A stretch of DNA of 64,000 bases from Candidatus Levyibacteriota bacterium (GCA_041906785.1 JAYRIM010000029.1:1149-65148); one strand, 5' to 3'; shown: positions 1 through 64,000, counted from the stretch's first letter. Translations and numbers: made by a program. Notes: generated from the letters alone by a model not told the origin.

Positions 1-298
1 ATACAGAGATTTAATATTATTTTTATCTTCATTCTTTCTTGCAAAAGAGTATCCAACGATTTTATTGTCTACTTTTGCGGTCCATCCACGTGATTTATTT
101 TTCGCAATTGCGTCTTTAACACCATTTATCCATTTTGTTGTTTTTTCTTTATCTTGAAAATATACGAGAATATCATTTCTTGTTATTCCAAATTCTTTAT
201 TGGGATACGTCGTCAACCAGACCTCTTTCTGAATAGAACGAATAAAATCGACCTCATCTACTCTACATAGATCAATTGAAAAAGTGATCATTAAAAAA
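1..298 (-). CDS. Partial CDS whose 5' part is in the window (start codon at 298) and which runs off the window edge. Possible GNAT-type acetyltransferase.
   Basis: Reverse-complement translation from ATG at 298 reads MITFSIDLCRVDEVDFIRSIQKEVWLTTYPNKEFGITRNDILVYFQDKEKTTKWINGVKDAIAKNKSRGWTAKVDNKIVGYSFARKNED... with no stop before position 1. It is missing from the ORF track because no stop lies in the window. Confidence 0.35.
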
Positions 299-388
299 GT
301 ATAGCAAAATCTGTCTTATTTTAGAGAAATACTTTCCAACAAAGTTACTCAAGGCTTGCTAACTCTAATTCAACTCTTATAGTCATTT

Positions 389-718
389 TTGATAAAATCA
401 GATTATATGCAATATGATCTACGAATTGGAAAGATAATTGAAATCGAAGAATTGAAAGATGCAAAATATACTACTCACAAACTAACGATAGATTTTGGTA
501 AAGAACTTGGTAAGAAAACTTCGCTTGCAAGTTTAGTTCGTTACAAAACAGAACAACTACTAGACAAGTTAGTAGTCGCCATTGTGAATCTACCTCCTAA
601 ACAAATAGGTACTCATATCTCAGAAGTTGTAATCTTAGGAACATCTAATACAAATGGGGAATGTATTCTAATTTCGCTCGACTCGGGCGATGTCGTAGTT
701 GGGGCAAAAGTTTATTAA
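389..718 (+). CDS. csaA: tRNA-binding domain protein (CsaA/EMAP-like)
   Basis: 109 aa. The pattern DLRIGKIIEIE...KLTIDFGKELG...VVAIVNLPPKQIG...SEVVILG matches the CsaA/Myf tRNA-binding OB fold. Confidence 0.75.
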   Translation: MIKSDYMQYDLRIGKIIEIEELKDAKYTTHKLTIDFGKELGKKTSLASLVRYKTEQLLDKLVVAIVNLPPKQIGTHISEVVILGTSNTNGECILISLDSGDVVVGAKVY

Positions 719-780
719 ATCTACAATAACCTGTCTTTCTACTCTGTGCAGAGGGTTACGTACTAATACCTGCGTTTTTA

Positions 781-1308
781 TTAATACAATGAAGGATTCT
801 TGAACGGTATTAAGGCTAGAATAACAGCAGGTTCATAATACGATGTTCGTGTTAATACATCACCTGTAAGAATACCAACCGCTCCAGTTGTTTGTTTCGA
901 ATTGATTCTCCCAAAAACGATATCATCTGCTTCTCCTAACTCTTTTCCTTGTCTGATAAGTTCCGCAACCTTTTTTGGTAAGAAAAATGAACCTGTTCTT
1001 CCTTTTCCTTCCTTTCCATTTTTTGCTTTCACAACTATCCATGCAAAAGCCTCAAATTCTCCATCAATTTCTTCGAGGCCTCCTTCAATACCAACCCAAA
1101 AGTCAGCTTCTGGAACAAGCCTCGAGACATTCTCAGCTCTGTTAGTTGCTCCTTGCAAAGTCTCTTCTTCGCTCATTGGTTGATTTGAAACATTTGATAG
1201 TGCTGAGACACCGCTTATCTCAAACGTTGTATCTGGAAACATTTTCGCAAATCCGATTTCTGTGGTATTAATCTTAACAGGATTTGTGGAAGCAACAACT
1301 ACTTTCAT
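781..1308 (-). CDS. yjjX: Inosine/xanthosine triphosphatase (non-canonical NTPase, YjjX family)
   Basis: 175 aa. MKVVVASTNPVKI...EADFWVGIEGG...ILTGDVLTRTSYYEPAVILALIPF is close to E. coli YjjX along its full length. Confidence 0.85.
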   Translation of the reverse strand: MKVVVASTNPVKINTTEIGFAKMFPDTTFEISGVSALSNVSNQPMSEEETLQGATNRAENVSRLVPEADFWVGIEGGLEEIDGEFEAFAWIVVKAKNGKEGKGRTGSFFLPKKVAELIRQGKELGEADDIVFGRINSKQTTGAVGILTGDVLTRTSYYEPAVILALIPFKNPSLY

Positions 1309-1326
1309 ATTTAACTAATATTGTTA

Positions 1327-1800
1327 TTATGACAAAACATTCTTATTAAGATACTCCATTAGCTCTTCAGCTCCATGAAAGTGTAGAGTTTTCAGTTTTG
1401 CCTTTTTAGCAGATTCAATATTCTCTAATGAATCGTCAATAAATAAAATCTCTTCTGGGTTCTTGCCAATTGATTCAGCAATTCTCGTATATACGTGTGG
1501 ATCTTTTTTACTGAATCCTAACTCTTCTGCTGAAAATATCTTTCGAAATATAGAATCTAATTCGCCTCTGATTTCTTGTGCGTTTTGAATACTACCACTA
1601 GTAAAAATATATAACTCCTTTATGCTTTTTATTGTGTTCAAATAATTGAGCAATTCTTTATTCAGTTCAAATGTACTAAGAAATGAGTAATTCTGCTCTT
1701 TTGAAAGATTCTTATGTAATGCATTTAGCCCTCCTTTGTACGTTTTATCTGTAGGAAAAAGTAATACGCGGGCAAGATCGAATAATAAAGTAGTAATCAT
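1327..1800 (-). CDS. HAD-superfamily hydrolase
   Basis: 157 aa. N-terminal LLFDLARVL and C-terminal ILFIDDSLENIESAKKAKLKT resemble HAD motifs I and IV. Confidence 0.55.
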   Translation of the reverse strand: MITTLLFDLARVLLFPTDKTYKGGLNALHKNLSKEQNYSFLSTFELNKELLNYLNTIKSIKELYIFTSGSIQNAQEIRGELDSIFRKIFSAEELGFSKKDPHVYTRIAESIGKNPEEILFIDDSLENIESAKKAKLKTLHFHGAEELMEYLNKNVLS

Positions 1801-1894
1801 ACTTGTATTTTAGCAAAAATTAAAGAGAAAACGAGAGATCTATATTATTGATTGAATTTATATTTACCTCTTTATGGTATAATTAACCCGCTTT

Positions 1895-2524
1895 ATGTCT
1901 GTACGGAAAATAGCAGGTTTTTTTCGCCCTCGTAATGTGTCCGTATTATTATTAGGTGTTGCTCTGGTGACTGTCACATACGCTTCCACGCGTACATTAT
2001 CACAGAGAAAATATAGCGAAATTGTTACACCTACTATTCCTTATGCCCGTAGTGCTATATCAGCTAGATCTTTTAATCCGACAGAAACACCCATACACTT
2101 TTCTTTAGAGACATCCACGATAACTCTTACAATTGAACCGACCGACATACATGCTATCGGCACAGGAAATTCTGAAACAAGTTTACCAGAATTAGATAAT
2201 CCATCTCCTACCTTATCTATTACGCCTACAGCACAGGCTACGCCCACTGCTCAACTCACTGAAACTCCAGCAGAAACTCCTTCTCCTACTGATGATGCAT
2301 GTACTCCCGTAACATTCTCATTAGAAGAAAAAGATGACATAAAAACAGTGATAGTTCACGGAGCGTCGAAGATGAATGTTAAAGCAACACCAGAATGGTC
2401 CTCGGAAGATTTCGATCTTGAGAAAAATAATATATATTTACATTTCACTGTAGAAAACGCCACAGTGTATGTTTATGGAAAGAGATACGAAGATTCTCCG
2501 CTCTGTGATAAGTATACATTTTAA
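1895..2524 (+). CDS. Hypothetical membrane-anchored or secreted protein with a Thr/Pro-rich linker
   Basis: 209 aa with an N-terminal hydrophobic segment and a low-complexity TP/TE stretch. Confidence 0.45.
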   Translation: MSVRKIAGFFRPRNVSVLLLGVALVTVTYASTRTLSQRKYSEIVTPTIPYARSAISARSFNPTETPIHFSLETSTITLTIEPTDIHAIGTGNSETSLPELDNPSPTLSITPTAQATPTAQLTETPAETPSPTDDACTPVTFSLEEKDDIKTVIVHGASKMNVKATPEWSSEDFDLEKNNIYLHFTVENATVYVYGKRYEDSPLCDKYTF

Positions 2525-2570
2525 AGATACTCTCATTGACTCTATTCAATGATTTTGAAATACTAGATTT

Positions 2571-3842
2571 ATGGATCAAGATACTCAATCATCCTCCCCA
2601 ATGTCCCAGCAAATGCCTGTACAATCTTCTTCTCATAAATCACCTAAATTTGTCTTCATGTTTCTCATTATTATTTTAATTTGTTTGGGGCCTATTGTCG
2701 GTTTTTATCTCGGCAAGGGCTTTAGCAAACCTTCAGAAACGAAAAAAGATACTCCTCAGCCGACACCCACACAACAAATTACTCAATCAGTGTTTCCTAC
2801 AGTAGATCCTAACGAATTAAATAGTGGGGAGCAACGTGTTGAAATCTATGCACTCTCTAACCAAGCCTTACAAAAAACATTTGAATACTCGCTTCCTGGA
2901 AGTTCAATCTTTGGTGTTCTCAAGCCAAGCTTAGGTAAAGATAATAAATTATACTTTGCCGATAATTCGAGAATCTTACGCTATTCGTTTGATGCAAAAA
3001 ATGTAGAAAAAGTATATGAGCTTAGTAACCCAAATGAAGCGATTACTAAAATAGAAGCGTTATTCACACCGAATATGTATATCACGAAAGGTCCAAAAGA
3101 ATATGGTGAAAACTACGAATTCACTGTAGAAGAATTTAATCTTTTAACGAAAGCAAAGCGTGAATTTGGACCAATTCCCCCAGGAATTTACAGTAATACT
3201 GCATATATATATAAATATGGTAATTCAGATATTGTGTCTTCTTTTGGTGGCGATGGGTGTGGCGGAGGTGGACCAATCTATAAATATACAGGCAATCAAA
3301 AAACGGAAATCGTTACTATCGGATTTGGTTGTGCTGATGGGCCAGGGTATGTCGGAGTTCTTGAAGAAAAAGGGAGCTTACTGTTAGTGGATCGGAACGT
3401 AAATATGGAAACTGGAGACTTCCCTTCCGAAACACTTCTCACACTCTATGAATTACCATTGAATAATACGAATTCTAAAAATGAAATATTTAACTTTTCA
3501 TCGACACCAGTTGAAAAAGGACAATTGGTATTAAACAGTAATAAAAAAACAGTTGGCATTATTTCTTCTTCAGAAATATGGATTATAAATCTTCAATCAA
3601 AAGAAGTTATAAAGAAACTAACAGTAGCATCCTTTCCAAATCACCAATTGTTCTTAAACGGGAATATATTATATGGTATCGATTTTAATGATAAAAAGAT
3701 TATAATGCTTGATTTGGATACAGGAACACAAAAAGATATCGTTTGGGGAAATGTATTACCAGCTAATAGTGCTCCTATATTCCTTGGTACATCTAATAAT
3801 ACTCTTCTTCTTTACACAGTTATTTATAAACAGCAGAATTAA
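2571..3842 (+). CDS. Hypothetical N-terminally membrane-anchored protein
   Basis: 423 aa. It has a TM helix (FVFMFLIIILICLGPIVGFYLG), a PT-rich linker and an extracytoplasmic domain. No family was recognised. Confidence 0.5.
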   Translation: MDQDTQSSSPMSQQMPVQSSSHKSPKFVFMFLIIILICLGPIVGFYLGKGFSKPSETKKDTPQPTPTQQITQSVFPTVDPNELNSGEQRVEIYALSNQALQKTFEYSLPGSSIFGVLKPSLGKDNKLYFADNSRILRYSFDAKNVEKVYELSNPNEAITKIEALFTPNMYITKGPKEYGENYEFTVEEFNLLTKAKREFGPIPPGIYSNTAYIYKYGNSDIVSSFGGDGCGGGGPIYKYTGNQKTEIVTIGFGCADGPGYVGVLEEKGSLLLVDRNVNMETGDFPSETLLTLYELPLNNTNSKNEIFNFSSTPVEKGQLVLNSNKKTVGIISSSEIWIINLQSKEVIKKLTVASFPNHQLFLNGNILYGIDFNDKKIIMLDLDTGTQKDIVWGNVLPANSAPIFLGTSNNTLLLYTVIYKQQN

Positions 3843-4417
3843 ATAGGATCATCTTTTAATTTTAGTAGATAACCAATATATGTAACCCCAAGGTGTAACG
3901 CAAAAAAAAGTATAAATGCAAGAATATAAAAGGAGAGCGATAACCGGATATAAAAAAAGCTAAAAAATATTGCTCCCAGAATATAATCAATTTGGTCGAA
4001 CGGAAACCAGGCTTTTCCGGGTGCTCTACCGAGTTGCCGTTTAAAAAAACTTTTCACTGCATCCCCTACTAATGCGCCAAAACTGAGTAAAAAACCTAAG
4101 GCAATTGGGTGTGCTGGTAAGGCTGCAAAAAATTTTGGCGTAATCAAAGATTGAAGCACCGCAATAAGCATACCAACTAATGTACCTCCCACGAGTCCTC
4201 TCACAGTTTTATGCTCTCCAAAAATACGTATATCTCGAAATGTTTTATAAAAATCTAATGGATACGAATAAGTTTCTAAAAAGGAAATTTTTGCTATAAC
4301 AACAGGTATCATGTTTGCTATTCCAGCAGGAAGAAAAAACCAAAAAGTAAAAAAAATATCCTGAAACATAATATTTTTTCCAAAAAATTGCGCGACCCCG
4401 CTCAGCGGGGGAAGCAA
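3839..4417 (-). CDS. CTP-transferase family membrane protein (CDP-archaeol synthase CarS / DUF46-like, or a short CdsA-like cytidylyltransferase)
   Basis: 192 aa. It contains HKTVRGLVGG and GDAVKSFFKRQLG, matching the KTxEG and GDxxxSxxKR signatures. The first 16 codons lie in a GC-rich hairpin, so the true start is probably the internal Met (MFQDIFF) near 4369. Confidence 0.6.
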   Translation of the reverse strand: MLPPLSGVAQFFGKNIMFQDIFFTFWFFLPAGIANMIPVVIAKISFLETYSYPLDFYKTFRDIRIFGEHKTVRGLVGGTLVGMLIAVLQSLITPKFFAALPAHPIALGFLLSFGALVGDAVKSFFKRQLGRAPGKAWFPFDQIDYILGAIFFSFFYIRLSLSFYILAFILFFALHLGVTYIGYLLKLKDDPI

Positions 4418-4434
4418 TCTCTCAATTCAAAACT

Positions 4435-4505
4435 GTCATGCTGAGCGTTAGCGAAGCATCTTTCTCAAAGATCCTTCTCCCGATTTGCATCGGGATCAGG
4501 ATGAC
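4435..4505. repeat. Palindromic intergenic element, family A (GTCATNCTGAGC...TCAGGATGAC), copy 1
   Basis: Reads gtcatgctgagcgttagcgaagcatctttctcaaagatcctt...atcaggatgac. Related copies sit at 11156, 31617 and 44756. Confidence 0.7.
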
Positions 4506-5416
4506 AAATTGAATGCAATCGTCGGCGATGTTTTATCAATATGTTTATTATAAAGAAACGTTATTTTCTTTTTCAGTATTTCTATTTCTACACCTTTCCG
4601 CTGTAAAACAGGATCGCCATCTACTTGTACAAACGGCTCACCTTCTATACGAATATGAGATGCTTTAAAATGCACTTTCCCCACTCTCGAATATAGTGGG
4701 TGTCTAAAACCGCGTAAGCGAAGATTACGAATATACGCATATTTCGTTGAGAAAACAGTACAATCAAGAAACCCATCATTTAGTTTTGCTGCAGATGCTA
4801 CGAGATAATTCTGCCCGAGAATCGGTCCATTGGCTACCATTAATGACGAAACAGTTGCGTTTAATGTAACTGCATGGTCTATCGTAAATGTAATATCTCT
4901 ATGTGGATGTTTTACGACGCTATGAAGTGCTGCAAATATATAAGAAGGAAGACCAATATACTGATTTTTATTTCGGTCATGAACAATACGAGCATCAAAT
5001 CCGGCGCTGATATTAAATAAACCGATAGGAAAATCGGGAAGATTTGTCCTCATTACATCGATTGTAACTGAAGGAGAAACATGTTGAATCGTTTGTAATG
5101 CTTTTTCAATTGTATCAACACCAAAACAGTATGCCATAGCATTTCCAAACCCTAACGGAATAACTGCAAGTGTCGGTTTTTGTTTTAATGGTAGAACTGC
5201 CCCAGCGACTTTCGTGATAGTCCCATCTCCCGCAGCAATAACAATGAGAGAAGGGTTTTTCTGTTTTAGAAACGATGAAATATCACCTATCTGAGAAAAA
5301 TCATAGGCATTTTTCTTTATAAACGGATGTGTTGCAACAATTTTCTCCCAATTTTTCTTTGCTTTTCCCTGATTTGAATAGGGATTGTATAAGTATAAAA
5401 TGTTTTTATATTTCAT
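4496..5416 (-). CDS. Diacylglycerol-kinase catalytic-domain lipid kinase (YegS/BmrU family)
   Basis: 306 aa. LIVIAAGDGTITKVAGAV is the DAGK_cat GGDGT-type motif, and overall length and architecture fit the family. Confidence 0.75.
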   Translation of the reverse strand: MKYKNILYLYNPYSNQGKAKKNWEKIVATHPFIKKNAYDFSQIGDISSFLKQKNPSLIVIAAGDGTITKVAGAVLPLKQKPTLAVIPLGFGNAMAYCFGVDTIEKALQTIQHVSPSVTIDVMRTNLPDFPIGLFNISAGFDARIVHDRNKNQYIGLPSYIFAALHSVVKHPHRDITFTIDHAVTLNATVSSLMVANGPILGQNYLVASAAKLNDGFLDCTVFSTKYAYIRNLRLRGFRHPLYSRVGKVHFKASHIRIEGEPFVQVDGDPVLQRKGVEIEILKKKITFLYNKHIDKTSPTIAFNLSS

Positions 5417-5519
5417 TTTAAATTGTCTTATTATTATATTGCTATATTGTTACCTTCTCCCAAAAGGAGAAGGTTGTGATGAGGGAACAATATAAAAATA
5501 TAACAATATAACAATTGTT

Positions 5520-6179
5520 TTATAATCTCATTCTTTTTCTCAGCCGATTATATAACGGCGACATATATGAGAAAACAGAAGGATGTTCTTCTTTCAGATC
5601 TGCATGCAAAAGTAAATTTACAAGATTTTTTTTCGTTACTTTTTCTGAAACCATACTATATGCAGATCCTAATCCGATAAACCCATGAGCATCACTGCTC
5701 GCAGCACATGCTTTAGTATGTTGTTTAGCCAGATTTAATGCTTCCATATTTTTCCATCGACCAAAGGCTCTCGCGTTAAAAACCTCGATAATATCGATAT
5801 CAAATATAAGATGCTCTAGTGTATTTTTCTGTAATCCTTTTCTCACTTTTTCAAAAGGATGAGGAATATATACCAAACCTTCCTGCTCGTGAATGTTATA
5901 GATCGTTCGTTCTACAGATAAACCTGGTTTAATTAAGGTTTCTAAAAAAAGCCCTATGATCTCTCCTTCTTCTGTCATGATTTCTTCGCCAACGATAATC
6001 GAATCACCATGTTTTTTATGCAATTCCTGAGCAAATAAAATCTGATTATGGTCTGTTATGGCTATATAATCGAGTAAACCGGATGTAATAGCTCGCTCAT
6101 AACTTTCAACAGAAATTCCACCGTCATGTGAAGATATAGAATGCGTATGAAGATCAATGGTATACTTATGCTTAATCAT
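5520..6179 (-). CDS. PHP-domain phosphoesterase
   Basis: 219 aa. The N-terminal IDLHTHSISSHDGG is the PHP metal-binding motif. Confidence 0.75.
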   Translation of the reverse strand: MIKHKYTIDLHTHSISSHDGGISVESYERAITSGLLDYIAITDHNQILFAQELHKKHGDSIIVGEEIMTEEGEIIGLFLETLIKPGLSVERTIYNIHEQEGLVYIPHPFEKVRKGLQKNTLEHLIFDIDIIEVFNARAFGRWKNMEALNLAKQHTKACAASSDAHGFIGLGSAYSMVSEKVTKKNLVNLLLHADLKEEHPSVFSYMSPLYNRLRKRMRL

Positions 6180-6774
6180 GTTAACTGTAAAAAAATCGCT
6201 GGTTGAGCAATATACGAAAAGAATTGCTGTTTATTTCCCTAATACTAACCCAAATACTATTACAATACTAGGTCTCCTCTTCCCTTTTCTTTTTTTCTTT
6301 TTTCTGGTCACGAAACAGTATCTTTTCGCACTCGTGATTTTTCCGGGAAATGCGTTCGATATGCTCGACGGCGCTATAGCGCGCTTATATAAAAAAACCA
6401 CAGCTTTTGGTGCACTTTTAGACTCCACATTAGATCGACTATCTGATGGTTTAATCATTAGTGCATTTGGATTTGCACAAATTGTAAGATGGGAAATTAT
6501 TATCCCGTTACTCGTTACATCATATCTTATTAGTTATATCCGTTCCCGAGCAGAGCTGGCAGCAGAAAAGAAAATTTCTTTAGCGGTAGGATGGGTTGAA
6601 CGGACAGAACGGCTCATCTTCCTTTTTCTGGCTCTTCTGTTTTTTATCCTCTTCCCAACCTTTTCCTTCTTATCATTCAATAGCGCGGAAGATATACTGA
6701 TTCTTCTTACAATCTTTTCAATTTTTACTGTCTATCAAAGAATGAACTTTGCAAAAAAAGAATTATCCAGATAA
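6157..6774 (+). CDS. CDP-alcohol phosphatidyltransferase (PgsA-like)
   Basis: 205 aa. DMLDGAIARLYKKTTAFGALLDSTLDRLSD is the D-G-x2-A-R-x8-G-x3-D-x3-D signature. The start probably lies at the second Met (about 6178), because the listed start overlaps the divergent PHP gene. Confidence 0.75.
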   Translation: MVYLCLIMLTVKKSLVEQYTKRIAVYFPNTNPNTITILGLLFPFLFFFFLVTKQYLFALVIFPGNAFDMLDGAIARLYKKTTAFGALLDSTLDRLSDGLIISAFGFAQIVRWEIIIPLLVTSYLISYIRSRAELAAEKKISLAVGWVERTERLIFLFLALLFFILFPTFSFLSFNSAEDILILLTIFSIFTVYQRMNFAKKELSR

Positions 6775-6863
6775 TAGTTTCGCTTTTGATACATTTGATA
6801 CTTTTTCTATTTTTCTTTCGTCTTGACATTTTAGCCTTCTAGTGAAATACTCAGCCTACAAAA

Positions 6864-7595
6864 ATGGGTGCATCCAAATCGCTACTTTTTATAATTGGGC
6901 TAATAGGATTAGTAATCATATTATTTCTTGGTTTTTATATTGGGATTCAATATCAAGAAAGAATAACGAAAGAACGACTAGAGAACTCAACACCGACAGT
7001 GACACCGAAGCCGACCATCACGCCGACGCCCACACCAAAACCTTCTCCTACTCCTAGCCCCTTTCCAGGAGGAGTAACAAATAACGATGAATCCACAGTC
7101 GTTTTCGAATGGGCTACCTATGTAAACACGAAACATAAATATACAGTAACCTATCCGAAAACATGGAGTATTGATACGAGTGAAGCAGATAAAGAAGAAG
7201 ACTTCACAGATGGATCATGTTGTAATTCGGCAAAACTGCGTTTATTAAATAAGCATGTACTATGGGAATTCGTTGTTAATCCATCACCAGTTGTTAATAT
7301 AGGCCCGAAAGAATGCAAGTCGAGTAAAGTCGTATGTGATTTTACAAATACACCGATAAAAGTTATGGGTCTACAATTACAACGTACCATTATCCGATTA
7401 AAAAAGCCTAATAAGATTCTGGAGGCGTATATCAGTACTCCAGGGAAAGGTGAAGGGTTCGGCCAGGTCGGAATCACAAATCAATTTACTACTCCAACGC
7501 AAGTAAAATATACTTTAAATTATTATGGAGATTCTATGGATAAATACATGATGATTCTCGATACGATCACCGAAAACCTCCAACCCACACCATAA
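6864..7595 (+). CDS. Hypothetical membrane-anchored protein with a PT-rich linker
   Basis: 243 aa. TM helix followed by TPKPTITPTPTPKPSPTPSP and a Cys-containing domain. Confidence 0.5.
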   Translation: MGASKSLLFIIGLIGLVIILFLGFYIGIQYQERITKERLENSTPTVTPKPTITPTPTPKPSPTPSPFPGGVTNNDESTVVFEWATYVNTKHKYTVTYPKTWSIDTSEADKEEDFTDGSCCNSAKLRLLNKHVLWEFVVNPSPVVNIGPKECKSSKVVCDFTNTPIKVMGLQLQRTIIRLKKPNKILEAYISTPGKGEGFGQVGITNQFTTPTQVKYTLNYYGDSMDKYMMILDTITENLQPTP

Positions 7596-7753
7596 CTCTT
7601 CTATTATAGGTTGCCTTCTCTACAATTCTTTGCTATGATCAGGAAGCCTCTTTATTGACAAGACCTCTATAGGTTTATTGTGGGTAAAAAGGCATTGCTC
7701 TTTAATACTGATGGATTTACGTTTCGGAATACAGGCTCTATGGGAAGAAAAAA

Positions 7754-7846
7754 GTTTCCAGTTTCTAATTTCGAATTTCCAATTAGTTACAAGTTTATGA
7801 ATTAATAAATTAATTGGAAAATGGAGATTCGAAATTGGAAATTTCT
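7754..7846. repeat. ~90-bp palindromic element, family C (TTTCCAATT / AATTGGAAA arms), copy 1
   Basis: gtttccagtttctaatttcgaatttccaattag...ctaattggaaaatggagattcgaaattggaaatttc. It is internally palindromic and about 75% identical to the copy at 15229-15316. Confidence 0.7.
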
Positions 7847-7947
7847 CTTTCTTTAGAGCTTGTGTTCCAAGGGTGCAGGGACCCAGGGAATAGCTCGAGA
7901 CAGTCACCGTTGACTATCAGATCTAGACCATAGAAAGGGTTAGTGAT

Positions 7948-8355
7948 ATGACAACCTCAACAACTGAGGAACCTGCCGATCGCACAGGTGACGGCGAACC
8001 CGCTGATAAGCCCATCGCTAGCGCGATGGCAACGGACGGAGAGACGACCGAATACTGGATGCTCGGCCGCAATTGGGTAGCCGAGCGCTGTGAGTTCGCC
8101 TCCACTTCCACTTGCCGTGCTGTACTGTTTGCCTGGAATGGCTTCGGTTCGCTGACACGCGTTCGCGTGGAACTTCCAGAAGGCTATGCCGACTACCGTT
8201 CGGGCCAACCGCCGGTGTTCAAAGGGTTAGGCAGCGCACTCGCTCTCTTCCCGCCGGCTCTCTCAGCAAGGGTACAAGAACTCCTGGGCGTTCCGCTCCC
8301 ATGGCAGATTGATTTTGGGCGTGCAGCCCAACTCGTCTACGACTCTCGTCGGTAA
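7948..8355 (+). CDS. Hypothetical protein in a GC-rich island; coding status uncertain
   Basis: 135-aa ORF whose composition is very unlike the neighbouring genes. The RBS is weak and no family was recognised. Confidence 0.3.
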   Translation: MTTSTTEEPADRTGDGEPADKPIASAMATDGETTEYWMLGRNWVAERCEFASTSTCRAVLFAWNGFGSLTRVRVELPEGYADYRSGQPPVFKGLGSALALFPPALSARVQELLGVPLPWQIDFGRAAQLVYDSRR

Positions 8356-8504
8356 GCATCTCTATCCCGCAAGTTCATCAGTAAAGCACCGTGAATCGGT
8401 GCAGAGAGGAGGTCGCATGGCCTTTTACCCCCGATGTACTTCGGGGGATGAAAAAGCCACTGTGGCCACCCCTGCTACCCACGGTGCTTTTTCATGGAAA
8501 AAAA

Positions 8505-8930
8505 TCATGGTTTTAAAAACATCGGCCATTGGCCATTCAGACATTTACTAAATCCCATCTTCTCAAAAAATACATCCTTATCCGTAATTGCTAGTACCTC
8601 ATAAATTTTCTTTTCTGTTGCTTCTCGTACACAGGCATTGACTAACTGTCTTCCTATACTTTTTCCTTGATATTGCGGAGTAACAACTAATGACCGAATC
8701 TCAGCAAGCTTGGGGCTGTAAATCTCAAGAGAACAGCAACCTACCACCTTCCCATCTGTTTCAAAAACATAAAAATTTTTAATAACCTTTTTAATCTCAT
8801 CTTTTGATCGAGGAAGAACTTTTCCATTCTTCGCAGCAAAGGAAATAAGTGAAAAGACGAAATCTATATCTTCAATAGTATTCTTTGCTTTACGTAACAT
8901 ATTGTTCAGTATACCGTATATTTTTTCCAC
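8505..8930 (-). CDS. GNAT-family N-acetyltransferase
   Basis: 141 aa. VTPQYQGKSIGRQLV (acetyl-CoA binding motif A) and the core GNAT fold pattern are present. Confidence 0.8.
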   Translation of the reverse strand: MEKIYGILNNMLRKAKNTIEDIDFVFSLISFAAKNGKVLPRSKDEIKKVIKNFYVFETDGKVVGCCSLEIYSPKLAEIRSLVVTPQYQGKSIGRQLVNACVREATEKKIYEVLAITDKDVFFEKMGFSKCLNGQWPMFLKP

Positions 8931-8960
8931 GAAAAAGCCGCCTCTCTCCAGAAGGCGGCT
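8931..8960 (-). terminator. Rho-independent terminator following the GC-rich gene 8985-9269
   Basis: On the minus strand the sequence reads AAGCCGCCttctggagagaGGCGGCTT, followed by TTTTT. Confidence 0.55.
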
Positions 8961-8984
8961 TATGATTGAAGCGATTGATGGATG

Positions 8985-9269
8985 CTAATAAATTCTGTGA
9001 CGACTTGTTGCCGGTTTGGCCACCGGCTGCCAGTCCCGCAAATGCGGAAACTGACAATAAAATGACTCTAGAGCCTGCTGGTAGCTGCCGCTTTCTAAAG
9101 CATTCAACGGCGTGCCATCGAGGTTTTGAACCTCCTTAGTCAACCATTGAATCAGTTCAGGCGTTTCCCCGAGAGCAACAACTCTCTCCAGTAACGCCAA
9201 GGCGAATGTGTCATTTGCCTCTGCCAGCAACTCGATAACTCGAACAAATGGATCCATAGTGCTCTCCAT
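8985..9269 (-). CDS. Hypothetical protein, GC-rich composition
   Basis: 94-aa ORF with its own downstream hairpin and U-tract. No family was recognised. Confidence 0.35.
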   Translation of the reverse strand: MESTMDPFVRVIELLAEANDTFALALLERVVALGETPELIQWLTKEVQNLDGTPLNALESGSYQQALESFYCQFPHLRDWQPVAKPATSRHRIY

Positions 9270-9524
9270 GAAGTAGTAGCAGCTATACGTTCCTCTAACG
9301 TAAGCTGCAGAAAAGAAAAGATGAAATCATTTCCTCTTCTCCTTCATGCAACCTACGGCTTGTATAACATCCATTGGATATCAAAGATCAATCTCCCTTT
9401 TACCGCGAGAAACGGGTTTAAACCATAATGAATGAGCGCTAAATGCTCATTTTATTTGGCAGAAACCCTGGCAGCATAACAAAGATTAACTGAAAAGTCA
9501 AAACTATAAGATTACCTGTATTTT

Positions 9525-9971
9525 TTATAAAAATACTTCTACTCTTTTATCAAACTTTGCATTTGGGTCGAGGATATAGAAATGCTCAGGAATAATTTTA
9601 AAAAATCGATATGGGGCTTTTCCTGAAAATGATTTCCTCGTCATCGGCATAAAAGAAGTGTAGTACCAGCACATAGCGGCATCAATTTCTTTTTCTGGTA
9701 GAAGATACGCTTTTCCTGAACACTGTACACCATTTCCTGTTCCTTCTTTTTGTGTGGAATCGAAAATTGTAAAAGAAACATTTGGATTTTTTAAGATGTT
9801 CTTCGAATGCACAGAATCTAATTGAGACGCGAAATAAAAGGTAAACGTATTACTTACACCATAATACACAGGTGAAACCCAGACATGTTCCCTACCATAT
9901 GTACCAAGCGTCAGATAGTCATTCTTTCCTATTATTTTTCTGGCTATTACAGCCAATGATTTTTTATTCAT
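9525..9971 (-). CDS. Pyridoxamine-5'-phosphate-oxidase-like FMN-binding protein (general stress protein 26-like)
   Basis: 148 aa. DYLTLGTYGREHVWVSPVYYG and the overall split-barrel pattern fit the family. Confidence 0.5.
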   Translation of the reverse strand: MNKKSLAVIARKIIGKNDYLTLGTYGREHVWVSPVYYGVSNTFTFYFASQLDSVHSKNILKNPNVSFTIFDSTQKEGTGNGVQCSGKAYLLPEKEIDAAMCWYYTSFMPMTRKSFSGKAPYRFFKIIPEHFYILDPNAKFDKRVEVFL

Positions 9972-10036
9972 ATTGTCTTCTTGGTATCCAACCTACCTGC
10001 CCGCATTGCTACGCAAAGCCTTGCAGGCGGGCAACC

Positions 10037-10084
10037 CACGACACTTCGCAGAAGTTAGTCCCCATGTGGGACAACTCATAACTA
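10037..10084 (+). repeat. Conserved 45-nt motif, family D, copy 1, upstream of the TrmB-like gene
   Basis: cacgacacttcgcagaagttagtccccatgtgggacaactcataact. It is near-identical to the copy at 22191-22245 and contains a GTCCC..GGGAC hairpin. Confidence 0.6.
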
Positions 10085-10127
10085 ATGCCGTCACTTTACC
10101 TTATTCCATCCATACTGTAAAATTGTT

Positions 10128-10973
10128 GTGCTAATAGTGAACAACTCATCACATACGAATATTGCTCTTATTAAAGAATTTCTCGGAAAACTAGGTTTCT
10201 CTGAGGAAGAAGTAAAGCTTTATATCACCTTAACGCAGAAAGGACCACTTACGCTTCTTGAGGCTTCCCGTGCTAGCGGTATAGAACGCACTAAAATCTA
10301 TCGTATGATTGATGACTTAAAAGAAAAGAAGCTTCTGGAAGAGATTCCACAGTATAAGCGAACAGTTATTAAAGGAGCAGGCTTACAAACTATAGAATTA
10401 CTCGTAAAGGAAAAAGAGTTAGAAAATAAATTTCTTCAGAATAATGCTGCAACCTTTACTCACGCGGTTAATGTACTGACTAAATCGCTTCCTGAAAATA
10501 ATGTTATTTACTACCGTGGTGTTGAAGGAATTCGCCAAATGACATGGAATATGCTCAGATGTAAAGGACTATTTCGAACATATTCCTGTAGCTTTTGGAA
10601 TGATATTCTCGGTGATTCGTTCGTGGATGAGTTAAATAAAGAATTATTGGCGAGACATTTTAGTGTTCATGATCTTTACTCTGACCAATATATCGAGTTT
10701 AAGAATCAATGGATGAAGGAAAAAGGCGGAAAGCCCAGTGGAGATTGGCATTTCTGGCATTCTCGATATATATCAGAAAAAATTGTAAAGATTAATCAGA
10801 ATATTGACATATATAATAACGTAGTTTCTTACTACTACTGGCAAGGAGAAGAAACGTTCGGAGTAGAAATTTATAATCAACGTATTGCGGATATGCAAAA
10901 ACAAATTCATGATGTTCTCTGGAAAATGGCGAAAAGAAGAAAAGAACTTGATTGGACAATAGACTGGAAATGA
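10128..10973 (+). CDS. Putative HTH transcriptional regulator (TrmB-like N-terminus)
   Basis: 281 aa. The N-terminal LYITLTQKGPLTLLEASRASGIERTKIYRMIDDLKEKKLLEE resembles a TrmB-type winged helix. A GTG start is implied. Confidence 0.45.
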   Translation: MLIVNNSSHTNIALIKEFLGKLGFSEEEVKLYITLTQKGPLTLLEASRASGIERTKIYRMIDDLKEKKLLEEIPQYKRTVIKGAGLQTIELLVKEKELENKFLQNNAATFTHAVNVLTKSLPENNVIYYRGVEGIRQMTWNMLRCKGLFRTYSCSFWNDILGDSFVDELNKELLARHFSVHDLYSDQYIEFKNQWMKEKGGKPSGDWHFWHSRYISEKIVKINQNIDIYNNVVSYYYWQGEETFGVEIYNQRIADMQKQIHDVLWKMAKRRKELDWTIDWK

Positions 10974-11155
10974 GCTTATAGTTTTGATTTTTACTTCGAT
11001 TTTCAGTATAATCCTCTGATTCTCTCAGTAAGACCTAGAAGTAAAAGATTTTCTATGATTTTTTTCTCCTGAGTCTTACTCAGGTCGGATTCTATAGGAA
11101 TTCCGGCCATTTTTCGCGGCCGCTTTTTCTTATTAAGGTCCGTTTGCTCTTCACT

Positions 11156-11216
11156 GTCATTCTGAGCAAAGCGAAGAATCTTTACTTTAAGGATCCTTCA
11201 CTTCATTCAGGATGAC
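11156..11216. repeat. Palindromic intergenic element, family A, copy 2
   Basis: gtcattctgagcaaagcgaagaatctttactttaaggatccttcacttcattcaggatgac. Confidence 0.7.
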
Positions 11217-11466
11217 AACAAGAAGACAGAACCTTAACAAGAGAGAGTGAGAGCGGACTCCGATGCATATCGGAGGAGCTCGCCTACAGTCCGCCAGCTG
11301 GCGGATCGACAGACGTGTGTGCCGCATCTTCAATCTAACAAGTATCCCTCAAAGAAGAGGGTCTGCAGTTGCCGTAAGGCGACCTATAGATGGTGGCCGT
11401 TAGAGAAACGTTTATTCAACAGCTCTCACGGAAACTACCGTGAGAGCCCATCACAAGGAGTCAACT

Positions 11467-12591
11467 ATGTATTTGTTTCACATCCTCGCGGAGACGCTCC
11501 ACCGGTTCTTCCGGTGGCTCCGCGACCTGGAGTGGGAACGGCTTGGCATAATCGCCATCCTTTTCCTGCTCCTCGGCTGGATTGTCTTACGCGTGCTCGC
11601 TTGCGGGCAACCCGCCAGCGCCCACGCCGCTCAAGCCACCCTACAACCGAGTGAGAACACCCTCGTTCTGTGGTTCAATGAAGAACACATGACGGGTCAG
11701 GTTCTTTACCCGGAAGGCGGCAGTGTCCGGGCAAAAATGGTCGCAGTGAACTTAAACCCGGACCTCGAAACGATTGCACTTGAGGCTGAGATCGATTCCG
11801 CTCGCCCAGAGTCCCTTTTGTGGCGCGCAGGGTTACAGCCTTTCACTGTCGGCAACCGCCATATTATCCCCCAAACTGGCGACTATGTGAATTTCGTCGT
11901 CGCTACCTGGAACGAGGTAGCCGGTCGTTGGGAACCGGTTATCTACACCACGGTTCAACTCACTGGCAAAACTCATGTTCTCCAATTCCTACTGGAGAGT
12001 GAGATATCCGGCGAGTTGCCATTCGAGGACAATCCTGAACCAACCACGCCTCCCAATCCGGTCGAAAACTTGTTAATCAACTGCGACTTCTATCGGGTTG
12101 CTAACAACCCATACGGAGACTCAGGTTTTTGGCAAGTAAACATCCGGGACAGTTTCGGCGAGTTAGTTAGCTCAATGACGAGCGACTCGTCGGAAGCACC
12201 CCAGCATTCGTTCACAAACGCTGAGCTGGAACGGCTCGTATTTAGCCGCGTGTCGTATGAATACGTCTGGCAGTTGAACCACAACACACTTCCCTTGAAG
12301 TGGAGCCTCGCGTTCGAGTTCAGGGCATGCGTCTCTCCGATTCCGACGGAAACACCAGGGTTATCCCCGACCTTGACGCCCACGCCAACACCAGGGTATT
12401 TGCTCTACGCACCCTACATCTCGCGGGCGAGTATCGGTGGCAGACGACCGGCGCCGACGCCGGACATGCCACGGATCACGCCTGGCGTCATTTTGAGTAT
12501 GACGGCTGCGGCGGTGACGCCAAAGCCGACCTTCACGCCCACACCGCTGGCAATTTTGCCCCCAGCGCCCGAGCCAACAAGGACTCCTTAA
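11467..12591 (+). CDS. Hypothetical membrane-anchored protein with a Pro/Thr-rich C-terminus, encoded in a GC-rich island
   Basis: An AAGGAG Shine-Dalgarno sits 7 nt upstream of the ATG at 11467. There is a TM helix (IIAILFLLLGWIVL) and a C-terminal TPTPTP / PKPTFTPTP repeat. A hairpin follows at 12597-12633. Composition is far more GC-rich than neighbouring genes. Confidence 0.45.
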   Translation: MYLFHILAETLHRFFRWLRDLEWERLGIIAILFLLLGWIVLRVLACGQPASAHAAQATLQPSENTLVLWFNEEHMTGQVLYPEGGSVRAKMVAVNLNPDLETIALEAEIDSARPESLLWRAGLQPFTVGNRHIIPQTGDYVNFVVATWNEVAGRWEPVIYTTVQLTGKTHVLQFLLESEISGELPFEDNPEPTTPPNPVENLLINCDFYRVANNPYGDSGFWQVNIRDSFGELVSSMTSDSSEAPQHSFTNAELERLVFSRVSYEYVWQLNHNTLPLKWSLAFEFRACVSPIPTETPGLSPTLTPTPTPGYLLYAPYISRASIGGRRPAPTPDMPRITPGVILSMTAAAVTPKPTFTPTPLAILPPAPEPTRTP

Positions 12592-12596
12592 CTATC

Positions 12597-12633
12597 ACCC
12601 ACCCCACGCTTAGGAGGAGCGTGGGGGTGGGCC
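12597..12633 (+). terminator. Strong GC hairpin after the GC-rich gene; no clear U-tract
   Basis: CCCACCCCACGC-ttaggaggag-GCGTGGGGGTGGG. Confidence 0.3.
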
Positions 12634-12771
12634 CTTTCGGGGGTACAGTAACCTCCTCTCACTCTCTCTCATAATAACAATTTGACCCCACTTCGCTAAA
12701 GCTTCGCGGGGCAAGCAAATTAACTATTTCAAATTTATTGTTTCTCCTTAATAACTTACACTACTAAACTA

Positions 12772-12791
12772 ATGTCCAATATACTGGACAT
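12772..12791. promoter_or_regulatory. Operator-like palindrome upstream of a candidate promoter
   Basis: ATGTCCAatatacTGGACAT has 7-bp perfect arms. It is followed by ttgtat (12799-12804), an 18-nt spacer and tataat (12823-12828), ahead of the gene at 12846. Confidence 0.35.
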
Positions 12792-12845
12792 CAAATATTT
12801 GTATTTTTTTATTGTGCCGTTATATAATCCTGCTATACTCTTCTT

Positions 12846-13334
12846 GTGAATTCGCAAGCAGAACAAGAAATACTTCTTAAAATTGTCGAGACATGGAACC
12901 CTAGCATGAAACCAGAATATCGTGGATTTCGTTGTGCGAATTGCCAGAAATATAAAAACGAAGCTTGGTATCACTGGGTACATACTGGAGGGTATCGTCT
13001 CCCTATCCACATGTGTACTGATACGTGTGAACCACAATTCCAAAATGGAACGATAAATATAGACGAATCAAAAAGAAAACAGGTCATTAGAGAAGAATTC
13101 AATCCCACCTATTCTGAAAAAACTGAAAAACGATTTGATGAAATAATCGCTTCTTGGCCAGAATATAAAAAGCCAGAGTTAAAAGCGTATACATGTGATG
13201 AATGCGAACAAGATTTAGATATAGACACAGATGTACAAAGAAAAGGCTGGCATGTCTGGTATAAAATGCCTGATGACTTTACTCTCGCCGAACTCCACTT
13301 CCACAAATCCTGCGCAAAAAAAATAGGATTATAA
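12846..13334 (+). CDS. Hypothetical Cys-rich protein, possibly zinc-binding
   Basis: 162 aa. Paired CxxC motifs occur (CANCQ..., CDECEQ). The listed start is GTG. Confidence 0.4.
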   Translation: MNSQAEQEILLKIVETWNPSMKPEYRGFRCANCQKYKNEAWYHWVHTGGYRLPIHMCTDTCEPQFQNGTINIDESKRKQVIREEFNPTYSEKTEKRFDEIIASWPEYKKPELKAYTCDECEQDLDIDTDVQRKGWHVWYKMPDDFTLAELHFHKSCAKKIGL

Positions 13335-13341
13335 TAACTTC

Positions 13342-14058
13342 ATGCGACAATTTACTTATTCTTTCTTTCAATCTTCATTTCGTTCTGTTCCTGAAGTTAT
13401 ACAACACATGGAACAACTACAGATAGAGTTGAAGAATACTGATTTAGAACATGTCCGTGCGTTTAATAAGACCTATCTGATAATCACCAAGAATGTTTAT
13501 AAAAAAATTGGTACTGGATACTTCCAGTTCGATGATGTCATGACAGCAGTAGACATTAACTTCGCTTCTTACTATTTCCGTGCACTGAAATCATATGTTG
13601 AAAAGAAAAGAACACCTCCAGCCTGGGAAATATCATTCGATGCTTCTAAAAGAAATAATTATTATCAATTCATATACATGGCATTAGGTGTAAATGCGCA
13701 TGTAAATAATGATTTAGCGCAATCACTCCATGATGTAGTTAAAGATGAAACATATAAAGGGGATTTTAATAAAGTAAATGCCATAATTCACGAAAGTATT
13801 CCGGAAGTAATCAAAGGCTTGCAAGAAAGCTCCTCCTCACTCGCATTATTAGAAAAAATATTTCTTCCCGTATACACATTTTTTTTAGATGCATTAATCC
13901 AAAACTGGCGTTCCGATACATGGAACACTTTTTTAGCACTTAAAAAGAAAATAGCTACTGTCCACCAAGTAGAAAATAAAGCAGAAAAACTCGCTGTTCA
14001 GCTTAGTAAAATAAAACGACTAAGAGATATTCGTCACTTACGAAATGTCTTCATGTAA
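13342..14058 (+). CDS. Hypothetical protein
   Basis: 238-aa ORF with native codon usage. No family was recognised. Confidence 0.5.
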   Translation: MRQFTYSFFQSSFRSVPEVIQHMEQLQIELKNTDLEHVRAFNKTYLIITKNVYKKIGTGYFQFDDVMTAVDINFASYYFRALKSYVEKKRTPPAWEISFDASKRNNYYQFIYMALGVNAHVNNDLAQSLHDVVKDETYKGDFNKVNAIIHESIPEVIKGLQESSSSLALLEKIFLPVYTFFLDALIQNWRSDTWNTFLALKKKIATVHQVENKAEKLAVQLSKIKRLRDIRHLRNVFM

Positions 14059-14065
14059 TTTCCAC

Positions 14066-14107
14066 AACTCATAACTCATAACTCATAACTCATAACTCAT
14101 AACTAGC
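14066..14107. repeat. Heptamer tandem repeat, (AACTCAT)x5
   Basis: aactcataactcataactcataactcataactcataactagc, immediately after the stop codon of the preceding gene. Confidence 0.8.
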
Positions 14108-14294
14108 AATTATGCTTCCTATTACAAACTTATAACACTTCTCTGTTTGCCTTCACACAACAGTTTTGTAGTATGCGAATTACTACGAATTGTATCCTAA
14201 TTGATCCGAATAGAAGAAATATTCGTAACAATTCGGATTACAAGTTACTATTTATATTTGGATCAATTCGTAGCTTGGAAGGGGGGTGAGAAAC

Positions 14295-14606
14295 ATGCCA
14301 GAACAAGCCAAAAAATCAAATATGAATAAAGGGAAAACAGAAAAAAAAGGACGAAAAGGAGGAATTAGTGGAATCGCTGCTCCAGCTACCGGTGCAGTTA
14401 TAGGAGCTGCTATAGGAGGAGTAGCAGGATCGATGCTCTCATCCAGAGAAGGTAAAAAAGTCCTTGGAACAGTCGCTGATTCAGTTAAGGAAATTGCTGA
14501 AGACACTATAGAAGCTGTTGAAGAAAACAGGACGCAAGTTGAAAAAACTGCAAACAGTATAACTTCTTCAGTAGCAGAGAAATCTTCAGGTAAGAGTGGA
14601 AAATAA
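14295..14606 (+). CDS. Small glycine-zipper protein
   Basis: A GGAAGGGGGG Shine-Dalgarno precedes the ATG at 14295. The protein has a GxxxG-rich helix (IAAPATGAVIGAAIGGVAGSM) and a Lys-rich N-terminus. Confidence 0.5.
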   Translation: MPEQAKKSNMNKGKTEKKGRKGGISGIAAPATGAVIGAAIGGVAGSMLSSREGKKVLGTVADSVKEIAEDTIEAVEENRTQVEKTANSITSSVAEKSSGKSGK

Positions 14607-14765
14607 TGGGAACTTCGGGGGAGAAGTTCGGCATCAGCCAGCTGATCGCTGCGGAGACGTCATGCGTCTCGGCATTGTCAGCAACTGCTGCCTAGTTTTC
14701 TCCCCCTCGGGGTGCAATCACGATTGATCTGATACTCAATATAACGTTGGATAGATGCCGGCTGC

Positions 14766-15236
14766 TCAGCCGGCTCTGTTGCGAACGGCAGGCGCCTTCC
14801 AAGCGGGGATGGCTGTGGAAGCCACAGCCCCGCAGCCGCGGGCAATAACGGTGTACACACCGTTTTGCCGCAGACCAGCGACGCTGATACTGACTCGGCT
14901 GCCATTCTGAGTCACCGCGTTTGCCGAACTCAAAACCGGCACGCTGATCGTGACAGCAGGTTTCTTACTCGGGCAATTGCTCACGGTGACGGTCACGGTG
15001 GCAGTTGTCTGCCCACGAGTGACTGCAATAGCGATGGTCACGTCATTGCCCGTCTCGCGGTCTGTCGCGACTTGGACGACCGATTCCTCGGAGATGATCT
15101 GGCTAGCGTGAGCGCTGCTAGCCTGTGTGAACAGCCCCACCAGCACCATGGCCAGCAGGGCGAGTTTATAAAATTGTCTCACTAGTACCCTCCTTGTGAT
15201 TGCGAACCCAGGCAAGAGAAAACGAAGAGTTTCCAA
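14766..15236 (-). CDS. Hypothetical secreted protein encoded in a GC-rich island
   Basis: A signal-peptide-like segment (LALLAMVLVGLFTQASSAHA|SQ) is present. Composition is GC-rich and no family was recognised. Confidence 0.4.
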   Translation of the reverse strand: METLRFLLPGFAITRRVLVRQFYKLALLAMVLVGLFTQASSAHASQIISEESVVQVATDRETGNDVTIAIAVTRGQTTATVTVTVSNCPSKKPAVTISVPVLSSANAVTQNGSRVSISVAGLRQNGVYTVIARGCGAVASTAIPAWKAPAVRNRAG

Positions 15237-15316
15237 TTTCGAATTGCCAATTTCCAGTTAATTTTTAATTAATGAATTCACCACTAATTGGAAACTGGAA
15301 AATTGAAATTCGCAAC
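15229..15316. repeat. ~90-bp palindromic element, family C, copy 2
   Basis: gtttccaatttcgaattgccaatttccagttaatttttaattaatgaattcaccactaattggaaactggaaaattgaaattcgcaac. Confidence 0.7.
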
Positions 15317-15579
15317 TGCCTAAAAGGCTCCTTTCTGGGTGCGCAATAGATTGTTAAAGTACCAAAAAATTGTTATATTGTTAAATTGTTTTTTTATTGT
15401 TTAATAATATAGCAATAGAACACTATAACAATAGTAGATAATGTCTTTATAACACAAATCGGAAGTATACCACAGAAAACATAATTTGTCTACTATAGGC
15501 CTTAACTGCGATACGCATATTGTGTAGCTCAAAACGCAATTAATCAACTTACTGATAACCGATAACTGACTACTGACAA

Positions 15580-17688
15580 CTATTTTGATGGTATTGTGAA
15601 GCAAAAAAGCGCACCTTGATCTTTCTCACTTTCTACCCATATTTTGCCTTTATGCCTTTTAATAATATCTGCTGATACATACAATCCTAATCCCAAGCCA
15701 GGGAATGTATCTTCTCTATTACCACTGACACGGAAAAACCGTTCGAAAATATGTTTTTGTAATTCTTTTGGTATGCCCACACCATAATCCCGCACACATA
15801 CTTTTGTTTCCTCGTCTGTCTGTATAACAGAAACATCGATTTTCTTTGCATCAGGAGAATATTTAATTGCGTTTGATAAGAGATTCATAAGAACCTGGCC
15901 GATTCGCTCTCTATCTCCAAACACTTTTCGTCTTGCATTTCCCTCAACTGAAATTCGATGTTTATCAGTCGTTCTCTGCATTTCTTCAATAGTTTCTTTC
16001 GTAAGGGAGTTGATATCAAATTGTTCAAATTTCATTGAAAGTCTTCCAGACTCAATTTTCGTTACATCAAGTAAATCCTTAATAAGATTAGTTAGCTTCG
16101 TAAGCTGTAGATCCATTTTCTTTAATTGTTCTGCTGTCTCTATATTCCCCTGTTTTTGAAACCTGCGGGTTAATACTTGTACATACGCTTTTAAGCTCGT
16201 TACTGGAGTTTTCAATTCATGACTCGCTATGCTGATGAAATCATCTTTCTGACGTTCAAGTTTTTTCCGTTCTGTAAGATTAATGACTAAACCGATTATT
16301 TGGCCTTTCTTTCCTTCTGTAAACGTTTTTCCGATTAGCACAGGAACTCTCGAACCATCTTTTCTAAGATATTCTTTCTCATACGGTGTATGAAAACCTT
16401 TTTTATGTAATTCTCGTAATTCCTCACGATATTGGTCGTGATATTCATGTGGAGTTATATTGGCAATAGTAATTTCCCGTTTGCGTAGGTCACGTTTCGT
16501 GAGTTTTACCATCTCTAAAAAAGCCTTATTCGCATTGGTAATAACACCATCTGCATCTGCAAAAAACACACCAATTATATTCGCATCGACTATACGTCTA
16601 AGTCGTGTTTCACTTTCCTGAAGTGCAACCTGAGAATTTGATAACTCCTCAGCAAGTTTTTCTGCTTTAACCCGAGCTACATACTGCCAGTGACTTAATC
16701 CGAACAATGCTAAGCTTGTAAAAATTCCTCCAGCTAAAAGAAACGGTACGAGACTTCTTTCAGTGGAATAAATAAAATAGCGTGTTTGAGCAAAATAAAG
16801 TGTCCAGGTCCTCCCAGCAATACTGAAATTGCGAACAACACTCTCCTTGGCAGGTGATTTATCAACATCTGCGTTAGTAAAAAGTAAAGCATTTCTATAT
16901 GGTTTCGTTCCATCGTAAATATACATGTCTGCATCTGATTGTGTATCATGACCGAAAATACTATAAAAAAAATCGTTGGCACGAAATGGTCCATAGACAT
17001 AGCCATATAATAATTCCTTTCTTTCAGTAATAGTACTCGGAGTTGTACCTCCAAAATATACAGGCATATAAATAAGAAACCCTGGCTGTTTATTAGTAGT
17101 TATTTCCTGCACAAGAGTAACGATACCCGAAATGGTTGGTTGACCAGTCTCCATGGCCTTTTGCATTGCGTCACGCCGTGTTCTTTCAGAATACATATCA
17201 AAACCTATAGCTTTCTTATTCCGATCATCAAATGGTTCTAAATACTTTATAACATGATAGACATCTCGCTCATCATCAGGATAAATAGTAAAATTTTCAT
17301 ACCCTTCTTCCTCCATCAACTCAATAAACTCTTGTTTTTTATCGCTAGAAAAACGCTCTGAGAAACCTATTCCTTGAATGCCGTTATACCGGCTACGAAG
17401 CTCTAAATGTGAAGCGAAACTATGAAACTCATTACGAGTAATATATTGTTGTGACGAGAACATTCCAGCCCCAGCTCGTAACATAGCAATATATGTATCT
17501 AACCGTTTATCAATCGCCTCAATTCTTCTTGTTACTATCCTATCGAAGTACAGTTTATCTTTACTGTCAGCAACACGATCGATATAGAATGCTGCTAAAA
17601 ATGTTGTTAATAAACCCAATATAAAAATCGATAGAGGAAATAATGGACGTGAACGGTAATGATGTGTATGAAACCTACGTAATCTCAT
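15580..17688 (-). CDS. Sensor histidine kinase (TM, large extracytoplasmic sensor, PAS, HisKA, HATPase_c)
   Basis: 702 aa. H-box SHELKTPVTSL, N-box NLLSNAIKYS, G1 DYGVGIP and G2 GLGLGL are all present. A PAS segment (IVDANIIGVFFADADGVITNANKAFLEM) is seen. The N-terminal TM helix is followed by a ~300-aa periplasmic region that may be CHASE-like. Confidence 0.85.
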   Translation of the reverse strand: MRLRRFHTHHYRSRPLFPLSIFILGLLTTFLAAFYIDRVADSKDKLYFDRIVTRRIEAIDKRLDTYIAMLRAGAGMFSSQQYITRNEFHSFASHLELRSRYNGIQGIGFSERFSSDKKQEFIELMEEEGYENFTIYPDDERDVYHVIKYLEPFDDRNKKAIGFDMYSERTRRDAMQKAMETGQPTISGIVTLVQEITTNKQPGFLIYMPVYFGGTTPSTITERKELLYGYVYGPFRANDFFYSIFGHDTQSDADMYIYDGTKPYRNALLFTNADVDKSPAKESVVRNFSIAGRTWTLYFAQTRYFIYSTERSLVPFLLAGGIFTSLALFGLSHWQYVARVKAEKLAEELSNSQVALQESETRLRRIVDANIIGVFFADADGVITNANKAFLEMVKLTKRDLRKREITIANITPHEYHDQYREELRELHKKGFHTPYEKEYLRKDGSRVPVLIGKTFTEGKKGQIIGLVINLTERKKLERQKDDFISIASHELKTPVTSLKAYVQVLTRRFQKQGNIETAEQLKKMDLQLTKLTNLIKDLLDVTKIESGRLSMKFEQFDINSLTKETIEEMQRTTDKHRISVEGNARRKVFGDRERIGQVLMNLLSNAIKYSPDAKKIDVSVIQTDEETKVCVRDYGVGIPKELQKHIFERFFRVSGNREDTFPGLGLGLYVSADIIKRHKGKIWVESEKDQGALFCFTIPSK

Positions 17689-17751
17689 GTCAAAAAGTGT
17701 GGCTATTGTAGCATAAAATACCGAAGAATCTAATAACCTATCTTACGGATA

Positions 17752-18399
17752 TTATTTCAATTTTTTAAATTGATAACTCCAGACTGCCAAACAAGCAAAA
17801 GCAGAACCGAGTAATGCCCCACCAATAATATCGGTAAACCAATGTTCCCCAAGATATACTCGAGAAAGCAACATAATACAATCAAACATTATAATCATGC
17901 CCGTGATAATAAGCTTCACTTCCTTCGATACCCTTTTACTTTGCCAAATCAAAAGAATAAGCAGTACAGATAAAAATGTTGTCCGCCCACTATGACCAGA
18001 AGGATATGAATATTCTGCGCGTACATGAAACTCCGGAAATTCTTCAACTCGCTTGGTACGCAACATAAATTCTGGAGGCGGAAGGTTTTCAACAACATTT
18101 TTTCCAAATATTTCAATCATGTGAAATAAAGCAAAAAGTAAGAAAGTTATCAGACCAGCAAAAATTTTTCTGTTCGCAATAATAACAATAAGCAGAATAA
18201 TTGTGAGTACTTCAAACGTACCAAAAAAACTAAACCATGAAAATGGATCATCGAATCGACGAGGAATGTTGTTCTGTAAACGAACTGTCGTATCAAAATC
18301 AAGTTGTTTAAAAATATTTTTATCAACCAGAAATGAAAAGAGAATAAAAAAGAAGAAAAGCATCAATCCACTCATGAGCATCACAAATCGCGGTTTCAT
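17752..18399 (-). CDS. PAP2-family phosphatase (undecaprenyl-diphosphate / phosphatidate phosphatase-like)
   Basis: 215 aa with multiple TM helices. PAP2 motifs YPSGHSGR and SRVYLGEHWFTDIIGG are present. Confidence 0.75.
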   Translation of the reverse strand: MKPRFVMLMSGLMLFFFFILFSFLVDKNIFKQLDFDTTVRLQNNIPRRFDDPFSWFSFFGTFEVLTIILLIVIIANRKIFAGLITFLLFALFHMIEIFGKNVVENLPPPEFMLRTKRVEEFPEFHVRAEYSYPSGHSGRTTFLSVLLILLIWQSKRVSKEVKLIITGMIIMFDCIMLLSRVYLGEHWFTDIIGGALLGSAFACLAVWSYQFKKLK

Positions 18400-18415
18400 T
18401 CTCGTATCATAGCAT

Positions 18416-18790
18416 TCAACGAATATTTTCTCTATGTGAAGGAGAATATTTATTTGCGATAAATGAAATTGCTCTATCTGTCGAAGTCGTAGTTTTACTA
18501 AACCCTTCTAAAGATTCACCCGTCTCAGCAACAAAGATATCTACAATACCTGCACCTAAACGAACTGCTACAGAGAGATCTTGCCTTCTGATATGATCAA
18601 TACCCCTACGTAAATCACTTGTCGAATCTGAAAAATCATGTACATATGGATTGATACCTTTTTCTCCCGGACGACTCCCTACTACTGTCACTTGCATAAC
18701 TTTAGGTGTACCTTCGGCAGGGACCTCTCCGATAACTTCGAAGTCATCATAAACAGTATGATCGTATAATGGATATTCTGGAGTTGCCAT
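18416..18790 (-). CDS. YbjQ/DUF74 (UPF0145)-like small protein
   Basis: 124 aa with weak pattern similarity (AVRLGAGIVDIFVAETGES) to the YbjQ family. Confidence 0.35.
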   Translation of the reverse strand: MATPEYPLYDHTVYDDFEVIGEVPAEGTPKVMQVTVVGSRPGEKGINPYVHDFSDSTSDLRRGIDHIRRQDLSVAVRLGAGIVDIFVAETGESLEGFSKTTTSTDRAISFIANKYSPSHRENIR

Positions 18791-18808
18791 AGCATGTTCG
18801 GCAGGTAG

Positions 18809-19708
18809 TTATATATTTAAGCTTTTGAGGTATGCACGAAATTCTGCACTCAGATCTTCATGCTCAAGAGCAAACTCAACAACAGTTTTCAAATATTCCA
18901 ATTTATTTCCAGTATCATAATACTTACCGCCTTTTATTTCTGCAGCAATAACGCGCTTCCCATCATTCATCATAAGTTTTACCGCATCATTCCAATATAA
19001 TTCTGCGCCTTCCGTAAGATTTTCCTGGGCTCGATCTAAATATTCAAAAATATCTGGGGTATACAGATATCCACTCACTGTTGCTAAATCTGAAGGAGCA
19101 TTCGTTTTCCCTGGTTTTTCAATGAGATGTTTAACATCGATAATACCATCTCGTAATTGTTTTCCACCTGCAAAACCATATCTGTCATAATCTTCATCTT
19201 TATGTGCTTTTACGCAGGCTAGTACAGATGAGCCATACTCTTCATAGACCTCAATCATCTGCTGAAAACGAGATTTCGGATGCGCTTTTATAAAATCATC
19301 ACTCCAGGTATAAATAAATGGTTCGTTACCGACGATTGTCCGAACATTTAATAAAGGCGTTCCATTTCCATATGGACCTTTTTGACGAACATAGAAGAAG
19401 TTCGCCATTTCAGCTATTCGTTCGGCCTGCTCGATAAGTGGACGTTTCTTTTCTCCACCCATGCGTAAATTCTCAATCAGCTCGAGGGAAGGTCGGTCGA
19501 AATGATCTTCTATAGATCGTTTATGATATCCGGTAACAATAATAATATCTTCAATTCCTGCTTCAACAAGCTCTTCCACGACATACTGAATAATTGGTTT
19601 ATCAACAACTGGAAGCATTTCTTTCGGCATAGCTTTCGTCTGAGGTAAAAATCTGGTGCCGAACCCAGCAGCGGGAATAACAGCTTTACGAATCTTTTTC
19701 TTTATCAT
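18809..19708 (-). CDS. galU: UTP--glucose-1-phosphate uridylyltransferase
   Basis: 299 aa. KAVIPAAGFGTRFLPQTKAMPKEMLPVVDKPIIQY is the canonical GalU N-terminus. Confidence 0.85.
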   Translation of the reverse strand: MIKKKIRKAVIPAAGFGTRFLPQTKAMPKEMLPVVDKPIIQYVVEELVEAGIEDIIIVTGYHKRSIEDHFDRPSLELIENLRMGGEKKRPLIEQAERIAEMANFFYVRQKGPYGNGTPLLNVRTIVGNEPFIYTWSDDFIKAHPKSRFQQMIEVYEEYGSSVLACVKAHKDEDYDRYGFAGGKQLRDGIIDVKHLIEKPGKTNAPSDLATVSGYLYTPDIFEYLDRAQENLTEGAELYWNDAVKLMMNDGKRVIAAEIKGGKYYDTGNKLEYLKTVVEFALEHEDLSAEFRAYLKSLNI

Positions 19709-19764
19709 TACTTCGCATTATATATCATAAAAACTTTTTTTGTCCAATCCCATTTTGCTTCCTC

Positions 19765-19794
19765 TTTACATTCCATCCTGTAATTTGGTAAAAT
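19765..19794 (+). promoter_or_regulatory. Sigma70-like promoter for the secE-nusG-rplKA unit
   Basis: TTTACA, an 18-nt spacer, then TAAAAT, about 70 nt upstream of secE. Confidence 0.45.
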
Positions 19795-19828
19795 GCAACA
19801 AGCTTTTCAGTTACTATTCTCGGTATTG

Positions 19829-19862
19829 CTGACTACCGACAACTGATAACTGACAACTGTAA
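19829..19862. repeat. Heptamer-periodic tract (TGACTAC CGACAAC TGATAAC TGACAAC)
   Basis: 7-nt periodic NGAYAAC units lie immediately upstream of the secE start codon. Confidence 0.6.
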
Positions 19863-19865
19863 TGT

Positions 19866-20048
19866 ATGGTCACACCACTAAAATTCCTCATCGAAACTAA
19901 AGATGAATTACAAAAAGTAGTATGGCCATCACGACAAGACGTAATACGCTTAACATTTATCGTTATTTTTGTTAGCGCTTTAGTAGCATTTTATATAGGG
20001 GCGCTAGATTTCGCTTTTGCGAAAATCACAGAAACATTATTAAGATAA
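19866..20048 (+). CDS. secE: Preprotein translocase subunit SecE
   Basis: 60 aa with a single C-terminal TM helix (LTFIVIFVSALVAFYIGALDF). Its position immediately upstream of nusG is the conserved one. Confidence 0.75.
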   Translation: MVTPLKFLIETKDELQKVVWPSRQDVIRLTFIVIFVSALVAFYIGALDFAFAKITETLLR

Positions 20049-20096
20049 TCACAAGTCATAAGTCTACTTAGGACTTATAACTTGTAACTTACTATT
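20049..20096. repeat. Heptamer-periodic tract (AAGTCAT AAGTCTA ... CTTATAA CTTGTAA CTTACTA)
   Basis: Periodic 7-mers between the secE stop and the nusG start. Confidence 0.5.
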
Positions 20097-20675
20097 ATGG
20101 ATCAAACAGATCAATCAGAAAAACTTACACCAACTACCAATGATGCATCTGCAAATGCAAAGTGGTATATCGTTCATACCTACGCAGGTCATGAAAATAA
20201 GGTATCGAAAAATCTCCAACAACGGGTACAAGCACTCGGCTTTGAAAATCGGGTGTTTGATGTTATTGTACCAACACGAAATACCATTAAAGTCTCTCAA
20301 GGAAAAAAGGAAAATGTACAGGAAAAAATCTTCCCAGGGTATGTGCTCGTAAAAATGATTCTCGATGACGAAAGTTGGCTTCTTGTACGAAGCACGCAAG
20401 GCGTCACAGCATTTATCGGCGCTGGAAATAAACCCACTCCTATTTCAGAAAAAGAAGTTGCGGCTATTCAACAGTTCATGCAGCAAGATCAGCCTCTTTA
20501 TAAAACCTCATTTACTATTGGTGAAGCAGTTAAAATTGTCGATGGTCCACTGACAGATTTCTTAGGAACAGTTGATACCATTGACGAATCGCATGGAAAG
20601 TTAAAAGTGCTTGTGACTTTATTTGGAAGAGAAACCGTGGTAGAATTAGATTTTCTTCAAGTGAAGAAAATCTAA
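20097..20675 (+). CDS. nusG: Transcription termination/antitermination factor NusG
   Basis: 192 aa. The NGN domain (WYIVHTYAGHENKV) and a C-terminal KOW (GEAVKIVDGPLTDFLGTV) are present. Confidence 0.9.
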   Translation: MDQTDQSEKLTPTTNDASANAKWYIVHTYAGHENKVSKNLQQRVQALGFENRVFDVIVPTRNTIKVSQGKKENVQEKIFPGYVLVKMILDDESWLLVRSTQGVTAFIGAGNKPTPISEKEVAAIQQFMQQDQPLYKTSFTIGEAVKIVDGPLTDFLGTVDTIDESHGKLKVLVTLFGRETVVELDFLQVKKI

Positions 20676-20793
20676 TTAGTTAAAAGTTCAAAGTCAAAAG
20701 TGTAAAGTAAATAAGGAAACTACAAATGATTCCTTATATTACTTTTAATTTTTCATTTTTAACTTTTAATTTGACTGACTGAAAGGAAGGAAC

Positions 20794-21216
20794 ATGGCGA
20801 AGAAAGTAAAAACAATTATTAAATTAAACATTCCAGCCGGAGCAGCGACTCCTGCACCACCTGTCGGTCCAGCGCTTGGTCAACATGGATTACCGATCAT
20901 GGAATTTGTGAAAGCGTATAATGATAAAACGGCTGATCAAAAAGGTAATATTCTTCCAGTGGTTATTACAGTGTATGAAGATAGAACATTTAGTTTTATC
21001 ACGAAAAAACCACCAGTCGCTGAAATGATTAAAAAAGCATTAAGTAAAGATAAAGGCTCACAAAAACCAGGACGTGAATCTGCAGGAGTACTCTCACGAA
21101 CACAAGCTGAAGAAATCGCCAAACAAAAAATGGAAGATTTAAATACATCAGATCTCGAAATGGCTACTCGTGTCGTAATGGGCACAGCCAGATCGATGGG
21201 CGTAGAAGTTAAATAA
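20794..21216 (+). CDS. rplK: 50S ribosomal protein L11
   Basis: 140 aa. [32 protein letters not shown] is the canonical L11 N-terminus. Confidence 0.95.
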
Positions 21217-21290
21217 AAAAATGAAAGATTAAATCTCAAAGATTTTTTTAGATTTGATTTTTTATTTTTTAGATTGACTGGAAGAAACAT

Positions 21291-22130
21291 ATGGGAAAAA
21301 TAAGAGTAAAAGTCATCGGCGACGAACAAGCCGAGAAAGAACAACAAGCAGAAGCAAAAAAACGCGCAGAAGCGAAAAAGATTGAAGCATATAAACGCGA
21401 AAATCTTGAAAAGCAGACTGGTGATAAAACTGTAGAAACAATTGAAAAACCAGAAGAGATAAAAGAAGCAAAACCTAAAACTGTAAAGAAAAAGTTTGAA
21501 AAGGATGTAACGAAGAAGCGCTCAAATAAATTTGATGAGGTAGCTAAACTTGTTGATAAAAATAAAACATATTCTCTTCAAGAAGCTGTTTCACTTTTAC
21601 CAAAACTTCAAAGAGCAAAATTTGATGAAACAGTGGAGCTTCATATCAATACGACAGATAAAGGAGTTTCCGGAAACGTGACACTTCCTCACGGCACAGG
21701 AAAGACAGTTCGGATTGTGATCGCAAACCAATCTGAAGATCCGAAAGGCGTTGAAGAATTAGTAAAAAAAGTTGAGAGTGGAACAATTGACTTTGATGTA
21801 CTTCTCGCAACACCTGAAACAATGCCTAAATTAGCGAGAATTGCTCGATTTCTAGGACCACGCGGACTTATGCCAAATCCGAAAAACGGTACAGTAACTC
21901 CAAAACCGCAAGAAATGGCGAAAAAGTTTGAGGGTGGACAAATGAATTTTAAAGCAGAAGCGAAATTTCCACTGTTACACTTATCAGTAGGAAAAGTATC
22001 GTTTGGAGATAAAAAATTAGGAGAAAATGTAAAAGCTGCGATAGAAGCTGTACAGTTACAGAATATAAAAAGCGTAACACTTAAATCGACGATGTCTCCT
22101 GGAATGAAACTCGATGTCAGCAACCTCTGA
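21291..22130 (+). CDS. rplA: 50S ribosomal protein L1 with a ~75-aa Lys/Glu-rich N-terminal extension
   Basis: 279 aa. The L1 core begins around KFDEVAKLVDKNKTYSLQEAVSLL, and the preceding K/E-rich segment is an extension. Confidence 0.9.
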   Translation: MGKIRVKVIGDEQAEKEQQAEAKKRAEAKKIEAYKRENLEKQTGDKTVETIEKPEEIKEAKPKTVKKKFEKDVTKKRSNKFDEVAKLVDKNKTYSLQEAVSLLPKLQRAKFDETVELHINTTDKGVSGNVTLPHGTGKTVRIVIANQSEDPKGVEELVKKVESGTIDFDVLLATPETMPKLARIARFLGPRGLMPNPKNGTVTPKPQEMAKKFEGGQMNFKAEAKFPLLHLSVGKVSFGDKKLGENVKAAIEAVQLQNIKSVTLKSTMSPGMKLDVSNL

Positions 22131-22133
22131 TAG

Positions 22134-22170
22134 AAGTTACAAGTTACAAGTTATAAGTTATAAGTAATGA
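22134..22170. repeat. Heptamer tandem repeat, (AAGTTAY)x4-5
   Basis: aagttacaagttacaagttataagttataagtaatga, directly after the rplA stop codon. Confidence 0.8.
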
Positions 22171-22190
22171 GTCGAAATCAACTCCTAATT

Positions 22191-22245
22191 CACGACACTT
22201 CACAGAAGTTAGTCCCCTTGTGGGATCACTCGTAACTCATAACTT
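22191..22245 (+). repeat. Conserved 45-nt motif, family D, copy 2
   Basis: cacgacacttcacagaagttagtccccttgtgggatcactcgtaactcataact. Confidence 0.6.
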
Positions 22246-22285
22246 TCTCTTGCATTCCCCTTCTTTAGCCTACTATACTACTCTT

Positions 22286-24859
22286 ATGGACCCTATTTCC
22301 GAAAAACCTTCATTTTCACTACGAAATTGGCTTACAACACCAAATGGAAAAAAAGTTCTTGTACTATTTGGTGTTAGTTTAAGTGTTTTTTTAGTTTCAT
22401 TTTTAACCTTTAATCCCGTAAAAAATAAACCCACTCAAAATCAAATTTCTAGAAAGAATAACTCGACAGAGAAAACGCTTGTCTACCCTGCTCCATCCCT
22501 CGAATTCGGAGCATATACACTACAAGGTATATTTCCTTCTGTTCCCGAAACTGTTTCTTCTTATACAGTTAAAACGAACTTGAGCCAGGAAGAAATGAAA
22601 GCTCTTGCTCAATTATTCGGATTAACAGAAGAGAAAAAATTAACAGAGCCTTTCGTTCTTTTTTACAATACAACCGATCCAGAATTCCGAGGCATGTTGT
22701 ATATAAATCAGCAAACAGGTGCCTTCTCTTTCCAATCATACGGATCTCATAAACCGAAAGATGTATCAGATTCTTCGCCAGCTGTAATCGCAAAAACATA
22801 TGTACAGCAATTAGGATTTGATGATGGTACATTTACAGAGCCTGTTACATATAAAGAAAAAACATTTCCAAACATAACATATGTAGAGTTTCATCGAGAT
22901 TGGCAGAAGGTTGAGTTACCAATTCTCAGTACAATTGGGCTTTTAAATCTTCCTGAAGGGAAACCACTGAATACACTGACATTAGGAGAACTTGAACCAT
23001 TTACGATTAAAAACCCAGATATCATACAAACATCAAATAATCAGGATGGTACAAGCCGTCCGAATGACTTTAATACTGTTACAGTAGCAGTCAGTAAGGA
23101 CGGGACAATATTATCGATTGAATCGAACATTCGAAAAATTATTGGAACAACAAGAGTCACTCGAGATGATCTTTTAACACCAGAAGAAGCATTACAGCAG
23201 TTTACAAATCATACTGGTGATTTTTCACTCACGATCCCCGCAGGAACAGGTTCTATCGCTTGGGATAAAGTGTATCCAGAGAATATCGCAAAAGCGAAAA
23301 GTGCAATCATCACAGATTATATCCTCACGTATTTAGAAAATCCTCCTAGTATTGCCCAGAATAATATCGTTCCAATGTATACCATCCGAGGAATCGCTAC
23401 GTTAGACTCAGGTTATACAGTTCGTTTTATTCAAACGCTACCAGCATTAAAGGATGGAAGTTCAATATTTGCTAAAGAAGCTACTTCAAAATCACTGGCA
23501 AAAACTCAATCAACTGTTCTTGCCGCAAAAGACAGTTTACAACTTCAGCCATATTATCCATCAGGAACAATTATTCCTACACCTACTCAAGTAGCTGGAG
23601 GTGAAATAGAATTTCCGGCCCCAACCCCGACAATCAATCCTTATTTCGCAAAATGTCCGGACTGGACAAATGGCACAACATCGAAAATACAAGTTCCAGG
23701 TCTTGGTGAAATGGTTGTAGCCATAAGCCAATCATTTTACAATCCAGATAAAAAAGAGCTGGATCGCCATGGCCCGCACACTTTTTTCTTTCGTTCTGCC
23801 ACATTTCCCGTAAGTGATATTGAAGATGTAAAAAATAAATTCTTCTTTGGAGCCGATGACCTCAGTAAACCCCCTGGCCCATTTGAGAAGCAACTAATGA
23901 TAAACGTTGCAAAAAGAACGATGGGAGATATCACTGCATCTACTGTTGATGAGATGTATGCATTGTTTAAAAGTCTCAATCGACCTTTTACAAATAGCCC
24001 ATGCGACACTTCCTCACAGTTTGAGCGTCACGCACCTCCAGACCTACGCAATTGCAAGTATAACCCTACTACCTATGAAGGTGCTGGCTTAGATATTCCT
24101 AGACTCCAAAAACTTGGTGATAATGTTGCAAAAAGATTACTGCAAGTCCAGCAAAATGGGACAATGCAATCCCTAGTTTCAGAACCAGACGTTTTTCCTA
24201 AAGAAACAATCTTTGCATTTGGTTATATTTTCTCTAGTGCAACTCCAAATATGTACTACGGTGATACAAAAGAGAGGTTTAAAGCCTGTTACATTACAGG
24301 TACATCGCCAGTTCTCTATTTATATCCTGAAAAAGATAAAAACGTGTCTGTACAAATTGATGCACCGCTGACGTACACTGATCCTTCCATCATGAATAAT
24401 GAGTGGTCAGTAATAGCTCACACAGATGGTTCAGTTAATGCAACTGCAAATTATACTCGCCCATTCTTATATTATGAATATGATCGTACGAAGATACAGA
24501 TTTCAGAACCTTTAGAAGGATTTGTTGTTACGAAAGACAGTTGGAAAAATGAAGTTCAGAAGATAGCTAAATCACTTCAATTGACAAACGCTGAAACAAA
24601 CTCGTTAATAACAGAAGTCCATAATGTAGTAACAAATCTATCAAATACAGTACAATATGTTAAACTTTCACTGGTTGAACAAAATGAAATTACTAAGAAA
24701 CTTCCATTAACGATCTCTCCTAAACCTGACAACATATATCGAATACATATTGCTGTTACACCATTTGATACGTTTAGAACAGTAAACGAGCAAAACATTC
24801 AACCGGTTGTACGAAAAGGATTTACCGTTGTAGAACTTGGCGCATTTGACGTAAAGTAA
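22286..24859 (+). CDS. Large hypothetical membrane-anchored or extracytoplasmic protein (~858 aa)
   Basis: The ORF opens at a GTG at 22220 that lies inside the conserved motif D. The first ATG is at 22286 (MDPISEKP...), followed by a TM helix (VLVLFGVSLSVFLVSFLTF). No family was recognised. Confidence 0.6.
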   Translation: MDPISEKPSFSLRNWLTTPNGKKVLVLFGVSLSVFLVSFLTFNPVKNKPTQNQISRKNNSTEKTLVYPAPSLEFGAYTLQGIFPSVPETVSSYTVKTNLSQEEMKALAQLFGLTEEKKLTEPFVLFYNTTDPEFRGMLYINQQTGAFSFQSYGSHKPKDVSDSSPAVIAKTYVQQLGFDDGTFTEPVTYKEKTFPNITYVEFHRDWQKVELPILSTIGLLNLPEGKPLNTLTLGELEPFTIKNPDIIQTSNNQDGTSRPNDFNTVTVAVSKDGTILSIESNIRKIIGTTRVTRDDLLTPEEALQQFTNHTGDFSLTIPAGTGSIAWDKVYPENIAKAKSAIITDYILTYLENPPSIAQNNIVPMYTIRGIATLDSGYTVRFIQTLPALKDGSSIFAKEATSKSLAKTQSTVLAAKDSLQLQPYYPSGTIIPTPTQVAGGEIEFPAPTPTINPYFAKCPDWTNGTTSKIQVPGLGEMVVAISQSFYNPDKKELDRHGPHTFFFRSATFPVSDIEDVKNKFFFGADDLSKPPGPFEKQLMINVAKRTMGDITASTVDEMYALFKSLNRPFTNSPCDTSSQFERHAPPDLRNCKYNPTTYEGAGLDIPRLQKLGDNVAKRLLQVQQNGTMQSLVSEPDVFPKETIFAFGYIFSSATPNMYYGDTKERFKACYITGTSPVLYLYPEKDKNVSVQIDAPLTYTDPSIMNNEWSVIAHTDGSVNATANYTRPFLYYEYDRTKIQISEPLEGFVVTKDSWKNEVQKIAKSLQLTNAETNSLITEVHNVVTNLSNTVQYVKLSLVEQNEITKKLPLTISPKPDNIYRIHIAVTPFDTFRTVNEQNIQPVVRKGFTVVELGAFDVK

Positions 24860-24905
24860 AAGTTTTAAATTTTTAATTATATTTTTGACTTTTGATTTTT
24901 TACTT

Positions 24906-26075
24906 TTAATCTTCTATCACATATCCCTGATTTTTCTTTGTAGCAATAGTATCTTCGGGTAAACCTAATTTCATTAATTTTTGTCGAACTCTTCTGACAA
25001 GCTGATCAATTGCCCAGTCTGAATATTTCTCTTGTGACTCTTCTTTCCAGACAGCTTGTGCAATCTCATCCCGGGTTACAATTTTTCCTTTATTTTGTAA
25101 AAAGTGTCGTAACATTCTTCTTTCAGATGGTGAAAAAGTCGACGTTACTATAGTATTGTTTATTACAATATCTTTTTTATTTGTAACATTTATCGTTGTG
25201 GCATCTGCATAGTATGTTTTTACATAATCCCTGAGAAGCGCAACACGAATAGTAAAAGAGTCTCCATGAGGTACAAGAAAACCTGTATTCACAAGATATG
25301 TTATAGTTTGTTTTTCTTCTGGAGTAAAATGCATCTCTTCTCTTACAAGTTTTCTCAACACATCATGCTCCCATTCCTCTAATTCTGTCATTATTGTATT
25401 CAATCGTAAAATCATACCATCATGCGTAAATAATGTGGAACGATCGTTAGTCTTCGCTAAATGTCTTAGAGCTTCACGTACTAACCATAAACGATCACCG
25501 CATTGGGTAATGATAAGTTCCTGTAAAGCCTTATCAAGAGAAAAGTTATATTCTTTAGCAAGTTCTTGAATAAATGATCGAACTTCTTCAGTCGTATATG
25601 GCCTTTTAATAAAAATATTATGATACAGAGAAGAAAAATGAGATAATTTTTTAACATATGAAGGTGCTGTTATATTCTTCTTAAAAAAATAAATTATTGA
25701 ACATTGTTCCTGCGATAATGCAAATGTGTTAAAAATTGGCAATAGATCAAACCGTTCTGTTAAAAGCAAATCCGCATTCATAAGAATGATAACTAAATTT
25801 TTCTTACCTCGTTGACCAGCAAATTCATTCAGAAGAGAAATAACTTGTTCTTTCGTATCATGGAGATGAACATGTAAATCGAGAGATGTAATAAAAGGAA
25901 GTGTTTTATCAGCATAACGAAGCGGATTTGTTTGGAGGGAATCAACTATTTGGGGAACTCTGTATGCTTGACCTCGTGAAGAATAATTAACAGCAGACGC
26001 TGACTCTCCTCTATTTACCACATCTATAAAAGCATTTGCGCAGTCTGTTAACCAGTTTAAAAATACTGAGATCAT
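24906..26075 (-). CDS. Transcriptional regulator with a C-terminal OmpR/PhoB-type winged-helix domain and an uncharacterised ~280-aa N-terminal domain
   Basis: 389 aa. The C-terminus (ERRMLRHFLQNKGKIVTRDEIAQAVW...AIDQLVRRVRQKL...GYVIED) matches the trans_reg_C pattern. There is no receiver domain. Confidence 0.55.
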   Translation of the reverse strand: MISVFLNWLTDCANAFIDVVNRGESASAVNYSSRGQAYRVPQIVDSLQTNPLRYADKTLPFITSLDLHVHLHDTKEQVISLLNEFAGQRGKKNLVIILMNADLLLTERFDLLPIFNTFALSQEQCSIIYFFKKNITAPSYVKKLSHFSSLYHNIFIKRPYTTEEVRSFIQELAKEYNFSLDKALQELIITQCGDRLWLVREALRHLAKTNDRSTLFTHDGMILRLNTIMTELEEWEHDVLRKLVREEMHFTPEEKQTITYLVNTGFLVPHGDSFTIRVALLRDYVKTYYADATTINVTNKKDIVINNTIVTSTFSPSERRMLRHFLQNKGKIVTRDEIAQAVWKEESQEKYSDWAIDQLVRRVRQKLMKLGLPEDTIATKKNQGYVIED

Positions 26076-26222
26076 ACTCTAGGACGCCATTATATCACAT
26101 CTATTGTCAAACTGACAATTTATTGTCAGAAATTGTTATAGCATCCATGACAAGTTGATAATTAAGACTCATATATATACTCAAGCTCCTACTTCGCAAG
26201 TTTTTTATCATGAGAAATAAAT

Positions 26223-27626
26223 ATGTCACGCGAAGGAGATTATTATCTTGTAAACTTAGCAAACCAGGCAGGAAGAAAAGAAATTGTCCCTTATGTAGAC
26301 CAGGTAATTCGTAATTTCACACAATTAGGAACAGTCGTAAGCCCCACTGGCCGTTCAGTACCGAAGGATATACTGGGAACTGACGAATCTGACGATATAT
26401 TTGATAGGCCGACGATAACTCCTGCAGGTATCAGACAGATTTTTTCAGAGTATATTATAGATCTGGATCATGATGATACCCCTGGAAAAGTGGCTGATGT
26501 CGTAAATTTCATGTTATTTGATGAGAGAAATCCTGAACATGAAAATCCATTTAATCCTCAAGCTGCAGAACTTCATGATGTCTTTGTGGCAACGCATGAT
26601 CCTTTATCGCAAGAAATAGCGAGAGAACTTTGGGAATATGAACAGAGAGAAGCCTTAAGAAGACAGTTAGAGTTCCGAGTTAAAAGAAATATCGATATTA
26701 GAATCATAGGTCAACTTGCATCTGGAAAAACTACATTTCTTCATACAGTTTCGCGAGAGTTAGCATTAGAAGAGGCAAACCTTGGAGTTTCTGCCAGTGA
26801 ACCTGAAGACCTAGAAAACGACTACCCAGAGCTTGCAGTACAAAACAGCTATGAATACGCAAGAGATTTATCACGAGGAGCAGAGGCAACATTCGGAACA
26901 GAAACAGTACAGCTCTTTAGCTATGCCACACATAATGGAGACCTTGCAGAAGTTACGATTCATAGTTCAGGTGGACATGTCCGAGCTGATAGACCATATG
27001 ATTATATAGATTTTTCTGTAGCAGCTTTTTTTATTGATTACCACTTAATGGAACAACTCACTCAGTTAGATACAGCGACTGATCCTCAAACAGTTTTGGA
27101 AAATAATGAAACGGTTTTAGAAACTGTACGCAGTTTACTGGCACGATTACAAGATTGGCATCAAGTAGATGGTGCGAAACTTGGTGTACTTACAAAATTA
27201 CCTCATGGTCAACCTATTACTAAAAAAATGTTTGAGGTAGTCAATAGAGCATATAAAAGAGTTCTCGCATATGCAGAAGCACATTACGAAGAGATAACAG
27301 ATGACTTTATTTACTCTGAAGGTATGGAACTAGATCCGACCATGCTTGATCCACAGGACGTCAGAAAAACTGCCAGCGAGTGGTGGCCTATCTACGATGA
27401 TGAACCGACATTTTCAGGCACTGTTCAGGTAGCAAAACGACTAACAGAACTTGCAGTGCTAGGCGAAAAGAAAAAAGTTTTAGGAGAAACACAACTGGTA
27501 ACATTTGATCCCACCAATAATAATCCCGGATTGATCTACTACGAACAGCTACCAAATAATAACGACTCTACAACAAAAAGGAATGATACGTATGACCAAG
27601 GCACTATTTTTAATGCAAACATGTAA
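26223..27626 (+). CDS. Uncharacterised P-loop NTPase
   Basis: 467 aa. Walker A IIGQLASGKTTFLHTV is present, and a Walker-B-like VAAFFIDYH may be. No family was assigned. Confidence 0.5.
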   Translation: MSREGDYYLVNLANQAGRKEIVPYVDQVIRNFTQLGTVVSPTGRSVPKDILGTDESDDIFDRPTITPAGIRQIFSEYIIDLDHDDTPGKVADVVNFMLFDERNPEHENPFNPQAAELHDVFVATHDPLSQEIARELWEYEQREALRRQLEFRVKRNIDIRIIGQLASGKTTFLHTVSRELALEEANLGVSASEPEDLENDYPELAVQNSYEYARDLSRGAEATFGTETVQLFSYATHNGDLAEVTIHSSGGHVRADRPYDYIDFSVAAFFIDYHLMEQLTQLDTATDPQTVLENNETVLETVRSLLARLQDWHQVDGAKLGVLTKLPHGQPITKKMFEVVNRAYKRVLAYAEAHYEEITDDFIYSEGMELDPTMLDPQDVRKTASEWWPIYDDEPTFSGTVQVAKRLTELAVLGEKKKVLGETQLVTFDPTNNNPGLIYYEQLPNNNDSTTKRNDTYDQGTIFNANM

Positions 27627-27995
27627 CAAAATTTTATGAATGTCATTCTGACAAAGTTTTGTCATATCTTTTCTCAAGCATCACTGACGGAAATGGATTA
27701 TTTTGGTAGTATGCACAGCGCTGTATATCATTCTAATAATACATATTTTTTATGAATGTTGCGACATCTGAACTCTCTGTATTACCATTGCGTTAATATG
27801 ATGTATTCAACCTTTGTAGCAGGAAAAAATATTGTGTCGGAGAGCTCTACAAGCTCGTATTGTAAGTTTCTAACATACTCTCTGATATCTCTCACCCTCC
27901 TCTCGTTTCTTTTAGAATATATAAAGTTCTAAAGCTTCAAAACCAATCTGTACAATGTACGTAATTTACCTTATGATAAAAAAGGAACCAATAGT

Positions 27996-29549
27996 ATGAC
28001 TACCCGAAAATTTCTTAAAGTATTCTGTTTGCTTTTCTTAATCGCATTACAATTGACAAACCCTTCGGGTTCATACGCTCAGTCTTCAAGCAAGTTAGAA
28101 TCATGTTTCCAATATTATAATTACGGAAAAGTTAAAGCTGAATTAGTTACTGAACGGAATGACTATAATTCAGGAGAGTCAGCACGCATTCTAGGAACAG
28201 TTACAAACGAAAATAGTTTTCCTCTTCGAGATGTTGTGCTGTACGCACAATTAAAACGAATTAATAATGAGCTCTCATTTAATGAAAACGGACATTATCT
28301 TATTGATCGCTTTACTGTAAAACAAGAACTCAATTTCCTTCCCCATGAAGTTAAAAATATAGACGTTTCTTTTCCAATAAACGCCTCATATCCAAATGGC
28401 GAATACGAAGTTCATTATTTTATTTATTCTCCTTTAGGTTTCCATTATGGAGGAAGACCATTTCTTGAGGAGGATGTCGCTGGAATATCTTCCTTCACTA
28501 TAACAAACGGAAAAAATCCTGATGTATTCTTTGATGTAGGAAATGTACAGGTTAATAGCGTATCACAAAAACTTCGCGGCGCAACGCAAGAATTTACTCA
28601 AGATTCTCTTTCCTTCTCCATCCCCGTGATTGATACTCGCCCGTATAAATCTGCGGTCCAAGTGTCTGTCCGCTGGTATCAATTTGAAGACACGTTTGAA
28701 CAAAATATTCTTAAAACAGAAGAAGCAGTTTACCAGCCGCCTGATCAGACAATCCAACTTACATTTTCTCCTCCAGTTCCTGGTGCATATGTACTAGTTC
28801 TTGAGATAGATGAACCTGTCCGGTCCATGTTTAAATATCGTTTTGCGAAAATAGGGGCTGGCTCATCAATATTACGAATGAATGACTTAGGTATTACAGC
28901 ATATCCCCCGACTACTGATGATCGAGCATTTGTCTGTTTCCATGCACCGTCATCTGTGTCTACTATAGAAACTACTGTCAAACTTGCTATCTTAGATGAT
29001 AAAAAAAATCCAGTTTCATCTATTGAAGAATCCCAATCATTTCCACCAAATGTTTTAGCGCTCAGCCTACCATTATCGAAATTAAAAAATAAAAACGATT
29101 TTTGGATTCAAACCACATTTATACCGAAAGATACGAATATCAAACAGCAAAAAGCTGAAATACATTATACTTGCGATATATTTTCCGATAGTGTCACAGC
29201 TCTAAAATTACAATATAATGCAACAGAAAAAAAGCAGTTGACTGTTCAGTCAATAGATCTTTGTGGTAAATCCTCAACTGGCTATGTGGAAGAAATAAAA
29301 ATTTTTAAAGATAATAAAACTGTTCTAGAAAAATATAATGTTACAGATGGTATAGTTACTGTAGCATCTTTAAAACCTGGAACATATAAAGCATCTGCCA
29401 AGAATGGTAAGCTAGCCGCATCACTAACATTTACCATAGCTGAAGGGAATAGTTTTGTTATGCTTATTGTTACTCTTGGCTTAGCATTTATGTTTTTCGT
29501 AGGAGTTGCATTTATATATCGTTTGCGAAAAAGTAAACCAATAGTATGA
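27996..29549 (+). CDS. Hypothetical cell-surface protein (signal peptide plus C-terminal TM anchor)
   Basis: 517 aa. N-terminal signal peptide (FCLLFLIALQLTNPSGSYAQ) and C-terminal TM anchor (VMLIVTLGLAFMFFVGVAFIYRLRKSK). Confidence 0.55.
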   Translation: MTTRKFLKVFCLLFLIALQLTNPSGSYAQSSSKLESCFQYYNYGKVKAELVTERNDYNSGESARILGTVTNENSFPLRDVVLYAQLKRINNELSFNENGHYLIDRFTVKQELNFLPHEVKNIDVSFPINASYPNGEYEVHYFIYSPLGFHYGGRPFLEEDVAGISSFTITNGKNPDVFFDVGNVQVNSVSQKLRGATQEFTQDSLSFSIPVIDTRPYKSAVQVSVRWYQFEDTFEQNILKTEEAVYQPPDQTIQLTFSPPVPGAYVLVLEIDEPVRSMFKYRFAKIGAGSSILRMNDLGITAYPPTTDDRAFVCFHAPSSVSTIETTVKLAILDDKKNPVSSIEESQSFPPNVLALSLPLSKLKNKNDFWIQTTFIPKDTNIKQQKAEIHYTCDIFSDSVTALKLQYNATEKKQLTVQSIDLCGKSSTGYVEEIKIFKDNKTVLEKYNVTDGIVTVASLKPGTYKASAKNGKLAASLTFTIAEGNSFVMLIVTLGLAFMFFVGVAFIYRLRKSKPIV

Positions 29550-30865
29550 AAAAAATATTTTTTGTTGTTTTTTTATTATGTGTCGGAATATTTTCTTTAC
29601 AAGCAGTATCTCAGGTCGATGCAGATTATACTAGTATGCGAATTCCCCCGATTGGAGATAATCCAGATAACTATCGTACTGACTGTTATGGCCTAACAAC
29701 ATCGGAAAATCTCTCAGTACAAGTAAAGAAAAATCAGGTGGATCTCGCATCAACATCATCAAATGCATGTACCTTTACAATGGACGTGCGAGCTCGTGGT
29801 GAATGGGAATCAGTAGGAGCCCATGAAGATTCTCCGCCTTTTGGTTGGCGTGGACAGCCAGTATGGAATCCTATTACTTTCCGATCAGATTATGGAGTAG
29901 TCGCTGGAGGATTTAGTGGATTTAGTGTTACCTGCACTGACCCAGGCTATTCACTTCCTAATGCATTACCTAGCTATGTGGAACTAGTTAAAGAGGAAGA
30001 CCTTTTTGCTACTGACCCTGCTGTAGCATCTGGAAAACGGTATTATTTCCGCCTAAAGTCAGACGCGCCACAAACAGGTACATTTAATATTCTTGCTCAA
30101 GCATCGTACTCATGCCAACTTGACGCAGATATTGGTTCGATCTGGGGCAGAGTTATAATGCAAACGATTCAACCTGGCAGAAACTATTATTCCTATTGTG
30201 CAGGTGCTGAAGTCATAGATAAGAGCTCTCATCAAACATCTTTTAATTATCGCATAAGCCTTGAAAACGGCTGTCTCGCCTCTCCTCCGCCACCTAGCCC
30301 AACAGTCACTCCCCAACCTCCTGCCTCTTCATCATGTGAACCGATTACACTCAGTGGAGAGTTAAAAACCGGAGGGACAATCACACTAACAGCAACAAAG
30401 CGCGGGTCAGAATCACCCGGCGCAGGAACCTTTCATGTCACTAAGGACGCAAATGAACTAACTACTTCCCCATTAATTGGACCGACTGTCACAACAGCTC
30501 TCGACCCTTCAACGAATCAAAATGTAAATGTTTACACAACAAGATGGCCATATACACTTACAAACTCTGGAACATATACGATTTCGCTTGAATATTCTCC
30601 TGCTGTCCAGCAAATAGAAAACACTAACCATCCGTTTACGTTTTCTTCATTTTTCAAATTTATGACAAACAGTTGGAAATCATTAGGAAAAAAAGAAACA
30701 AATTTACAAAAAACGACAATAGCAAAAAAAGAACCTAAGCCGAATGTTCTGAGCGCGACATCACAACGCTCTATACAGCTCTATCAATTCCAACTTACTC
30801 CTACGCCAGCCTCAGCGATAATAAGTAGAACATGTGCTGAAATTAAGTTCACAGTTGCCCAGTAA
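29546..30865 (+). CDS. Hypothetical secreted protein
   Basis: 439 aa with an N-terminal signal peptide (IFFVVFLLCVGIFSLQAVSQ). The start codon overlaps the preceding stop (ATGA), suggesting translational coupling. Confidence 0.55.
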   Translation: MKKIFFVVFLLCVGIFSLQAVSQVDADYTSMRIPPIGDNPDNYRTDCYGLTTSENLSVQVKKNQVDLASTSSNACTFTMDVRARGEWESVGAHEDSPPFGWRGQPVWNPITFRSDYGVVAGGFSGFSVTCTDPGYSLPNALPSYVELVKEEDLFATDPAVASGKRYYFRLKSDAPQTGTFNILAQASYSCQLDADIGSIWGRVIMQTIQPGRNYYSYCAGAEVIDKSSHQTSFNYRISLENGCLASPPPPSPTVTPQPPASSSCEPITLSGELKTGGTITLTATKRGSESPGAGTFHVTKDANELTTSPLIGPTVTTALDPSTNQNVNVYTTRWPYTLTNSGTYTISLEYSPAVQQIENTNHPFTFSSFFKFMTNSWKSLGKKETNLQKTTIAKKEPKPNVLSATSQRSIQLYQFQLTPTPASAIISRTCAEIKFTVAQ

Positions 30866-30877
30866 TTCTGCGAAACG

Positions 30878-30906
30878 TTGACAATACCCCTACCTCATGG
30901 TATTAT
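30878..30906 (+). promoter_or_regulatory. Sigma70-like promoter of rplJ-rplL
   Basis: TTGACA (30878-30883), a 17-nt spacer, then TATTAT (30901-30906). Confidence 0.55.
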
Positions 30907-31055
30907 GTACGAACCTAAGACAGTAGGCAAAACAATAAGACCTACCGAGGAGCGGACTGAGCAAAGCAAAGGAGCTCGCCTGCGCACGAAGTGCAGACAG
31001 GCGCGGAATTTCTTTACAATTATTAATCCGCATCACTCACGGACATCTTAGGTAG
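30907..31055 (+). promoter_or_regulatory. rplJ 5' leader, a candidate L10(L12)4 autoregulatory leader
   Basis: ~150-nt GC-enriched untranslated leader with potential stems (gcctgcgcacgaagtgcagacaggc). In many bacteria the L10 leader is an autogenous control element. Confidence 0.35.
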
Positions 31056-31613
31056 ATGTCCTTTTTTATGGATACAGCAACTAAAATTTCAGCAAACAAA
31101 AATAAAAAAGCTGCAATCATCAGCGAAGTAACCGCAAAGGTTAAAAAAGCAAAAGGATTCGTATTTACGAATTATCAAGGGCTAACCCATCATCAGCTTG
31201 AAGATCTTAAGCGAGGAATGAAAAAACTCGACGCTGAATATGTTGCTACTAAAAATACGTTACTCAAACGAGCCCTCCAAGAAGGAACTGATAGCTCACA
31301 ACTCATAACTGATAACTTTGATGGTCCTACAGCAACAGTATTTATGTATAAGGATGCAGTCGAACCGATTAAAGAATTGACGAAGTCAATAAAAGCATTA
31401 CAACTCCCGGTCATCAAATTCGGCATTATTGAAGGTAAAAGAGTTGATGCAGCCCAAATTGAAAGATTGGCTACCCTCCCGCCGCTGAATGTTCTCCGTG
31501 CACAACTTGTTGGTAACTTACAATCACCTATTGCAGGATTTCATAGAGCATTGCATTGGAATTTACAGAAACTTGTTTTAACATTGAGTGCAATTCAACA
31601 AAAGAAACAATAA
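31056..31613 (+). CDS. rplJ: 50S ribosomal protein L10
   Basis: 185 aa. KGFVFTNYQGLTHHQLEDLKRGMKK is L10-like, and the gene sits immediately upstream of rplL. Confidence 0.9.
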   Translation: MSFFMDTATKISANKNKKAAIISEVTAKVKKAKGFVFTNYQGLTHHQLEDLKRGMKKLDAEYVATKNTLLKRALQEGTDSSQLITDNFDGPTATVFMYKDAVEPIKELTKSIKALQLPVIKFGIIEGKRVDAAQIERLATLPPLNVLRAQLVGNLQSPIAGFHRALHWNLQKLVLTLSAIQQKKQ

Positions 31614-31616
31614 TTT

Positions 31617-31672
31617 GTCATTCTGAGCTTTAGCGAAGAATCTTAAAGATCCTTCGTTTCACTCAGGATGAC
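31617..31672. repeat. Palindromic intergenic element, family A, copy 3, between rplJ and rplL
   Basis: gtcattctgagctttagcgaagaatcttaaagatccttcgtttcactcaggatgac. Confidence 0.7.
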
Positions 31673-31700
31673 ATTACAAAAGAAAGGCGGTGAATGAAAC

Positions 31701-32099
31701 ATGGCAAAAATGACAAAAGAAGAATTAATGAGCGCGATTGAAGAGATGTCAGTTTTAGAACTTGCTGATCTCGTCAAAGCACTTGAAGAAAAATTTGGAG
31801 TTTCCGCAGCAGCTACTATGGTGGCAGCAGCGCCAGCAGCCGCTGGAGCAGCACCAGCAGCAGATGCAGCACCAGCTGAAGAGCAAACAATTTTTAACGT
31901 TGTTCTCGCAAATTCAGGTGCTAACAAAATTGCAGTTATTAAAGCTCTTCGCGAACTCGTTCCAACACTTGGATTGAAAGAAGCGAAAGATTTAGTAGAC
32001 ACAGCACCAAAAGAAGTTATGACGCAAGTCAATAAAAAAACTGCTGATGAAGCAAAAACGAAATTAACAGCAGCGGGTGCAACTGTAGAATTGAAATAA
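31701..32099 (+). CDS. rplL: 50S ribosomal protein L7/L12
   Basis: 132 aa. The N-terminal dimerisation helix, an Ala-rich hinge ([18 protein letters not shown]) and the C-terminal KEAKDLVD...GATVELK are all present. Confidence 0.95.
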
Positions 32100-32100
32100 C

Positions 32101-32177
32101 AAAAAACGCTAAACTAATAATCCCGATCTATATCGGGGTGCCCAACACTTAACACTAGTTTAGCGTTTTTTTGTGGT
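32101..32177 (+). terminator. Rho-independent terminator after rplL
   Basis: Long stem AAAAACGCTAAACTA ... TAGTTTAGCGTTTTTTT enclosing an inner hairpin (cccgatctatatcggg). Confidence 0.7.
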
Positions 32178-32902
32178 TACCGAGTAAATGAAATAGTTTT
32201 TAGAAGCGATATAATACTTTTTTCAGAAATATTTTTCTTGTTAGTTAACGCTATTCCTTTACCTTGAATAACTGCTATATAACATGACCACGGTGTCTCT
32301 TGACTCACCCATTCATATCCACACATTGCAGGCTCTGTGAGAAAAACTTTATATGTAAAGTTTCCATTTCCTAAATCGATCCGTTTATATTCTTCTATAG
32401 ATTCATCATGAAATGTATTATTAAATGCTAAGTATAGTTTCTTAAATTTATCTTCTTCTGTTCTTCCCTCTTTTATGGTAGTTAAAGCTGCAACTGTCTC
32501 AATCGTCATATAATCAGCACCATATTTTTGTAGATGAATGCTGCCACTATCCACATCAACCAGTGTAAGCTCTGAAGGGTAATCGAATCGAAACCCTCTT
32601 TTTTTATTTTTCAATGTCTCATTAAATGTTTTAGTGACAGTCGGATTTTTTAAATATGTTTCTGTGACCTCTGAAAGTTTTGGCGACCAACCATTACCTA
32701 CGCACCATCCTCCTGTAGAATTTGCTTCTAATTGACAGCGATATCCTTGAGGACAAACAGACCCCATAAATCCACTGCAGGAAATCTTCGTATATACTGT
32801 GTATTGTGATTTATTATAAAAATAAAATGCTACAAATAGGAGAACTAAAAGAATAAGTAGTGGTATAAAGATTTTTTTGTATTTTTTCAACTGATCTTTC
32901 AT
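32177..32902 (-). CDS. Hypothetical membrane-anchored Cys-rich protein
   Basis: 241 aa. N-terminal TM helix (IFIPLLILLVLLFVAFYFY) and an extracytoplasmic Cys cluster. Confidence 0.5.
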   Translation of the reverse strand: MKDQLKKYKKIFIPLLILLVLLFVAFYFYNKSQYTVYTKISCSGFMGSVCPQGYRCQLEANSTGGWCVGNGWSPKLSEVTETYLKNPTVTKTFNETLKNKKRGFRFDYPSELTLVDVDSGSIHLQKYGADYMTIETVAALTTIKEGRTEEDKFKKLYLAFNNTFHDESIEEYKRIDLGNGNFTYKVFLTEPAMCGYEWVSQETPWSCYIAVIQGKGIALTNKKNISEKSIISLLKTISFTR

Positions 32903-33024
32903 AGTTTTAGCTTATACTCCCATAACAGCAATTGCAACTTGTAACGTGTAACTAATAAATTATAGGCCATTGACAAGTTTGTTATAGTTTGTTACCTTAA
33001 AAATAGCTTTTATCTATTTATAGC

Positions 33025-33252
33025 ATGACTGATCCCACCCTAAATAATAAAAAACAACTTTCTATTGAAAAACTACCTGATCTTCTTACAGTACGTGAAG
33101 TTGCAGAAATTCTTCGAGTTTCACCTTTAACAATAAAACGTTGGGGTAAACGCGGAAAACTTCCAGCGATTCGTATTAATTCCCGGGGCGACAGACGCTA
33201 TAAAAAAGAAGCAGTGTTATGGTTACTTGGTATTCAACAAAAGACGGAGTAA
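33025..33252 (+). CDS. Excisionase/MerR-like helix-turn-helix DNA-binding protein
   Basis: 75 aa. LLTVREVAEILRVSPLTIKRWGKRGKLPAIRI matches the excisionase-family HTH pattern. Confidence 0.6.
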   Translation: MTDPTLNNKKQLSIEKLPDLLTVREVAEILRVSPLTIKRWGKRGKLPAIRINSRGDRRYKKEAVLWLLGIQQKTE

Positions 33253-33337
33253 CCTCTTTATTATGCAACGCCTTAGTGGATTAGCTTAACTCATCGGTAT
33301 TTGACAGAATCTGCATAGACTCTCCAATTTAATATTT

Positions 33338-34348
33338 TTGAATACCATTGAAACATATATTTTTTTTATATATAGTAAACATATGAATGATGGACCAATG
33401 ATGGAAGTTACTACACCTGTTATTAAAACAGGCCTTGATCGTGCTTTATCAACCCCGGAAATGAGAGACGTCATGCAAACAGAAGCTGCACCAAAAAATC
33501 TTCGTAAGCTAGGTGAAAAAATGAGAGTAGCATCCTTAAGTTTTCTTTATGAACAACAACATGAAAATCGGATTGGTGTAAACCAGCTATCTATGCAAGA
33601 AGCTATTAGATCTCTCCATATTTTATCAACTCCTGGATGGAAACTTTTTGATGAAGATCCGGATGAAGAATTTAAAGCTGGCGAATATCGTACAGACCTT
33701 CTTCAATTTGGTGACAAGATTCCTCCCCACCCAAATGATGTTCCGAGTCTCATGGCACATTTTGGTAGTAGATTAAGTGAACTTTTGGAAGATTGTCCAC
33801 CTGATGATGCCGATTTACTCGCTACATGGGCAGACTCTGTTTTTGTAGCAATTCATCCTTTTCGAGACGGAAATGGCAGAACAGGCAGATCACTTGTAGA
33901 ATATATTCGGTATAGTATAGCTCGTAAACACGGAACTGAGTATAAACCTCTCCATTTATCGCGTACTGAAGAAGCTGCTGGAGAAATGGTAACTGACCAA
34001 TTAGGCCAAGTGCAGTATGAACTCGGCCTATTTAATGGTACGACCGATAAAAGTGGTAATATTCTTCGTACAGCGCAAGACGCATATGATAGTAACCCGA
34101 CCACATATTTTGTAGATGTCGCGGATCGAATTCGTGAAGGAATTGTAACTACTGAAAGTGTTCAGGATTTAAGAAAATATCCAAAATTAGCAAAACTTGC
34201 AGAAGGAATACAAACAATAGGAAACTGGAAAAATTATGAAACTAACTCTATGGCAGCAGATGCAGGAGCAGAAGCGTATAGTAAAGAATTAGAATTCAAG
34301 TTGCCAAAGGTAAGAGCAGAATTAAAAGATCTAGCCAGAGCAGCGTAA
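33338..34348 (+). CDS. Fic/Fido-domain protein (putative AMPylase)
   Basis: 336 aa with the canonical Fic motif HPFRDGNGRTGR. The true start may be the Met at about 33383. Confidence 0.8.
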   Translation: MNTIETYIFFIYSKHMNDGPMMEVTTPVIKTGLDRALSTPEMRDVMQTEAAPKNLRKLGEKMRVASLSFLYEQQHENRIGVNQLSMQEAIRSLHILSTPGWKLFDEDPDEEFKAGEYRTDLLQFGDKIPPHPNDVPSLMAHFGSRLSELLEDCPPDDADLLATWADSVFVAIHPFRDGNGRTGRSLVEYIRYSIARKHGTEYKPLHLSRTEEAAGEMVTDQLGQVQYELGLFNGTTDKSGNILRTAQDAYDSNPTTYFVDVADRIREGIVTTESVQDLRKYPKLAKLAEGIQTIGNWKNYETNSMAADAGAEAYSKELEFKLPKVRAELKDLARAA

Positions 34349-34355
34349 TACGATT

Positions 34356-34601
34356 TTACTTCGTCCCTTCTTTTCCTTCTTCTGAAGTTTCGAAATCAAA
34401 CGGACCGCCATGTTCGGTAGGAAAAATACTTGGTATACTTCCTGGTTCTTCTTCATCGGGGACCCCATCAGTAACCCCAGCCGTACCAATTTCTTCTTTC
34501 GGCTCAGCCTCTTTTATATCAGTTCTTTTCGGTCTTGGTGTAAGGTTTATATCTTCTGGTTCCCCCCAATGACCTCCTTCATGTTCACGGCCTCCACCCA
34601 T
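34356..34601 (-). CDS. Small acidic hypothetical protein
   Basis: 81 aa, Glu/Gly/Pro-rich. Coding status is uncertain. Confidence 0.25.
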   Translation of the reverse strand: MGGGREHEGGHWGEPEDINLTPRPKRTDIKEAEPKEEIGTAGVTDGVPDEEEPGSIPSIFPTEHGGPFDFETSEEGKEGTK

Positions 34602-34656
34602 AAGCCTTTTTAACAGTATAGATCAGGATTTATGAAAAATATGTAAGAAGATGAGA

Positions 34657-37476
34657 TTACTTTCTACCAAATCGTAACCAGGATCGCCAGCCACTAGACT
34701 TTACAGGTTCAGGCGGAGGTTGCTGACCTGCATCTGACGGCGATGATGTAGCCGGAGGTAATGGAGGAGGTGCATTCCGTAGAAATGAAGGTACATCTAA
34801 ATCAGAGGCTGTCGTAGCGGTGCCAGTTGTTGCTGGAGGTGTTGTGCTTGAAGAAGCAGGTCGCGGTGGAAATGTCGGAACATCTAAATCGTCTTCTGCA
34901 CCCCTAGGTGTAAAACGAACTGGAACACTACGACCTGCTGAAACCCCTGTTTCTTCCTCGTGACTTTCATCTACAGCCGAAGACACTGCTACAGGCTCTT
35001 CGACACTTGTCCTTCCTGCTCTTCTTGCATCCATAATGGCATCAAATCTACCAAGCAGTTCTTCTGTGACTCTTCCTTCTACTAGTCTTCTCAACTCTTC
35101 ATCAGGTATCTCCCGAGCCATATCTAACAAAGATTCGATATTCGTACTAACCATTTCAATATCATTATCACTTAAATCATTCACTCTCGAACTAACATCT
35201 CTCAACTCTACTCTTAATTCCTCCATTGCCTGTACAGGAAACTCGCCAACTCTCCGCTGTAATTCAGTAGTCACGCGAGATTGCGCTTGTGCAACCTGTG
35301 GGTTTTCATCAGGATTCCCAGTTAATGCAGCTCTAAATTCAGCCATCAGATCATCTGCCGAAAGATTCTGGAGTCTGTCGGTTTCTCGTGATTCAGTAAC
35401 ATGCTGCTCTAGTGTGTGTAATTCTTCTTTTAATAACGCAACTATCTCCGGCGAACCTCCTTGTGTCTCAAATTCTTCTATAGCTTGATTAAAATTTCCT
35501 ACGCCATATAAAAACCGTCTCTGGAAGGGACTTGAGTTTCGTTTGTGCATCTCTATTAATTGGGGTGCAGAAATGTTTAATGCATACATTAACATTCTTT
35601 TATCAAGTGACTCTTCTGCTTCTTCATACTCAGATAATGCAGTCCGTATGGCTGCTGCAGAATTTAGTTGACCCAATCTTTCTCGATATCTATTGACAAT
35701 GGGACCAAATGTAGGCTCCATAATTCTCATAGCAAATTCCGCTGCGTTCCTATTTCCAGACTCTTGTAATCCATAAATTCTAGAGAGAATACCTTGTGCT
35801 CCATTTTCTAATACTTGAGGATCTCTTCGAACCGCAGCATCAATATCCATCAACTCTCTATATGTGTTACTTGATATGCCTAATCCTGTTGCTACTTGAT
35901 CAATTGCCTCCATTACCGCAGCTGTTTGAGGATCATTAGCATTTTCAATTGGTCTATCCCAATTTTCAGCAACTGTTCTATGTAATGCTATTGCCTGATC
36001 AACAGTCATGCGAGGTTCATCCTCAGGCTCTATTTTCGCTCTAGCTAATTCGAGCTGCTCTTTTAGATATGCGAGTACTTCTTCTGACCTTCCTGGACGA
36101 GCCTCAAACTGCCGTATTTCCTCTTCAGCTTCCTGTAAATGCATTCGATAAGGATACAGCCCTTCCTGTGCATTAATCCTATTCAACGTAGCTAATCCAG
36201 GGGCAGCAACTCGTAATGCATGCATCATAGGTACAATATCATCAGGATCGAACTCCTCATTTTCTCTACCTCCCTCCCATACTAATCGATACGCGTTCCT
36301 CACTGCCTCAACTGTATTTAAGCTTCCTACTTGCGTCCTATATCGTCTTATAGGATCTGCAAATATTGGTTCTAGATTTCTAAACAGAAAATCTGTAGCT
36401 GTTGTATTCCCCCGCCCCTGATATCTTGCAAGTTGATCGAGAACAGTATCTTCACGTGAAAAACCTCCTTGTTGCTGAATAAGAACATCAAGTAATCCTC
36501 TATAATCGTCCTCATCAATGCCAGTAGATCTTGCTATTTCAGCAATGTCACGATCAAGTGCAGCTCGAAGGTTATTATCAGGAGTCTGTTGATATTGCGC
36601 AAATCGTATAAGTGTATCTACATGCAGTCTCGCAGCTTGACGCAGAGCTGCTTCACTCTCTTCATCTGTTCGTTGATCCCCCGTTTCGGTTCTATCGGTT
36701 GTTGGTTGTGCAATAACAGGCTCAGGACTCGCTGGAAGAGCTGCTCGCAGCGCTGCTTCATCTGGCAATGATGCTCTCACTGTAGAAACCAAATGTTCAA
36801 GAGCAGCTCTCGCTTGAGGATTTCTCACTCGTGCAGCTGCAGCAGTCAGTTCATCGAGTCTACTTACCAGTCTTGGAAGTGAAGCTAATGCCGTACGTGG
36901 ATCTGATGGTAATCTGAGAATATCTCCACGAACTCGTTCTAGATGTCCAGCCGGGAATCCTGTTTCTCGTTGGATATCTCGAACTACTGCCATCACTTCC
37001 TTTTGTGTAATTCCTTCAGTGGTTATTGCTGTCGTGTAGCGGGAATAAACACTTCCTGCATCTGCAGGATCACCACCTGGTATTCGTTCTGGTTCAGGTG
37101 CAGCAACTTCATCAACAACTTCTGGCTCAACTACACGAGCTTCTTCCACTGCAGTTTCTTCTCGAGCTGCCTCTTCTAATACTGGTTCTGTTCGAGTTGC
37201 AGCCTCTGCTTGTCGTCTTCTTTCAGCCAAAACTGCCGCTGGGTCGATAACTACCTCTGTGCCAAACCGCATTGTACTCCTCATAGGAGATACAGCTTCA
37301 GTATGCGTTGCAGCAACTTGTGGTCTTTCTTCTCCTGTCTCACCTCTTCGCTGTGACAATAAAGCGTTAGGATCGATAACTACCTCTGTACCAAAGGTTA
37401 CTCTTCCCGCCGCTGGCTTTACCACTTCTGATGATTTTCTTGTTTGGTCTTCTGACCCTCCTGTTTCACCCGCCAT
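34657..37476 (-). CDS. Large (939 aa) Glu/Arg/Ala-rich alpha-helical protein with N-terminal duplicated motifs and C-terminal FtsZ-CTP-like DLDVP(S/T)F motifs
   Basis: Long ORF with GC content above its neighbours. N-terminal repeats VTFGTEVVIDPNALLSQRR and MRFGTEVVIDPAAVLAERRR. Internal duplicated ~55-aa helical segments (DFLFRNLEPIFADPIRRYRTQVGSLNTVEAVRNAY and AAEFAMRIMEPTFGPIVNRYRERLGQLNSAAAIRTAL). C-terminal DLDVPTFPPR and DLDVPSFLRN, then a basic amphipathic tail WRSWLRFGRK. Confidence 0.6.
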   Translation of the reverse strand: MAGETGGSEDQTRKSSEVVKPAAGRVTFGTEVVIDPNALLSQRRGETGEERPQVAATHTEAVSPMRSTMRFGTEVVIDPAAVLAERRRQAEAATRTEPVLEEAAREETAVEEARVVEPEVVDEVAAPEPERIPGGDPADAGSVYSRYTTAITTEGITQKEVMAVVRDIQRETGFPAGHLERVRGDILRLPSDPRTALASLPRLVSRLDELTAAAARVRNPQARAALEHLVSTVRASLPDEAALRAALPASPEPVIAQPTTDRTETGDQRTDEESEAALRQAARLHVDTLIRFAQYQQTPDNNLRAALDRDIAEIARSTGIDEDDYRGLLDVLIQQQGGFSREDTVLDQLARYQGRGNTTATDFLFRNLEPIFADPIRRYRTQVGSLNTVEAVRNAYRLVWEGGRENEEFDPDDIVPMMHALRVAAPGLATLNRINAQEGLYPYRMHLQEAEEEIRQFEARPGRSEEVLAYLKEQLELARAKIEPEDEPRMTVDQAIALHRTVAENWDRPIENANDPQTAAVMEAIDQVATGLGISSNTYRELMDIDAAVRRDPQVLENGAQGILSRIYGLQESGNRNAAEFAMRIMEPTFGPIVNRYRERLGQLNSAAAIRTALSEYEEAEESLDKRMLMYALNISAPQLIEMHKRNSSPFQRRFLYGVGNFNQAIEEFETQGGSPEIVALLKEELHTLEQHVTESRETDRLQNLSADDLMAEFRAALTGNPDENPQVAQAQSRVTTELQRRVGEFPVQAMEELRVELRDVSSRVNDLSDNDIEMVSTNIESLLDMAREIPDEELRRLVEGRVTEELLGRFDAIMDARRAGRTSVEEPVAVSSAVDESHEEETGVSAGRSVPVRFTPRGAEDDLDVPTFPPRPASSSTTPPATTGTATTASDLDVPSFLRNAPPPLPPATSSPSDAGQQPPPEPVKSSGWRSWLRFGRK

Positions 37477-37591
37477 ATACTATTATATTGATAGAAAATG
37501 TAAGAATTGTCCAGAAGAAAAAAAGTATTAAAGGTATCAGGAGCTTAATCAATAGTTAACTAGCAAACGCCAAGCATTTTTTATTCTTCTA

Positions 37592-39136
37592 CTATTGTCC
37601 ATTTTCCCGCTTATTTTCTCGAGCAGCATTCATTGAGTTTTTTACGAAATCCTCAGCCCAGGTATATATATTCCGTTCTTCCATGAGTTCTACCATTTCG
37701 TTTGTCCGCCTGACTTTCTCACGCACACCCATTTCTAACCCTGTTTTAATACTGTCAGCAACCTGTTCAATATCATATGGGTTTACTATAAGTGCAGCGC
37801 CTAAATCGATAGCTGACCCAGCGAATTGTGAGAGAACAAGCATGCCTGGATCTTCTGAAAATGATTGTGCGATGACAAATTCTTTTGATACTAAATTCAT
37901 TCCATCATCAAGTGGTGTAACTACAGCTAATCTCGCTTTCTTATAGAGATTTAATACTTCTTCGCGAGTGAATGACTGATGAATAACCTGAATAGGCCGC
38001 CATGTCTCTGTCGCATATTTGTCATTTATTTGTTTTACTAATGCGTTTACATCTTCTTTTAATTGTTTATATGTAGGAATTTCGCTTCGAGATGGAGACA
38101 TAACACCTAAATACACAGCTCGCTCACGATACTGCGGATATTTTTCGAAAAACCGATCAATTGCAGACAGTCGTAAAGGTACTCCCTTCGTATAATCGAG
38201 CCTATCTACACCGAGAATCACTTTATAGTTTTGAAAGAAAAAATCCAATGGATCAGAAATCTTTTCTTTCTGTTCTTCATTCTGCTCACCTCGTAGCATA
38301 TCTTGAAGAACTCGAAGTAAGAAAGAATCTTCAAGAGGTGGCGCCACGATTCTTTTGATAACATCTACATCAATGCCAAGCGGTAAATTCCGGACTGTTG
38401 TTATCTTTTTATCAAAATGTACCTGCCGTTTCTCTTCATCAATACGCACTGCCAATTCACGTTGGACTGTATTTAGGAAATTTTTCGCTTGATAATCACG
38501 ATGGAATCCCAGAAAATCACACGATAAAAGGCTCCATAAAATATCTTTTTTTACTGGAAGGATTCGGAAAATCTCCCACGTCGGCCATGGAATATGCCAG
38601 AAAAATGCGACTATCGTATCTTTCGGTCTTCCTAAATACATCGGAACGAGTGAAAGCTGATAATCATGGATCCAAATAAATGTTTTTCCTGAAATTTCTT
38701 CTTTTATCGCCTGAGCGAATTTTTTATTAACTTCTTTATATCCTTCATACCATTCCTTACGGAATTGAGGTTTCTGGAATGCTATATGACAAAGAGGCCA
38801 GAGTGTCTGATTCGCGAAACCATTATAATATGCATGAATTTCTTCCTGAGAAAGGAAAATGCGCTTCATTGTATAATCGCCTTCGGTTCCTTTAATAGTG
38901 AGCTTCCCCTTCCTATCAACACCGATTTTATCTTCTTCTGTTCGCGCGCGTGCAATATATGTAGCTTTTGAGGCTTGAGCAAGGATATCAAAAGAGGAAG
39001 AAACACCCCCGGGGACGTTTTGCAAAACTATCTGATCGTTCTTGCGGATATTCATTTTCGTCTCGCCATCCGCAGCAATAATCGTCTTATAACCAAGACG
39101 ATCGAAATAATCACGCAAATCGTAAAAAGATGCCAT
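37592..39136 (-). CDS. otsA: Alpha,alpha-trehalose-phosphate synthase (GT20)
   Basis: 514 aa. IWIHDYQLSLVPMYL and FWHIPWPTWEIFRILP are hallmark OtsA motifs. Confidence 0.85.
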   Translation of the reverse strand: MASFYDLRDYFDRLGYKTIIAADGETKMNIRKNDQIVLQNVPGGVSSSFDILAQASKATYIARARTEEDKIGVDRKGKLTIKGTEGDYTMKRIFLSQEEIHAYYNGFANQTLWPLCHIAFQKPQFRKEWYEGYKEVNKKFAQAIKEEISGKTFIWIHDYQLSLVPMYLGRPKDTIVAFFWHIPWPTWEIFRILPVKKDILWSLLSCDFLGFHRDYQAKNFLNTVQRELAVRIDEEKRQVHFDKKITTVRNLPLGIDVDVIKRIVAPPLEDSFLLRVLQDMLRGEQNEEQKEKISDPLDFFFQNYKVILGVDRLDYTKGVPLRLSAIDRFFEKYPQYRERAVYLGVMSPSRSEIPTYKQLKEDVNALVKQINDKYATETWRPIQVIHQSFTREEVLNLYKKARLAVVTPLDDGMNLVSKEFVIAQSFSEDPGMLVLSQFAGSAIDLGAALIVNPYDIEQVADSIKTGLEMGVREKVRRTNEMVELMEERNIYTWAEDFVKNSMNAARENKRENGQ

Positions 39137-39244
39137 AGGTAAATCAGGCAGAAAAAAAGCTTATAAACTTGTCTAGATTCAGTTCATTATAGCATAGCCT
39201 TCTGCGCTAGAGTGTAAAAGAAGTGTAAAAGAACGTAAAGGTCA

Positions 39245-39320
39245 AAAGAGACAGAAGAGCCAGAGGGGCCAAAGGAAATTCTCTTTTGTCTCTTCTGTCT
39301 CCTTGGTCCCATTTGGCTCC
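39245..39320. repeat. Inverted-repeat element, family B (GAGCCAGAAGAGACA / TGTCTCTTCTGGCTC units), hairpin pair
   Basis: aaagagacagaagagccagaggggccaaagg ... tgtctcttctgtctccttggtcccatttggctcc. Confidence 0.6.
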
Positions 39321-39980
39321 TTAAGATAATTATCCACTTCATAGATACATCCTGATCGACTTATGAAAAGTGGAGGATGTCTAGTTGATCTATATGTATA
39401 GTACTATTTTTTAAAAAAAATTTGCAAACAGTGAGATTTTTAAACAAAGTAAAACAGCAGTAAGTATGTACGTTTCAAATTTATTATTTAAATGCCATAT
39501 TTATTATCCCTATATAACGTTATAATTACTCATACATGATCATGATAAGTACTCAGAGATATTCTCATACATTTCGAAGTTTTAATATACTTAAGGAAGA
39601 AATCCGTTTTCGTTGACGTCATGTAGTTCGATTTTTTCGATAAGCATACAGGAAACAGTAGAATATCCTTAAAACTTTTCATATAATTTATAAAAAAATA
39701 TCTTATCTTGACAGAAATTATTAAAAATCTTGACTTAGAACATATTAGTTGATCAATAACACTTCTTCGGGAATTATTGTGAAAACTTTTTTAAAAGAAG
39801 TGTTATTTTTTTGCATAAGAATTTTGAAAAAATTAATTTTTTTTAAGAAATTGAGCATTATAAACCTCAAAACTCAATGCTACATAAAGTCATCTTAGGA
39901 AAACAGCACTTCAAAAAATCATTGCGTGAAAATTTCTTTTTTCACAAAAGAAAGTGAGGGAAATGAAATTTTATTACCTT

Positions 39981-39995
39981 TGTCTCTTCTGGCTC
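39981..39995. repeat. Family B unit, forward orientation
   Basis: tgtctcttctggctc. Confidence 0.5.
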
Positions 39996-40326
39996 CTAGG
40001 TCTCCTTTGTCCCTAATCTCCCTCCTACTTTATAACTTTTGAATTTTTTTAAACATTGGCCTTAGAATGCCCTACAACGGCAGATAGTTTTAAAAGTGCT
40101 ATTTTTAGTCGTTATTTTTTCTAACTTTATATGACACTACAATAATAAATAATATTATCTTATATTTCTCAATTACTAAGCACTCCCAAGGGTTCCCTAT
40201 AGGGTATTGAAGAGCTTTGTGGAAAGTACAGCAGAGATGCGTAAGTTTAGGCTAGTTTCTCGTGAAAATTTGCCTATTGACATCTTCTTACAGGATTGTT
40301 ACTTTATAAGTCCATAGAAAAATAAT

Positions 40327-43131
40327 ATGAGTATTCCTGCCCTATACCAAATCGCCCATAAAAGTGTTCTTGATCTTTCTAAACAAGCAAATCCTTCAAA
40401 TGAGGAAGATCTAAAAGCCATGCTAGGCTGCGATAGCGCATTAACTGTTTTAAAACTCCTCAACGCTTATAAAAAGGAACCGTCTCCTGAGCTACTAGAT
40501 ATTTGTAATAAAAGACTTTCTCTTCTTATACGCCTTCAAGGAAACGAGGTAAATCTTAAAAGCGGAGAAGAACCTGGTAAATTTATTCGTTTTTTTGCAA
40601 AAGCTGAATCACTTCCCGAAAATAACCCATGGTTTATTTACAATGATGGATACACACGCATGTATGATTCAATTGATGCAACTCCCCTCACCTTAATTTC
40701 TATTTATAAGTACTGGCAAATAACAAGCGATAATGAATTTTTATTACAGAGCTTATCATCTGTCGAAAAAGCTCTAAACTGGATCATTACATATGGTGAT
40801 AAGGATAAAGATGCGCTGCTTGAACATGAATATCAGCCATATGCGAAAGATGAAGAAGCACTATACTCATGGACTGATGCACATAGATTACTTCTCGCCG
40901 AGAGTGAAACGACGAACTATCCTATTGCTCCTGTAGAAACGCAAGCGTTTGCTTGGCTTGCTCTTCGTCTCTGGTCAGACTTTTACCGTGACCACTACCC
41001 TACATTTGGTCATAAGATATACACGCATGCCGCACAGTTGAAACAACAATTTAATAAACTATTTTTACTGGAGGATCGAGGATATTGGTATACAGCCCAA
41101 GCACTTGACGGTAATAAAGAACAGATTAAACGAATTACTGCTAATCCCCTTTTCTGCCTGTGGGCCTCATATAAAGAAGATGGAAAACAAAAAGAAGCTA
41201 TTATAGAAGAAGAAATTATAGCAAGCATGGTCGAACGGGCATTCCTTCCGGATATGTTCGATGCAGATGCGGGTATAAGACTATTAAGTAGTGATACCGT
41301 TACTGGGAATCTCCGCTTCCATGGAACAAAAAGTTTCTGGCCAGTTGTAAATGGCTACATTATAGAAGGATTGGAAAAATATAAGTTTTGGAAACAAGCA
41401 TCTGCCCTAACTGAAGCATCGCTTAAACCTATTGCGCATTTCCAATCTCCAGTTGAAAGTTACATTAAATCTGAACATGGGTATGAATCAGTAGAATTAC
41501 CCACAAGTATTAAAGATCTTCATGTCGAGAAAGTGAATTCAGCAGCAGCTGTTTTAGATATGGTCACTATTCCCCGCTGGGCTCGAAAAGCTGTGGTTTA
41601 TCAAATATATCCTCGCAGTTTTAAGGATACCAATAAGGACGGTATCGGAGATCTCCAAGGAATCATAGAAAAATTAGATTATCTTCAGTATCTTGGAATT
41701 AATGCTATCTGGCTCTCCCCTATTTATAAATCCCCAATGGCAGATAATGGCTATGATATCGCGGATTATTGTGACATTGATCCTATTTTTGGTTCTCTGT
41801 CGGATTTCGATCGTTTGATTGAAGGTGCACATAAAAGAAATATAAAAGTCATGCTTGATTTCGTACCGAATCATACATCAAACCAACATCGCTGGTTTAA
41901 AGAATCCGCCTCGTCGAAAGTCAATCCAAAACGAGATTGGTATATCTGGAAAGATCCGAAGGAAGATGGATCAACGCCAAATAACTGGATTAGCGTTTCA
42001 GGAGGATCGGCCTGGCAGTTTGACCAAAACAGTGGCCAATATTATCTGCATAGCTTTCTCCCCGAACAGCCAGATTTAAATTGGAGAAACCCTGAAGTTG
42101 TGGAGGCTATGTGTAACGTCTTACGGTTCTGGATGGATAAAGGTGTTGATGGATTTCGAGTCGATGTCATTTATTATCTAATTAAAGATAATCGTTTCAT
42201 TGATGAACCACTGAACGAGAATTATAGACCTGGCACTGACCATCCGAATGAATATCTTAAACATATCTATAGTAAAGATCAACCTGAAACACTAGAAATA
42301 ATTAGAACGTTTTGTGATGTTCTTGATGAATACCCAAATAAGTTTATGGTAAGTGAAACGTATGTTGATATACCAGAAACAGTTCGTTTATATACAACGT
42401 CCGAAAAAGGGCTTCACGCGCCATTTAACTTCCATTTACTTTATCAACCCTGGGAAGCTGAAGCATATAAAAACGTTGTTGATACCTTCCAGTCATCTCT
42501 CAGAATGCAAGATCTCCCTGTGTATATACTTGGAAATCACGACCAGTCTCGAGTCGCGACACGCGTGGGCGGTCAGAAACAAGCCCGCATAGCTGCTATG
42601 ATGCAGCTAACCTTACCAGGAATGCCGTTTATTTATTACGGTGATGAAATCGGCATGGAAGACGTTAATATCCCTTTTGAAAAACGTGCGGATAAATTTG
42701 AAACCTGCCGGGATTTTGAGAGAACACCATTTCAATGGAATAGCAACAAATACGCTGGTTTTTCAGATGTTGAACCATGGCTGCCTACCCAAGAAGATTT
42801 TCAAATACAAAACGCAGAAAAGCAGCAAGAAGATCCTACATCAATGCTTTCTCTCTATAGATTCCTTATTCAATTCCGTAAAAACACGTCTGCTCTAACC
42901 CACGGAAAGTATCTACAATTGAATATAAAAAACGAACATATCTTCGCATATAAAAGAAAATATGGAAAATCGGAAGTCACAGTCATCCTTAACTATTCAG
43001 GTGAAGATCAAAATGTACATATAGATAATAAAAACCGAAAAGCCGTATGTTCTACGTACATGGATGAACGCGAGGCTAATCCTGAAGGCTATATAACACT
43101 TAGACCATTTGAAGGGATTATTCTTGTTTGA
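40327..43131 (+). CDS. Fusion glycosidase: N-terminal six-hairpin glycosidase-like domain (glycogen-debranching GDE_C-like) plus C-terminal GH13 alpha-glucosidase / trehalose-synthase-like domain
   Basis: 934 aa. The C-terminal half carries GH13 regions VYQIYPRSFKDTNKDGIGDL, DFVPNHTS, GFRVDVIYYL, VSETYVD and GNHDQSR. The N-terminal ~400 aa fit the (alpha/alpha)6 glycosidase pattern (ETQAFAWLALRLWSD). Confidence 0.8.
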   Translation: MSIPALYQIAHKSVLDLSKQANPSNEEDLKAMLGCDSALTVLKLLNAYKKEPSPELLDICNKRLSLLIRLQGNEVNLKSGEEPGKFIRFFAKAESLPENNPWFIYNDGYTRMYDSIDATPLTLISIYKYWQITSDNEFLLQSLSSVEKALNWIITYGDKDKDALLEHEYQPYAKDEEALYSWTDAHRLLLAESETTNYPIAPVETQAFAWLALRLWSDFYRDHYPTFGHKIYTHAAQLKQQFNKLFLLEDRGYWYTAQALDGNKEQIKRITANPLFCLWASYKEDGKQKEAIIEEEIIASMVERAFLPDMFDADAGIRLLSSDTVTGNLRFHGTKSFWPVVNGYIIEGLEKYKFWKQASALTEASLKPIAHFQSPVESYIKSEHGYESVELPTSIKDLHVEKVNSAAAVLDMVTIPRWARKAVVYQIYPRSFKDTNKDGIGDLQGIIEKLDYLQYLGINAIWLSPIYKSPMADNGYDIADYCDIDPIFGSLSDFDRLIEGAHKRNIKVMLDFVPNHTSNQHRWFKESASSKVNPKRDWYIWKDPKEDGSTPNNWISVSGGSAWQFDQNSGQYYLHSFLPEQPDLNWRNPEVVEAMCNVLRFWMDKGVDGFRVDVIYYLIKDNRFIDEPLNENYRPGTDHPNEYLKHIYSKDQPETLEIIRTFCDVLDEYPNKFMVSETYVDIPETVRLYTTSEKGLHAPFNFHLLYQPWEAEAYKNVVDTFQSSLRMQDLPVYILGNHDQSRVATRVGGQKQARIAAMMQLTLPGMPFIYYGDEIGMEDVNIPFEKRADKFETCRDFERTPFQWNSNKYAGFSDVEPWLPTQEDFQIQNAEKQQEDPTSMLSLYRFLIQFRKNTSALTHGKYLQLNIKNEHIFAYKRKYGKSEVTVILNYSGEDQNVHIDNKNRKAVCSTYMDEREANPEGYITLRPFEGIILV

Positions 43132-43132
43132 A

Positions 43133-43167
43133 GGGACAGAAGAGACAAACGAGCCAGAAGAGACAAA
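43133..43167. repeat. Family B inverted-repeat arm, reverse orientation, tandem units, flanking the four-helix-bundle gene
   Basis: gggacagaagagacaaacgagccagaagagacaaa. Confidence 0.6.
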
Positions 43168-43176
43168 TGTTAAAAA

Positions 43177-43542
43177 TTATTTCTTGAGACTTTTTATTAG
43201 CTGTGAAAGCAAATACCCAACCTCACTTCTTTTCCCTTCAATAACATCATATTGCTCATGAGTAAGAAATGATAAGTCAAGAGAAAGCTCAAATCCTGCC
43301 TCTAGCTCAGCAAGTGAACCATCTGCAGTATTCAGAAAATGTAAATAATCTTTTGTTGTATGTCTTCTGTATCCTTCCACTATCGTAAGCACTACTGATA
43401 CAGCTGCTCTTCGCAACTGACTTTTTAGCCCAAATTCCTCACTCTTAGGAAATTCTTCTGTAAATTTATAGACTAACAACACTAATTCACGAGCTCTTTG
43501 CCAAACAATCAATTTGTGATACCCTTTATTTTCTTTCTTCAT
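43177..43542 (-). CDS. Four-helix-bundle protein (TIGR02436 / '23S rRNA intervening-sequence protein' family)
   Basis: 121 aa. LIVWQRARELVLLVYKFTEEFPKSEEFGLKSQLRRAAVSV...GSLAELE is the typical family signature. Confidence 0.8.
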   Translation of the reverse strand: MKKENKGYHKLIVWQRARELVLLVYKFTEEFPKSEEFGLKSQLRRAAVSVVLTIVEGYRRHTTKDYLHFLNTADGSLAELEAGFELSLDLSFLTHEQYDVIEGKRSEVGYLLSQLIKSLKK

Positions 43543-43550
43543 AACCCATC

Positions 43551-43583
43551 TGTCTCTTTTGGCTCATTGGTCCCCTCTGGCTC
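43551..43583. repeat. Family B inverted-repeat arm, forward orientation, flanking the four-helix-bundle gene
   Basis: tgtctcttttggctcattggtcccctctggctc. It overlaps the 3' end of the GT4 gene. Confidence 0.6.
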
Positions 43584-44760
43584 TTAAAGTTTTGAAAAAC
43601 TTCTCATAATCATCAACCATCCTCTGTACACTGAACTTCGCCTCAATATATTTTCTTGTACTCTCACGCAATTTTTTATATTCTGCTGGAGACATAGAAT
43701 ATATTCGCTCAACTGCCTCTTTTATACCTTCTAAACCAGTTTTTTTTATAATCCACTCCCCTCTTTTATCAGACTCTGAAGGATTAACGAGAAATCCTGT
43801 TTCTCCATCCTTGATAATTTCCGGAATTGCTCCTTTTGCAAAGGCCACCACTGGAGTTCCGCAACTCATAGCTTCAAGAAGAACTAAACCAAACGGTTCC
43901 TCCCACTGAAGCGGAAACAGAAAAAGCTTTGCTTCGCCTAAAATGCTGTTTTTATCAATATGTTCGTCTATTGTTGTTCTACGAAATGATATGTTTTCAC
44001 TTATCAGCGGTTTTATATCTTTATGAAAGTACTCTTCTGTTGATTGTTCTATATACGTAACAATATTTAAATGTCGGTTCAAGTCATTCGCAACTTGGAT
44101 GGCTTCTTTCGCTCCTTTATTCATCCGATGATGAATTCTACTCATCCATACCATGTCATCACTACCTATTTCATTAAATTGTAATGGCGTGATATCTATA
44201 CCATGAGGAATAACAGTCTTCCTTTCTTCGTGGATAAAGGGTACTTCATTATATTGGAGTTTCGACGGAAAAACGAAAAACATATTGTCAGAAATTCCAA
44301 ATTGTTTTGCATAAAACTCAAGCGTAAAGCCTACTGGGAAATGTCCGATAATCACAACGGGCTTCTTAAAAAAACGTGTATTAAATGTAAAAGTAGGATA
44401 CATAGCGCTATCAATAATCAAATCGAATTCTTCTTCATGTTCTTTTATATCTAAAAAAGCACGCATAAAGGCAGTTGAAGCAAACTGTTCTTTTCTACCT
44501 CGAAATTCTAAGGGTTTTTCAGTAAAGTATGTGTTTGAGTAATACTCAGGAAGGGGAAAATCAAGGAGTGGGTGAAGTGTAATGTTTTCATGAATCTCTG
44601 AACCTGATAATGCATAAAGATCAACTTTATGACCACGGCGGGCTGCTTCGAGAACGAAATTGGCTGTCCAAACTTCTGTTCCTCCCTTGCTATCTTTCCG
44701 AGCTGGTTTATCTGGAAGTGTAACTATTGCTATTTTCATAGTTGTTCTTGGTGTTGTCAT
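43564..44760 (-). CDS. GT4-family glycosyltransferase (possibly trehalose / alpha-glucan related)
   Basis: 398 aa. EPFGLVLLEAMSCGTPVVAF is the GT4 E-x7-E region. Confidence 0.8.
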   Translation of the reverse strand: MTTPRTTMKIAIVTLPDKPARKDSKGGTEVWTANFVLEAARRGHKVDLYALSGSEIHENITLHPLLDFPLPEYYSNTYFTEKPLEFRGRKEQFASTAFMRAFLDIKEHEEEFDLIIDSAMYPTFTFNTRFFKKPVVIIGHFPVGFTLEFYAKQFGISDNMFFVFPSKLQYNEVPFIHEERKTVIPHGIDITPLQFNEIGSDDMVWMSRIHHRMNKGAKEAIQVANDLNRHLNIVTYIEQSTEEYFHKDIKPLISENISFRRTTIDEHIDKNSILGEAKLFLFPLQWEEPFGLVLLEAMSCGTPVVAFAKGAIPEIIKDGETGFLVNPSESDKRGEWIIKKTGLEGIKEAVERIYSMSPAEYKKLRESTRKYIEAKFSVQRMVDDYEKFFKTLRARGDQ

Positions 44761-44822
44761 TCCCGCGGAAGCGAGAATCTCTTAGCAGAGATCTGAGATC
44801 CCGGCTCAAGGCCGGGATGACA
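44756..44822. repeat. Palindromic intergenic element, family A, variant copy 4
   Basis: gtcattcccgcggaagcgagaatctcttagcagagatctgagatcccggctcaaggccgggatgac. Confidence 0.6.
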
Positions 44823-45846
44823 TCTCTTGTGAGACAAAGTCTGAGAGATCTGCTATAAATCTAGCACATGCTTCGACATTTGGCAAAAGAACATCTACTG
44901 CTTCTCTGCTTTGCTTACCTTCGAATTCAGATTGAATACCTATAGAAAAACCTAAAAAGCTGCCTTGAGATTCTTGCTCAGCTCTTTTCAGAAATTGAAA
45001 TGTACCTAAGTCTTGATCTGAATCACCAAGATATATGATTCCATCATACCTCTTATGCTTATCAATCAATGAATTTGTTCCATGTTTATTATCAAAGTCT
45101 TTAGCCAATCCCGCCAGAATTTCAGCTTTACTATGCATAAAATCAGGTGTTAAGCTTACTGAGTGGAAATACCCATCCATTTGAGAATCTTCATGGAAAT
45201 CACAGATTCGTGTATCCTGAACTCCGAATTGCTTTAGAGCTTTCTCATATAAATCTCTAAGAAATTCTATATATGATTGTCTATACTGCTGGTCTATGAG
45301 ATTAAAGTGATATACATGACTAATTCCTAAAGGAAAATCCTTAGTTATTCCTTTCTGTTCGACGACAATCATTCCTCCAGGAATCTTCTCGGCAAACTCG
45401 AACTTTTCTGGCAGATCATGATTTATACCGCTAGCATTAAAGAAATTGGCTCGTATATCAAGTAAAACTCGTGATATAGTTTGAGCATGTGGTACTAAAC
45501 GATTATCTATGTGTGAGGTTTCATCCTTGAAAAGTTCTAAACCATATGTCCCGAATACTTCTATATCATCTAAATCTGCAAGCGATGCTATTTTCGCTCC
45601 TGCTCTTCCAGAAATAATAGCAACATCTATCTCATTGTCTAAAAGCATTTGCATTGATTCATGAATACCTGGGAATAATTGTGTGTCCCGAGGGTCTTTT
45701 CCTAATGTTCTTTTTGAAATCCCGAGCGTTCCATCGTAATCGCTTGCGAAAAGGATTTGCTTTTTTGCATAAAGGAGTTTCTCTAGATCTTCCAGCCTGG
45801 AAGGATTCTTAAAATAAGAGGCTAAGACTTCACTTTTATCTCGCAT
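44806..45846 (-). CDS. otsB: Trehalose-6-phosphate phosphatase-like HAD hydrolase
   Basis: 346 aa. Motif I ILFASDYDGTL and a later IIYLGDSDQD fit the T6PP subfamily. Location within the trehalose cluster supports the call. Confidence 0.65.
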   Translation of the reverse strand: MRDKSEVLASYFKNPSRLEDLEKLLYAKKQILFASDYDGTLGISKRTLGKDPRDTQLFPGIHESMQMLLDNEIDVAIISGRAGAKIASLADLDDIEVFGTYGLELFKDETSHIDNRLVPHAQTISRVLLDIRANFFNASGINHDLPEKFEFAEKIPGGMIVVEQKGITKDFPLGISHVYHFNLIDQQYRQSYIEFLRDLYEKALKQFGVQDTRICDFHEDSQMDGYFHSVSLTPDFMHSKAEILAGLAKDFDNKHGTNSLIDKHKRYDGIIYLGDSDQDLGTFQFLKRAEQESQGSFLGFSIGIQSEFEGKQSREAVDVLLPNVEACARFIADLSDFVSQEMSSRP

Positions 45847-46081
45847 GAAGAGATTATAGCACGGGGAAATAGTATAAAACGCATTTTTATTGTTTTATTA
45901 TTCCTTGCGTAGAGCGCGCAGACGATCCCCGCTCAGCGGGGAAGACTCTTGAGTGAGCGCATCAGGGGGAACCCACCACAGTGTGGAGGGGGTGTTATCA
46001 CCCGATAAGCAAACGAAAGAGTCTAGTCGAGCACTCCCTAGCAAGAGAGCTTTGGTACTTTCTCGATAGAAAGTACAAGAA

Positions 46082-47785
46082 TCACTCTTTAATAAAATCC
46101 ACACAAATTGTCTCGTGCGGTCTAAGCTTTATACAGGTAAAATCAATACTTTCTCCAAATTCTCGATCCATAAGTGTCGTATGGAGAAATCTTCCTTGTT
46201 TCTTCACTATTGAGAGCTCAATGCTCTCCCCTGAAATATTGTTAATGATCAGATATTGTCTGTTTCGAAACGTGCGCTCTATGACAACGACGTTATGTGC
46301 CATTGAGCCATCGGTCATCTGAATATCATTTCGTAACTTAAGAGTTCCTTCTCTGATAAGGTCAGTTTTCTTCATCGATATAAACCATTGGAAATTCGCT
46401 AATGTTGACTTTCTATCACGCAACGCTTCTTCAATGTTCTTACCAGAAGCAAATTGGCGATCAACATATATTCGTGAACATTTATAAGAATCTGTAAATC
46501 CTGCATTCGGTTCTTCATGATTCCAAAGCATCGCAGTCCGGCATCCATCACGTCCGTTAATACCTTTTATGCCGCCCTCGTTAAATCGTTCTGTTAAAAA
46601 ATATGAATCATCGATATAGGCAGTCGTATCTTTTTTACCGAATTCTGATCCTTGAAGAAGACAAAAACCACCTGGAAGCGAAAGAAGTATCGCATGTAGC
46701 TGCCTCGCTTGTAATTCTCCACCCCATCGAGTTGCGGGAAAACGATTGTCGTGATCACTGTCAACAAACACAGGAAATGAATCGAGTGATTGATAATGAT
46801 CAATGATATCAATCATACTCCTTCTTACATGCTTGGCATCATAATCCGTATAAATGAATGTGAAATCGAAAGGCCCACCGTTCTTTACAGCTCGAGCAAC
46901 TTCTACCTTTTGTTTGAAAGGAATATACACTTCAGCAATAATTATCCCATTCCGCTTCCTAATTCTTTCAGCTATTTTTTTTATTGTTTTTATTAATGTT
47001 GGATAGTAATGGTCTCTGTATTTATGGGTTTGCTGATTATTCGGATGGCGAAAAAAAATGTTCCGTTTTACCAACTCGCTACGAAACCTTGGATCTTTTG
47101 ATAAATACCCTATCGCATCTACACGGAAACCATCAACACCAATCTTCATCCAGTAATCTATAACCTTCATTAATGCCTCTTGAACCTCTGTGTTGTGCCA
47201 ATTAAGATCTGGCTGGAACAAATCTTTCGGATTATCTGTGAATGTCGGATTTCCTCTTAGAAAACTGCAAAGAATGAACTTGTTACTTTTAGGATCATAT
47301 TTCCAGGCAGGGCCCCCCGCCACACTCAGCCAATTGTTTGGATAAAGTTCTGAATCAGGAATATGCTCTTCTCCATCTTTTCGAGGTCGCGGATCACGTA
47401 ATATATACCAATCTCGTTTAGGATTATCCTCTGAAGCTATACATTCTTTAAACCAAGGATGTTCACTGGATGTGTGATTTAACACTAAGTCAATTAACAC
47501 TTTAAGGCGTTTTTTATGTGCAGATCTAATGAGCTGTTTAACATCTTTAAGGGTACCAAACATCGGATGGACATTGTAATAATCTGTAATATCATACCCA
47601 CCATCTGCCATAGGTGAAGGATAAAATGGCGCAATCCAAAGAGCATCTACACCTATGCTTTGTAAGTAATCTAACCGCTTTTCTATTCCTCTTAAATCTC
47701 CAATTCCATCACCATTACTATCCTGAAAACTTAACGGATAAATTTCATAAATAAACCAATTTTTCCATGAAGAAATTCTAGACAT
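46082..47785 (-). CDS. GH13 alpha-amylase-family enzyme (oligo-1,6-glucosidase / trehalose synthase / sucrose-isomerase-like)
   Basis: 567 aa. IYEIYPLSFQDSNGDGIGDLRGI, DLVLNHTS, GFRVDAIGYL and IIAEVYI are present. Confidence 0.85.
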   Translation of the reverse strand: MSRISSWKNWFIYEIYPLSFQDSNGDGIGDLRGIEKRLDYLQSIGVDALWIAPFYPSPMADGGYDITDYYNVHPMFGTLKDVKQLIRSAHKKRLKVLIDLVLNHTSSEHPWFKECIASEDNPKRDWYILRDPRPRKDGEEHIPDSELYPNNWLSVAGGPAWKYDPKSNKFILCSFLRGNPTFTDNPKDLFQPDLNWHNTEVQEALMKVIDYWMKIGVDGFRVDAIGYLSKDPRFRSELVKRNIFFRHPNNQQTHKYRDHYYPTLIKTIKKIAERIRKRNGIIIAEVYIPFKQKVEVARAVKNGGPFDFTFIYTDYDAKHVRRSMIDIIDHYQSLDSFPVFVDSDHDNRFPATRWGGELQARQLHAILLSLPGGFCLLQGSEFGKKDTTAYIDDSYFLTERFNEGGIKGINGRDGCRTAMLWNHEEPNAGFTDSYKCSRIYVDRQFASGKNIEEALRDRKSTLANFQWFISMKKTDLIREGTLKLRNDIQMTDGSMAHNVVVIERTFRNRQYLIINNISGESIELSIVKKQGRFLHTTLMDREFGESIDFTCIKLRPHETICVDFIKE

Positions 47786-47834
47786 GTATTTATAGTAGTA
47801 TTAATTTAAAATAGAAAACAAGTTACAAGATATT

Positions 47835-48416
47835 TTACTTTTTGTCAGAAGAATACTCAATAAATTCTTCTGTATGGAGAGTATTCCATTGTGATTCTGG
47901 AACCCAAAGATTTCTAAAATGTTTCCATTCATTCCAACCGACTCCTAACGCGCGAACCGGCATACCCTTCTCCTGCAGAGTTTTTACGAAAATTTGGGTT
48001 TGCAACGAACCTATAAAATGGCCATAAATGATTATCTCCTTTTTATCTCGTTTGCTGAATTCTTTTTCAAAATCCTGCACTCGACTATTGTCAATCGTCA
48101 ATGGAATTTCAGTGTTAGTGTATAAAGGAAATGACTCTGCTGTTTTAATATGTGCCTTGTTAAAATCATCTCTACTACGGATATCTACCAATAGCTGATC
48201 TCTACTGCCTTTTTTAATAGTTTGTAAAACTTCATATGGATCCGCTGGCATCGTTGTAGTTACCATGTTCGCCTTCAAAAACGAAAAATCTGAAAAGAAA
48301 AGAACCAATCCTAGCACAAAACCTACGAAAAAGAGAGAAAAAAACAGTCGAAGTAGATCGTAAGAGTTACTTTTTTTTGCGAGATGTCTTACTGATTTCA
48401 TAAATGTATTATACAC
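47835..48416 (-). CDS. Membrane-anchored rhodanese-like domain protein, apparently lacking the catalytic Cys
   Basis: 193 aa with an N-terminal TM helix and a rhodanese fold pattern (LLVDIRSRDDFNKAHIKTAESFPLY...IIIYGHFIGS). No Cys occupies the active-site loop. Confidence 0.55.
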   Translation of the reverse strand: MYNTFMKSVRHLAKKSNSYDLLRLFFSLFFVGFVLGLVLFFSDFSFLKANMVTTTMPADPYEVLQTIKKGSRDQLLVDIRSRDDFNKAHIKTAESFPLYTNTEIPLTIDNSRVQDFEKEFSKRDKKEIIIYGHFIGSLQTQIFVKTLQEKGMPVRALGVGWNEWKHFRNLWVPESQWNTLHTEEFIEYSSDKK

Positions 48417-48522
48417 TCAATAATAAATTAAAAGGTGAAATTTCAAAGTAAAAGAGATTACTCTTTTATTTTTTACATGCTATTTGGCTTAAAACTATTG
48501 ATTTTGAGTATTGCCTTTCCTC

Positions 48523-50667
48523 CTATTCATAACGCAATGCGTTTAAGGCTGATATTCTCTTTGCTCTTCTTGCTGGATAGTATCCAGTCAAAATCCCTAC
48601 TAAAAATGATACAACAATAATAAACACAACGAGAAACCACGGAATATATGTAAGTTCTAAATAACCATCTCCATTTGCAATAGCGATAAGCGAAATTAAA
48701 AACGAAATAATTTTTCCAATAATAAATCCGAAAAATAACCCCCCAATACCTCCAGACATGCCTAAAATCATCGCTTCTGCAAGAAACAAATCACGAACTT
48801 CCTTAGAAACCATACCAATCGTTTTCATTCCTCCTATTTCTCTTGTCCTCTCAAGAAGCGATACTGTTAACGTGTTGAACATACCTAACGATGCTACACC
48901 TAGTGCAACCAACCCAATAAGAGCAAGCAATATTCTGAGATTACTAAATAAATTTTCTATTTGAGAAACTGTATCCGCAGTACTACTGGTCCGGAAACCC
49001 AATACTTCTATTTTTTTACGAATGTTTGGCATAGCAGTTTGGGAACTTAATATCAACTTTAGTTGAGAATAATTCTTAATGTCTAACGCAGCAGCATGAT
49101 CTAATGCAATATAGAAATAAGAAGAATCGTTATCATCTATAACGCCAATAATTTTATATTCCTTTTCTTCTGTTGAGGCTTTACCATCAATCGCAGGGAC
49201 AAGAGATTTCGTTAAAACAAATGATGTCTTAAATGTTGTATCTAATGCTTTCGAGAATGGAATATTTAATAGAGTTAAGAATGCATTTGACACTACTGCT
49301 TCATACCGAACATTATTTTTAAATCGAATAATTTCTTGTTTTTTCTTAGTAGTAGGATTCGCAAAGCTCACAACTTCCATACCTGCTTCATCAGTTGCTA
49401 CGATAAATTCACCGACAAGTGACGCACTTTCTGATGCAGACTCTGCTGCAGTAGTCTCTGTTTCATTCGTAACGATTGTAGCTGAACCACTTGCTGAACT
49501 TGTCTCACTCAAAATTTCTGATGTTGTAGTGTCTCCGAGAACTTGTGTATCTTGGATAATAATCTCATCTTTCTGTAAACACACTGCCTTCCAAATCTGT
49601 CTTCCGTTATCACCTAGCTGAGGTAAAAATCGTCCATCATATGTCTCATAAAATATAGGGACTTCTGATTTTATCCATGTTTGAAGTTTTCGATCCAGCT
49701 TTTTATCAAAGCCTTCTTGATTTGCTCCTCCTGCATAAAGATCTCCCCAATATTCGTTTCCGGAATATCCACCTTCAACCGGTCGGACAACCCCTAGAAT
49801 GTCTGATTCGTTTGTGCAAGAGCTCCAGGCAAATGTTTTTAAAGAAGGATTTATAGAAAAATGAATCACATTTCTAGATGCTTGTTCACCATACTTACCT
49901 TCTTTAATTTTCGTAGCTATTCCTGCAACATCTTTATCGTCAACTAATTCTGCTATCGTGCTCTTAAAAAATTTGCCACGAAGAAGTTTGACATTCGCAT
50001 GCTTTAGATATGTTTCACTCGTTGCATATACTAGGACATCTGTTTTTGCATTATGGAAATCAACCTTACCAACAACCGAAACTAGTGGCATTATTGAACT
50101 AATATCTCCCATTTTTTTTATTTTTTCTACAAGATCTTTATTGAGCCGTAAAGCAGTGTTTGACCCTGTTGCCACATCAACCATCTTCAACTCATTAAGA
50201 CTTGCAATTCTGTTAATTATGAGCCTCTCAACACCATACCCTAAAGATAAAAGGAGAACGATTATACCTACTCCAATAGACATGCCTAAAATTGTGATAA
50301 AAGTCCTTGTTTTTTTAGCCATTAAATTCTTAACACTAAGACTAATCAGATATGTACGCTTTACACTCGAACCCGATGGTTTATCCAATCTATCAACGAT
50401 ATTGTCAATAAAAGCCTGTAGCTTTTTTGGCCAAATTTTTTTTAGAAGAACAACTACATGATGACTTGCTGGAAAAGTATCAAAAAGCTCTATCAATTGT
50501 TTAATAATAAAAATGATGAGAAGAATGAAAAAGGAAGAAAACTCTCTAGTCTCGTGGTATACGTGAAGAGTGAAAGTTACACTGTTCCTTGGCAAATGTT
50601 GCCAAAAAGAAACATCTGCCAAAATGTGAAGTACGTGTTTTATAATTTCAAATATTTTCCCTTTCAT
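48523..50667 (-). CDS. MacB/FtsX-type ABC transporter permease with a large extracytoplasmic domain
   Basis: 714 aa. N-terminal TM helix (TRTFITILGMSIGVGIIVLLLSL), a ~450-aa extracytoplasmic region and a C-terminal FtsX four-helix core (LGMFNTLTVSLLERTREIG...YYPARRAKRISALNALRYE). The true start may be internal. Confidence 0.8.
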   Translation of the reverse strand: MKGKIFEIIKHVLHILADVSFWQHLPRNSVTFTLHVYHETREFSSFFILLIIFIIKQLIELFDTFPASHHVVVLLKKIWPKKLQAFIDNIVDRLDKPSGSSVKRTYLISLSVKNLMAKKTRTFITILGMSIGVGIIVLLLSLGYGVERLIINRIASLNELKMVDVATGSNTALRLNKDLVEKIKKMGDISSIMPLVSVVGKVDFHNAKTDVLVYATSETYLKHANVKLLRGKFFKSTIAELVDDKDVAGIATKIKEGKYGEQASRNVIHFSINPSLKTFAWSSCTNESDILGVVRPVEGGYSGNEYWGDLYAGGANQEGFDKKLDRKLQTWIKSEVPIFYETYDGRFLPQLGDNGRQIWKAVCLQKDEIIIQDTQVLGDTTTSEILSETSSASGSATIVTNETETTAAESASESASLVGEFIVATDEAGMEVVSFANPTTKKKQEIIRFKNNVRYEAVVSNAFLTLLNIPFSKALDTTFKTSFVLTKSLVPAIDGKASTEEKEYKIIGVIDDNDSSYFYIALDHAAALDIKNYSQLKLILSSQTAMPNIRKKIEVLGFRTSSTADTVSQIENLFSNLRILLALIGLVALGVASLGMFNTLTVSLLERTREIGGMKTIGMVSKEVRDLFLAEAMILGMSGGIGGLFFGFIIGKIISFLISLIAIANGDGYLELTYIPWFLVVFIIVVSFLVGILTGYYPARRAKRISALNALRYE

Positions 50668-50686
50668 GTTTTTTTATATCCTTCCA

Positions 50687-51481
50687 TTATAGTTTTAATT
50701 TTTTTAATAATTCTGGATCGTGTACATTTGCGATGCCATCATTTTCGCCTATCTGCTTTTTTCCTTGGAATTGCTCAAGCTTTTTTGATTGCTTTGGCTC
50801 GTATTCTTCTACGACCAAACCATCAATCATATGAAAAATTTTCGATCCATATTTCAAATATTCTAAATCGTGTGTAACCATAATTATACTTTTACCGCTT
50901 TTCACAAGATTTATAAATGTATTTAGCAAATCTTGTCCGGATACAGTATCAAGATTTCCAGTCGGCTCATCAGCAACTATTAATTGGGGGTCTGTCATCA
51001 GTGACCGCGCAAGACTAATTTTTTGCTGCTGGCCGGATGAAAGTTCTGTAGGAGTATACTCTGCCCATTTTGAAAGCCCTACCATCTCTAATGTATCATA
51101 TGCCTTCTTCTTAATAGCAGTTTCTTCCATGTTCAAAAGATGTAACGGAAACATAATGTTCTCGATAACATTCAAAGAACCCACCCAGAGTGGCTGTTGA
51201 TAAATCATTCCTATCGTGTGTCTCCTAAATAAGGCTCTCTCGTCTTCATTCATAGAATAAAGATCTTTCCCATCTATATATATTTTTCCGGTTGTTGGCA
51301 TTTCCAGACCCAATAATGTGTGCAGCAATGTTGACTTACCACATCCCGAAGGTCCAAAGATAATCCCGAAATCACCTCTTCCAACCGCAATTGAAATACC
51401 TTTCAAGACATCTACTAGTGTATCTCCTACTGGAAAGGTTTTTTTAATATTTGTTGCCTGTAAGTATCCTTGTTGAGTCAT
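50687..51481 (-). CDS. ABC transporter ATP-binding protein (MacB/LolD-like)
   Basis: 264 aa. Walker A GPSGCGKST, signature LSGGQQQ, Walker B LIVADEPTGNLD and an H-loop are all present. Confidence 0.9.
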   Translation of the reverse strand: MTQQGYLQATNIKKTFPVGDTLVDVLKGISIAVGRGDFGIIFGPSGCGKSTLLHTLLGLEMPTTGKIYIDGKDLYSMNEDERALFRRHTIGMIYQQPLWVGSLNVIENIMFPLHLLNMEETAIKKKAYDTLEMVGLSKWAEYTPTELSSGQQQKISLARSLMTDPQLIVADEPTGNLDTVSGQDLLNTFINLVKSGKSIIMVTHDLEYLKYGSKIFHMIDGLVVEEYEPKQSKKLEQFQGKKQIGENDGIANVHDPELLKKLKL

Positions 51482-51510
51482 ATTTTAATATAACGTCCCA
51501 ATCTTTCTAT

Positions 51511-54500
51511 CTATTTTTCTTTTCCTTTTAAGAAACCGAACGTTTTTGAAAGATTATCAATAACTAAATTTAATGCATCCTTTGTAGATTTCGGTGTGAC
51601 TACTACATAATCAGGAGATTTTCCATTATTTGATCCTTTATCTTTAGATATCGCCCGTAAATGATAAATCTTTGCTGGTGTTAAGCCTGTAATTGTAACT
51701 ATATGATTGGTGGTCATAGCAGGATCCTCCTGGGTAGACTGACCATATGCTCCACCAGATCCCTCCGCATATTCCACTTGAGTTGTAGCTGGTTCATCAG
51801 TGTCCCAACTGACAATTATCTGAGCTTTAGATTCATCACCTACTCCTACTATTGTTGATTCAACACTCATGTTTTGAATTTCTGGAGCCCTAAAATCTAC
51901 TGCTGTTTTGATCTTCTGTACTGGATATATAGCTTCATTACCTGCGGCGTCTTTACCTTTCACTGTTATGACATAGTTGCTATCATCTCGTAAGTCTTTT
52001 AATAAGACATCATGACTCTTCGTTAGTTTTAAATTAATAAAGTCTTTCACAGCAGACGAGTTATTGTCAGGGTAATACGAAACAATAGTTGATATTTCGG
52101 TATTCGATGTCCATAGTAACCGTAACGTTGCCGTAGGCAAACCCGCTACCTGCTGAACTTTCAGCTGAACGATTTTTGGTACTGGTAAGGTTTCAAAACT
52201 GTAATCATCGCCAGCAAACGTATTACCATCTTCATCTTCGCCTACAATACGATAATGGTATTCTGTCCCTTCATCCAAATCATCAAGTAAGATTGTGTGT
52301 TGTGTCTCTGATTTCGAAGTTGATACGTCCTTTGTGCCACCGTAACTTAGAGATTTACCATATTGGATAGTTACTTTTGTCGCATTTTTGACGGTGAAAG
52401 AGAGGTATGTTGATGTAATACTTGTATTTAATGCTTTTACATTTGAGACAAAAGGTGCTGGGTCTGTTTCAAACGTAAGTTCGCTCGATGATCCTGTATT
52501 GCCATCCTCGTCTGTCCAAAGTACTTTATAGTAATATTTCGTACCAGGATTTAAACCGCTAAGGGATATCTCGTGGTAAGAAACATGCGTTGAACTTCCT
52601 ACTTCTTCTCCATAATCACCGGATTTTGTTCCGTATTTTACAAATGAATTAGAGGTTCTGCTGGTAGACCAGGCGATAGTTGCTGCTTTTGTTTTTACAG
52701 TAGCTGAAGCACTAGCAGTCATGGTAGGTGCTTCAGTCCATTTTCCATCTGGTAGGAATGAAACAGTATCTGAATAGGCTGAACAGTTATTCGTCGAGTC
52801 ACACGCTTTTACACAGTAGTAATACTTCTGCTGGCTCAAGTTAGTATCGACATATGACTCTGTTGTTGTAGAAGCAGTATACGAAAATGAGCTATCGCTT
52901 GTAGTGCAGACTGCACTGCTTGTTGTTGATCGATAAACTTTATAATTCGCAATTCCTGATCCACTGGATGTTGGCGCATCCCATGAAATTGCTAAACGCC
53001 AATTTTTTGTCGATTTAACCGATACATCTGAAATATCCATATTTCTTGCTACTCCAGGCGCAGATGTATTGGCTGTAAAGGTAACTGATGCATAGTTGTT
53101 ATAATCAATATTCCCTGCTTCATCTTTCGCAACTACATAAAATGTATTAGCACCTGGAACTGTCGCATATGCTCCTGCAGAAACATATGTTGTTGTTAAG
53201 CCAATAGCATTCACATTCTGAGCTGTCGGCAGTGCATTTACCGAATAATAATAGCGCAATCCAGATTGTGCCCCTGAGTATGTAGCTGGCGGTTGCCAAC
53301 TGAACGCAAATTCATTTACCGTATTACTCACCGGTGATACTTCCAAGCTCTGTGGTGCTCCCGGGGCTGTGGAGCTATAATAGAACGATGCATTTGCATA
53401 GTCAGATGCTATATTACCTGCGGCGTCTTTTGCTCGTACATAAAACGTATTAGTTCCTGTTTGATATGCAGTCAGATTACTGACAGATGTTGCCGAAATG
53501 CATGTATCAGTAGAGCCAGAAGCTCCTGTTTTATAACAGTATTGAGCAATTGTTGAAGCGCTATCCGTCGCACCGCTCCATGAAAAATCAAAGCTGTTTG
53601 TATTCGTATAACCAGGGGGTGTAGCTATTACTGTAGTCGGATTCGATGGTGCCACATTATCAAATTTATATATAAACGGCTCCCAGGTAGACGAACTTAC
53701 ATTTCCAGCATCATCTTTCGTCTTAATTCGTAGGTAATATACATTTCCTGAGGTCAAACTAGAGCCTGTATATACTGAACCTGACTGTAATACCCCATCT
53801 ATTTGAGGGTCTGCACTACTATCTGTCCCAAAATAAACATAATATCCAGTAACCCCAGAACCGGTAGATGTGTCTGTTGCCCCATTTGCTGCTTCAGCAT
53901 CAGGCCAATCAAAATTTGGCGCAGAGTAATTGTACCATGTATTCGTTGTAATACTGGCTGCTTGAGTAGCTGACGTATATGCTGTCAAACTAGATGCATT
54001 CGTCGGTGCTGTAGTGTCCCTATAAAAGTTAATTGAATAATCATCAACAGATCCAGAATAGACCCCGTCAGATGATGTTATTGTCAGCTTAACTTGTATA
54101 TACCTATTTGCTGTCGAATTAATTTTGTAAGTATTTGTTGTTGCAATACTTTTTATTTCAGAAGCTTCTGCCCAGGAAGACCATGTACTATTATCAGACG
54201 ACGTACGCGTGTAGACAGCTACAGCACTATTTGTTGCACTGTTCCATGTCAAACTTAAATTCGCAAACCGATATGTAGAAGTTAAATCATGTGCACCAGA
54301 GGTAAATGATCCTGATTCTTGAAATGAACTGGTTGCTGTCTGCATAACATATGTATATAAACCATTTCCATAAGTGTTTGTACCAGCCCCGGCTAAGACA
54401 AATATTTTACTTGATCCGTTTGTAGCTGCAGCACCTCCAGAGGTAATGTTTGCAGAGGCACTCGATAATGCTGACCATGTATTCCCTGAAATCGAATATT

Positions 54501-57500
54501 GATAACATGCTGTTGTATTGCTTCCTCGACAAGCATACAGATAATCACCGCTTCCAGGATCAACGAGGAAACCATCTCCTCCTACCGTAACACCTATACC
54601 TAAATCTGCTACAGCCGGATCACTCCATGTATTTGCTCCAATATCATATCGGTAAAATGATACTGCTCCATTTCCACGTAGAGCATAGATATAACTCCCT
54701 CGTAATATTAAATCTCCACCTGCGCCGATGGTTGCTGGTGTAACAGCCAAGGTACTCCATCTGCTCCCTGCAGAAGCTTGAGTATCAAATCGATAAAATG
54801 TTGTTGTATTTGCACCGCGAAGAACATAAATATATCTACTGCCATCATAGACCATTGACGCACCGGCACCAATATCGGCAGGAGGTAAATCATTTGTTAA
54901 CTCCGACCATGTATCTGTCCCTATATCATAGACAAAAAACTTTCTAAAAATATTACTGATCAATGCATAAATCTTGTTATTTGTTGAGTCATATACTAAA
55001 TCTCCTCCGGTAGAAAACCCTGCAGGAGCATCTGCCATTTGAGTTACTTCACCGGTAACTTCGTTATAACGAATGAATACATTGTTAAAGCCTCCTTGCG
55101 TAATATAGAAATTGTTATTATCACCTTTTACAATATCTGCTCCTGTACTAAAGCTAAGATATTCTGTACCACGAAAGATGGGAGCTAATATACCTCTTGT
55201 TGGAATAAGCCATGAATTTTTTGAAATATTATATCTATAGAAAACGTTTGATCCCGCTCCTCTCACTATATATATGTATCCACTAACAATTCTCATTGCG
55301 GTTCCACTAGACATAACTAGAGGAGTTTCGGCTAACTCAGTCCATGTCTGGGTATCAAGTGAATATTTATACATAAAAGGCCTATCCCAACCAGGCGTGA
55401 AGTAAACTGCATTTGTAGTTGAGTCGTATTCTATTTGTCCACCATAATATGCAAGAGAAGGGACATTTGGCAGCGTTGACCATGTACCGCTTGCAATAGA
55501 ATACTGTGCGAATCCAGACCGTGTATTTCCTTGTATGGCATAAATTTTATCCCCGCCATCATAGGCTAAGTCACCACCAATATAAATAAGATTATTTACT
55601 TGATCTGTTGGTGACCCAAAGTCAACGTTTGTTAGAACCTCCCAACTATCAACCGATGTATCATATCGCATAAATGTATCATCGTTATTACCTTTCAGCG
55701 CGTAAATATATCGTGATCCGTCATATTTTAAGTCGCTACCATAATCGAACGGCTGAGGGGCATCAGCCGCTGCAACGTCTGACCAAGTATCATTTGCAAT
55801 ATCATATCGCCAAAATGTTGTGGTATTTTGACCACGTGCAGCATATAAGTATCCAGAAGGGCCTTCTGTTAATGCTCCTCCATTATTCACAGAAGCAGGA
55901 GCAACTGCTTTTGAAGTCCACGTATCAGTATCTATGACATATTCATAAAATGTAGTAGTATTTGAACCTCGAAAAGTATAGAGTTTATTTGAAGAAGAAA
56001 CATAGGCAAAACTTGCTCCATAGCTAAACCCCGCAGGCGCAAGGCTAAGCCGTTCCTGCTGCCAAAATCCAGATTTACTCGCAATTTTTATAGTATCTGA
56101 AGCTGTAGTACTATTCGATACTGTTCCTGTACTAAAATCGGACGTCGTAGTAGCACTTACAGAAGTTGGTGATACACCCGTGTATATATAGCTAAAACCA
56201 GTAACTGCTGCAGCAATATTTCCGGCACTATCCTTTGTCTTTAAACGAAGATAATAAGTACCGTTTGATAAAGGTACAGTCACGGTATAATTTGTAGTTG
56301 TTTGTAAACTGCCAGAAACAGATGGATCAGCAGAGCTATCTGTACCGAAATATACATAATAACCAGCAACACTTGTCTCTGTGTCACTTGCACCACTCCA
56401 TGTAAAATATGGCGCAGCATAACTGTACGAGTTGCCACTTACGAGAGCTGTTCCACTTGCCGCCTGGGATGATCCAGTGAATACAGAAGGATTTGAAGGA
56501 GAATTAGTATCTCCTGTGTATGTTACTGTAATTGATGATAAAGTTGGTGTAGAAGATTGACCTGTCGAGGCCACCAGTGTAGCACGAACTTGTAAATATC
56601 GCCTTGCTGGCGATGCGATAGTTCCACTGCTAACACTTTGCCAATTTGACCATGTTGCCCGATCTGTACTAGATCGTGTCTCATATGTGACAGATGAGTC
56701 ACTTGGTGTTGTACTCGATGACGAAAGAGAAGTCCAACTTGCAACATATGTTAAATCCAGTACCGAGCTAGTCCATGTACCGCTTGATACATAATTGTTT
56801 GCACTTACAGTATACGTATGCATTTGAAGAAAATTAGCACCTGGAATAAAATAAAGTGTGCCTGAACCATCTGACTCTAACGACGCACCGTTGTAGGGGC
56901 CAATATTTTGCGCATAGTTTCCGGGTAAATACGGAAGCCTTCTCCATGAATTACCGCTTATAGAATATTCCCAGAAATCTCGCTTATAATATCCAGCCGT
57001 AGCATAAATCTTTCCAGAGTAGTATGTAATATCTACTCCATAATACGGAGAAAAAGGCAAAGATGTAAGAACTGACCAGCTATCCGACCCGACAGTATAT
57101 TTCAAGATCTGCGTCATGCCTGTACCGGTAATATAAAAAAGATTTGTTCCATCAGAGATAAGACGAGCACCATATGCAGCTTCAGCGTCATCAGGTAAAT
57201 CAGAAACAGCCACATCACTCCAGGTATTACTGCTGATACTGTATCGATAAAAGCTCCGTGTAGTGGCACCGCGTGTTCCATAAATATAATCACCAGAACC
57301 AGGATAAACCAGAGTCCCTCCGTTCTGAATAGTAGCAGGCGCATCGGCCAGCTGAGTCCATGCAGCTGTCCCTGTATTATAGGAATAAAATGTCAACGTA
57401 TTGCTTCCACGAAGAAAATATAAAATACTGCCTGCTACAACTCCTTTCGTATCATCTCCAAATGTATTTGGCGCGCTGGTTAGTGTCGTCCAGGTATTTG

Positions 57501-58629
57501 TTGAAGGTGAATATGAATAAAAATTTGCAGAGCCATTTCCCCTAAGAAAATAAAGTGTGCTGTTATAATAAAGTAAATCTGCTCCGGTTCCAGGCGTATT
57601 TGGTAAATCGGCAGCACCAAGAAATGTATCCCCAGCAATATTATATTTCCAAAAATCATATGTTCCATTCCCTCTGAAGACATACGCATAGCCATCTCCA
57701 CTATGATATACCAGACCAACATACCGTGTAACTTGTGGTGTGTTGGTTAGCGTTGTCCATGCATTTGTGCTAATTTGGTATCGATAAAATGTTTGCGTTC
57801 CTTGATCACGTGTAAGATAGATAAAATCTCCATTTCCATCCATATTATGATCTTCATTAATCGTTCCAGGAGTATTCGTCATTGTAGACCATGTACCAGC
57901 ACCGATATCATATCTGTAGAAGGTTTGTGTTCCGCCTCCCCGAGGGGTATAAAGATATCCGCTTTTATAGTATAAGGTAGACCCACTATTCAGTGTTGCT
58001 GGAGTACTCGTTATCGTAGACCACGTATTTGAAGATACTGTATATTTCCAAAAATCTGTTGTACCATTAGACCGAATTGCAAAAATGTTTGTACCGTCTG
58101 TCGCTATAGATGCGCCATTTGCAACAAGCTCAGGTAAATTTGATAGACTTGTCCAGGTATTATCAGCTATAGAATAACGTGCGAATTCTTTCTGATATCC
58201 ACCGAATTCAGCATAAATATAATTACCAAGGACGACTAAATCGGCACCAACATAAGCATAATGAGGAGCTGATGCAAGCGTCTTCCATTTATTTTCGCTA
58301 GGAACATATCGCATAAACAAATTATCATTACTGGCTAAAACATAAATGTATGTTCCATCACTGACAATCGCTGCTTGATCGCTAAGCGAAATATGAGGTG
58401 TATGGAATACGCGAGGTCCCCAACTTCCTGCGGGTGTGAGTTTTATATCCCCTTCTTTGCTTTGTGATTCAGTGTTATTAAATTCTCCATTATCAAAATC
58501 CACACGCGATGTTAACGTTGTCGAGGCTGCTTCTACTCTCTGAGGGGAACTGTATAACACGATATACCACGGAAAACTCAGCGAAACAATCTCTAGAATG
58601 ATCAGGAACGTCTTTAGTATAGATCTCAT
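51511..58629 (-). CDS. Giant (2372 aa) cell-surface protein with an N-terminal signal/anchor, multiple Kelch-like beta-propeller repeats and multiple fibronectin-type-III-like domains
   Basis: N-terminal hydrophobic segment. Dozens of repeats of the form G..TFYRY.I..N.W..L (FYRYDIGAGTWSTM, FYRYQISTNAWTTL, FYSYSPSTNTWTTL and others). FN3-like modules end in YYLRLKTKDSAGN, YYLRIKTKDDAGN, FYVRAKDAAGN and YYYKVLWTDEDGN. Confidence 0.85.
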   Translation of the reverse strand: MRSILKTFLIILEIVSLSFPWYIVLYSSPQRVEAASTTLTSRVDFDNGEFNNTESQSKEGDIKLTPAGSWGPRVFHTPHISLSDQAAIVSDGTYIYVLASNDNLFMRYVPSENKWKTLASAPHYAYVGADLVVLGNYIYAEFGGYQKEFARYSIADNTWTSLSNLPELVANGASIATDGTNIFAIRSNGTTDFWKYTVSSNTWSTITSTPATLNSGSTLYYKSGYLYTPRGGGTQTFYRYDIGAGTWSTMTNTPGTINEDHNMDGNGDFIYLTRDQGTQTFYRYQISTNAWTTLTNTPQVTRYVGLVYHSGDGYAYVFRGNGTYDFWKYNIAGDTFLGAADLPNTPGTGADLLYYNSTLYFLRGNGSANFYSYSPSTNTWTTLTSAPNTFGDDTKGVVAGSILYFLRGSNTLTFYSYNTGTAAWTQLADAPATIQNGGTLVYPGSGDYIYGTRGATTRSFYRYSISSNTWSDVAVSDLPDDAEAAYGARLISDGTNLFYITGTGMTQILKYTVGSDSWSVLTSLPFSPYYGVDITYYSGKIYATAGYYKRDFWEYSISGNSWRRLPYLPGNYAQNIGPYNGASLESDGSGTLYFIPGANFLQMHTYTVSANNYVSSGTWTSSVLDLTYVASWTSLSSSSTTPSDSSVTYETRSSTDRATWSNWQSVSSGTIASPARRYLQVRATLVASTGQSSTPTLSSITVTYTGDTNSPSNPSVFTGSSQAASGTALVSGNSYSYAAPYFTWSGASDTETSVAGYYVYFGTDSSADPSVSGSLQTTTNYTVTVPLSNGTYYLRLKTKDSAGNIAAAVTGFSYIYTGVSPTSVSATTTSDFSTGTVSNSTTASDTIKIASKSGFWQQERLSLAPAGFSYGASFAYVSSSNKLYTFRGSNTTTFYEYVIDTDTWTSKAVAPASVNNGGALTEGPSGYLYAARGQNTTTFWRYDIANDTWSDVAAADAPQPFDYGSDLKYDGSRYIYALKGNNDDTFMRYDTSVDSWEVLTNVDFGSPTDQVNNLIYIGGDLAYDGGDKIYAIQGNTRSGFAQYSIASGTWSTLPNVPSLAYYGGQIEYDSTTNAVYFTPGWDRPFMYKYSLDTQTWTELAETPLVMSSGTAMRIVSGYIYIVRGAGSNVFYRYNISKNSWLIPTRGILAPIFRGTEYLSFSTGADIVKGDNNNFYITQGGFNNVFIRYNEVTGEVTQMADAPAGFSTGGDLVYDSTNNKIYALISNIFRKFFVYDIGTDTWSELTNDLPPADIGAGASMVYDGSRYIYVLRGANTTTFYRFDTQASAGSRWSTLAVTPATIGAGGDLILRGSYIYALRGNGAVSFYRYDIGANTWSDPAVADLGIGVTVGGDGFLVDPGSGDYLYACRGSNTTACYQYSISGNTWSALSSASANITSGGAAATNGSSKIFVLAGAGTNTYGNGLYTYVMQTATSSFQESGSFTSGAHDLTSTYRFANLSLTWNSATNSAVAVYTRTSSDNSTWSSWAEASEIKSIATTNTYKINSTANRYIQVKLTITSSDGVYSGSVDDYSINFYRDTTAPTNASSLTAYTSATQAASITTNTWYNYSAPNFDWPDAEAANGATDTSTGSGVTGYYVYFGTDSSADPQIDGVLQSGSVYTGSSLTSGNVYYLRIKTKDDAGNVSSSTWEPFIYKFDNVAPSNPTTVIATPPGYTNTNSFDFSWSGATDSASTIAQYCYKTGASGSTDTCISATSVSNLTAYQTGTNTFYVRAKDAAGNIASDYANASFYYSSTAPGAPQSLEVSPVSNTVNEFAFSWQPPATYSGAQSGLRYYYSVNALPTAQNVNAIGLTTTYVSAGAYATVPGANTFYVVAKDEAGNIDYNNYASVTFTANTSAPGVARNMDISDVSVKSTKNWRLAISWDAPTSSGSGIANYKVYRSTTSSAVCTTSDSSFSYTASTTTESYVDTNLSQQKYYYCVKACDSTNNCSAYSDTVSFLPDGKWTEAPTMTASASATVKTKAATIAWSTSRTSNSFVKYGTKSGDYGEEVGSSTHVSYHEISLSGLNPGTKYYYKVLWTDEDGNTGSSSELTFETDPAPFVSNVKALNTSITSTYLSFTVKNATKVTIQYGKSLSYGGTKDVSTSKSETQHTILLDDLDEGTEYHYRIVGEDEDGNTFAGDDYSFETLPVPKIVQLKVQQVAGLPTATLRLLWTSNTEISTIVSYYPDNNSSAVKDFINLKLTKSHDVLLKDLRDDSNYVITVKGKDAAGNEAIYPVQKIKTAVDFRAPEIQNMSVESTIVGVGDESKAQIIVSWDTDEPATTQVEYAEGSGGAYGQSTQEDPAMTTNHIVTITGLTPAKIYHLRAISKDKGSNNGKSPDYVVVTPKSTKDALNLVIDNLSKTFGFLKGKEK

Positions 58630-58899
58630 AGTTTAATAACTGCTCGTTCCTGCCTGAAAATAAAAGTGCTGTTATGATTTACCGTCAAAAACAGCACTCT
58701 AGTATTTAAACTCTACTATATTTATAGTAGATAAATTGCATGGCTAAAGTCAATAGATTTTACTGAACCATATTCAATCATAAGACTCCACAAAATAATT
58801 CTCTCTGAATATATCAAAGTATAACTTAAAGCGTTAAACCTACTACTCATGATGAACCTATATATTTAAAATAAAGAGGGAATATTTATCAGTCTACCT

Positions 58900-59781
58900 T
58901 CATCTACCGTCATGTGAAGTATTTTGTTTTTTTAATTTCTCTTTAAAAAGAGATAACACATATTTAAATATAGCAATATAGAGAATTCTCTTCACCCGCC
59001 ATGGTTGACGTATCAGACGATATAACCATTCGAAGCCTAATCGTCGGATTATTTTCGGAGCTCGTGGAACTGTACCGCTAATATAATCAAATGCTCCACC
59101 AACTCCCATCATCATTCTAACAGGCAGTTTTTCAAGGTGTTCAGCTATCCATTTTTCCTGTTTCGGATGACCGAATGCTACGAAGAGTATATCTATTTGC
59201 TTACCAACTCGAACATCTTCAACATTTTTATGTTTCCCATCTCTTTTCGCTGAATCACGCTGAGCTATACGCTGAATCAGGCTGAAGTTTTGTTCTGCGT
59301 CTTTCTGCGTATTGATCAGCGTTTTTCCGCGCTGCCAAGTGCTGAAGTCAAAACCTTCTTCCCTCCATTCACTGGAAACGAAAACAATATTAAGTCCTGG
59401 GTATTTAGACAACAAGCAGTTGGCAGTTTCCTCTGCTACCCCAGCTTGAGCACCCAATAATCCTACTGTGACAGCCCAATCTGCGCTTTTACCACAGAGT
59501 GTCTCCATGAAATCTGTACCAGTAATCCGCTCTTTAAAGTGTATTCCGAAGAGTTTACTGAATAGTGTAATACCTTTACCATCAGGTAAGGCTATTTCAG
59601 CAGTATTGAGAATATTCCTAAACGAAGTGTCCTTATTTGCAAGCACTATCATCTCAGGGTTTGGGGTAACGATATAGAATTTTCTAGATGTTTTTTCCAA
59701 TAACTCTTTAATATGCTCTAGGATATGAGTCTCTGTTTCATTTGTAATGTTAACACCGATGAATTTTTCTTTTCTCAACAT
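58900..59781 (-). CDS. WecB/TagA/CpsF-family glycosyltransferase (GT26, N-acetylmannosaminyltransferase-like)
   Basis: 293 aa. FGHPKQEKWIAEH...MGVGGAFDYISGTVPRAP...LYRLIRQPWR matches the family's conserved C-terminal region. Confidence 0.8.
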   Translation of the reverse strand: MLRKEKFIGVNITNETETHILEHIKELLEKTSRKFYIVTPNPEMIVLANKDTSFRNILNTAEIALPDGKGITLFSKLFGIHFKERITGTDFMETLCGKSADWAVTVGLLGAQAGVAEETANCLLSKYPGLNIVFVSSEWREEGFDFSTWQRGKTLINTQKDAEQNFSLIQRIAQRDSAKRDGKHKNVEDVRVGKQIDILFVAFGHPKQEKWIAEHLEKLPVRMMMGVGGAFDYISGTVPRAPKIIRRLGFEWLYRLIRQPWRVKRILYIAIFKYVLSLFKEKLKKQNTSHDGR

Positions 59782-60019
59782 AAAATATTTTACTACAAGA
59801 CTTAAGACTTAAACCATTTTCCTTTTTGATTCTCTATTTTGTACAAATTGACTATTCAGATATTGTGCTCGAGATTATCCAGGCAAAGCTAAAAATCTGT
59901 AAAGTTATTAAAGTATATCTATAGGCTATACTTTATGTGAAAATTATGGATATTATTTAATGTTCTGAATCTCTCCTGTATAAAAAGTCTACAATTATAA
60001 GATCTAAAGCCTACAAGTT

Positions 60020-60070
60020 CATAACCTTAACCAATAACTTACAACTCACAACCTACAACCCACAACTATT
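60020..60070. repeat. Heptamer-periodic tract (ATAACTT ACAACTC ACAACCT ACAACCC ACAACTA)
   Basis: 7-nt periodic ACAACNN units immediately downstream of the mreB stop. Confidence 0.6.
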
Positions 60071-61196
60071 TTTTAATACTTCTTTTATATAATTCTATAT
60101 TTTCCATTGCTACTCCTGTTCCCCGGACAACACATAATAACGGATCAGGCGCTACATGGCATGGGACACCAGTTATCTGAGTCATCAACTTATCTAGATT
60201 CTTAAGAAGAGATGTTCCCCCACTCATTACAATTCCCTTGTCAATTATATCACTAGCTAATTCAGGAGGACATTGTTCGAGTACTGTTTTCGGTCCTTCG
60301 ATTATTTCTTTCAATACAGGAAGAATTGCTTCATTCACATGCTCTTCGGTTAGCTCAATACTTCTAGGTAATCCTGTGACATTATCCCGCCCACGAATCT
60401 CCTGAGTTTTTTTTTCAGCCGTATGCATAAGGTTACCTTCATCAATATCTACACTTTTTGACATTTGAGATTTCGATCCTTCGATGAAGGTACTCCCCTT
60501 GTGGGAGACATTTGAGATTTGCGAGTCTTCGAGCATTGCATTTCCCATCTCAATTTTTATCTGCTCCGCTGTTGTCTCACCTACTAAAAGATTAAATTTC
60601 CGGCGTATATAATTTGCTATTGCTTCATCAATTTTATTCCCTGCCACACGAACCGAACTATGCACAACCGCACCTCCGAGAGAAATAACAGCTGACTCAG
60701 TTGATCCACCACCGATATTTACAATCATGTGTCCAGCAGGCTGTGCTATAGGAATTCTTGCACCAATAGCTGCAGCTAATGGTTCATCTATTAAATATGC
60801 CACTTTCGCACCTGCGGCCATAGTCGCGTCGAGCACTGCTCTGCGTTCTACCTGCGTCACGCCTGAAGGAATACATACCATCACTTCAGGCTTAAAGAAA
60901 CGGGATTTGCCGCATGCTCTATTAATAAAATAGGTTAACATCGCTTCCGTAATCGTATAGTCCGCTATTACTCCATCCCGCATTGGCCGCATCGCAATCA
61001 CATTTCCTGGCGTTCTACCAAGCATTTCTTTCGCTTCTTTTCCTACTGCAACTACTTTATTTTCTTCTGCAGTTACTGCAACTACTGTCGGTTCATTTAA
61101 TACAATGCCTTCTCCCACAACATACACCACAGTGTTTGCTGTACCAAGGTCAATACCAATTTTTTTAGCTGTGGGAAAAGTAAACATACTGAACAA
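60066..61196 (-). CDS. mreB: Rod-shape-determining actin homologue MreB, with a ~40-aa insertion
   Basis: 376 aa. IGIDLGTANTVVYV and the actin-fold phosphate and adenosine motifs are present. The extra segment NVSHKGSTFIEGSKSQMSKSVDIDEGNLMHTAEKK is absent from typical ~345-aa MreB. Confidence 0.85.
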   Translation of the reverse strand: MFSMFTFPTAKKIGIDLGTANTVVYVVGEGIVLNEPTVVAVTAEENKVVAVGKEAKEMLGRTPGNVIAMRPMRDGVIADYTITEAMLTYFINRACGKSRFFKPEVMVCIPSGVTQVERRAVLDATMAAGAKVAYLIDEPLAAAIGARIPIAQPAGHMIVNIGGGSTESAVISLGGAVVHSSVRVAGNKIDEAIANYIRRKFNLLVGETTAEQIKIEMGNAMLEDSQISNVSHKGSTFIEGSKSQMSKSVDIDEGNLMHTAEKKTQEIRGRDNVTGLPRSIELTEEHVNEAILPVLKEIIEGPKTVLEQCPPELASDIIDKGIVMSGGTSLLKNLDKLMTQITGVPCHVAPDPLLCVVRGTGVAMENIELYKRSIKK

Positions 61197-61567
61197 TTTT
61201 AAATTTAAATAATTTAAACATTTAGATTTGATTAAAAATTTAAGATTAGAAATTAAAAATTAATACATCATACTATTATCAAACCATATCAAAAGTAGCT
61301 TTGGCTTTAGGATAATTTGATTATATACCCCTTCGCTCTCATATTACAAATTTATAATACCTAACATAGTTTTGATTTTTAGTAGTACCCTTTATAGCTA
61401 TAATAATTTCTCTTTTGAGAGCTTCGGTAGGTATATACAATTTATAAAAATCAAAACGACGTGGTATATCAATGTAATTCTATGTTGCAAGGGCGAAGAT
61501 AGAACAGATATAATAGCTATCAGTAGTCAGAATTCAGTACTCAGTTCTGAGAGGATTTGCTTTCTTA

Positions 61568-61600
61568 ACTAACCACTGATAACTGTCCACTGACAATCGT
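61568..61600. repeat. Heptamer-periodic tract (AACCACT GATAACT GTCCACT GACAATC)
   Basis: Lies immediately upstream of the start codon at 61601. Confidence 0.45.
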
Positions 61601-62800
61601 ATGCGCAGACAACTACTCTCTTCTATATTTATTTTATTTCTGTTACTAGCAGCTACTGTACTTGTCATTCTCTATGGAAAAGGATATAGAATCGGGAATC
61701 TCTTTAATGGCCGGCCAACTATCTCAAAAACGGGATTACTCGTAACGACAAGTGTGCCTGATGGTGCGCAAGTTTTTATTAATGGGAATTTAACAACCGC
61801 AACTGATGATACGATCGATCTTCTTCCCGGCGAATATACAGTAAAGATTACTAAAGAAGGCTACTTCCCTTGGGAGAAAAAGGTACAGATTCAAAAAGAA
61901 GTCGTCACGAAAGCCGATGCATTACTTTTTCCTACAGCGCCTCGTTTAGAAAATATAACATCAAGTGGTATAGAACATCCTGTGCTCGATCCTTCAGGGA
62001 AAAAGTTGGCGTTTCGTGTCGCCTCACAATCTGCAAGAAAAAACGGATTATATGTACTTGATATGAATTCGACCCCTATTTTAACTTTAAGTAGTTCAGC
62101 TCGCCAAATAACAGATGATGTCACTGACTTTTTTTCAAAAGCAACATATGAGTGGAGTCCAGATGGCGAAGAAATTATCGCGACAATTACAAATGACGAA
62201 ACTCAGTTGTCTACATATTATTTGCTCCGGGCTAACACATTTAATACCACCCCTCAAAACATTACAGCCACACTTCCTACTATAAAAGATACCTGGGAAA
62301 CTGAACGACAAGAAAAAGCTGAAGCAAGAATAAGTGGATTACCGAAAAAATTAAAATCATTAATTACAGATAATTTTAAGATTATTTCATGGTCTCCTGA
62401 CGATACTAAAATTCTGTATACAGCCTCACGATCTGCTGAAATACCGATGGTTATAACTCCACGACATATTGGACTTGATCTCATGCGCGAAGTAAGAAAT
62501 ATAGAGGAAGGAAATGTCTATGTCTATGATATTTCAGATGATTTCAACACGAAGATTCTCGATAAAAGTGAACCAACTCTTCCTGTGCAATGGATGCCTG
62601 ATTCTGACCATTTAGTTATAGTTCGAGATAATAAGATACAGATTTTGGAAGATGATGGAACAAATAACACGACTGTCTATGCTGGACCGTTTGTAAATAG
62701 TTATGTCTTCCCATGGCCGAATGTCTCAAAGCTCGTGATTTTAACAAACTTCAACAACGCAGGCGCTCCTGCTAACCTCTATACAATCGGTCTCAAGTAG
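61601..62800 (+). CDS. PEGA-domain protein with a TolB-like beta-propeller region
   Basis: 399 aa. N-terminal TM helix, a PEGA-like segment (VPDGAQVFINGNLTT...LLPGEYTVKITKEGYFPWEKKVQIQ), then WSPDG / SWSPDD repeats. Confidence 0.6.
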   Translation: MRRQLLSSIFILFLLLAATVLVILYGKGYRIGNLFNGRPTISKTGLLVTTSVPDGAQVFINGNLTTATDDTIDLLPGEYTVKITKEGYFPWEKKVQIQKEVVTKADALLFPTAPRLENITSSGIEHPVLDPSGKKLAFRVASQSARKNGLYVLDMNSTPILTLSSSARQITDDVTDFFSKATYEWSPDGEEIIATITNDETQLSTYYLLRANTFNTTPQNITATLPTIKDTWETERQEKAEARISGLPKKLKSLITDNFKIISWSPDDTKILYTASRSAEIPMVITPRHIGLDLMREVRNIEEGNVYVYDISDDFNTKILDKSEPTLPVQWMPDSDHLVIVRDNKIQILEDDGTNNTTVYAGPFVNSYVFPWPNVSKLVILTNFNNAGAPANLYTIGLK

Positions 62801-63224
62801 AATGTAGTAAGTAGTATGAGTTAAGTTACTTTACTATTCTTACTACCTGCTACAAAATACGTACTACTCAGTTAATAGAAATAAATTTTATTTCATGAAA
62901 GACATTGATGTTTTAAACAGAAATAGCTCAGAGTTTAGTTGATACAGGAAAAGATCAGCGTGGAAAATCTTATCATAAATGTATCAGGAACTATTTTCAC
63001 ACCTATTAGGTTCTAAATACTTGATAAAAGAACTCTTAAATCTTTTTGGATATAAGGGTAGTTTAGCGATGACAAGCAGCCTTTTCCAAGTTGTTTCTGG
63101 TGGGAACGTAAAACGTCGCAGCCCTTCTGCTAATTACTGTTTGCTAAGAGACTTGGTTTCGCTATTATAAATAGCCGCTTCCAAGTGGTACCGGGCGGCC
63201 CGCTTTTAGCGAGGCTCGCCTTAT

Positions 63225-63998
63225 CTATTTCGATTTAGGATCTTTAACTTGTAGAGAGGGTTTCGCTATAACAAAAAGACGTTTAAACGTGGTTCCCGGC
63301 GGCCAGCAGGTTTGTAATACAAGTTTTTCCTTATCTCCCCTGTCAGTTAGTAATGAAACATCACTGGGATCTGCAATACGTTTTTCAGTAACAGTATAGT
63401 TGTACCGAATATCTTGAAAATAGATTACGATCTGGTCACCTTTCTCTAATTCTTTTAATAAATAAAATACTGCGTTATACTGTCCTACATTTAATGAAGT
63501 ATCAGTTGAATGAGCGAATAAATAGATTGTTCCTCGCATTCCTGGGAAAACAGTACCTTTCGCATGTGCTACCCCATTAATAAGCACTCTGCGAAAATCT
63601 TTTTCGTTTGTTGGATCTATGTTTGGGATAATCCTTGAGGCTGCGCCAATCTTCGGTATCAAAATACTAAAATAGGTATCAGGAGATATCAGAATACGAT
63701 CTTGTGCATCACCAAAAAATGCTGACAGGACATCTGCAGAAGGATAGGATGCTTTTTTACAATTGACACAACTCTTGTCATCCTGACTACGTCCTGAGCC
63801 TGTCGAAGGACTTGTCCAGGATCGTTTTGGCTTGTGTTCAATTCTATAGGCAATACCTCTTACCTTCTCAACACGAAATCTAATTTCTTGCGAAACTGCC
63901 GGACCGAATGTCGTAAATACAAGATATAAGCCCAAGAGAATCAGAAAGTTACCAATCGTATGGATGATGAGAAATTGTATCTTTTCCTTACGAGTCAT
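63225..63998 (-). CDS. Sortase-family transpeptidase
   Basis: 257 aa. N-terminal TM anchor, His in LFAHS, catalytic TLxTC-type motif LVLQTCWP and a downstream Arg (TFKRLFV). Confidence 0.65.
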   Translation of the reverse strand: MTRKEKIQFLIIHTIGNFLILLGLYLVFTTFGPAVSQEIRFRVEKVRGIAYRIEHKPKRSWTSPSTGSGRSQDDKSCVNCKKASYPSADVLSAFFGDAQDRILISPDTYFSILIPKIGAASRIIPNIDPTNEKDFRRVLINGVAHAKGTVFPGMRGTIYLFAHSTDTSLNVGQYNAVFYLLKELEKGDQIVIYFQDIRYNYTVTEKRIADPSDVSLLTDRGDKEKLVLQTCWPPGTTFKRLFVIAKPSLQVKDPKSK

Positions 63999-64000
63999 AA

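Follow-up and report, generated by a model that had tools for sequence, protein, structure and literature searches.

Inverted arrays of short tandem repeats enclose a four-helix-bundle gene of the rRNA intervening-sequence family and recur, gene-free, a few kilobases away

Why should a gene for a 121-aa four-helix-bundle (4HB) protein of the 23S rRNA intervening-sequence (IVS) or S23p family lie between inverted copies of a short repeat, and why should the same repeat return 3-4 kb away around DNA that carries no such gene? An earlier note on the 64-kb stretch analysed here (the window) had proposed a family of terminal-inverted-repeat cassettes, one copy carrying the gene and another empty or degenerate, with kinship to rRNA intervening sequences. 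The identity of the protein is clear, as it matches positions 2-105 of the 106 in PF05635 (E = 2.6e-33; 114.9 bits, cutoff 33.8), scores 110.4 bits against TIGR02436 (cutoff 24), and resembles two five-chain crystal structures, PDB 2GSC (E = 3.5e-19), which is the pentameric family member XCC0516, and 2RLD (E = 1.1e-7). Its 511 homologs come mostly from Patescibacteria and metagenome contigs. The eight genes around the 4HB gene (33.3-47.8 kb) encode sugar-metabolism enzymes, one Fic-domain protein and one unknown protein, with neither a reverse transcriptase nor a transposase among them, and the 4HB protein has no Y1_Tnp match. It does match the bAvd profile PF22296 (E = 3.2e-10), but its score against the DGR Avd equivalog NF033474 (45 bits) is below the cutoff of 80, which, with no reverse transcriptase nearby, rules out membership of a DGR; an assignment to anti-phage defence was dropped, there being no PADLOC match.

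The repeat had been described as a 15-nt unit, and a search for GAGCCAGAAGAGACA and its variants with up to two mismatches returned six matches in the window (39248, 39287, 39981, 43133, 43151 and 43551) against 0.06 expected by chance, a number reached in none of 100 shuffles. All six lie where the earlier note had placed them, including the inverted pair at 39245-39320 and the copy at 39981. The repeat is therefore real, but its unit is not a single 15-mer: that sequence is a fragment of tandem nonamer arrays, five in all, of period 9 and about four units each, with the consensus GA(A/G)G(A/G)G(A/C)CA (GARGRGMCA) on the purine strand. Two of the arrays form an inverted pair around the 4HB gene, and the other three, 3-4 kb off, form a hairpin and a solo array (Table 1).

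Table 1. Features of the 4HB locus and of the gene-free region, in positions of the window
Feature	Position	Strand	Basis or composition
ORF-less hairpin, same nonamer units	39240..39320		purine array 39240-39279, then pyrimidine array 39281-39320
AT-rich non-coding stretch between hairpin and solo array	39321..39972		ORF scan, G+C
Solo array, same nonamer units, pyrimidine-rich on + strand	39973..40020		repeat and complementarity search
3' arm, four nonamer units, pyrimidine-rich on coding strand	43128..43169	-	TRF period 9, 4.0 copies; RNA fold
4HB gene, 121 aa, 23S rRNA IVS protein / S23p family	43177..43542	-	PF05635, TIGR02436 and PDB matches
5' arm in gene orientation, four nonamer units	43547..43588	-	repeat search, arm complementarity, RNA fold

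The units do flank the gene tightly and in opposite orientations, as had been claimed. The two arms, 42 nt each and 79% complementary, enclose the ORF with 377 nt between them; the 5' arm ends 4 nt from the start codon, and the 3' arm begins 7 nt past the stop codon. Both arms also reach into the flanking GT4 and GH13 genes. The 5' arm, purine-rich on the coding strand (GAGCCA GAGGGGACC AATGAGCCA AAAGAGACA), doubles as the end of the upstream GT4 glycosyltransferase gene, for which it provides the last seven codons and the stop (43564-43566; C-terminus ...RARGDQ*), and the convergent GH13 gene has its stop codon (43129-43131) within the 3' arm. In the predicted fold of the minus-strand RNA a terminal stem of about 42 bp surrounds the whole ORF, in the MFE and the centroid structures alike. 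Folded alone, the two arms reach -48.8 kcal/mol (z = -7.6), and the whole cassette folds only modestly better than shuffles (z = -2.3). Neither an rRNA nor any other Rfam family was found in the window.

The region 39137-40326, reported to be free of ORFs with an AT-rich core, contains no ORF longer than 51 aa, and its core has 25.6% G+C against 38.2% for the window. Of the empty or degenerate copy suspected there, the gene-free repeats hold up, in the shape of the hairpin and the solo array, but nothing of a decayed 4HB gene shows in the stretch of 650 bp: a six-frame hmmsearch with the family profile found the intact gene alone, leaving no remnant in the core and ruling out a decayed 4HB gene in 39320-39980. 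When the core was compared with Rfam at a permissive threshold, the only matches were hairpin-like and sub-threshold, and promoter and terminator scans of 39000-43700 gave nothing above chance; the stretch may be a promoter region from which the otsA-like and GH13 genes diverge. The 80-nt hairpin, some 105 nt ahead of the start of the otsA-like gene, folds at -32.4 kcal/mol (z = -2.6) and matches in Rfam generic hairpin-shaped miRNA models alone, all below threshold. By its build it is best read as a putative small version of the cassette without the gene, much as ORF-less IVSs are. The best explanation of the solo array is that it is a further arm of the same nonamer set. Its first 40 nt (39973-40012) are 78% complementary to 39240-39279 across 693 nt. 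Paired with 39240-39279 the solo array reaches -44 kcal/mol (z = -6.6), and with the cassette's 3' arm, at the far end of the GH13 gene, the match is better still (17 perfect base pairs; -52.7 kcal/mol, z = -11.1).

Repeats of this kind are not confined to the nonamer set. At least a dozen other 7-9-nt arrays with different units occur in the window, including hairpin pairs at 7755-7843, 15367-15433 and 20678-20770 and heptamer arrays, some of them TAACTGA-like; 13 of 15 are intergenic and none adjoins a 4HB gene, nor is there within the 64 kb a cognate 4HB gene for their units. Gene boundaries in the window often carry short-period tandem arrays built from other units, and the association is one-way: 4HB genes usually come with arrays, and most arrays come without a 4HB gene.

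The survey of 76 homologous loci, drawn from Patescibacteria, Bacteroidota, Ignavibacteriota, Acidobacteriota and others, establishes the first half of that statement. With a threshold set at the 95th percentile of non-cognate pairs of flanks, the upstream and downstream flanks were complementary for 53/76 4HB genes (70%) against 11/397 other genes of the same loci (2.8%), and about 30% of the loci fell below the threshold. The proposal of a terminal-inverted-repeat cassette family is supported by this difference, and the inverted-array layout is a hallmark of the 4HB gene family. The arrays are inverted in 53 loci and direct in four; long arrays in direct orientation are found in the Pseudanabaena cassette. 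Their period is 7, 8 or 9 and the most frequent copy number is four; RNA pairing alone leaves unexplained why the arms should be tandem repeats rather than any complementary sequence. Relative to the gene their polarity is fixed, as 49 of the 53 cassettes have a 5' arm rich in purines on the coding strand (p = 1e-11), and the median distance from the 4HB stop codon to the start of the 3' arm is 6 nt. Two phage DGR Avd genes beside reverse transcriptases, taken as a control, lack arrays. Cassettes are also found within transcription units: on plasmids of Anabaena sp. 90 and Pseudanabaena they separate cas6 from cas4, in Chryseobacterium one fills the spacer of two co-oriented genes, and others lie in CPR rRNA genes (bioRxiv 10.1101/2024.02.27.582315). 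In the literature searched we found no statement of a general rule linking 4HB genes and arrays, which may have been described earlier all the same.

The comparison of orthologous loci that had been suggested was made in the Chryseobacterium group instead of at the window locus, for whose cassette no empty orthologous site was found: its sole further copy (L001) is 100% identical, and the GH13 fusion protein lacks a close ortholog, its next best match being 63% identical over half its length. In the Chryseobacterium group one site holds 434 nt with arrays and ORF at one locus (L075), a 29-nt spacer without arrays at a second (L073), and a RAYT+REP element at two more (L071/L079; flanks 80-91% identical). 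Because this site is empty, cassette-filled or RAYT-filled, the cassette and its arrays are an indel unit. No duplication is evident between the filled and the empty site, and outside the arms of the window cassette there is weak resemblance only, between GTTTGAA (43123-43129) and GTTTTGAA (43591-43598). Selfish mobility of the cassette is plausible, although it would be mobility without a mechanism, because neither a clear target-site duplication nor a recombinase was found for it. A second conserved site, between an ATPase gene and tRNA-Ile(UAU), carries a cassette in seven Patescibacteria-type loci; the units there differ (GAGACA, GAGTCA, GTAYCAC, GTATCAAA and CTACTT) and the inverted-array build is kept. 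To judge from these sequences, the arms at this site have evidently changed together, under constraint.

The anatomy of the cassette, its conservation across the family, the fixed polarity, the presence and absence at an orthologous site and the co-evolution of the arms in place are all shown by these data and fit an IVS-type element, and we lean, largely by analogy with rRNA IVSs, towards the view that an RNA stem of the inverted arrays would let the cassette be processed out of host transcripts. The element is a compact insertion module, made of an S23p 4HB gene and two inverted arrays of about four nonamers and squeezed in between two convergent host genes at their stop codons. As the cassette starts 21 nt past the GT4 gene, there is no room for a promoter of its own, and it would therefore be read as a 3' continuation of the GT4 operon transcript. 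There the 5' array, rich in purines, and the 3' array, rich in pyrimidines, would pair into a duplex of about 42 bp that closes off the ORF, with the start codon at its base. RNase III, whose excision of rRNA IVSs of the same build has been shown (PMC4990558), may by analogy cut this duplex, which would free the cassette RNA from the transcript of its host and bring 4HB translation under control. An insertion of this sort could be tolerated inside operons and even inside rRNA. Its two arms evolve in concert, with a unit specific to each cassette. The cleavage by RNase III, the effect on translation and the mode in which the cassette moves are the parts of this model that we infer. Since the arm mismatches that are compatible with G:U pairs number 57 in the sense and 46 in the antisense direction (p = 0.32), selection for pairing in the sense RNA is not demonstrated, and a role of the inverted arrays at the DNA level fits the mismatch data equally well.

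That lack of a sense-RNA bias also suits a different reading, possible although we are inclined to doubt it, in which the arrays are DNA or RNA recognition sites of the 4HB protein, each pentamer binding its own private unit in arrays of about four, the most frequent copy number. The pairing of the arms would then be a by-product, and the ORF-less hairpins and solo arrays would be targets or non-autonomous derivatives, as REP and REPIN are to RAYT. Consistent with this, where cassettes are neighbours in one genome, each uses a private unit matched by a complementary arm, and the similarity of arrays tracks that of the 4HB proteins (r = 0.36; Mantel 0/500), although this co-variation is also predicted by common descent of the cassette. 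ORF-less arrays with the cognate unit tend to lie within a few kilobases of the cassette (21/60, against 5% expected), as they do in the window, where, however, most arrays use other units and have no cognate gene within reach. In Xanthomonas campestris the unit GGGAATC forms 186 arrays, one of which, of four units, overlaps the start codon of XCC0516, the gene of the crystallised pentamer (PMC4692102 supplement), and the related Avd has been described as an accessory protein of retroelements (PMC10053308). Against recognition, periods of 7-9 nt do not match the helical repeat, and the strict polarity of the arms and their placement in operons and rRNA fit a role at the RNA level at least as well.

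Quite unlikely, in our judgement, is that the arrays are a general feature of the host, STRR-like repeats that arose by replication slippage and serve as terminators, insulators or processing sites, with the 4HB gene as a small selfish ORF that tends to land or persist in the loops of array hairpins already there. The many arrays of the window with other units, intergenic and away from any 4HB gene, are what this would lead one to expect, as is the fact that, of the 149-175 arrays in 507 kb of homolog loci, half are not near a 4HB gene; moreover, the abundant heptamer arrays of Xanthomonas, Nostoc and Beggiatoaceae, often in convergent pairs, were published with no link to the 4HB gene family (PMC4692102, PMC4679880). 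Yet the empty Chryseobacterium allele is a short spacer free of arrays and the filled allele has arrays and ORF, the arrays found in rRNA came with the insertion and do not belong to the host helix, only a few nucleotides separate the arrays from the ORF, so that no separate mobile ORF unit is left, and their polarity is fixed relative to the gene. Finally, a chance arrangement of simple purine-rich sequence without biological meaning, for which one could cite short units of low complexity in an AT-rich genome with many short repeats, is refuted by the six matches where 0.06 were expected, by the length and complementarity of the arms, and by the recurrence of the same architecture in the survey against control genes.

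The classical rRNA IVS is one special case of a module in which 4HB genes and short tandem arrays are physically coupled, most relatives across several phyla lying between inverted 7-9-nt arrays with a unit private to each cassette. The build of the module would account for the presence of 4HB genes in rRNA, in cas operons and in narrow operon spacers that they leave intact. What the IVS-encoded 4HB proteins do has been a question since the 1990s, as has been the role of short tandem heptamer arrays. A bolder idea, which we hold to be rather improbable, is that stand-alone S23p/IVS 4HB proteins are the trans-acting partners of the 7-9-nt intergenic arrays (STRR, GGGAATC, TAACTGA and those of the window) in cyanobacteria, Xanthomonas, Beggiatoaceae, Bacteroidota and Patescibacteria. 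If so, each 4HB paralog would recognise the unit that brackets its own gene, ORF-less arrays would be targets or non-autonomous copies, and the whole would amount to a repeat/protein system like REP/RAYT, built on a non-enzymatic, pentameric nucleic-acid binder.

Among the systems with which the cassette can be compared, DGR Avd, a protein that binds nucleic acid, has the homologous four-helix-bundle fold; the window protein differs in its score below the Avd cutoff and in having no neighbouring reverse transcriptase, and the phage Avd genes differ in lacking flanking arrays. MITEs and other TIR elements share with it terminal inverted repeats, small gene-free hairpin derivatives, an intergenic location and presence/absence polymorphism. 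For the cassette, however, no transposase was found among the eight neighbouring genes and no clear target-site duplication was seen, and, whereas the copies of a MITE family have their arm sequence in common, here it is private to each copy.

STRR-like arrays, such as GGGAATC in Xanthomonas, GGGGA(C/T)T in Nostoc and TAACTGA in Beggiatoaceae and cyanobacteria, have 7-nt units in two to six or more copies, often as convergent pairs and often just upstream of start codons. Like these, the nonamer arrays are intergenic, have about four copies and occur in inverted pairs; unlike these, the ones around the 4HB gene have a period of 9, not 7, and most STRR-like arrays enclose no gene. In REP/RAYT (REPIN) systems, too, a small gene flanked by inverted short repeats is accompanied by dispersed, gene-free, intergenic inverted doublets. 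In Chryseobacterium, RAYT+REP and the 4HB cassette occupy one intergenic site in different species, and true RAYT genes with REP palindromes are present at three of the surveyed loci (L071, L079 and L082). In contrast to RAYT, the 4HB protein lacks the Y1/HUH transposase fold (Y1 being IS200-like), and the repeats of the window are tandem 7-9-nt arrays where REPs are imperfect palindromes; we know of no transposition activity of a 4HB cassette.

The 23S rRNA IVSs, known with an S23p ORF from Leptospira, Coxiella burnetii, Xanthomonas and Brucella, offer a further parallel. The window cassette lies between two protein-coding genes and not in helix 25 or 45 of 23S rRNA, and its units are nonamers where those of IVSs are heptamers. 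Nevertheless, the two share the protein family (PF05635/TIGR02436), terminal complementary sequences that pair into a long stem around the ORF, and a size of about 0.45 kb, and in both cases ORF-less hairpin forms occur beside ORF-bearing ones. The IVS of Coxiella has a 28-bp terminal stem that RNase III cuts in vitro, with the ends mapped inside the stem, and GACAGAT heptamers upstream of its S23p ORF (PMC4990558). In the 23S rRNA IVS of Azospirillum lipoferum the heptamers GAGGACG, GAGGACA and GATGACA and their complement stand around the ORF, and these arrays belong to the insertion and not to the host helix. The proposed kinship with rRNA intervening sequences thus finds support in a real IVS of the same build, and the arms of Coxiella, Azospirillum and the window alike consist of tandem short units with a GACA-type core, which in the window reads GAAGAGACA.

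The 15-nt repeat described in the earlier note occurs six times in the 64 kb, each time at the position claimed (≤2 mismatches; chance expectation 0.06), but sequence reading and repeat finders show that, while these repeats are real, the 15-mer is a piece of tandem nonamer arrays. The array family has a period of 9, approximately four units per array and the purine strand GA(A/G)G(A/G)G(A/C)CA, and is represented by five arrays in the window (see table). Arrays C and D, of 42 nt each and 79% complementary, enclose a 121-aa ORF that is a clear member of the four-helix-bundle (4HB) family of 23S rRNA intervening sequence (IVS) proteins (PF05635 and TIGR02436), homologous to the solved pentameric bundles 2GSC and 2RLD, with XCC0516 (2GSC) as the top PDB match. 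Gene and arrays, herein the cassette, take up the entire gap between two convergent genes, on the GT4 glycosyltransferase side and the GH13 side, respectively. Since array D stops 4 nt short of the 4HB start codon and contains the last seven codons and stop of the GT4 gene, the 4HB gene lacks space for a separate promoter, and its co-transcription with GT4 is required; array C begins 7 nt past the 4HB stop codon and overlaps the TGA of the GH13 gene. In both MFE and centroid folds of the minus-strand RNA, C and D form a stem of approximately 42 bp that closes around the ORF and places the start codon at the stem base, and the two arms folded alone reach -48.8 kcal/mol (z = -7.6).

Positions of arrays, genes and insertion-site states
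Feature	Position	Description
Array A-left	39240-39279	purine strand on +
Array A-right	39281-39320	pyrimidine strand on +
Array B	39973-40020	pyrimidine strand on +
Array C	43128-43169	purine strand on +
Array D	43547-43588	pyrimidine strand on +
4HB ORF	43177-43542	minus strand
GH13 fusion gene	40327-43131	934-aa protein
939-aa ORF	34657-37476	minus strand
Other-unit arrays, first half	5486-5515, 6785-6805, 7755-7843, 14066-14104, 15230-15256, 15367-15433, 15551-15581	window
Other-unit arrays, remainder	19829-19859, 20678-20772, 22134-22165, 31286-31317, 60036-60067, 61231-61263	window
Chryseobacterium-group site, L073		empty, 29-nt spacer
Chryseobacterium-group site, L075		filled, 434 nt: TTAGAWR array, 4HB ORF, complementary array
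Chryseobacterium-group site, L071	1115-1763	RAYT-like Y1 transposase and REP palindromes
Chryseobacterium-group site, L079	~1165-1760	RAYT-like Y1 transposase and REP palindromes
tRNA-Ile(UAU) site	cassette near 3001-3370, tRNA near 3410-3560	L002 span 3001-3524
Nostoc punctiforme plasmid		unit CAGGAGT
Anabaena sp. 90 plasmid		unit GGTGACA / TGTCACC
Geminocystis plasmid		unit AAGGGAA

A-left and A-right make up an 80-nt hairpin, and array B is complementary to A-left, 693 nt away. The pairing of B with C exceeds that of C with D and is the best matched of all (17 perfect bp, -52.7 kcal/mol, z = -11.1), so that the 2.8-kb GH13 gene, too, lies within an inverted pair of arrays on its sense strand; in three other loci (L012, L053 and L065) a neighbor gene of the cassette is also bracketed by a same-unit array. 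The region 39137-40326 holds no ORF longer than 51 aa and has 25.6% G+C in its core; no known RNA family matched 39320-39980, and no remnant of a 4HB gene was found there or elsewhere in the window. Directly left of its hairpin, between it and the otsA-like gene start, lies a perfect 11-nt direct repeat, AGTGTAAAAGA (x2.1, 39211-39233). The GH13 gene itself encodes a complete GH13 alpha-amylase domain fused to an N-terminal region that resembles amylo-alpha-1,6-glucosidase (weak GDE_C match), and belongs to a trehalose/glucan cluster with otsA-like, trehalose-phosphatase-like, GT4 and second GH13 genes; no homolog spanning the whole protein was found, the highest-ranking other matches being confined to its C-terminal 55% (63% identity). 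The 939-aa ORF had no Pfam or NCBIfam match.

The same layout was sought in 80 loci encoding relatives of the window protein (39-79% identity), from representative genomes of Patescibacteria, Bacteroidota, Ignavibacteriota, Acidobacteriota and other groups, plus one metagenome locus; this sample, selected for likeness to the window protein, is possibly not representative of PF05635 as a whole, its start codons were assigned automatically, and the taxon labels on metagenome-assembled genomes could be in error. In the printed flanks, nearly all loci have a short-period tandem array before the gene and, after it, the reverse complement of that array, with a unit that varies by lineage. Of the 76 loci having full flanks, 53 had cognate flanks whose complementarity lay above the 95th percentile for non-cognate pairs (median score 27.5 vs 14), a threshold reached by 11/397 other genes of the same loci. 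The arms were inverted relative to each other in 53 loci, against four with direct orientation. Upstream arrays were significantly periodic in 57/76 loci (period 7, n = 32; period 9, n = 19; period 8, n = 5), the period agreeing between arms in 32 of the 36 loci with both arms periodic, and TRF arrays were present in 107/152 flanks, with a median of 3.8 and a mode of four copies. On the coding strand, 49/53 cassettes have a purine-rich 5' arm (p = 1e-11). The median distance from the end of the 5' arm to the start codon is 23 nt, and the 3' arm sets in at a median of 6 nt past the stop codon. Where one genome contains adjacent cassettes, the unit is private to each of them and has a complementary partner of its own (e.g., L075, L052, L046, L035 and L016). 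Protein similarity correlates with array similarity (r = 0.36; Mantel 0/500), recognizable array likeness being limited to protein pairs at least 60% identical.

Two further features were seen in these loci. A GGGGG(A) run, a strong Shine-Dalgarno-like motif, is conserved between the 5' array and the 4HB start (10-25 nt upstream) in cassettes of Bacteroidota, Ignavibacteriota and Acidobacteriota (L040, L046, L049, L052, L054, L055, L060, L066 and L078), where it is unexpected, as these phyla are not known to use such sequences often. A Saccharibacteria locus with a 4HB cassette (L037) also has a GIY-YIG nuclease gene (82 aa, 4088-4336) between the GC-rich inverted repeat GGGACCCCTCACCCTTTGG / CCAAAGGGTGAGGGGG.

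Orthologous sites with and without the cassette were compared in the Chryseobacterium group, at one intergenic gap between a gene stop and the start of a thiolase-like gene, with flanks 80-91% identical among loci. The presence/absence comparison suggested by the earlier note revealed there a cassette in L075, whose arrays directly adjoin the stop and start codons of the neighboring genes, and a 29-nt spacer in L073, so that cassette and arrays are gained or lost as one unit; no target-site duplication was evident at this site. Two more loci have here a RAYT-like, IS200-like Y1 transposase (154 aa) between REP palindromes GGAGCTCCGTAGGAGCGACCTG, as also found in L082 (~1140-1720), and this gap has the look of a hotspot for small elements flanked by hairpins. 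In seven Patescibacteria-type loci (L002, L004, L005, L008, L023, L024 and L039), the order DUF87/TraG-like ATPase (63-78% identical), 4HB cassette and tRNA-Ile(UAU), with a rare anticodon, is conserved, which is evidence for a long-resident cassette. Units differ by locus (GAGACA, GAGTCA with period 8, GTAYCAC, GTATCAAA and CTACTT) and the inverted-array build is kept, which indicates that array architecture is constrained while unit sequence turns over. The tRNA of L002, L004 and L005 is preceded by a TAnAAT box, and 17 nt upstream of this box is the final pyrimidine unit of the cassette, TTGTCT, which could serve as the -35 element of the tRNA promoter.

The link between 4HB genes and arrays is one-way: twelve or more further 7-9-nt arrays of different units are present in the window, including inverted hairpin pairs (7755/7812, 15367/15402 and 20678/20743). 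Almost all are at gene boundaries, with one hairpin between nusG and rplK; 13/15 are intergenic and none adjoins a 4HB gene. Their units include AACTCAT (x5.6, perfect), TAACTGA-like CTGACAA/CTGATAA, TTTCCAA, AACAATAT, AAGTTAC and TTTGATACA. In 507 kb of loci, approximately half of the arrays are no more than 120 nt away from a 4HB gene, a zone comprising 11% of the sequence, and 21/60 distant arrays have their unit in common with the local cassette (5% expected), as is likewise the case in the window. Heptamer arrays have been described as abundant in Nostoc, and TAACTGA arrays in Beggiatoaceae, cyanobacteria and Bacteroidetes, and Xanthomonas has 186 GGGAATC arrays, many as convergent pairs; this work draws no link to a 4HB gene (PMC4692102; PMC4679880). 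One GGGAATC x4 array of X. campestris ATCC 33913 (622956-622983) overlaps the start codon of XCC0516, 6 nt from bccP (PMC4692102 supplement), and XCC0516 is the crystallized pentameric 4HB protein of PDB 2GSC, a family of which the main text makes no mention (PMC4692102).

Plasmid tblastn placed the 4HB gene in Nostoc, Anabaena, Calothrix, Geminocystis, Pseudanabaena and Azospirillum, again with arrays in the flanks. The cassette lies between cas6 and cas4 in CRISPR-Cas operons of Anabaena sp. 90 pANA02 (L087) and Pseudanabaena galeata pPg_01 (L086), the latter being exceptional for its unusually long, direct-orientation arrays (AAAAGCT x17 upstream, AAAAGCC x10 downstream). The Azospirillum lipoferum match falls within a 23S rRNA gene, where the flanking sequence points to helix 45 as the position, and its ORF is surrounded by GAGGACG/GATGACA heptamers and the complement of these, so that a classical IVS is built like the cassette, which supports the suspected kinship with rRNA IVSs. 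In Coxiella, the S23p ORF is preceded by three tandem GACAGAT heptamers, and RNase III cuts the 28-bp terminal stem of the IVS in vitro, with RNA ends located inside that stem (PMC4990558).

The anatomy of the cassette, its conservation, polarity and indel behavior, and the co-evolution of its arms are matters of observation. Their best-supported reading, to which we give moderate credence, is an IVS-type cassette processed out of host transcripts via the arm duplex. Its RNA would be co-transcribed with the host genes, and the 5' and 3' arms would pair into a long duplex holding the 4HB start region at the stem base; by analogy with the rRNA IVS experiments, RNase III would probably cut this duplex, freeing the cassette RNA and sparing the host transcript. 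Arm mismatches carry no strand-specific signal (G:U 57 vs A:C 46, p = 0.32), which leaves room for a DNA-level or protein-binding role of the arrays. The main rival, in which the 4HB protein would recognize the unit of its own cassette much as in REP/RAYT systems, fits the private unit of each cassette, the local clusters of same-unit arrays and the XCC0516/GGGAATC case, yet common descent of cassettes predicts identical co-variation, and we consider this explanation rather unlikely. Identity with Avd, the accessory variability determinant of diversity-generating retroelements, was ruled out, as the window protein scored below the model cutoff and no reverse transcriptase was among its eight neighboring genes; at two phage Avd genes adjoining reverse transcriptases, arrays were absent.

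Taken by itself, the window cassette is unremarkable within a very large class. The general rule, that stand-alone 4HB genes sit between inverted tandem arrays of 7-9-nt units private to each cassette, was not found stated in the searchable literature, in an incomplete search that makes an earlier description possible. Compared with the rRNA IVS, the window cassette shares the build and may be likened to it in its working, but differs in location, as it lies outside rRNA, the defining place of that element; the rRNA IVS is one case of the general rule.
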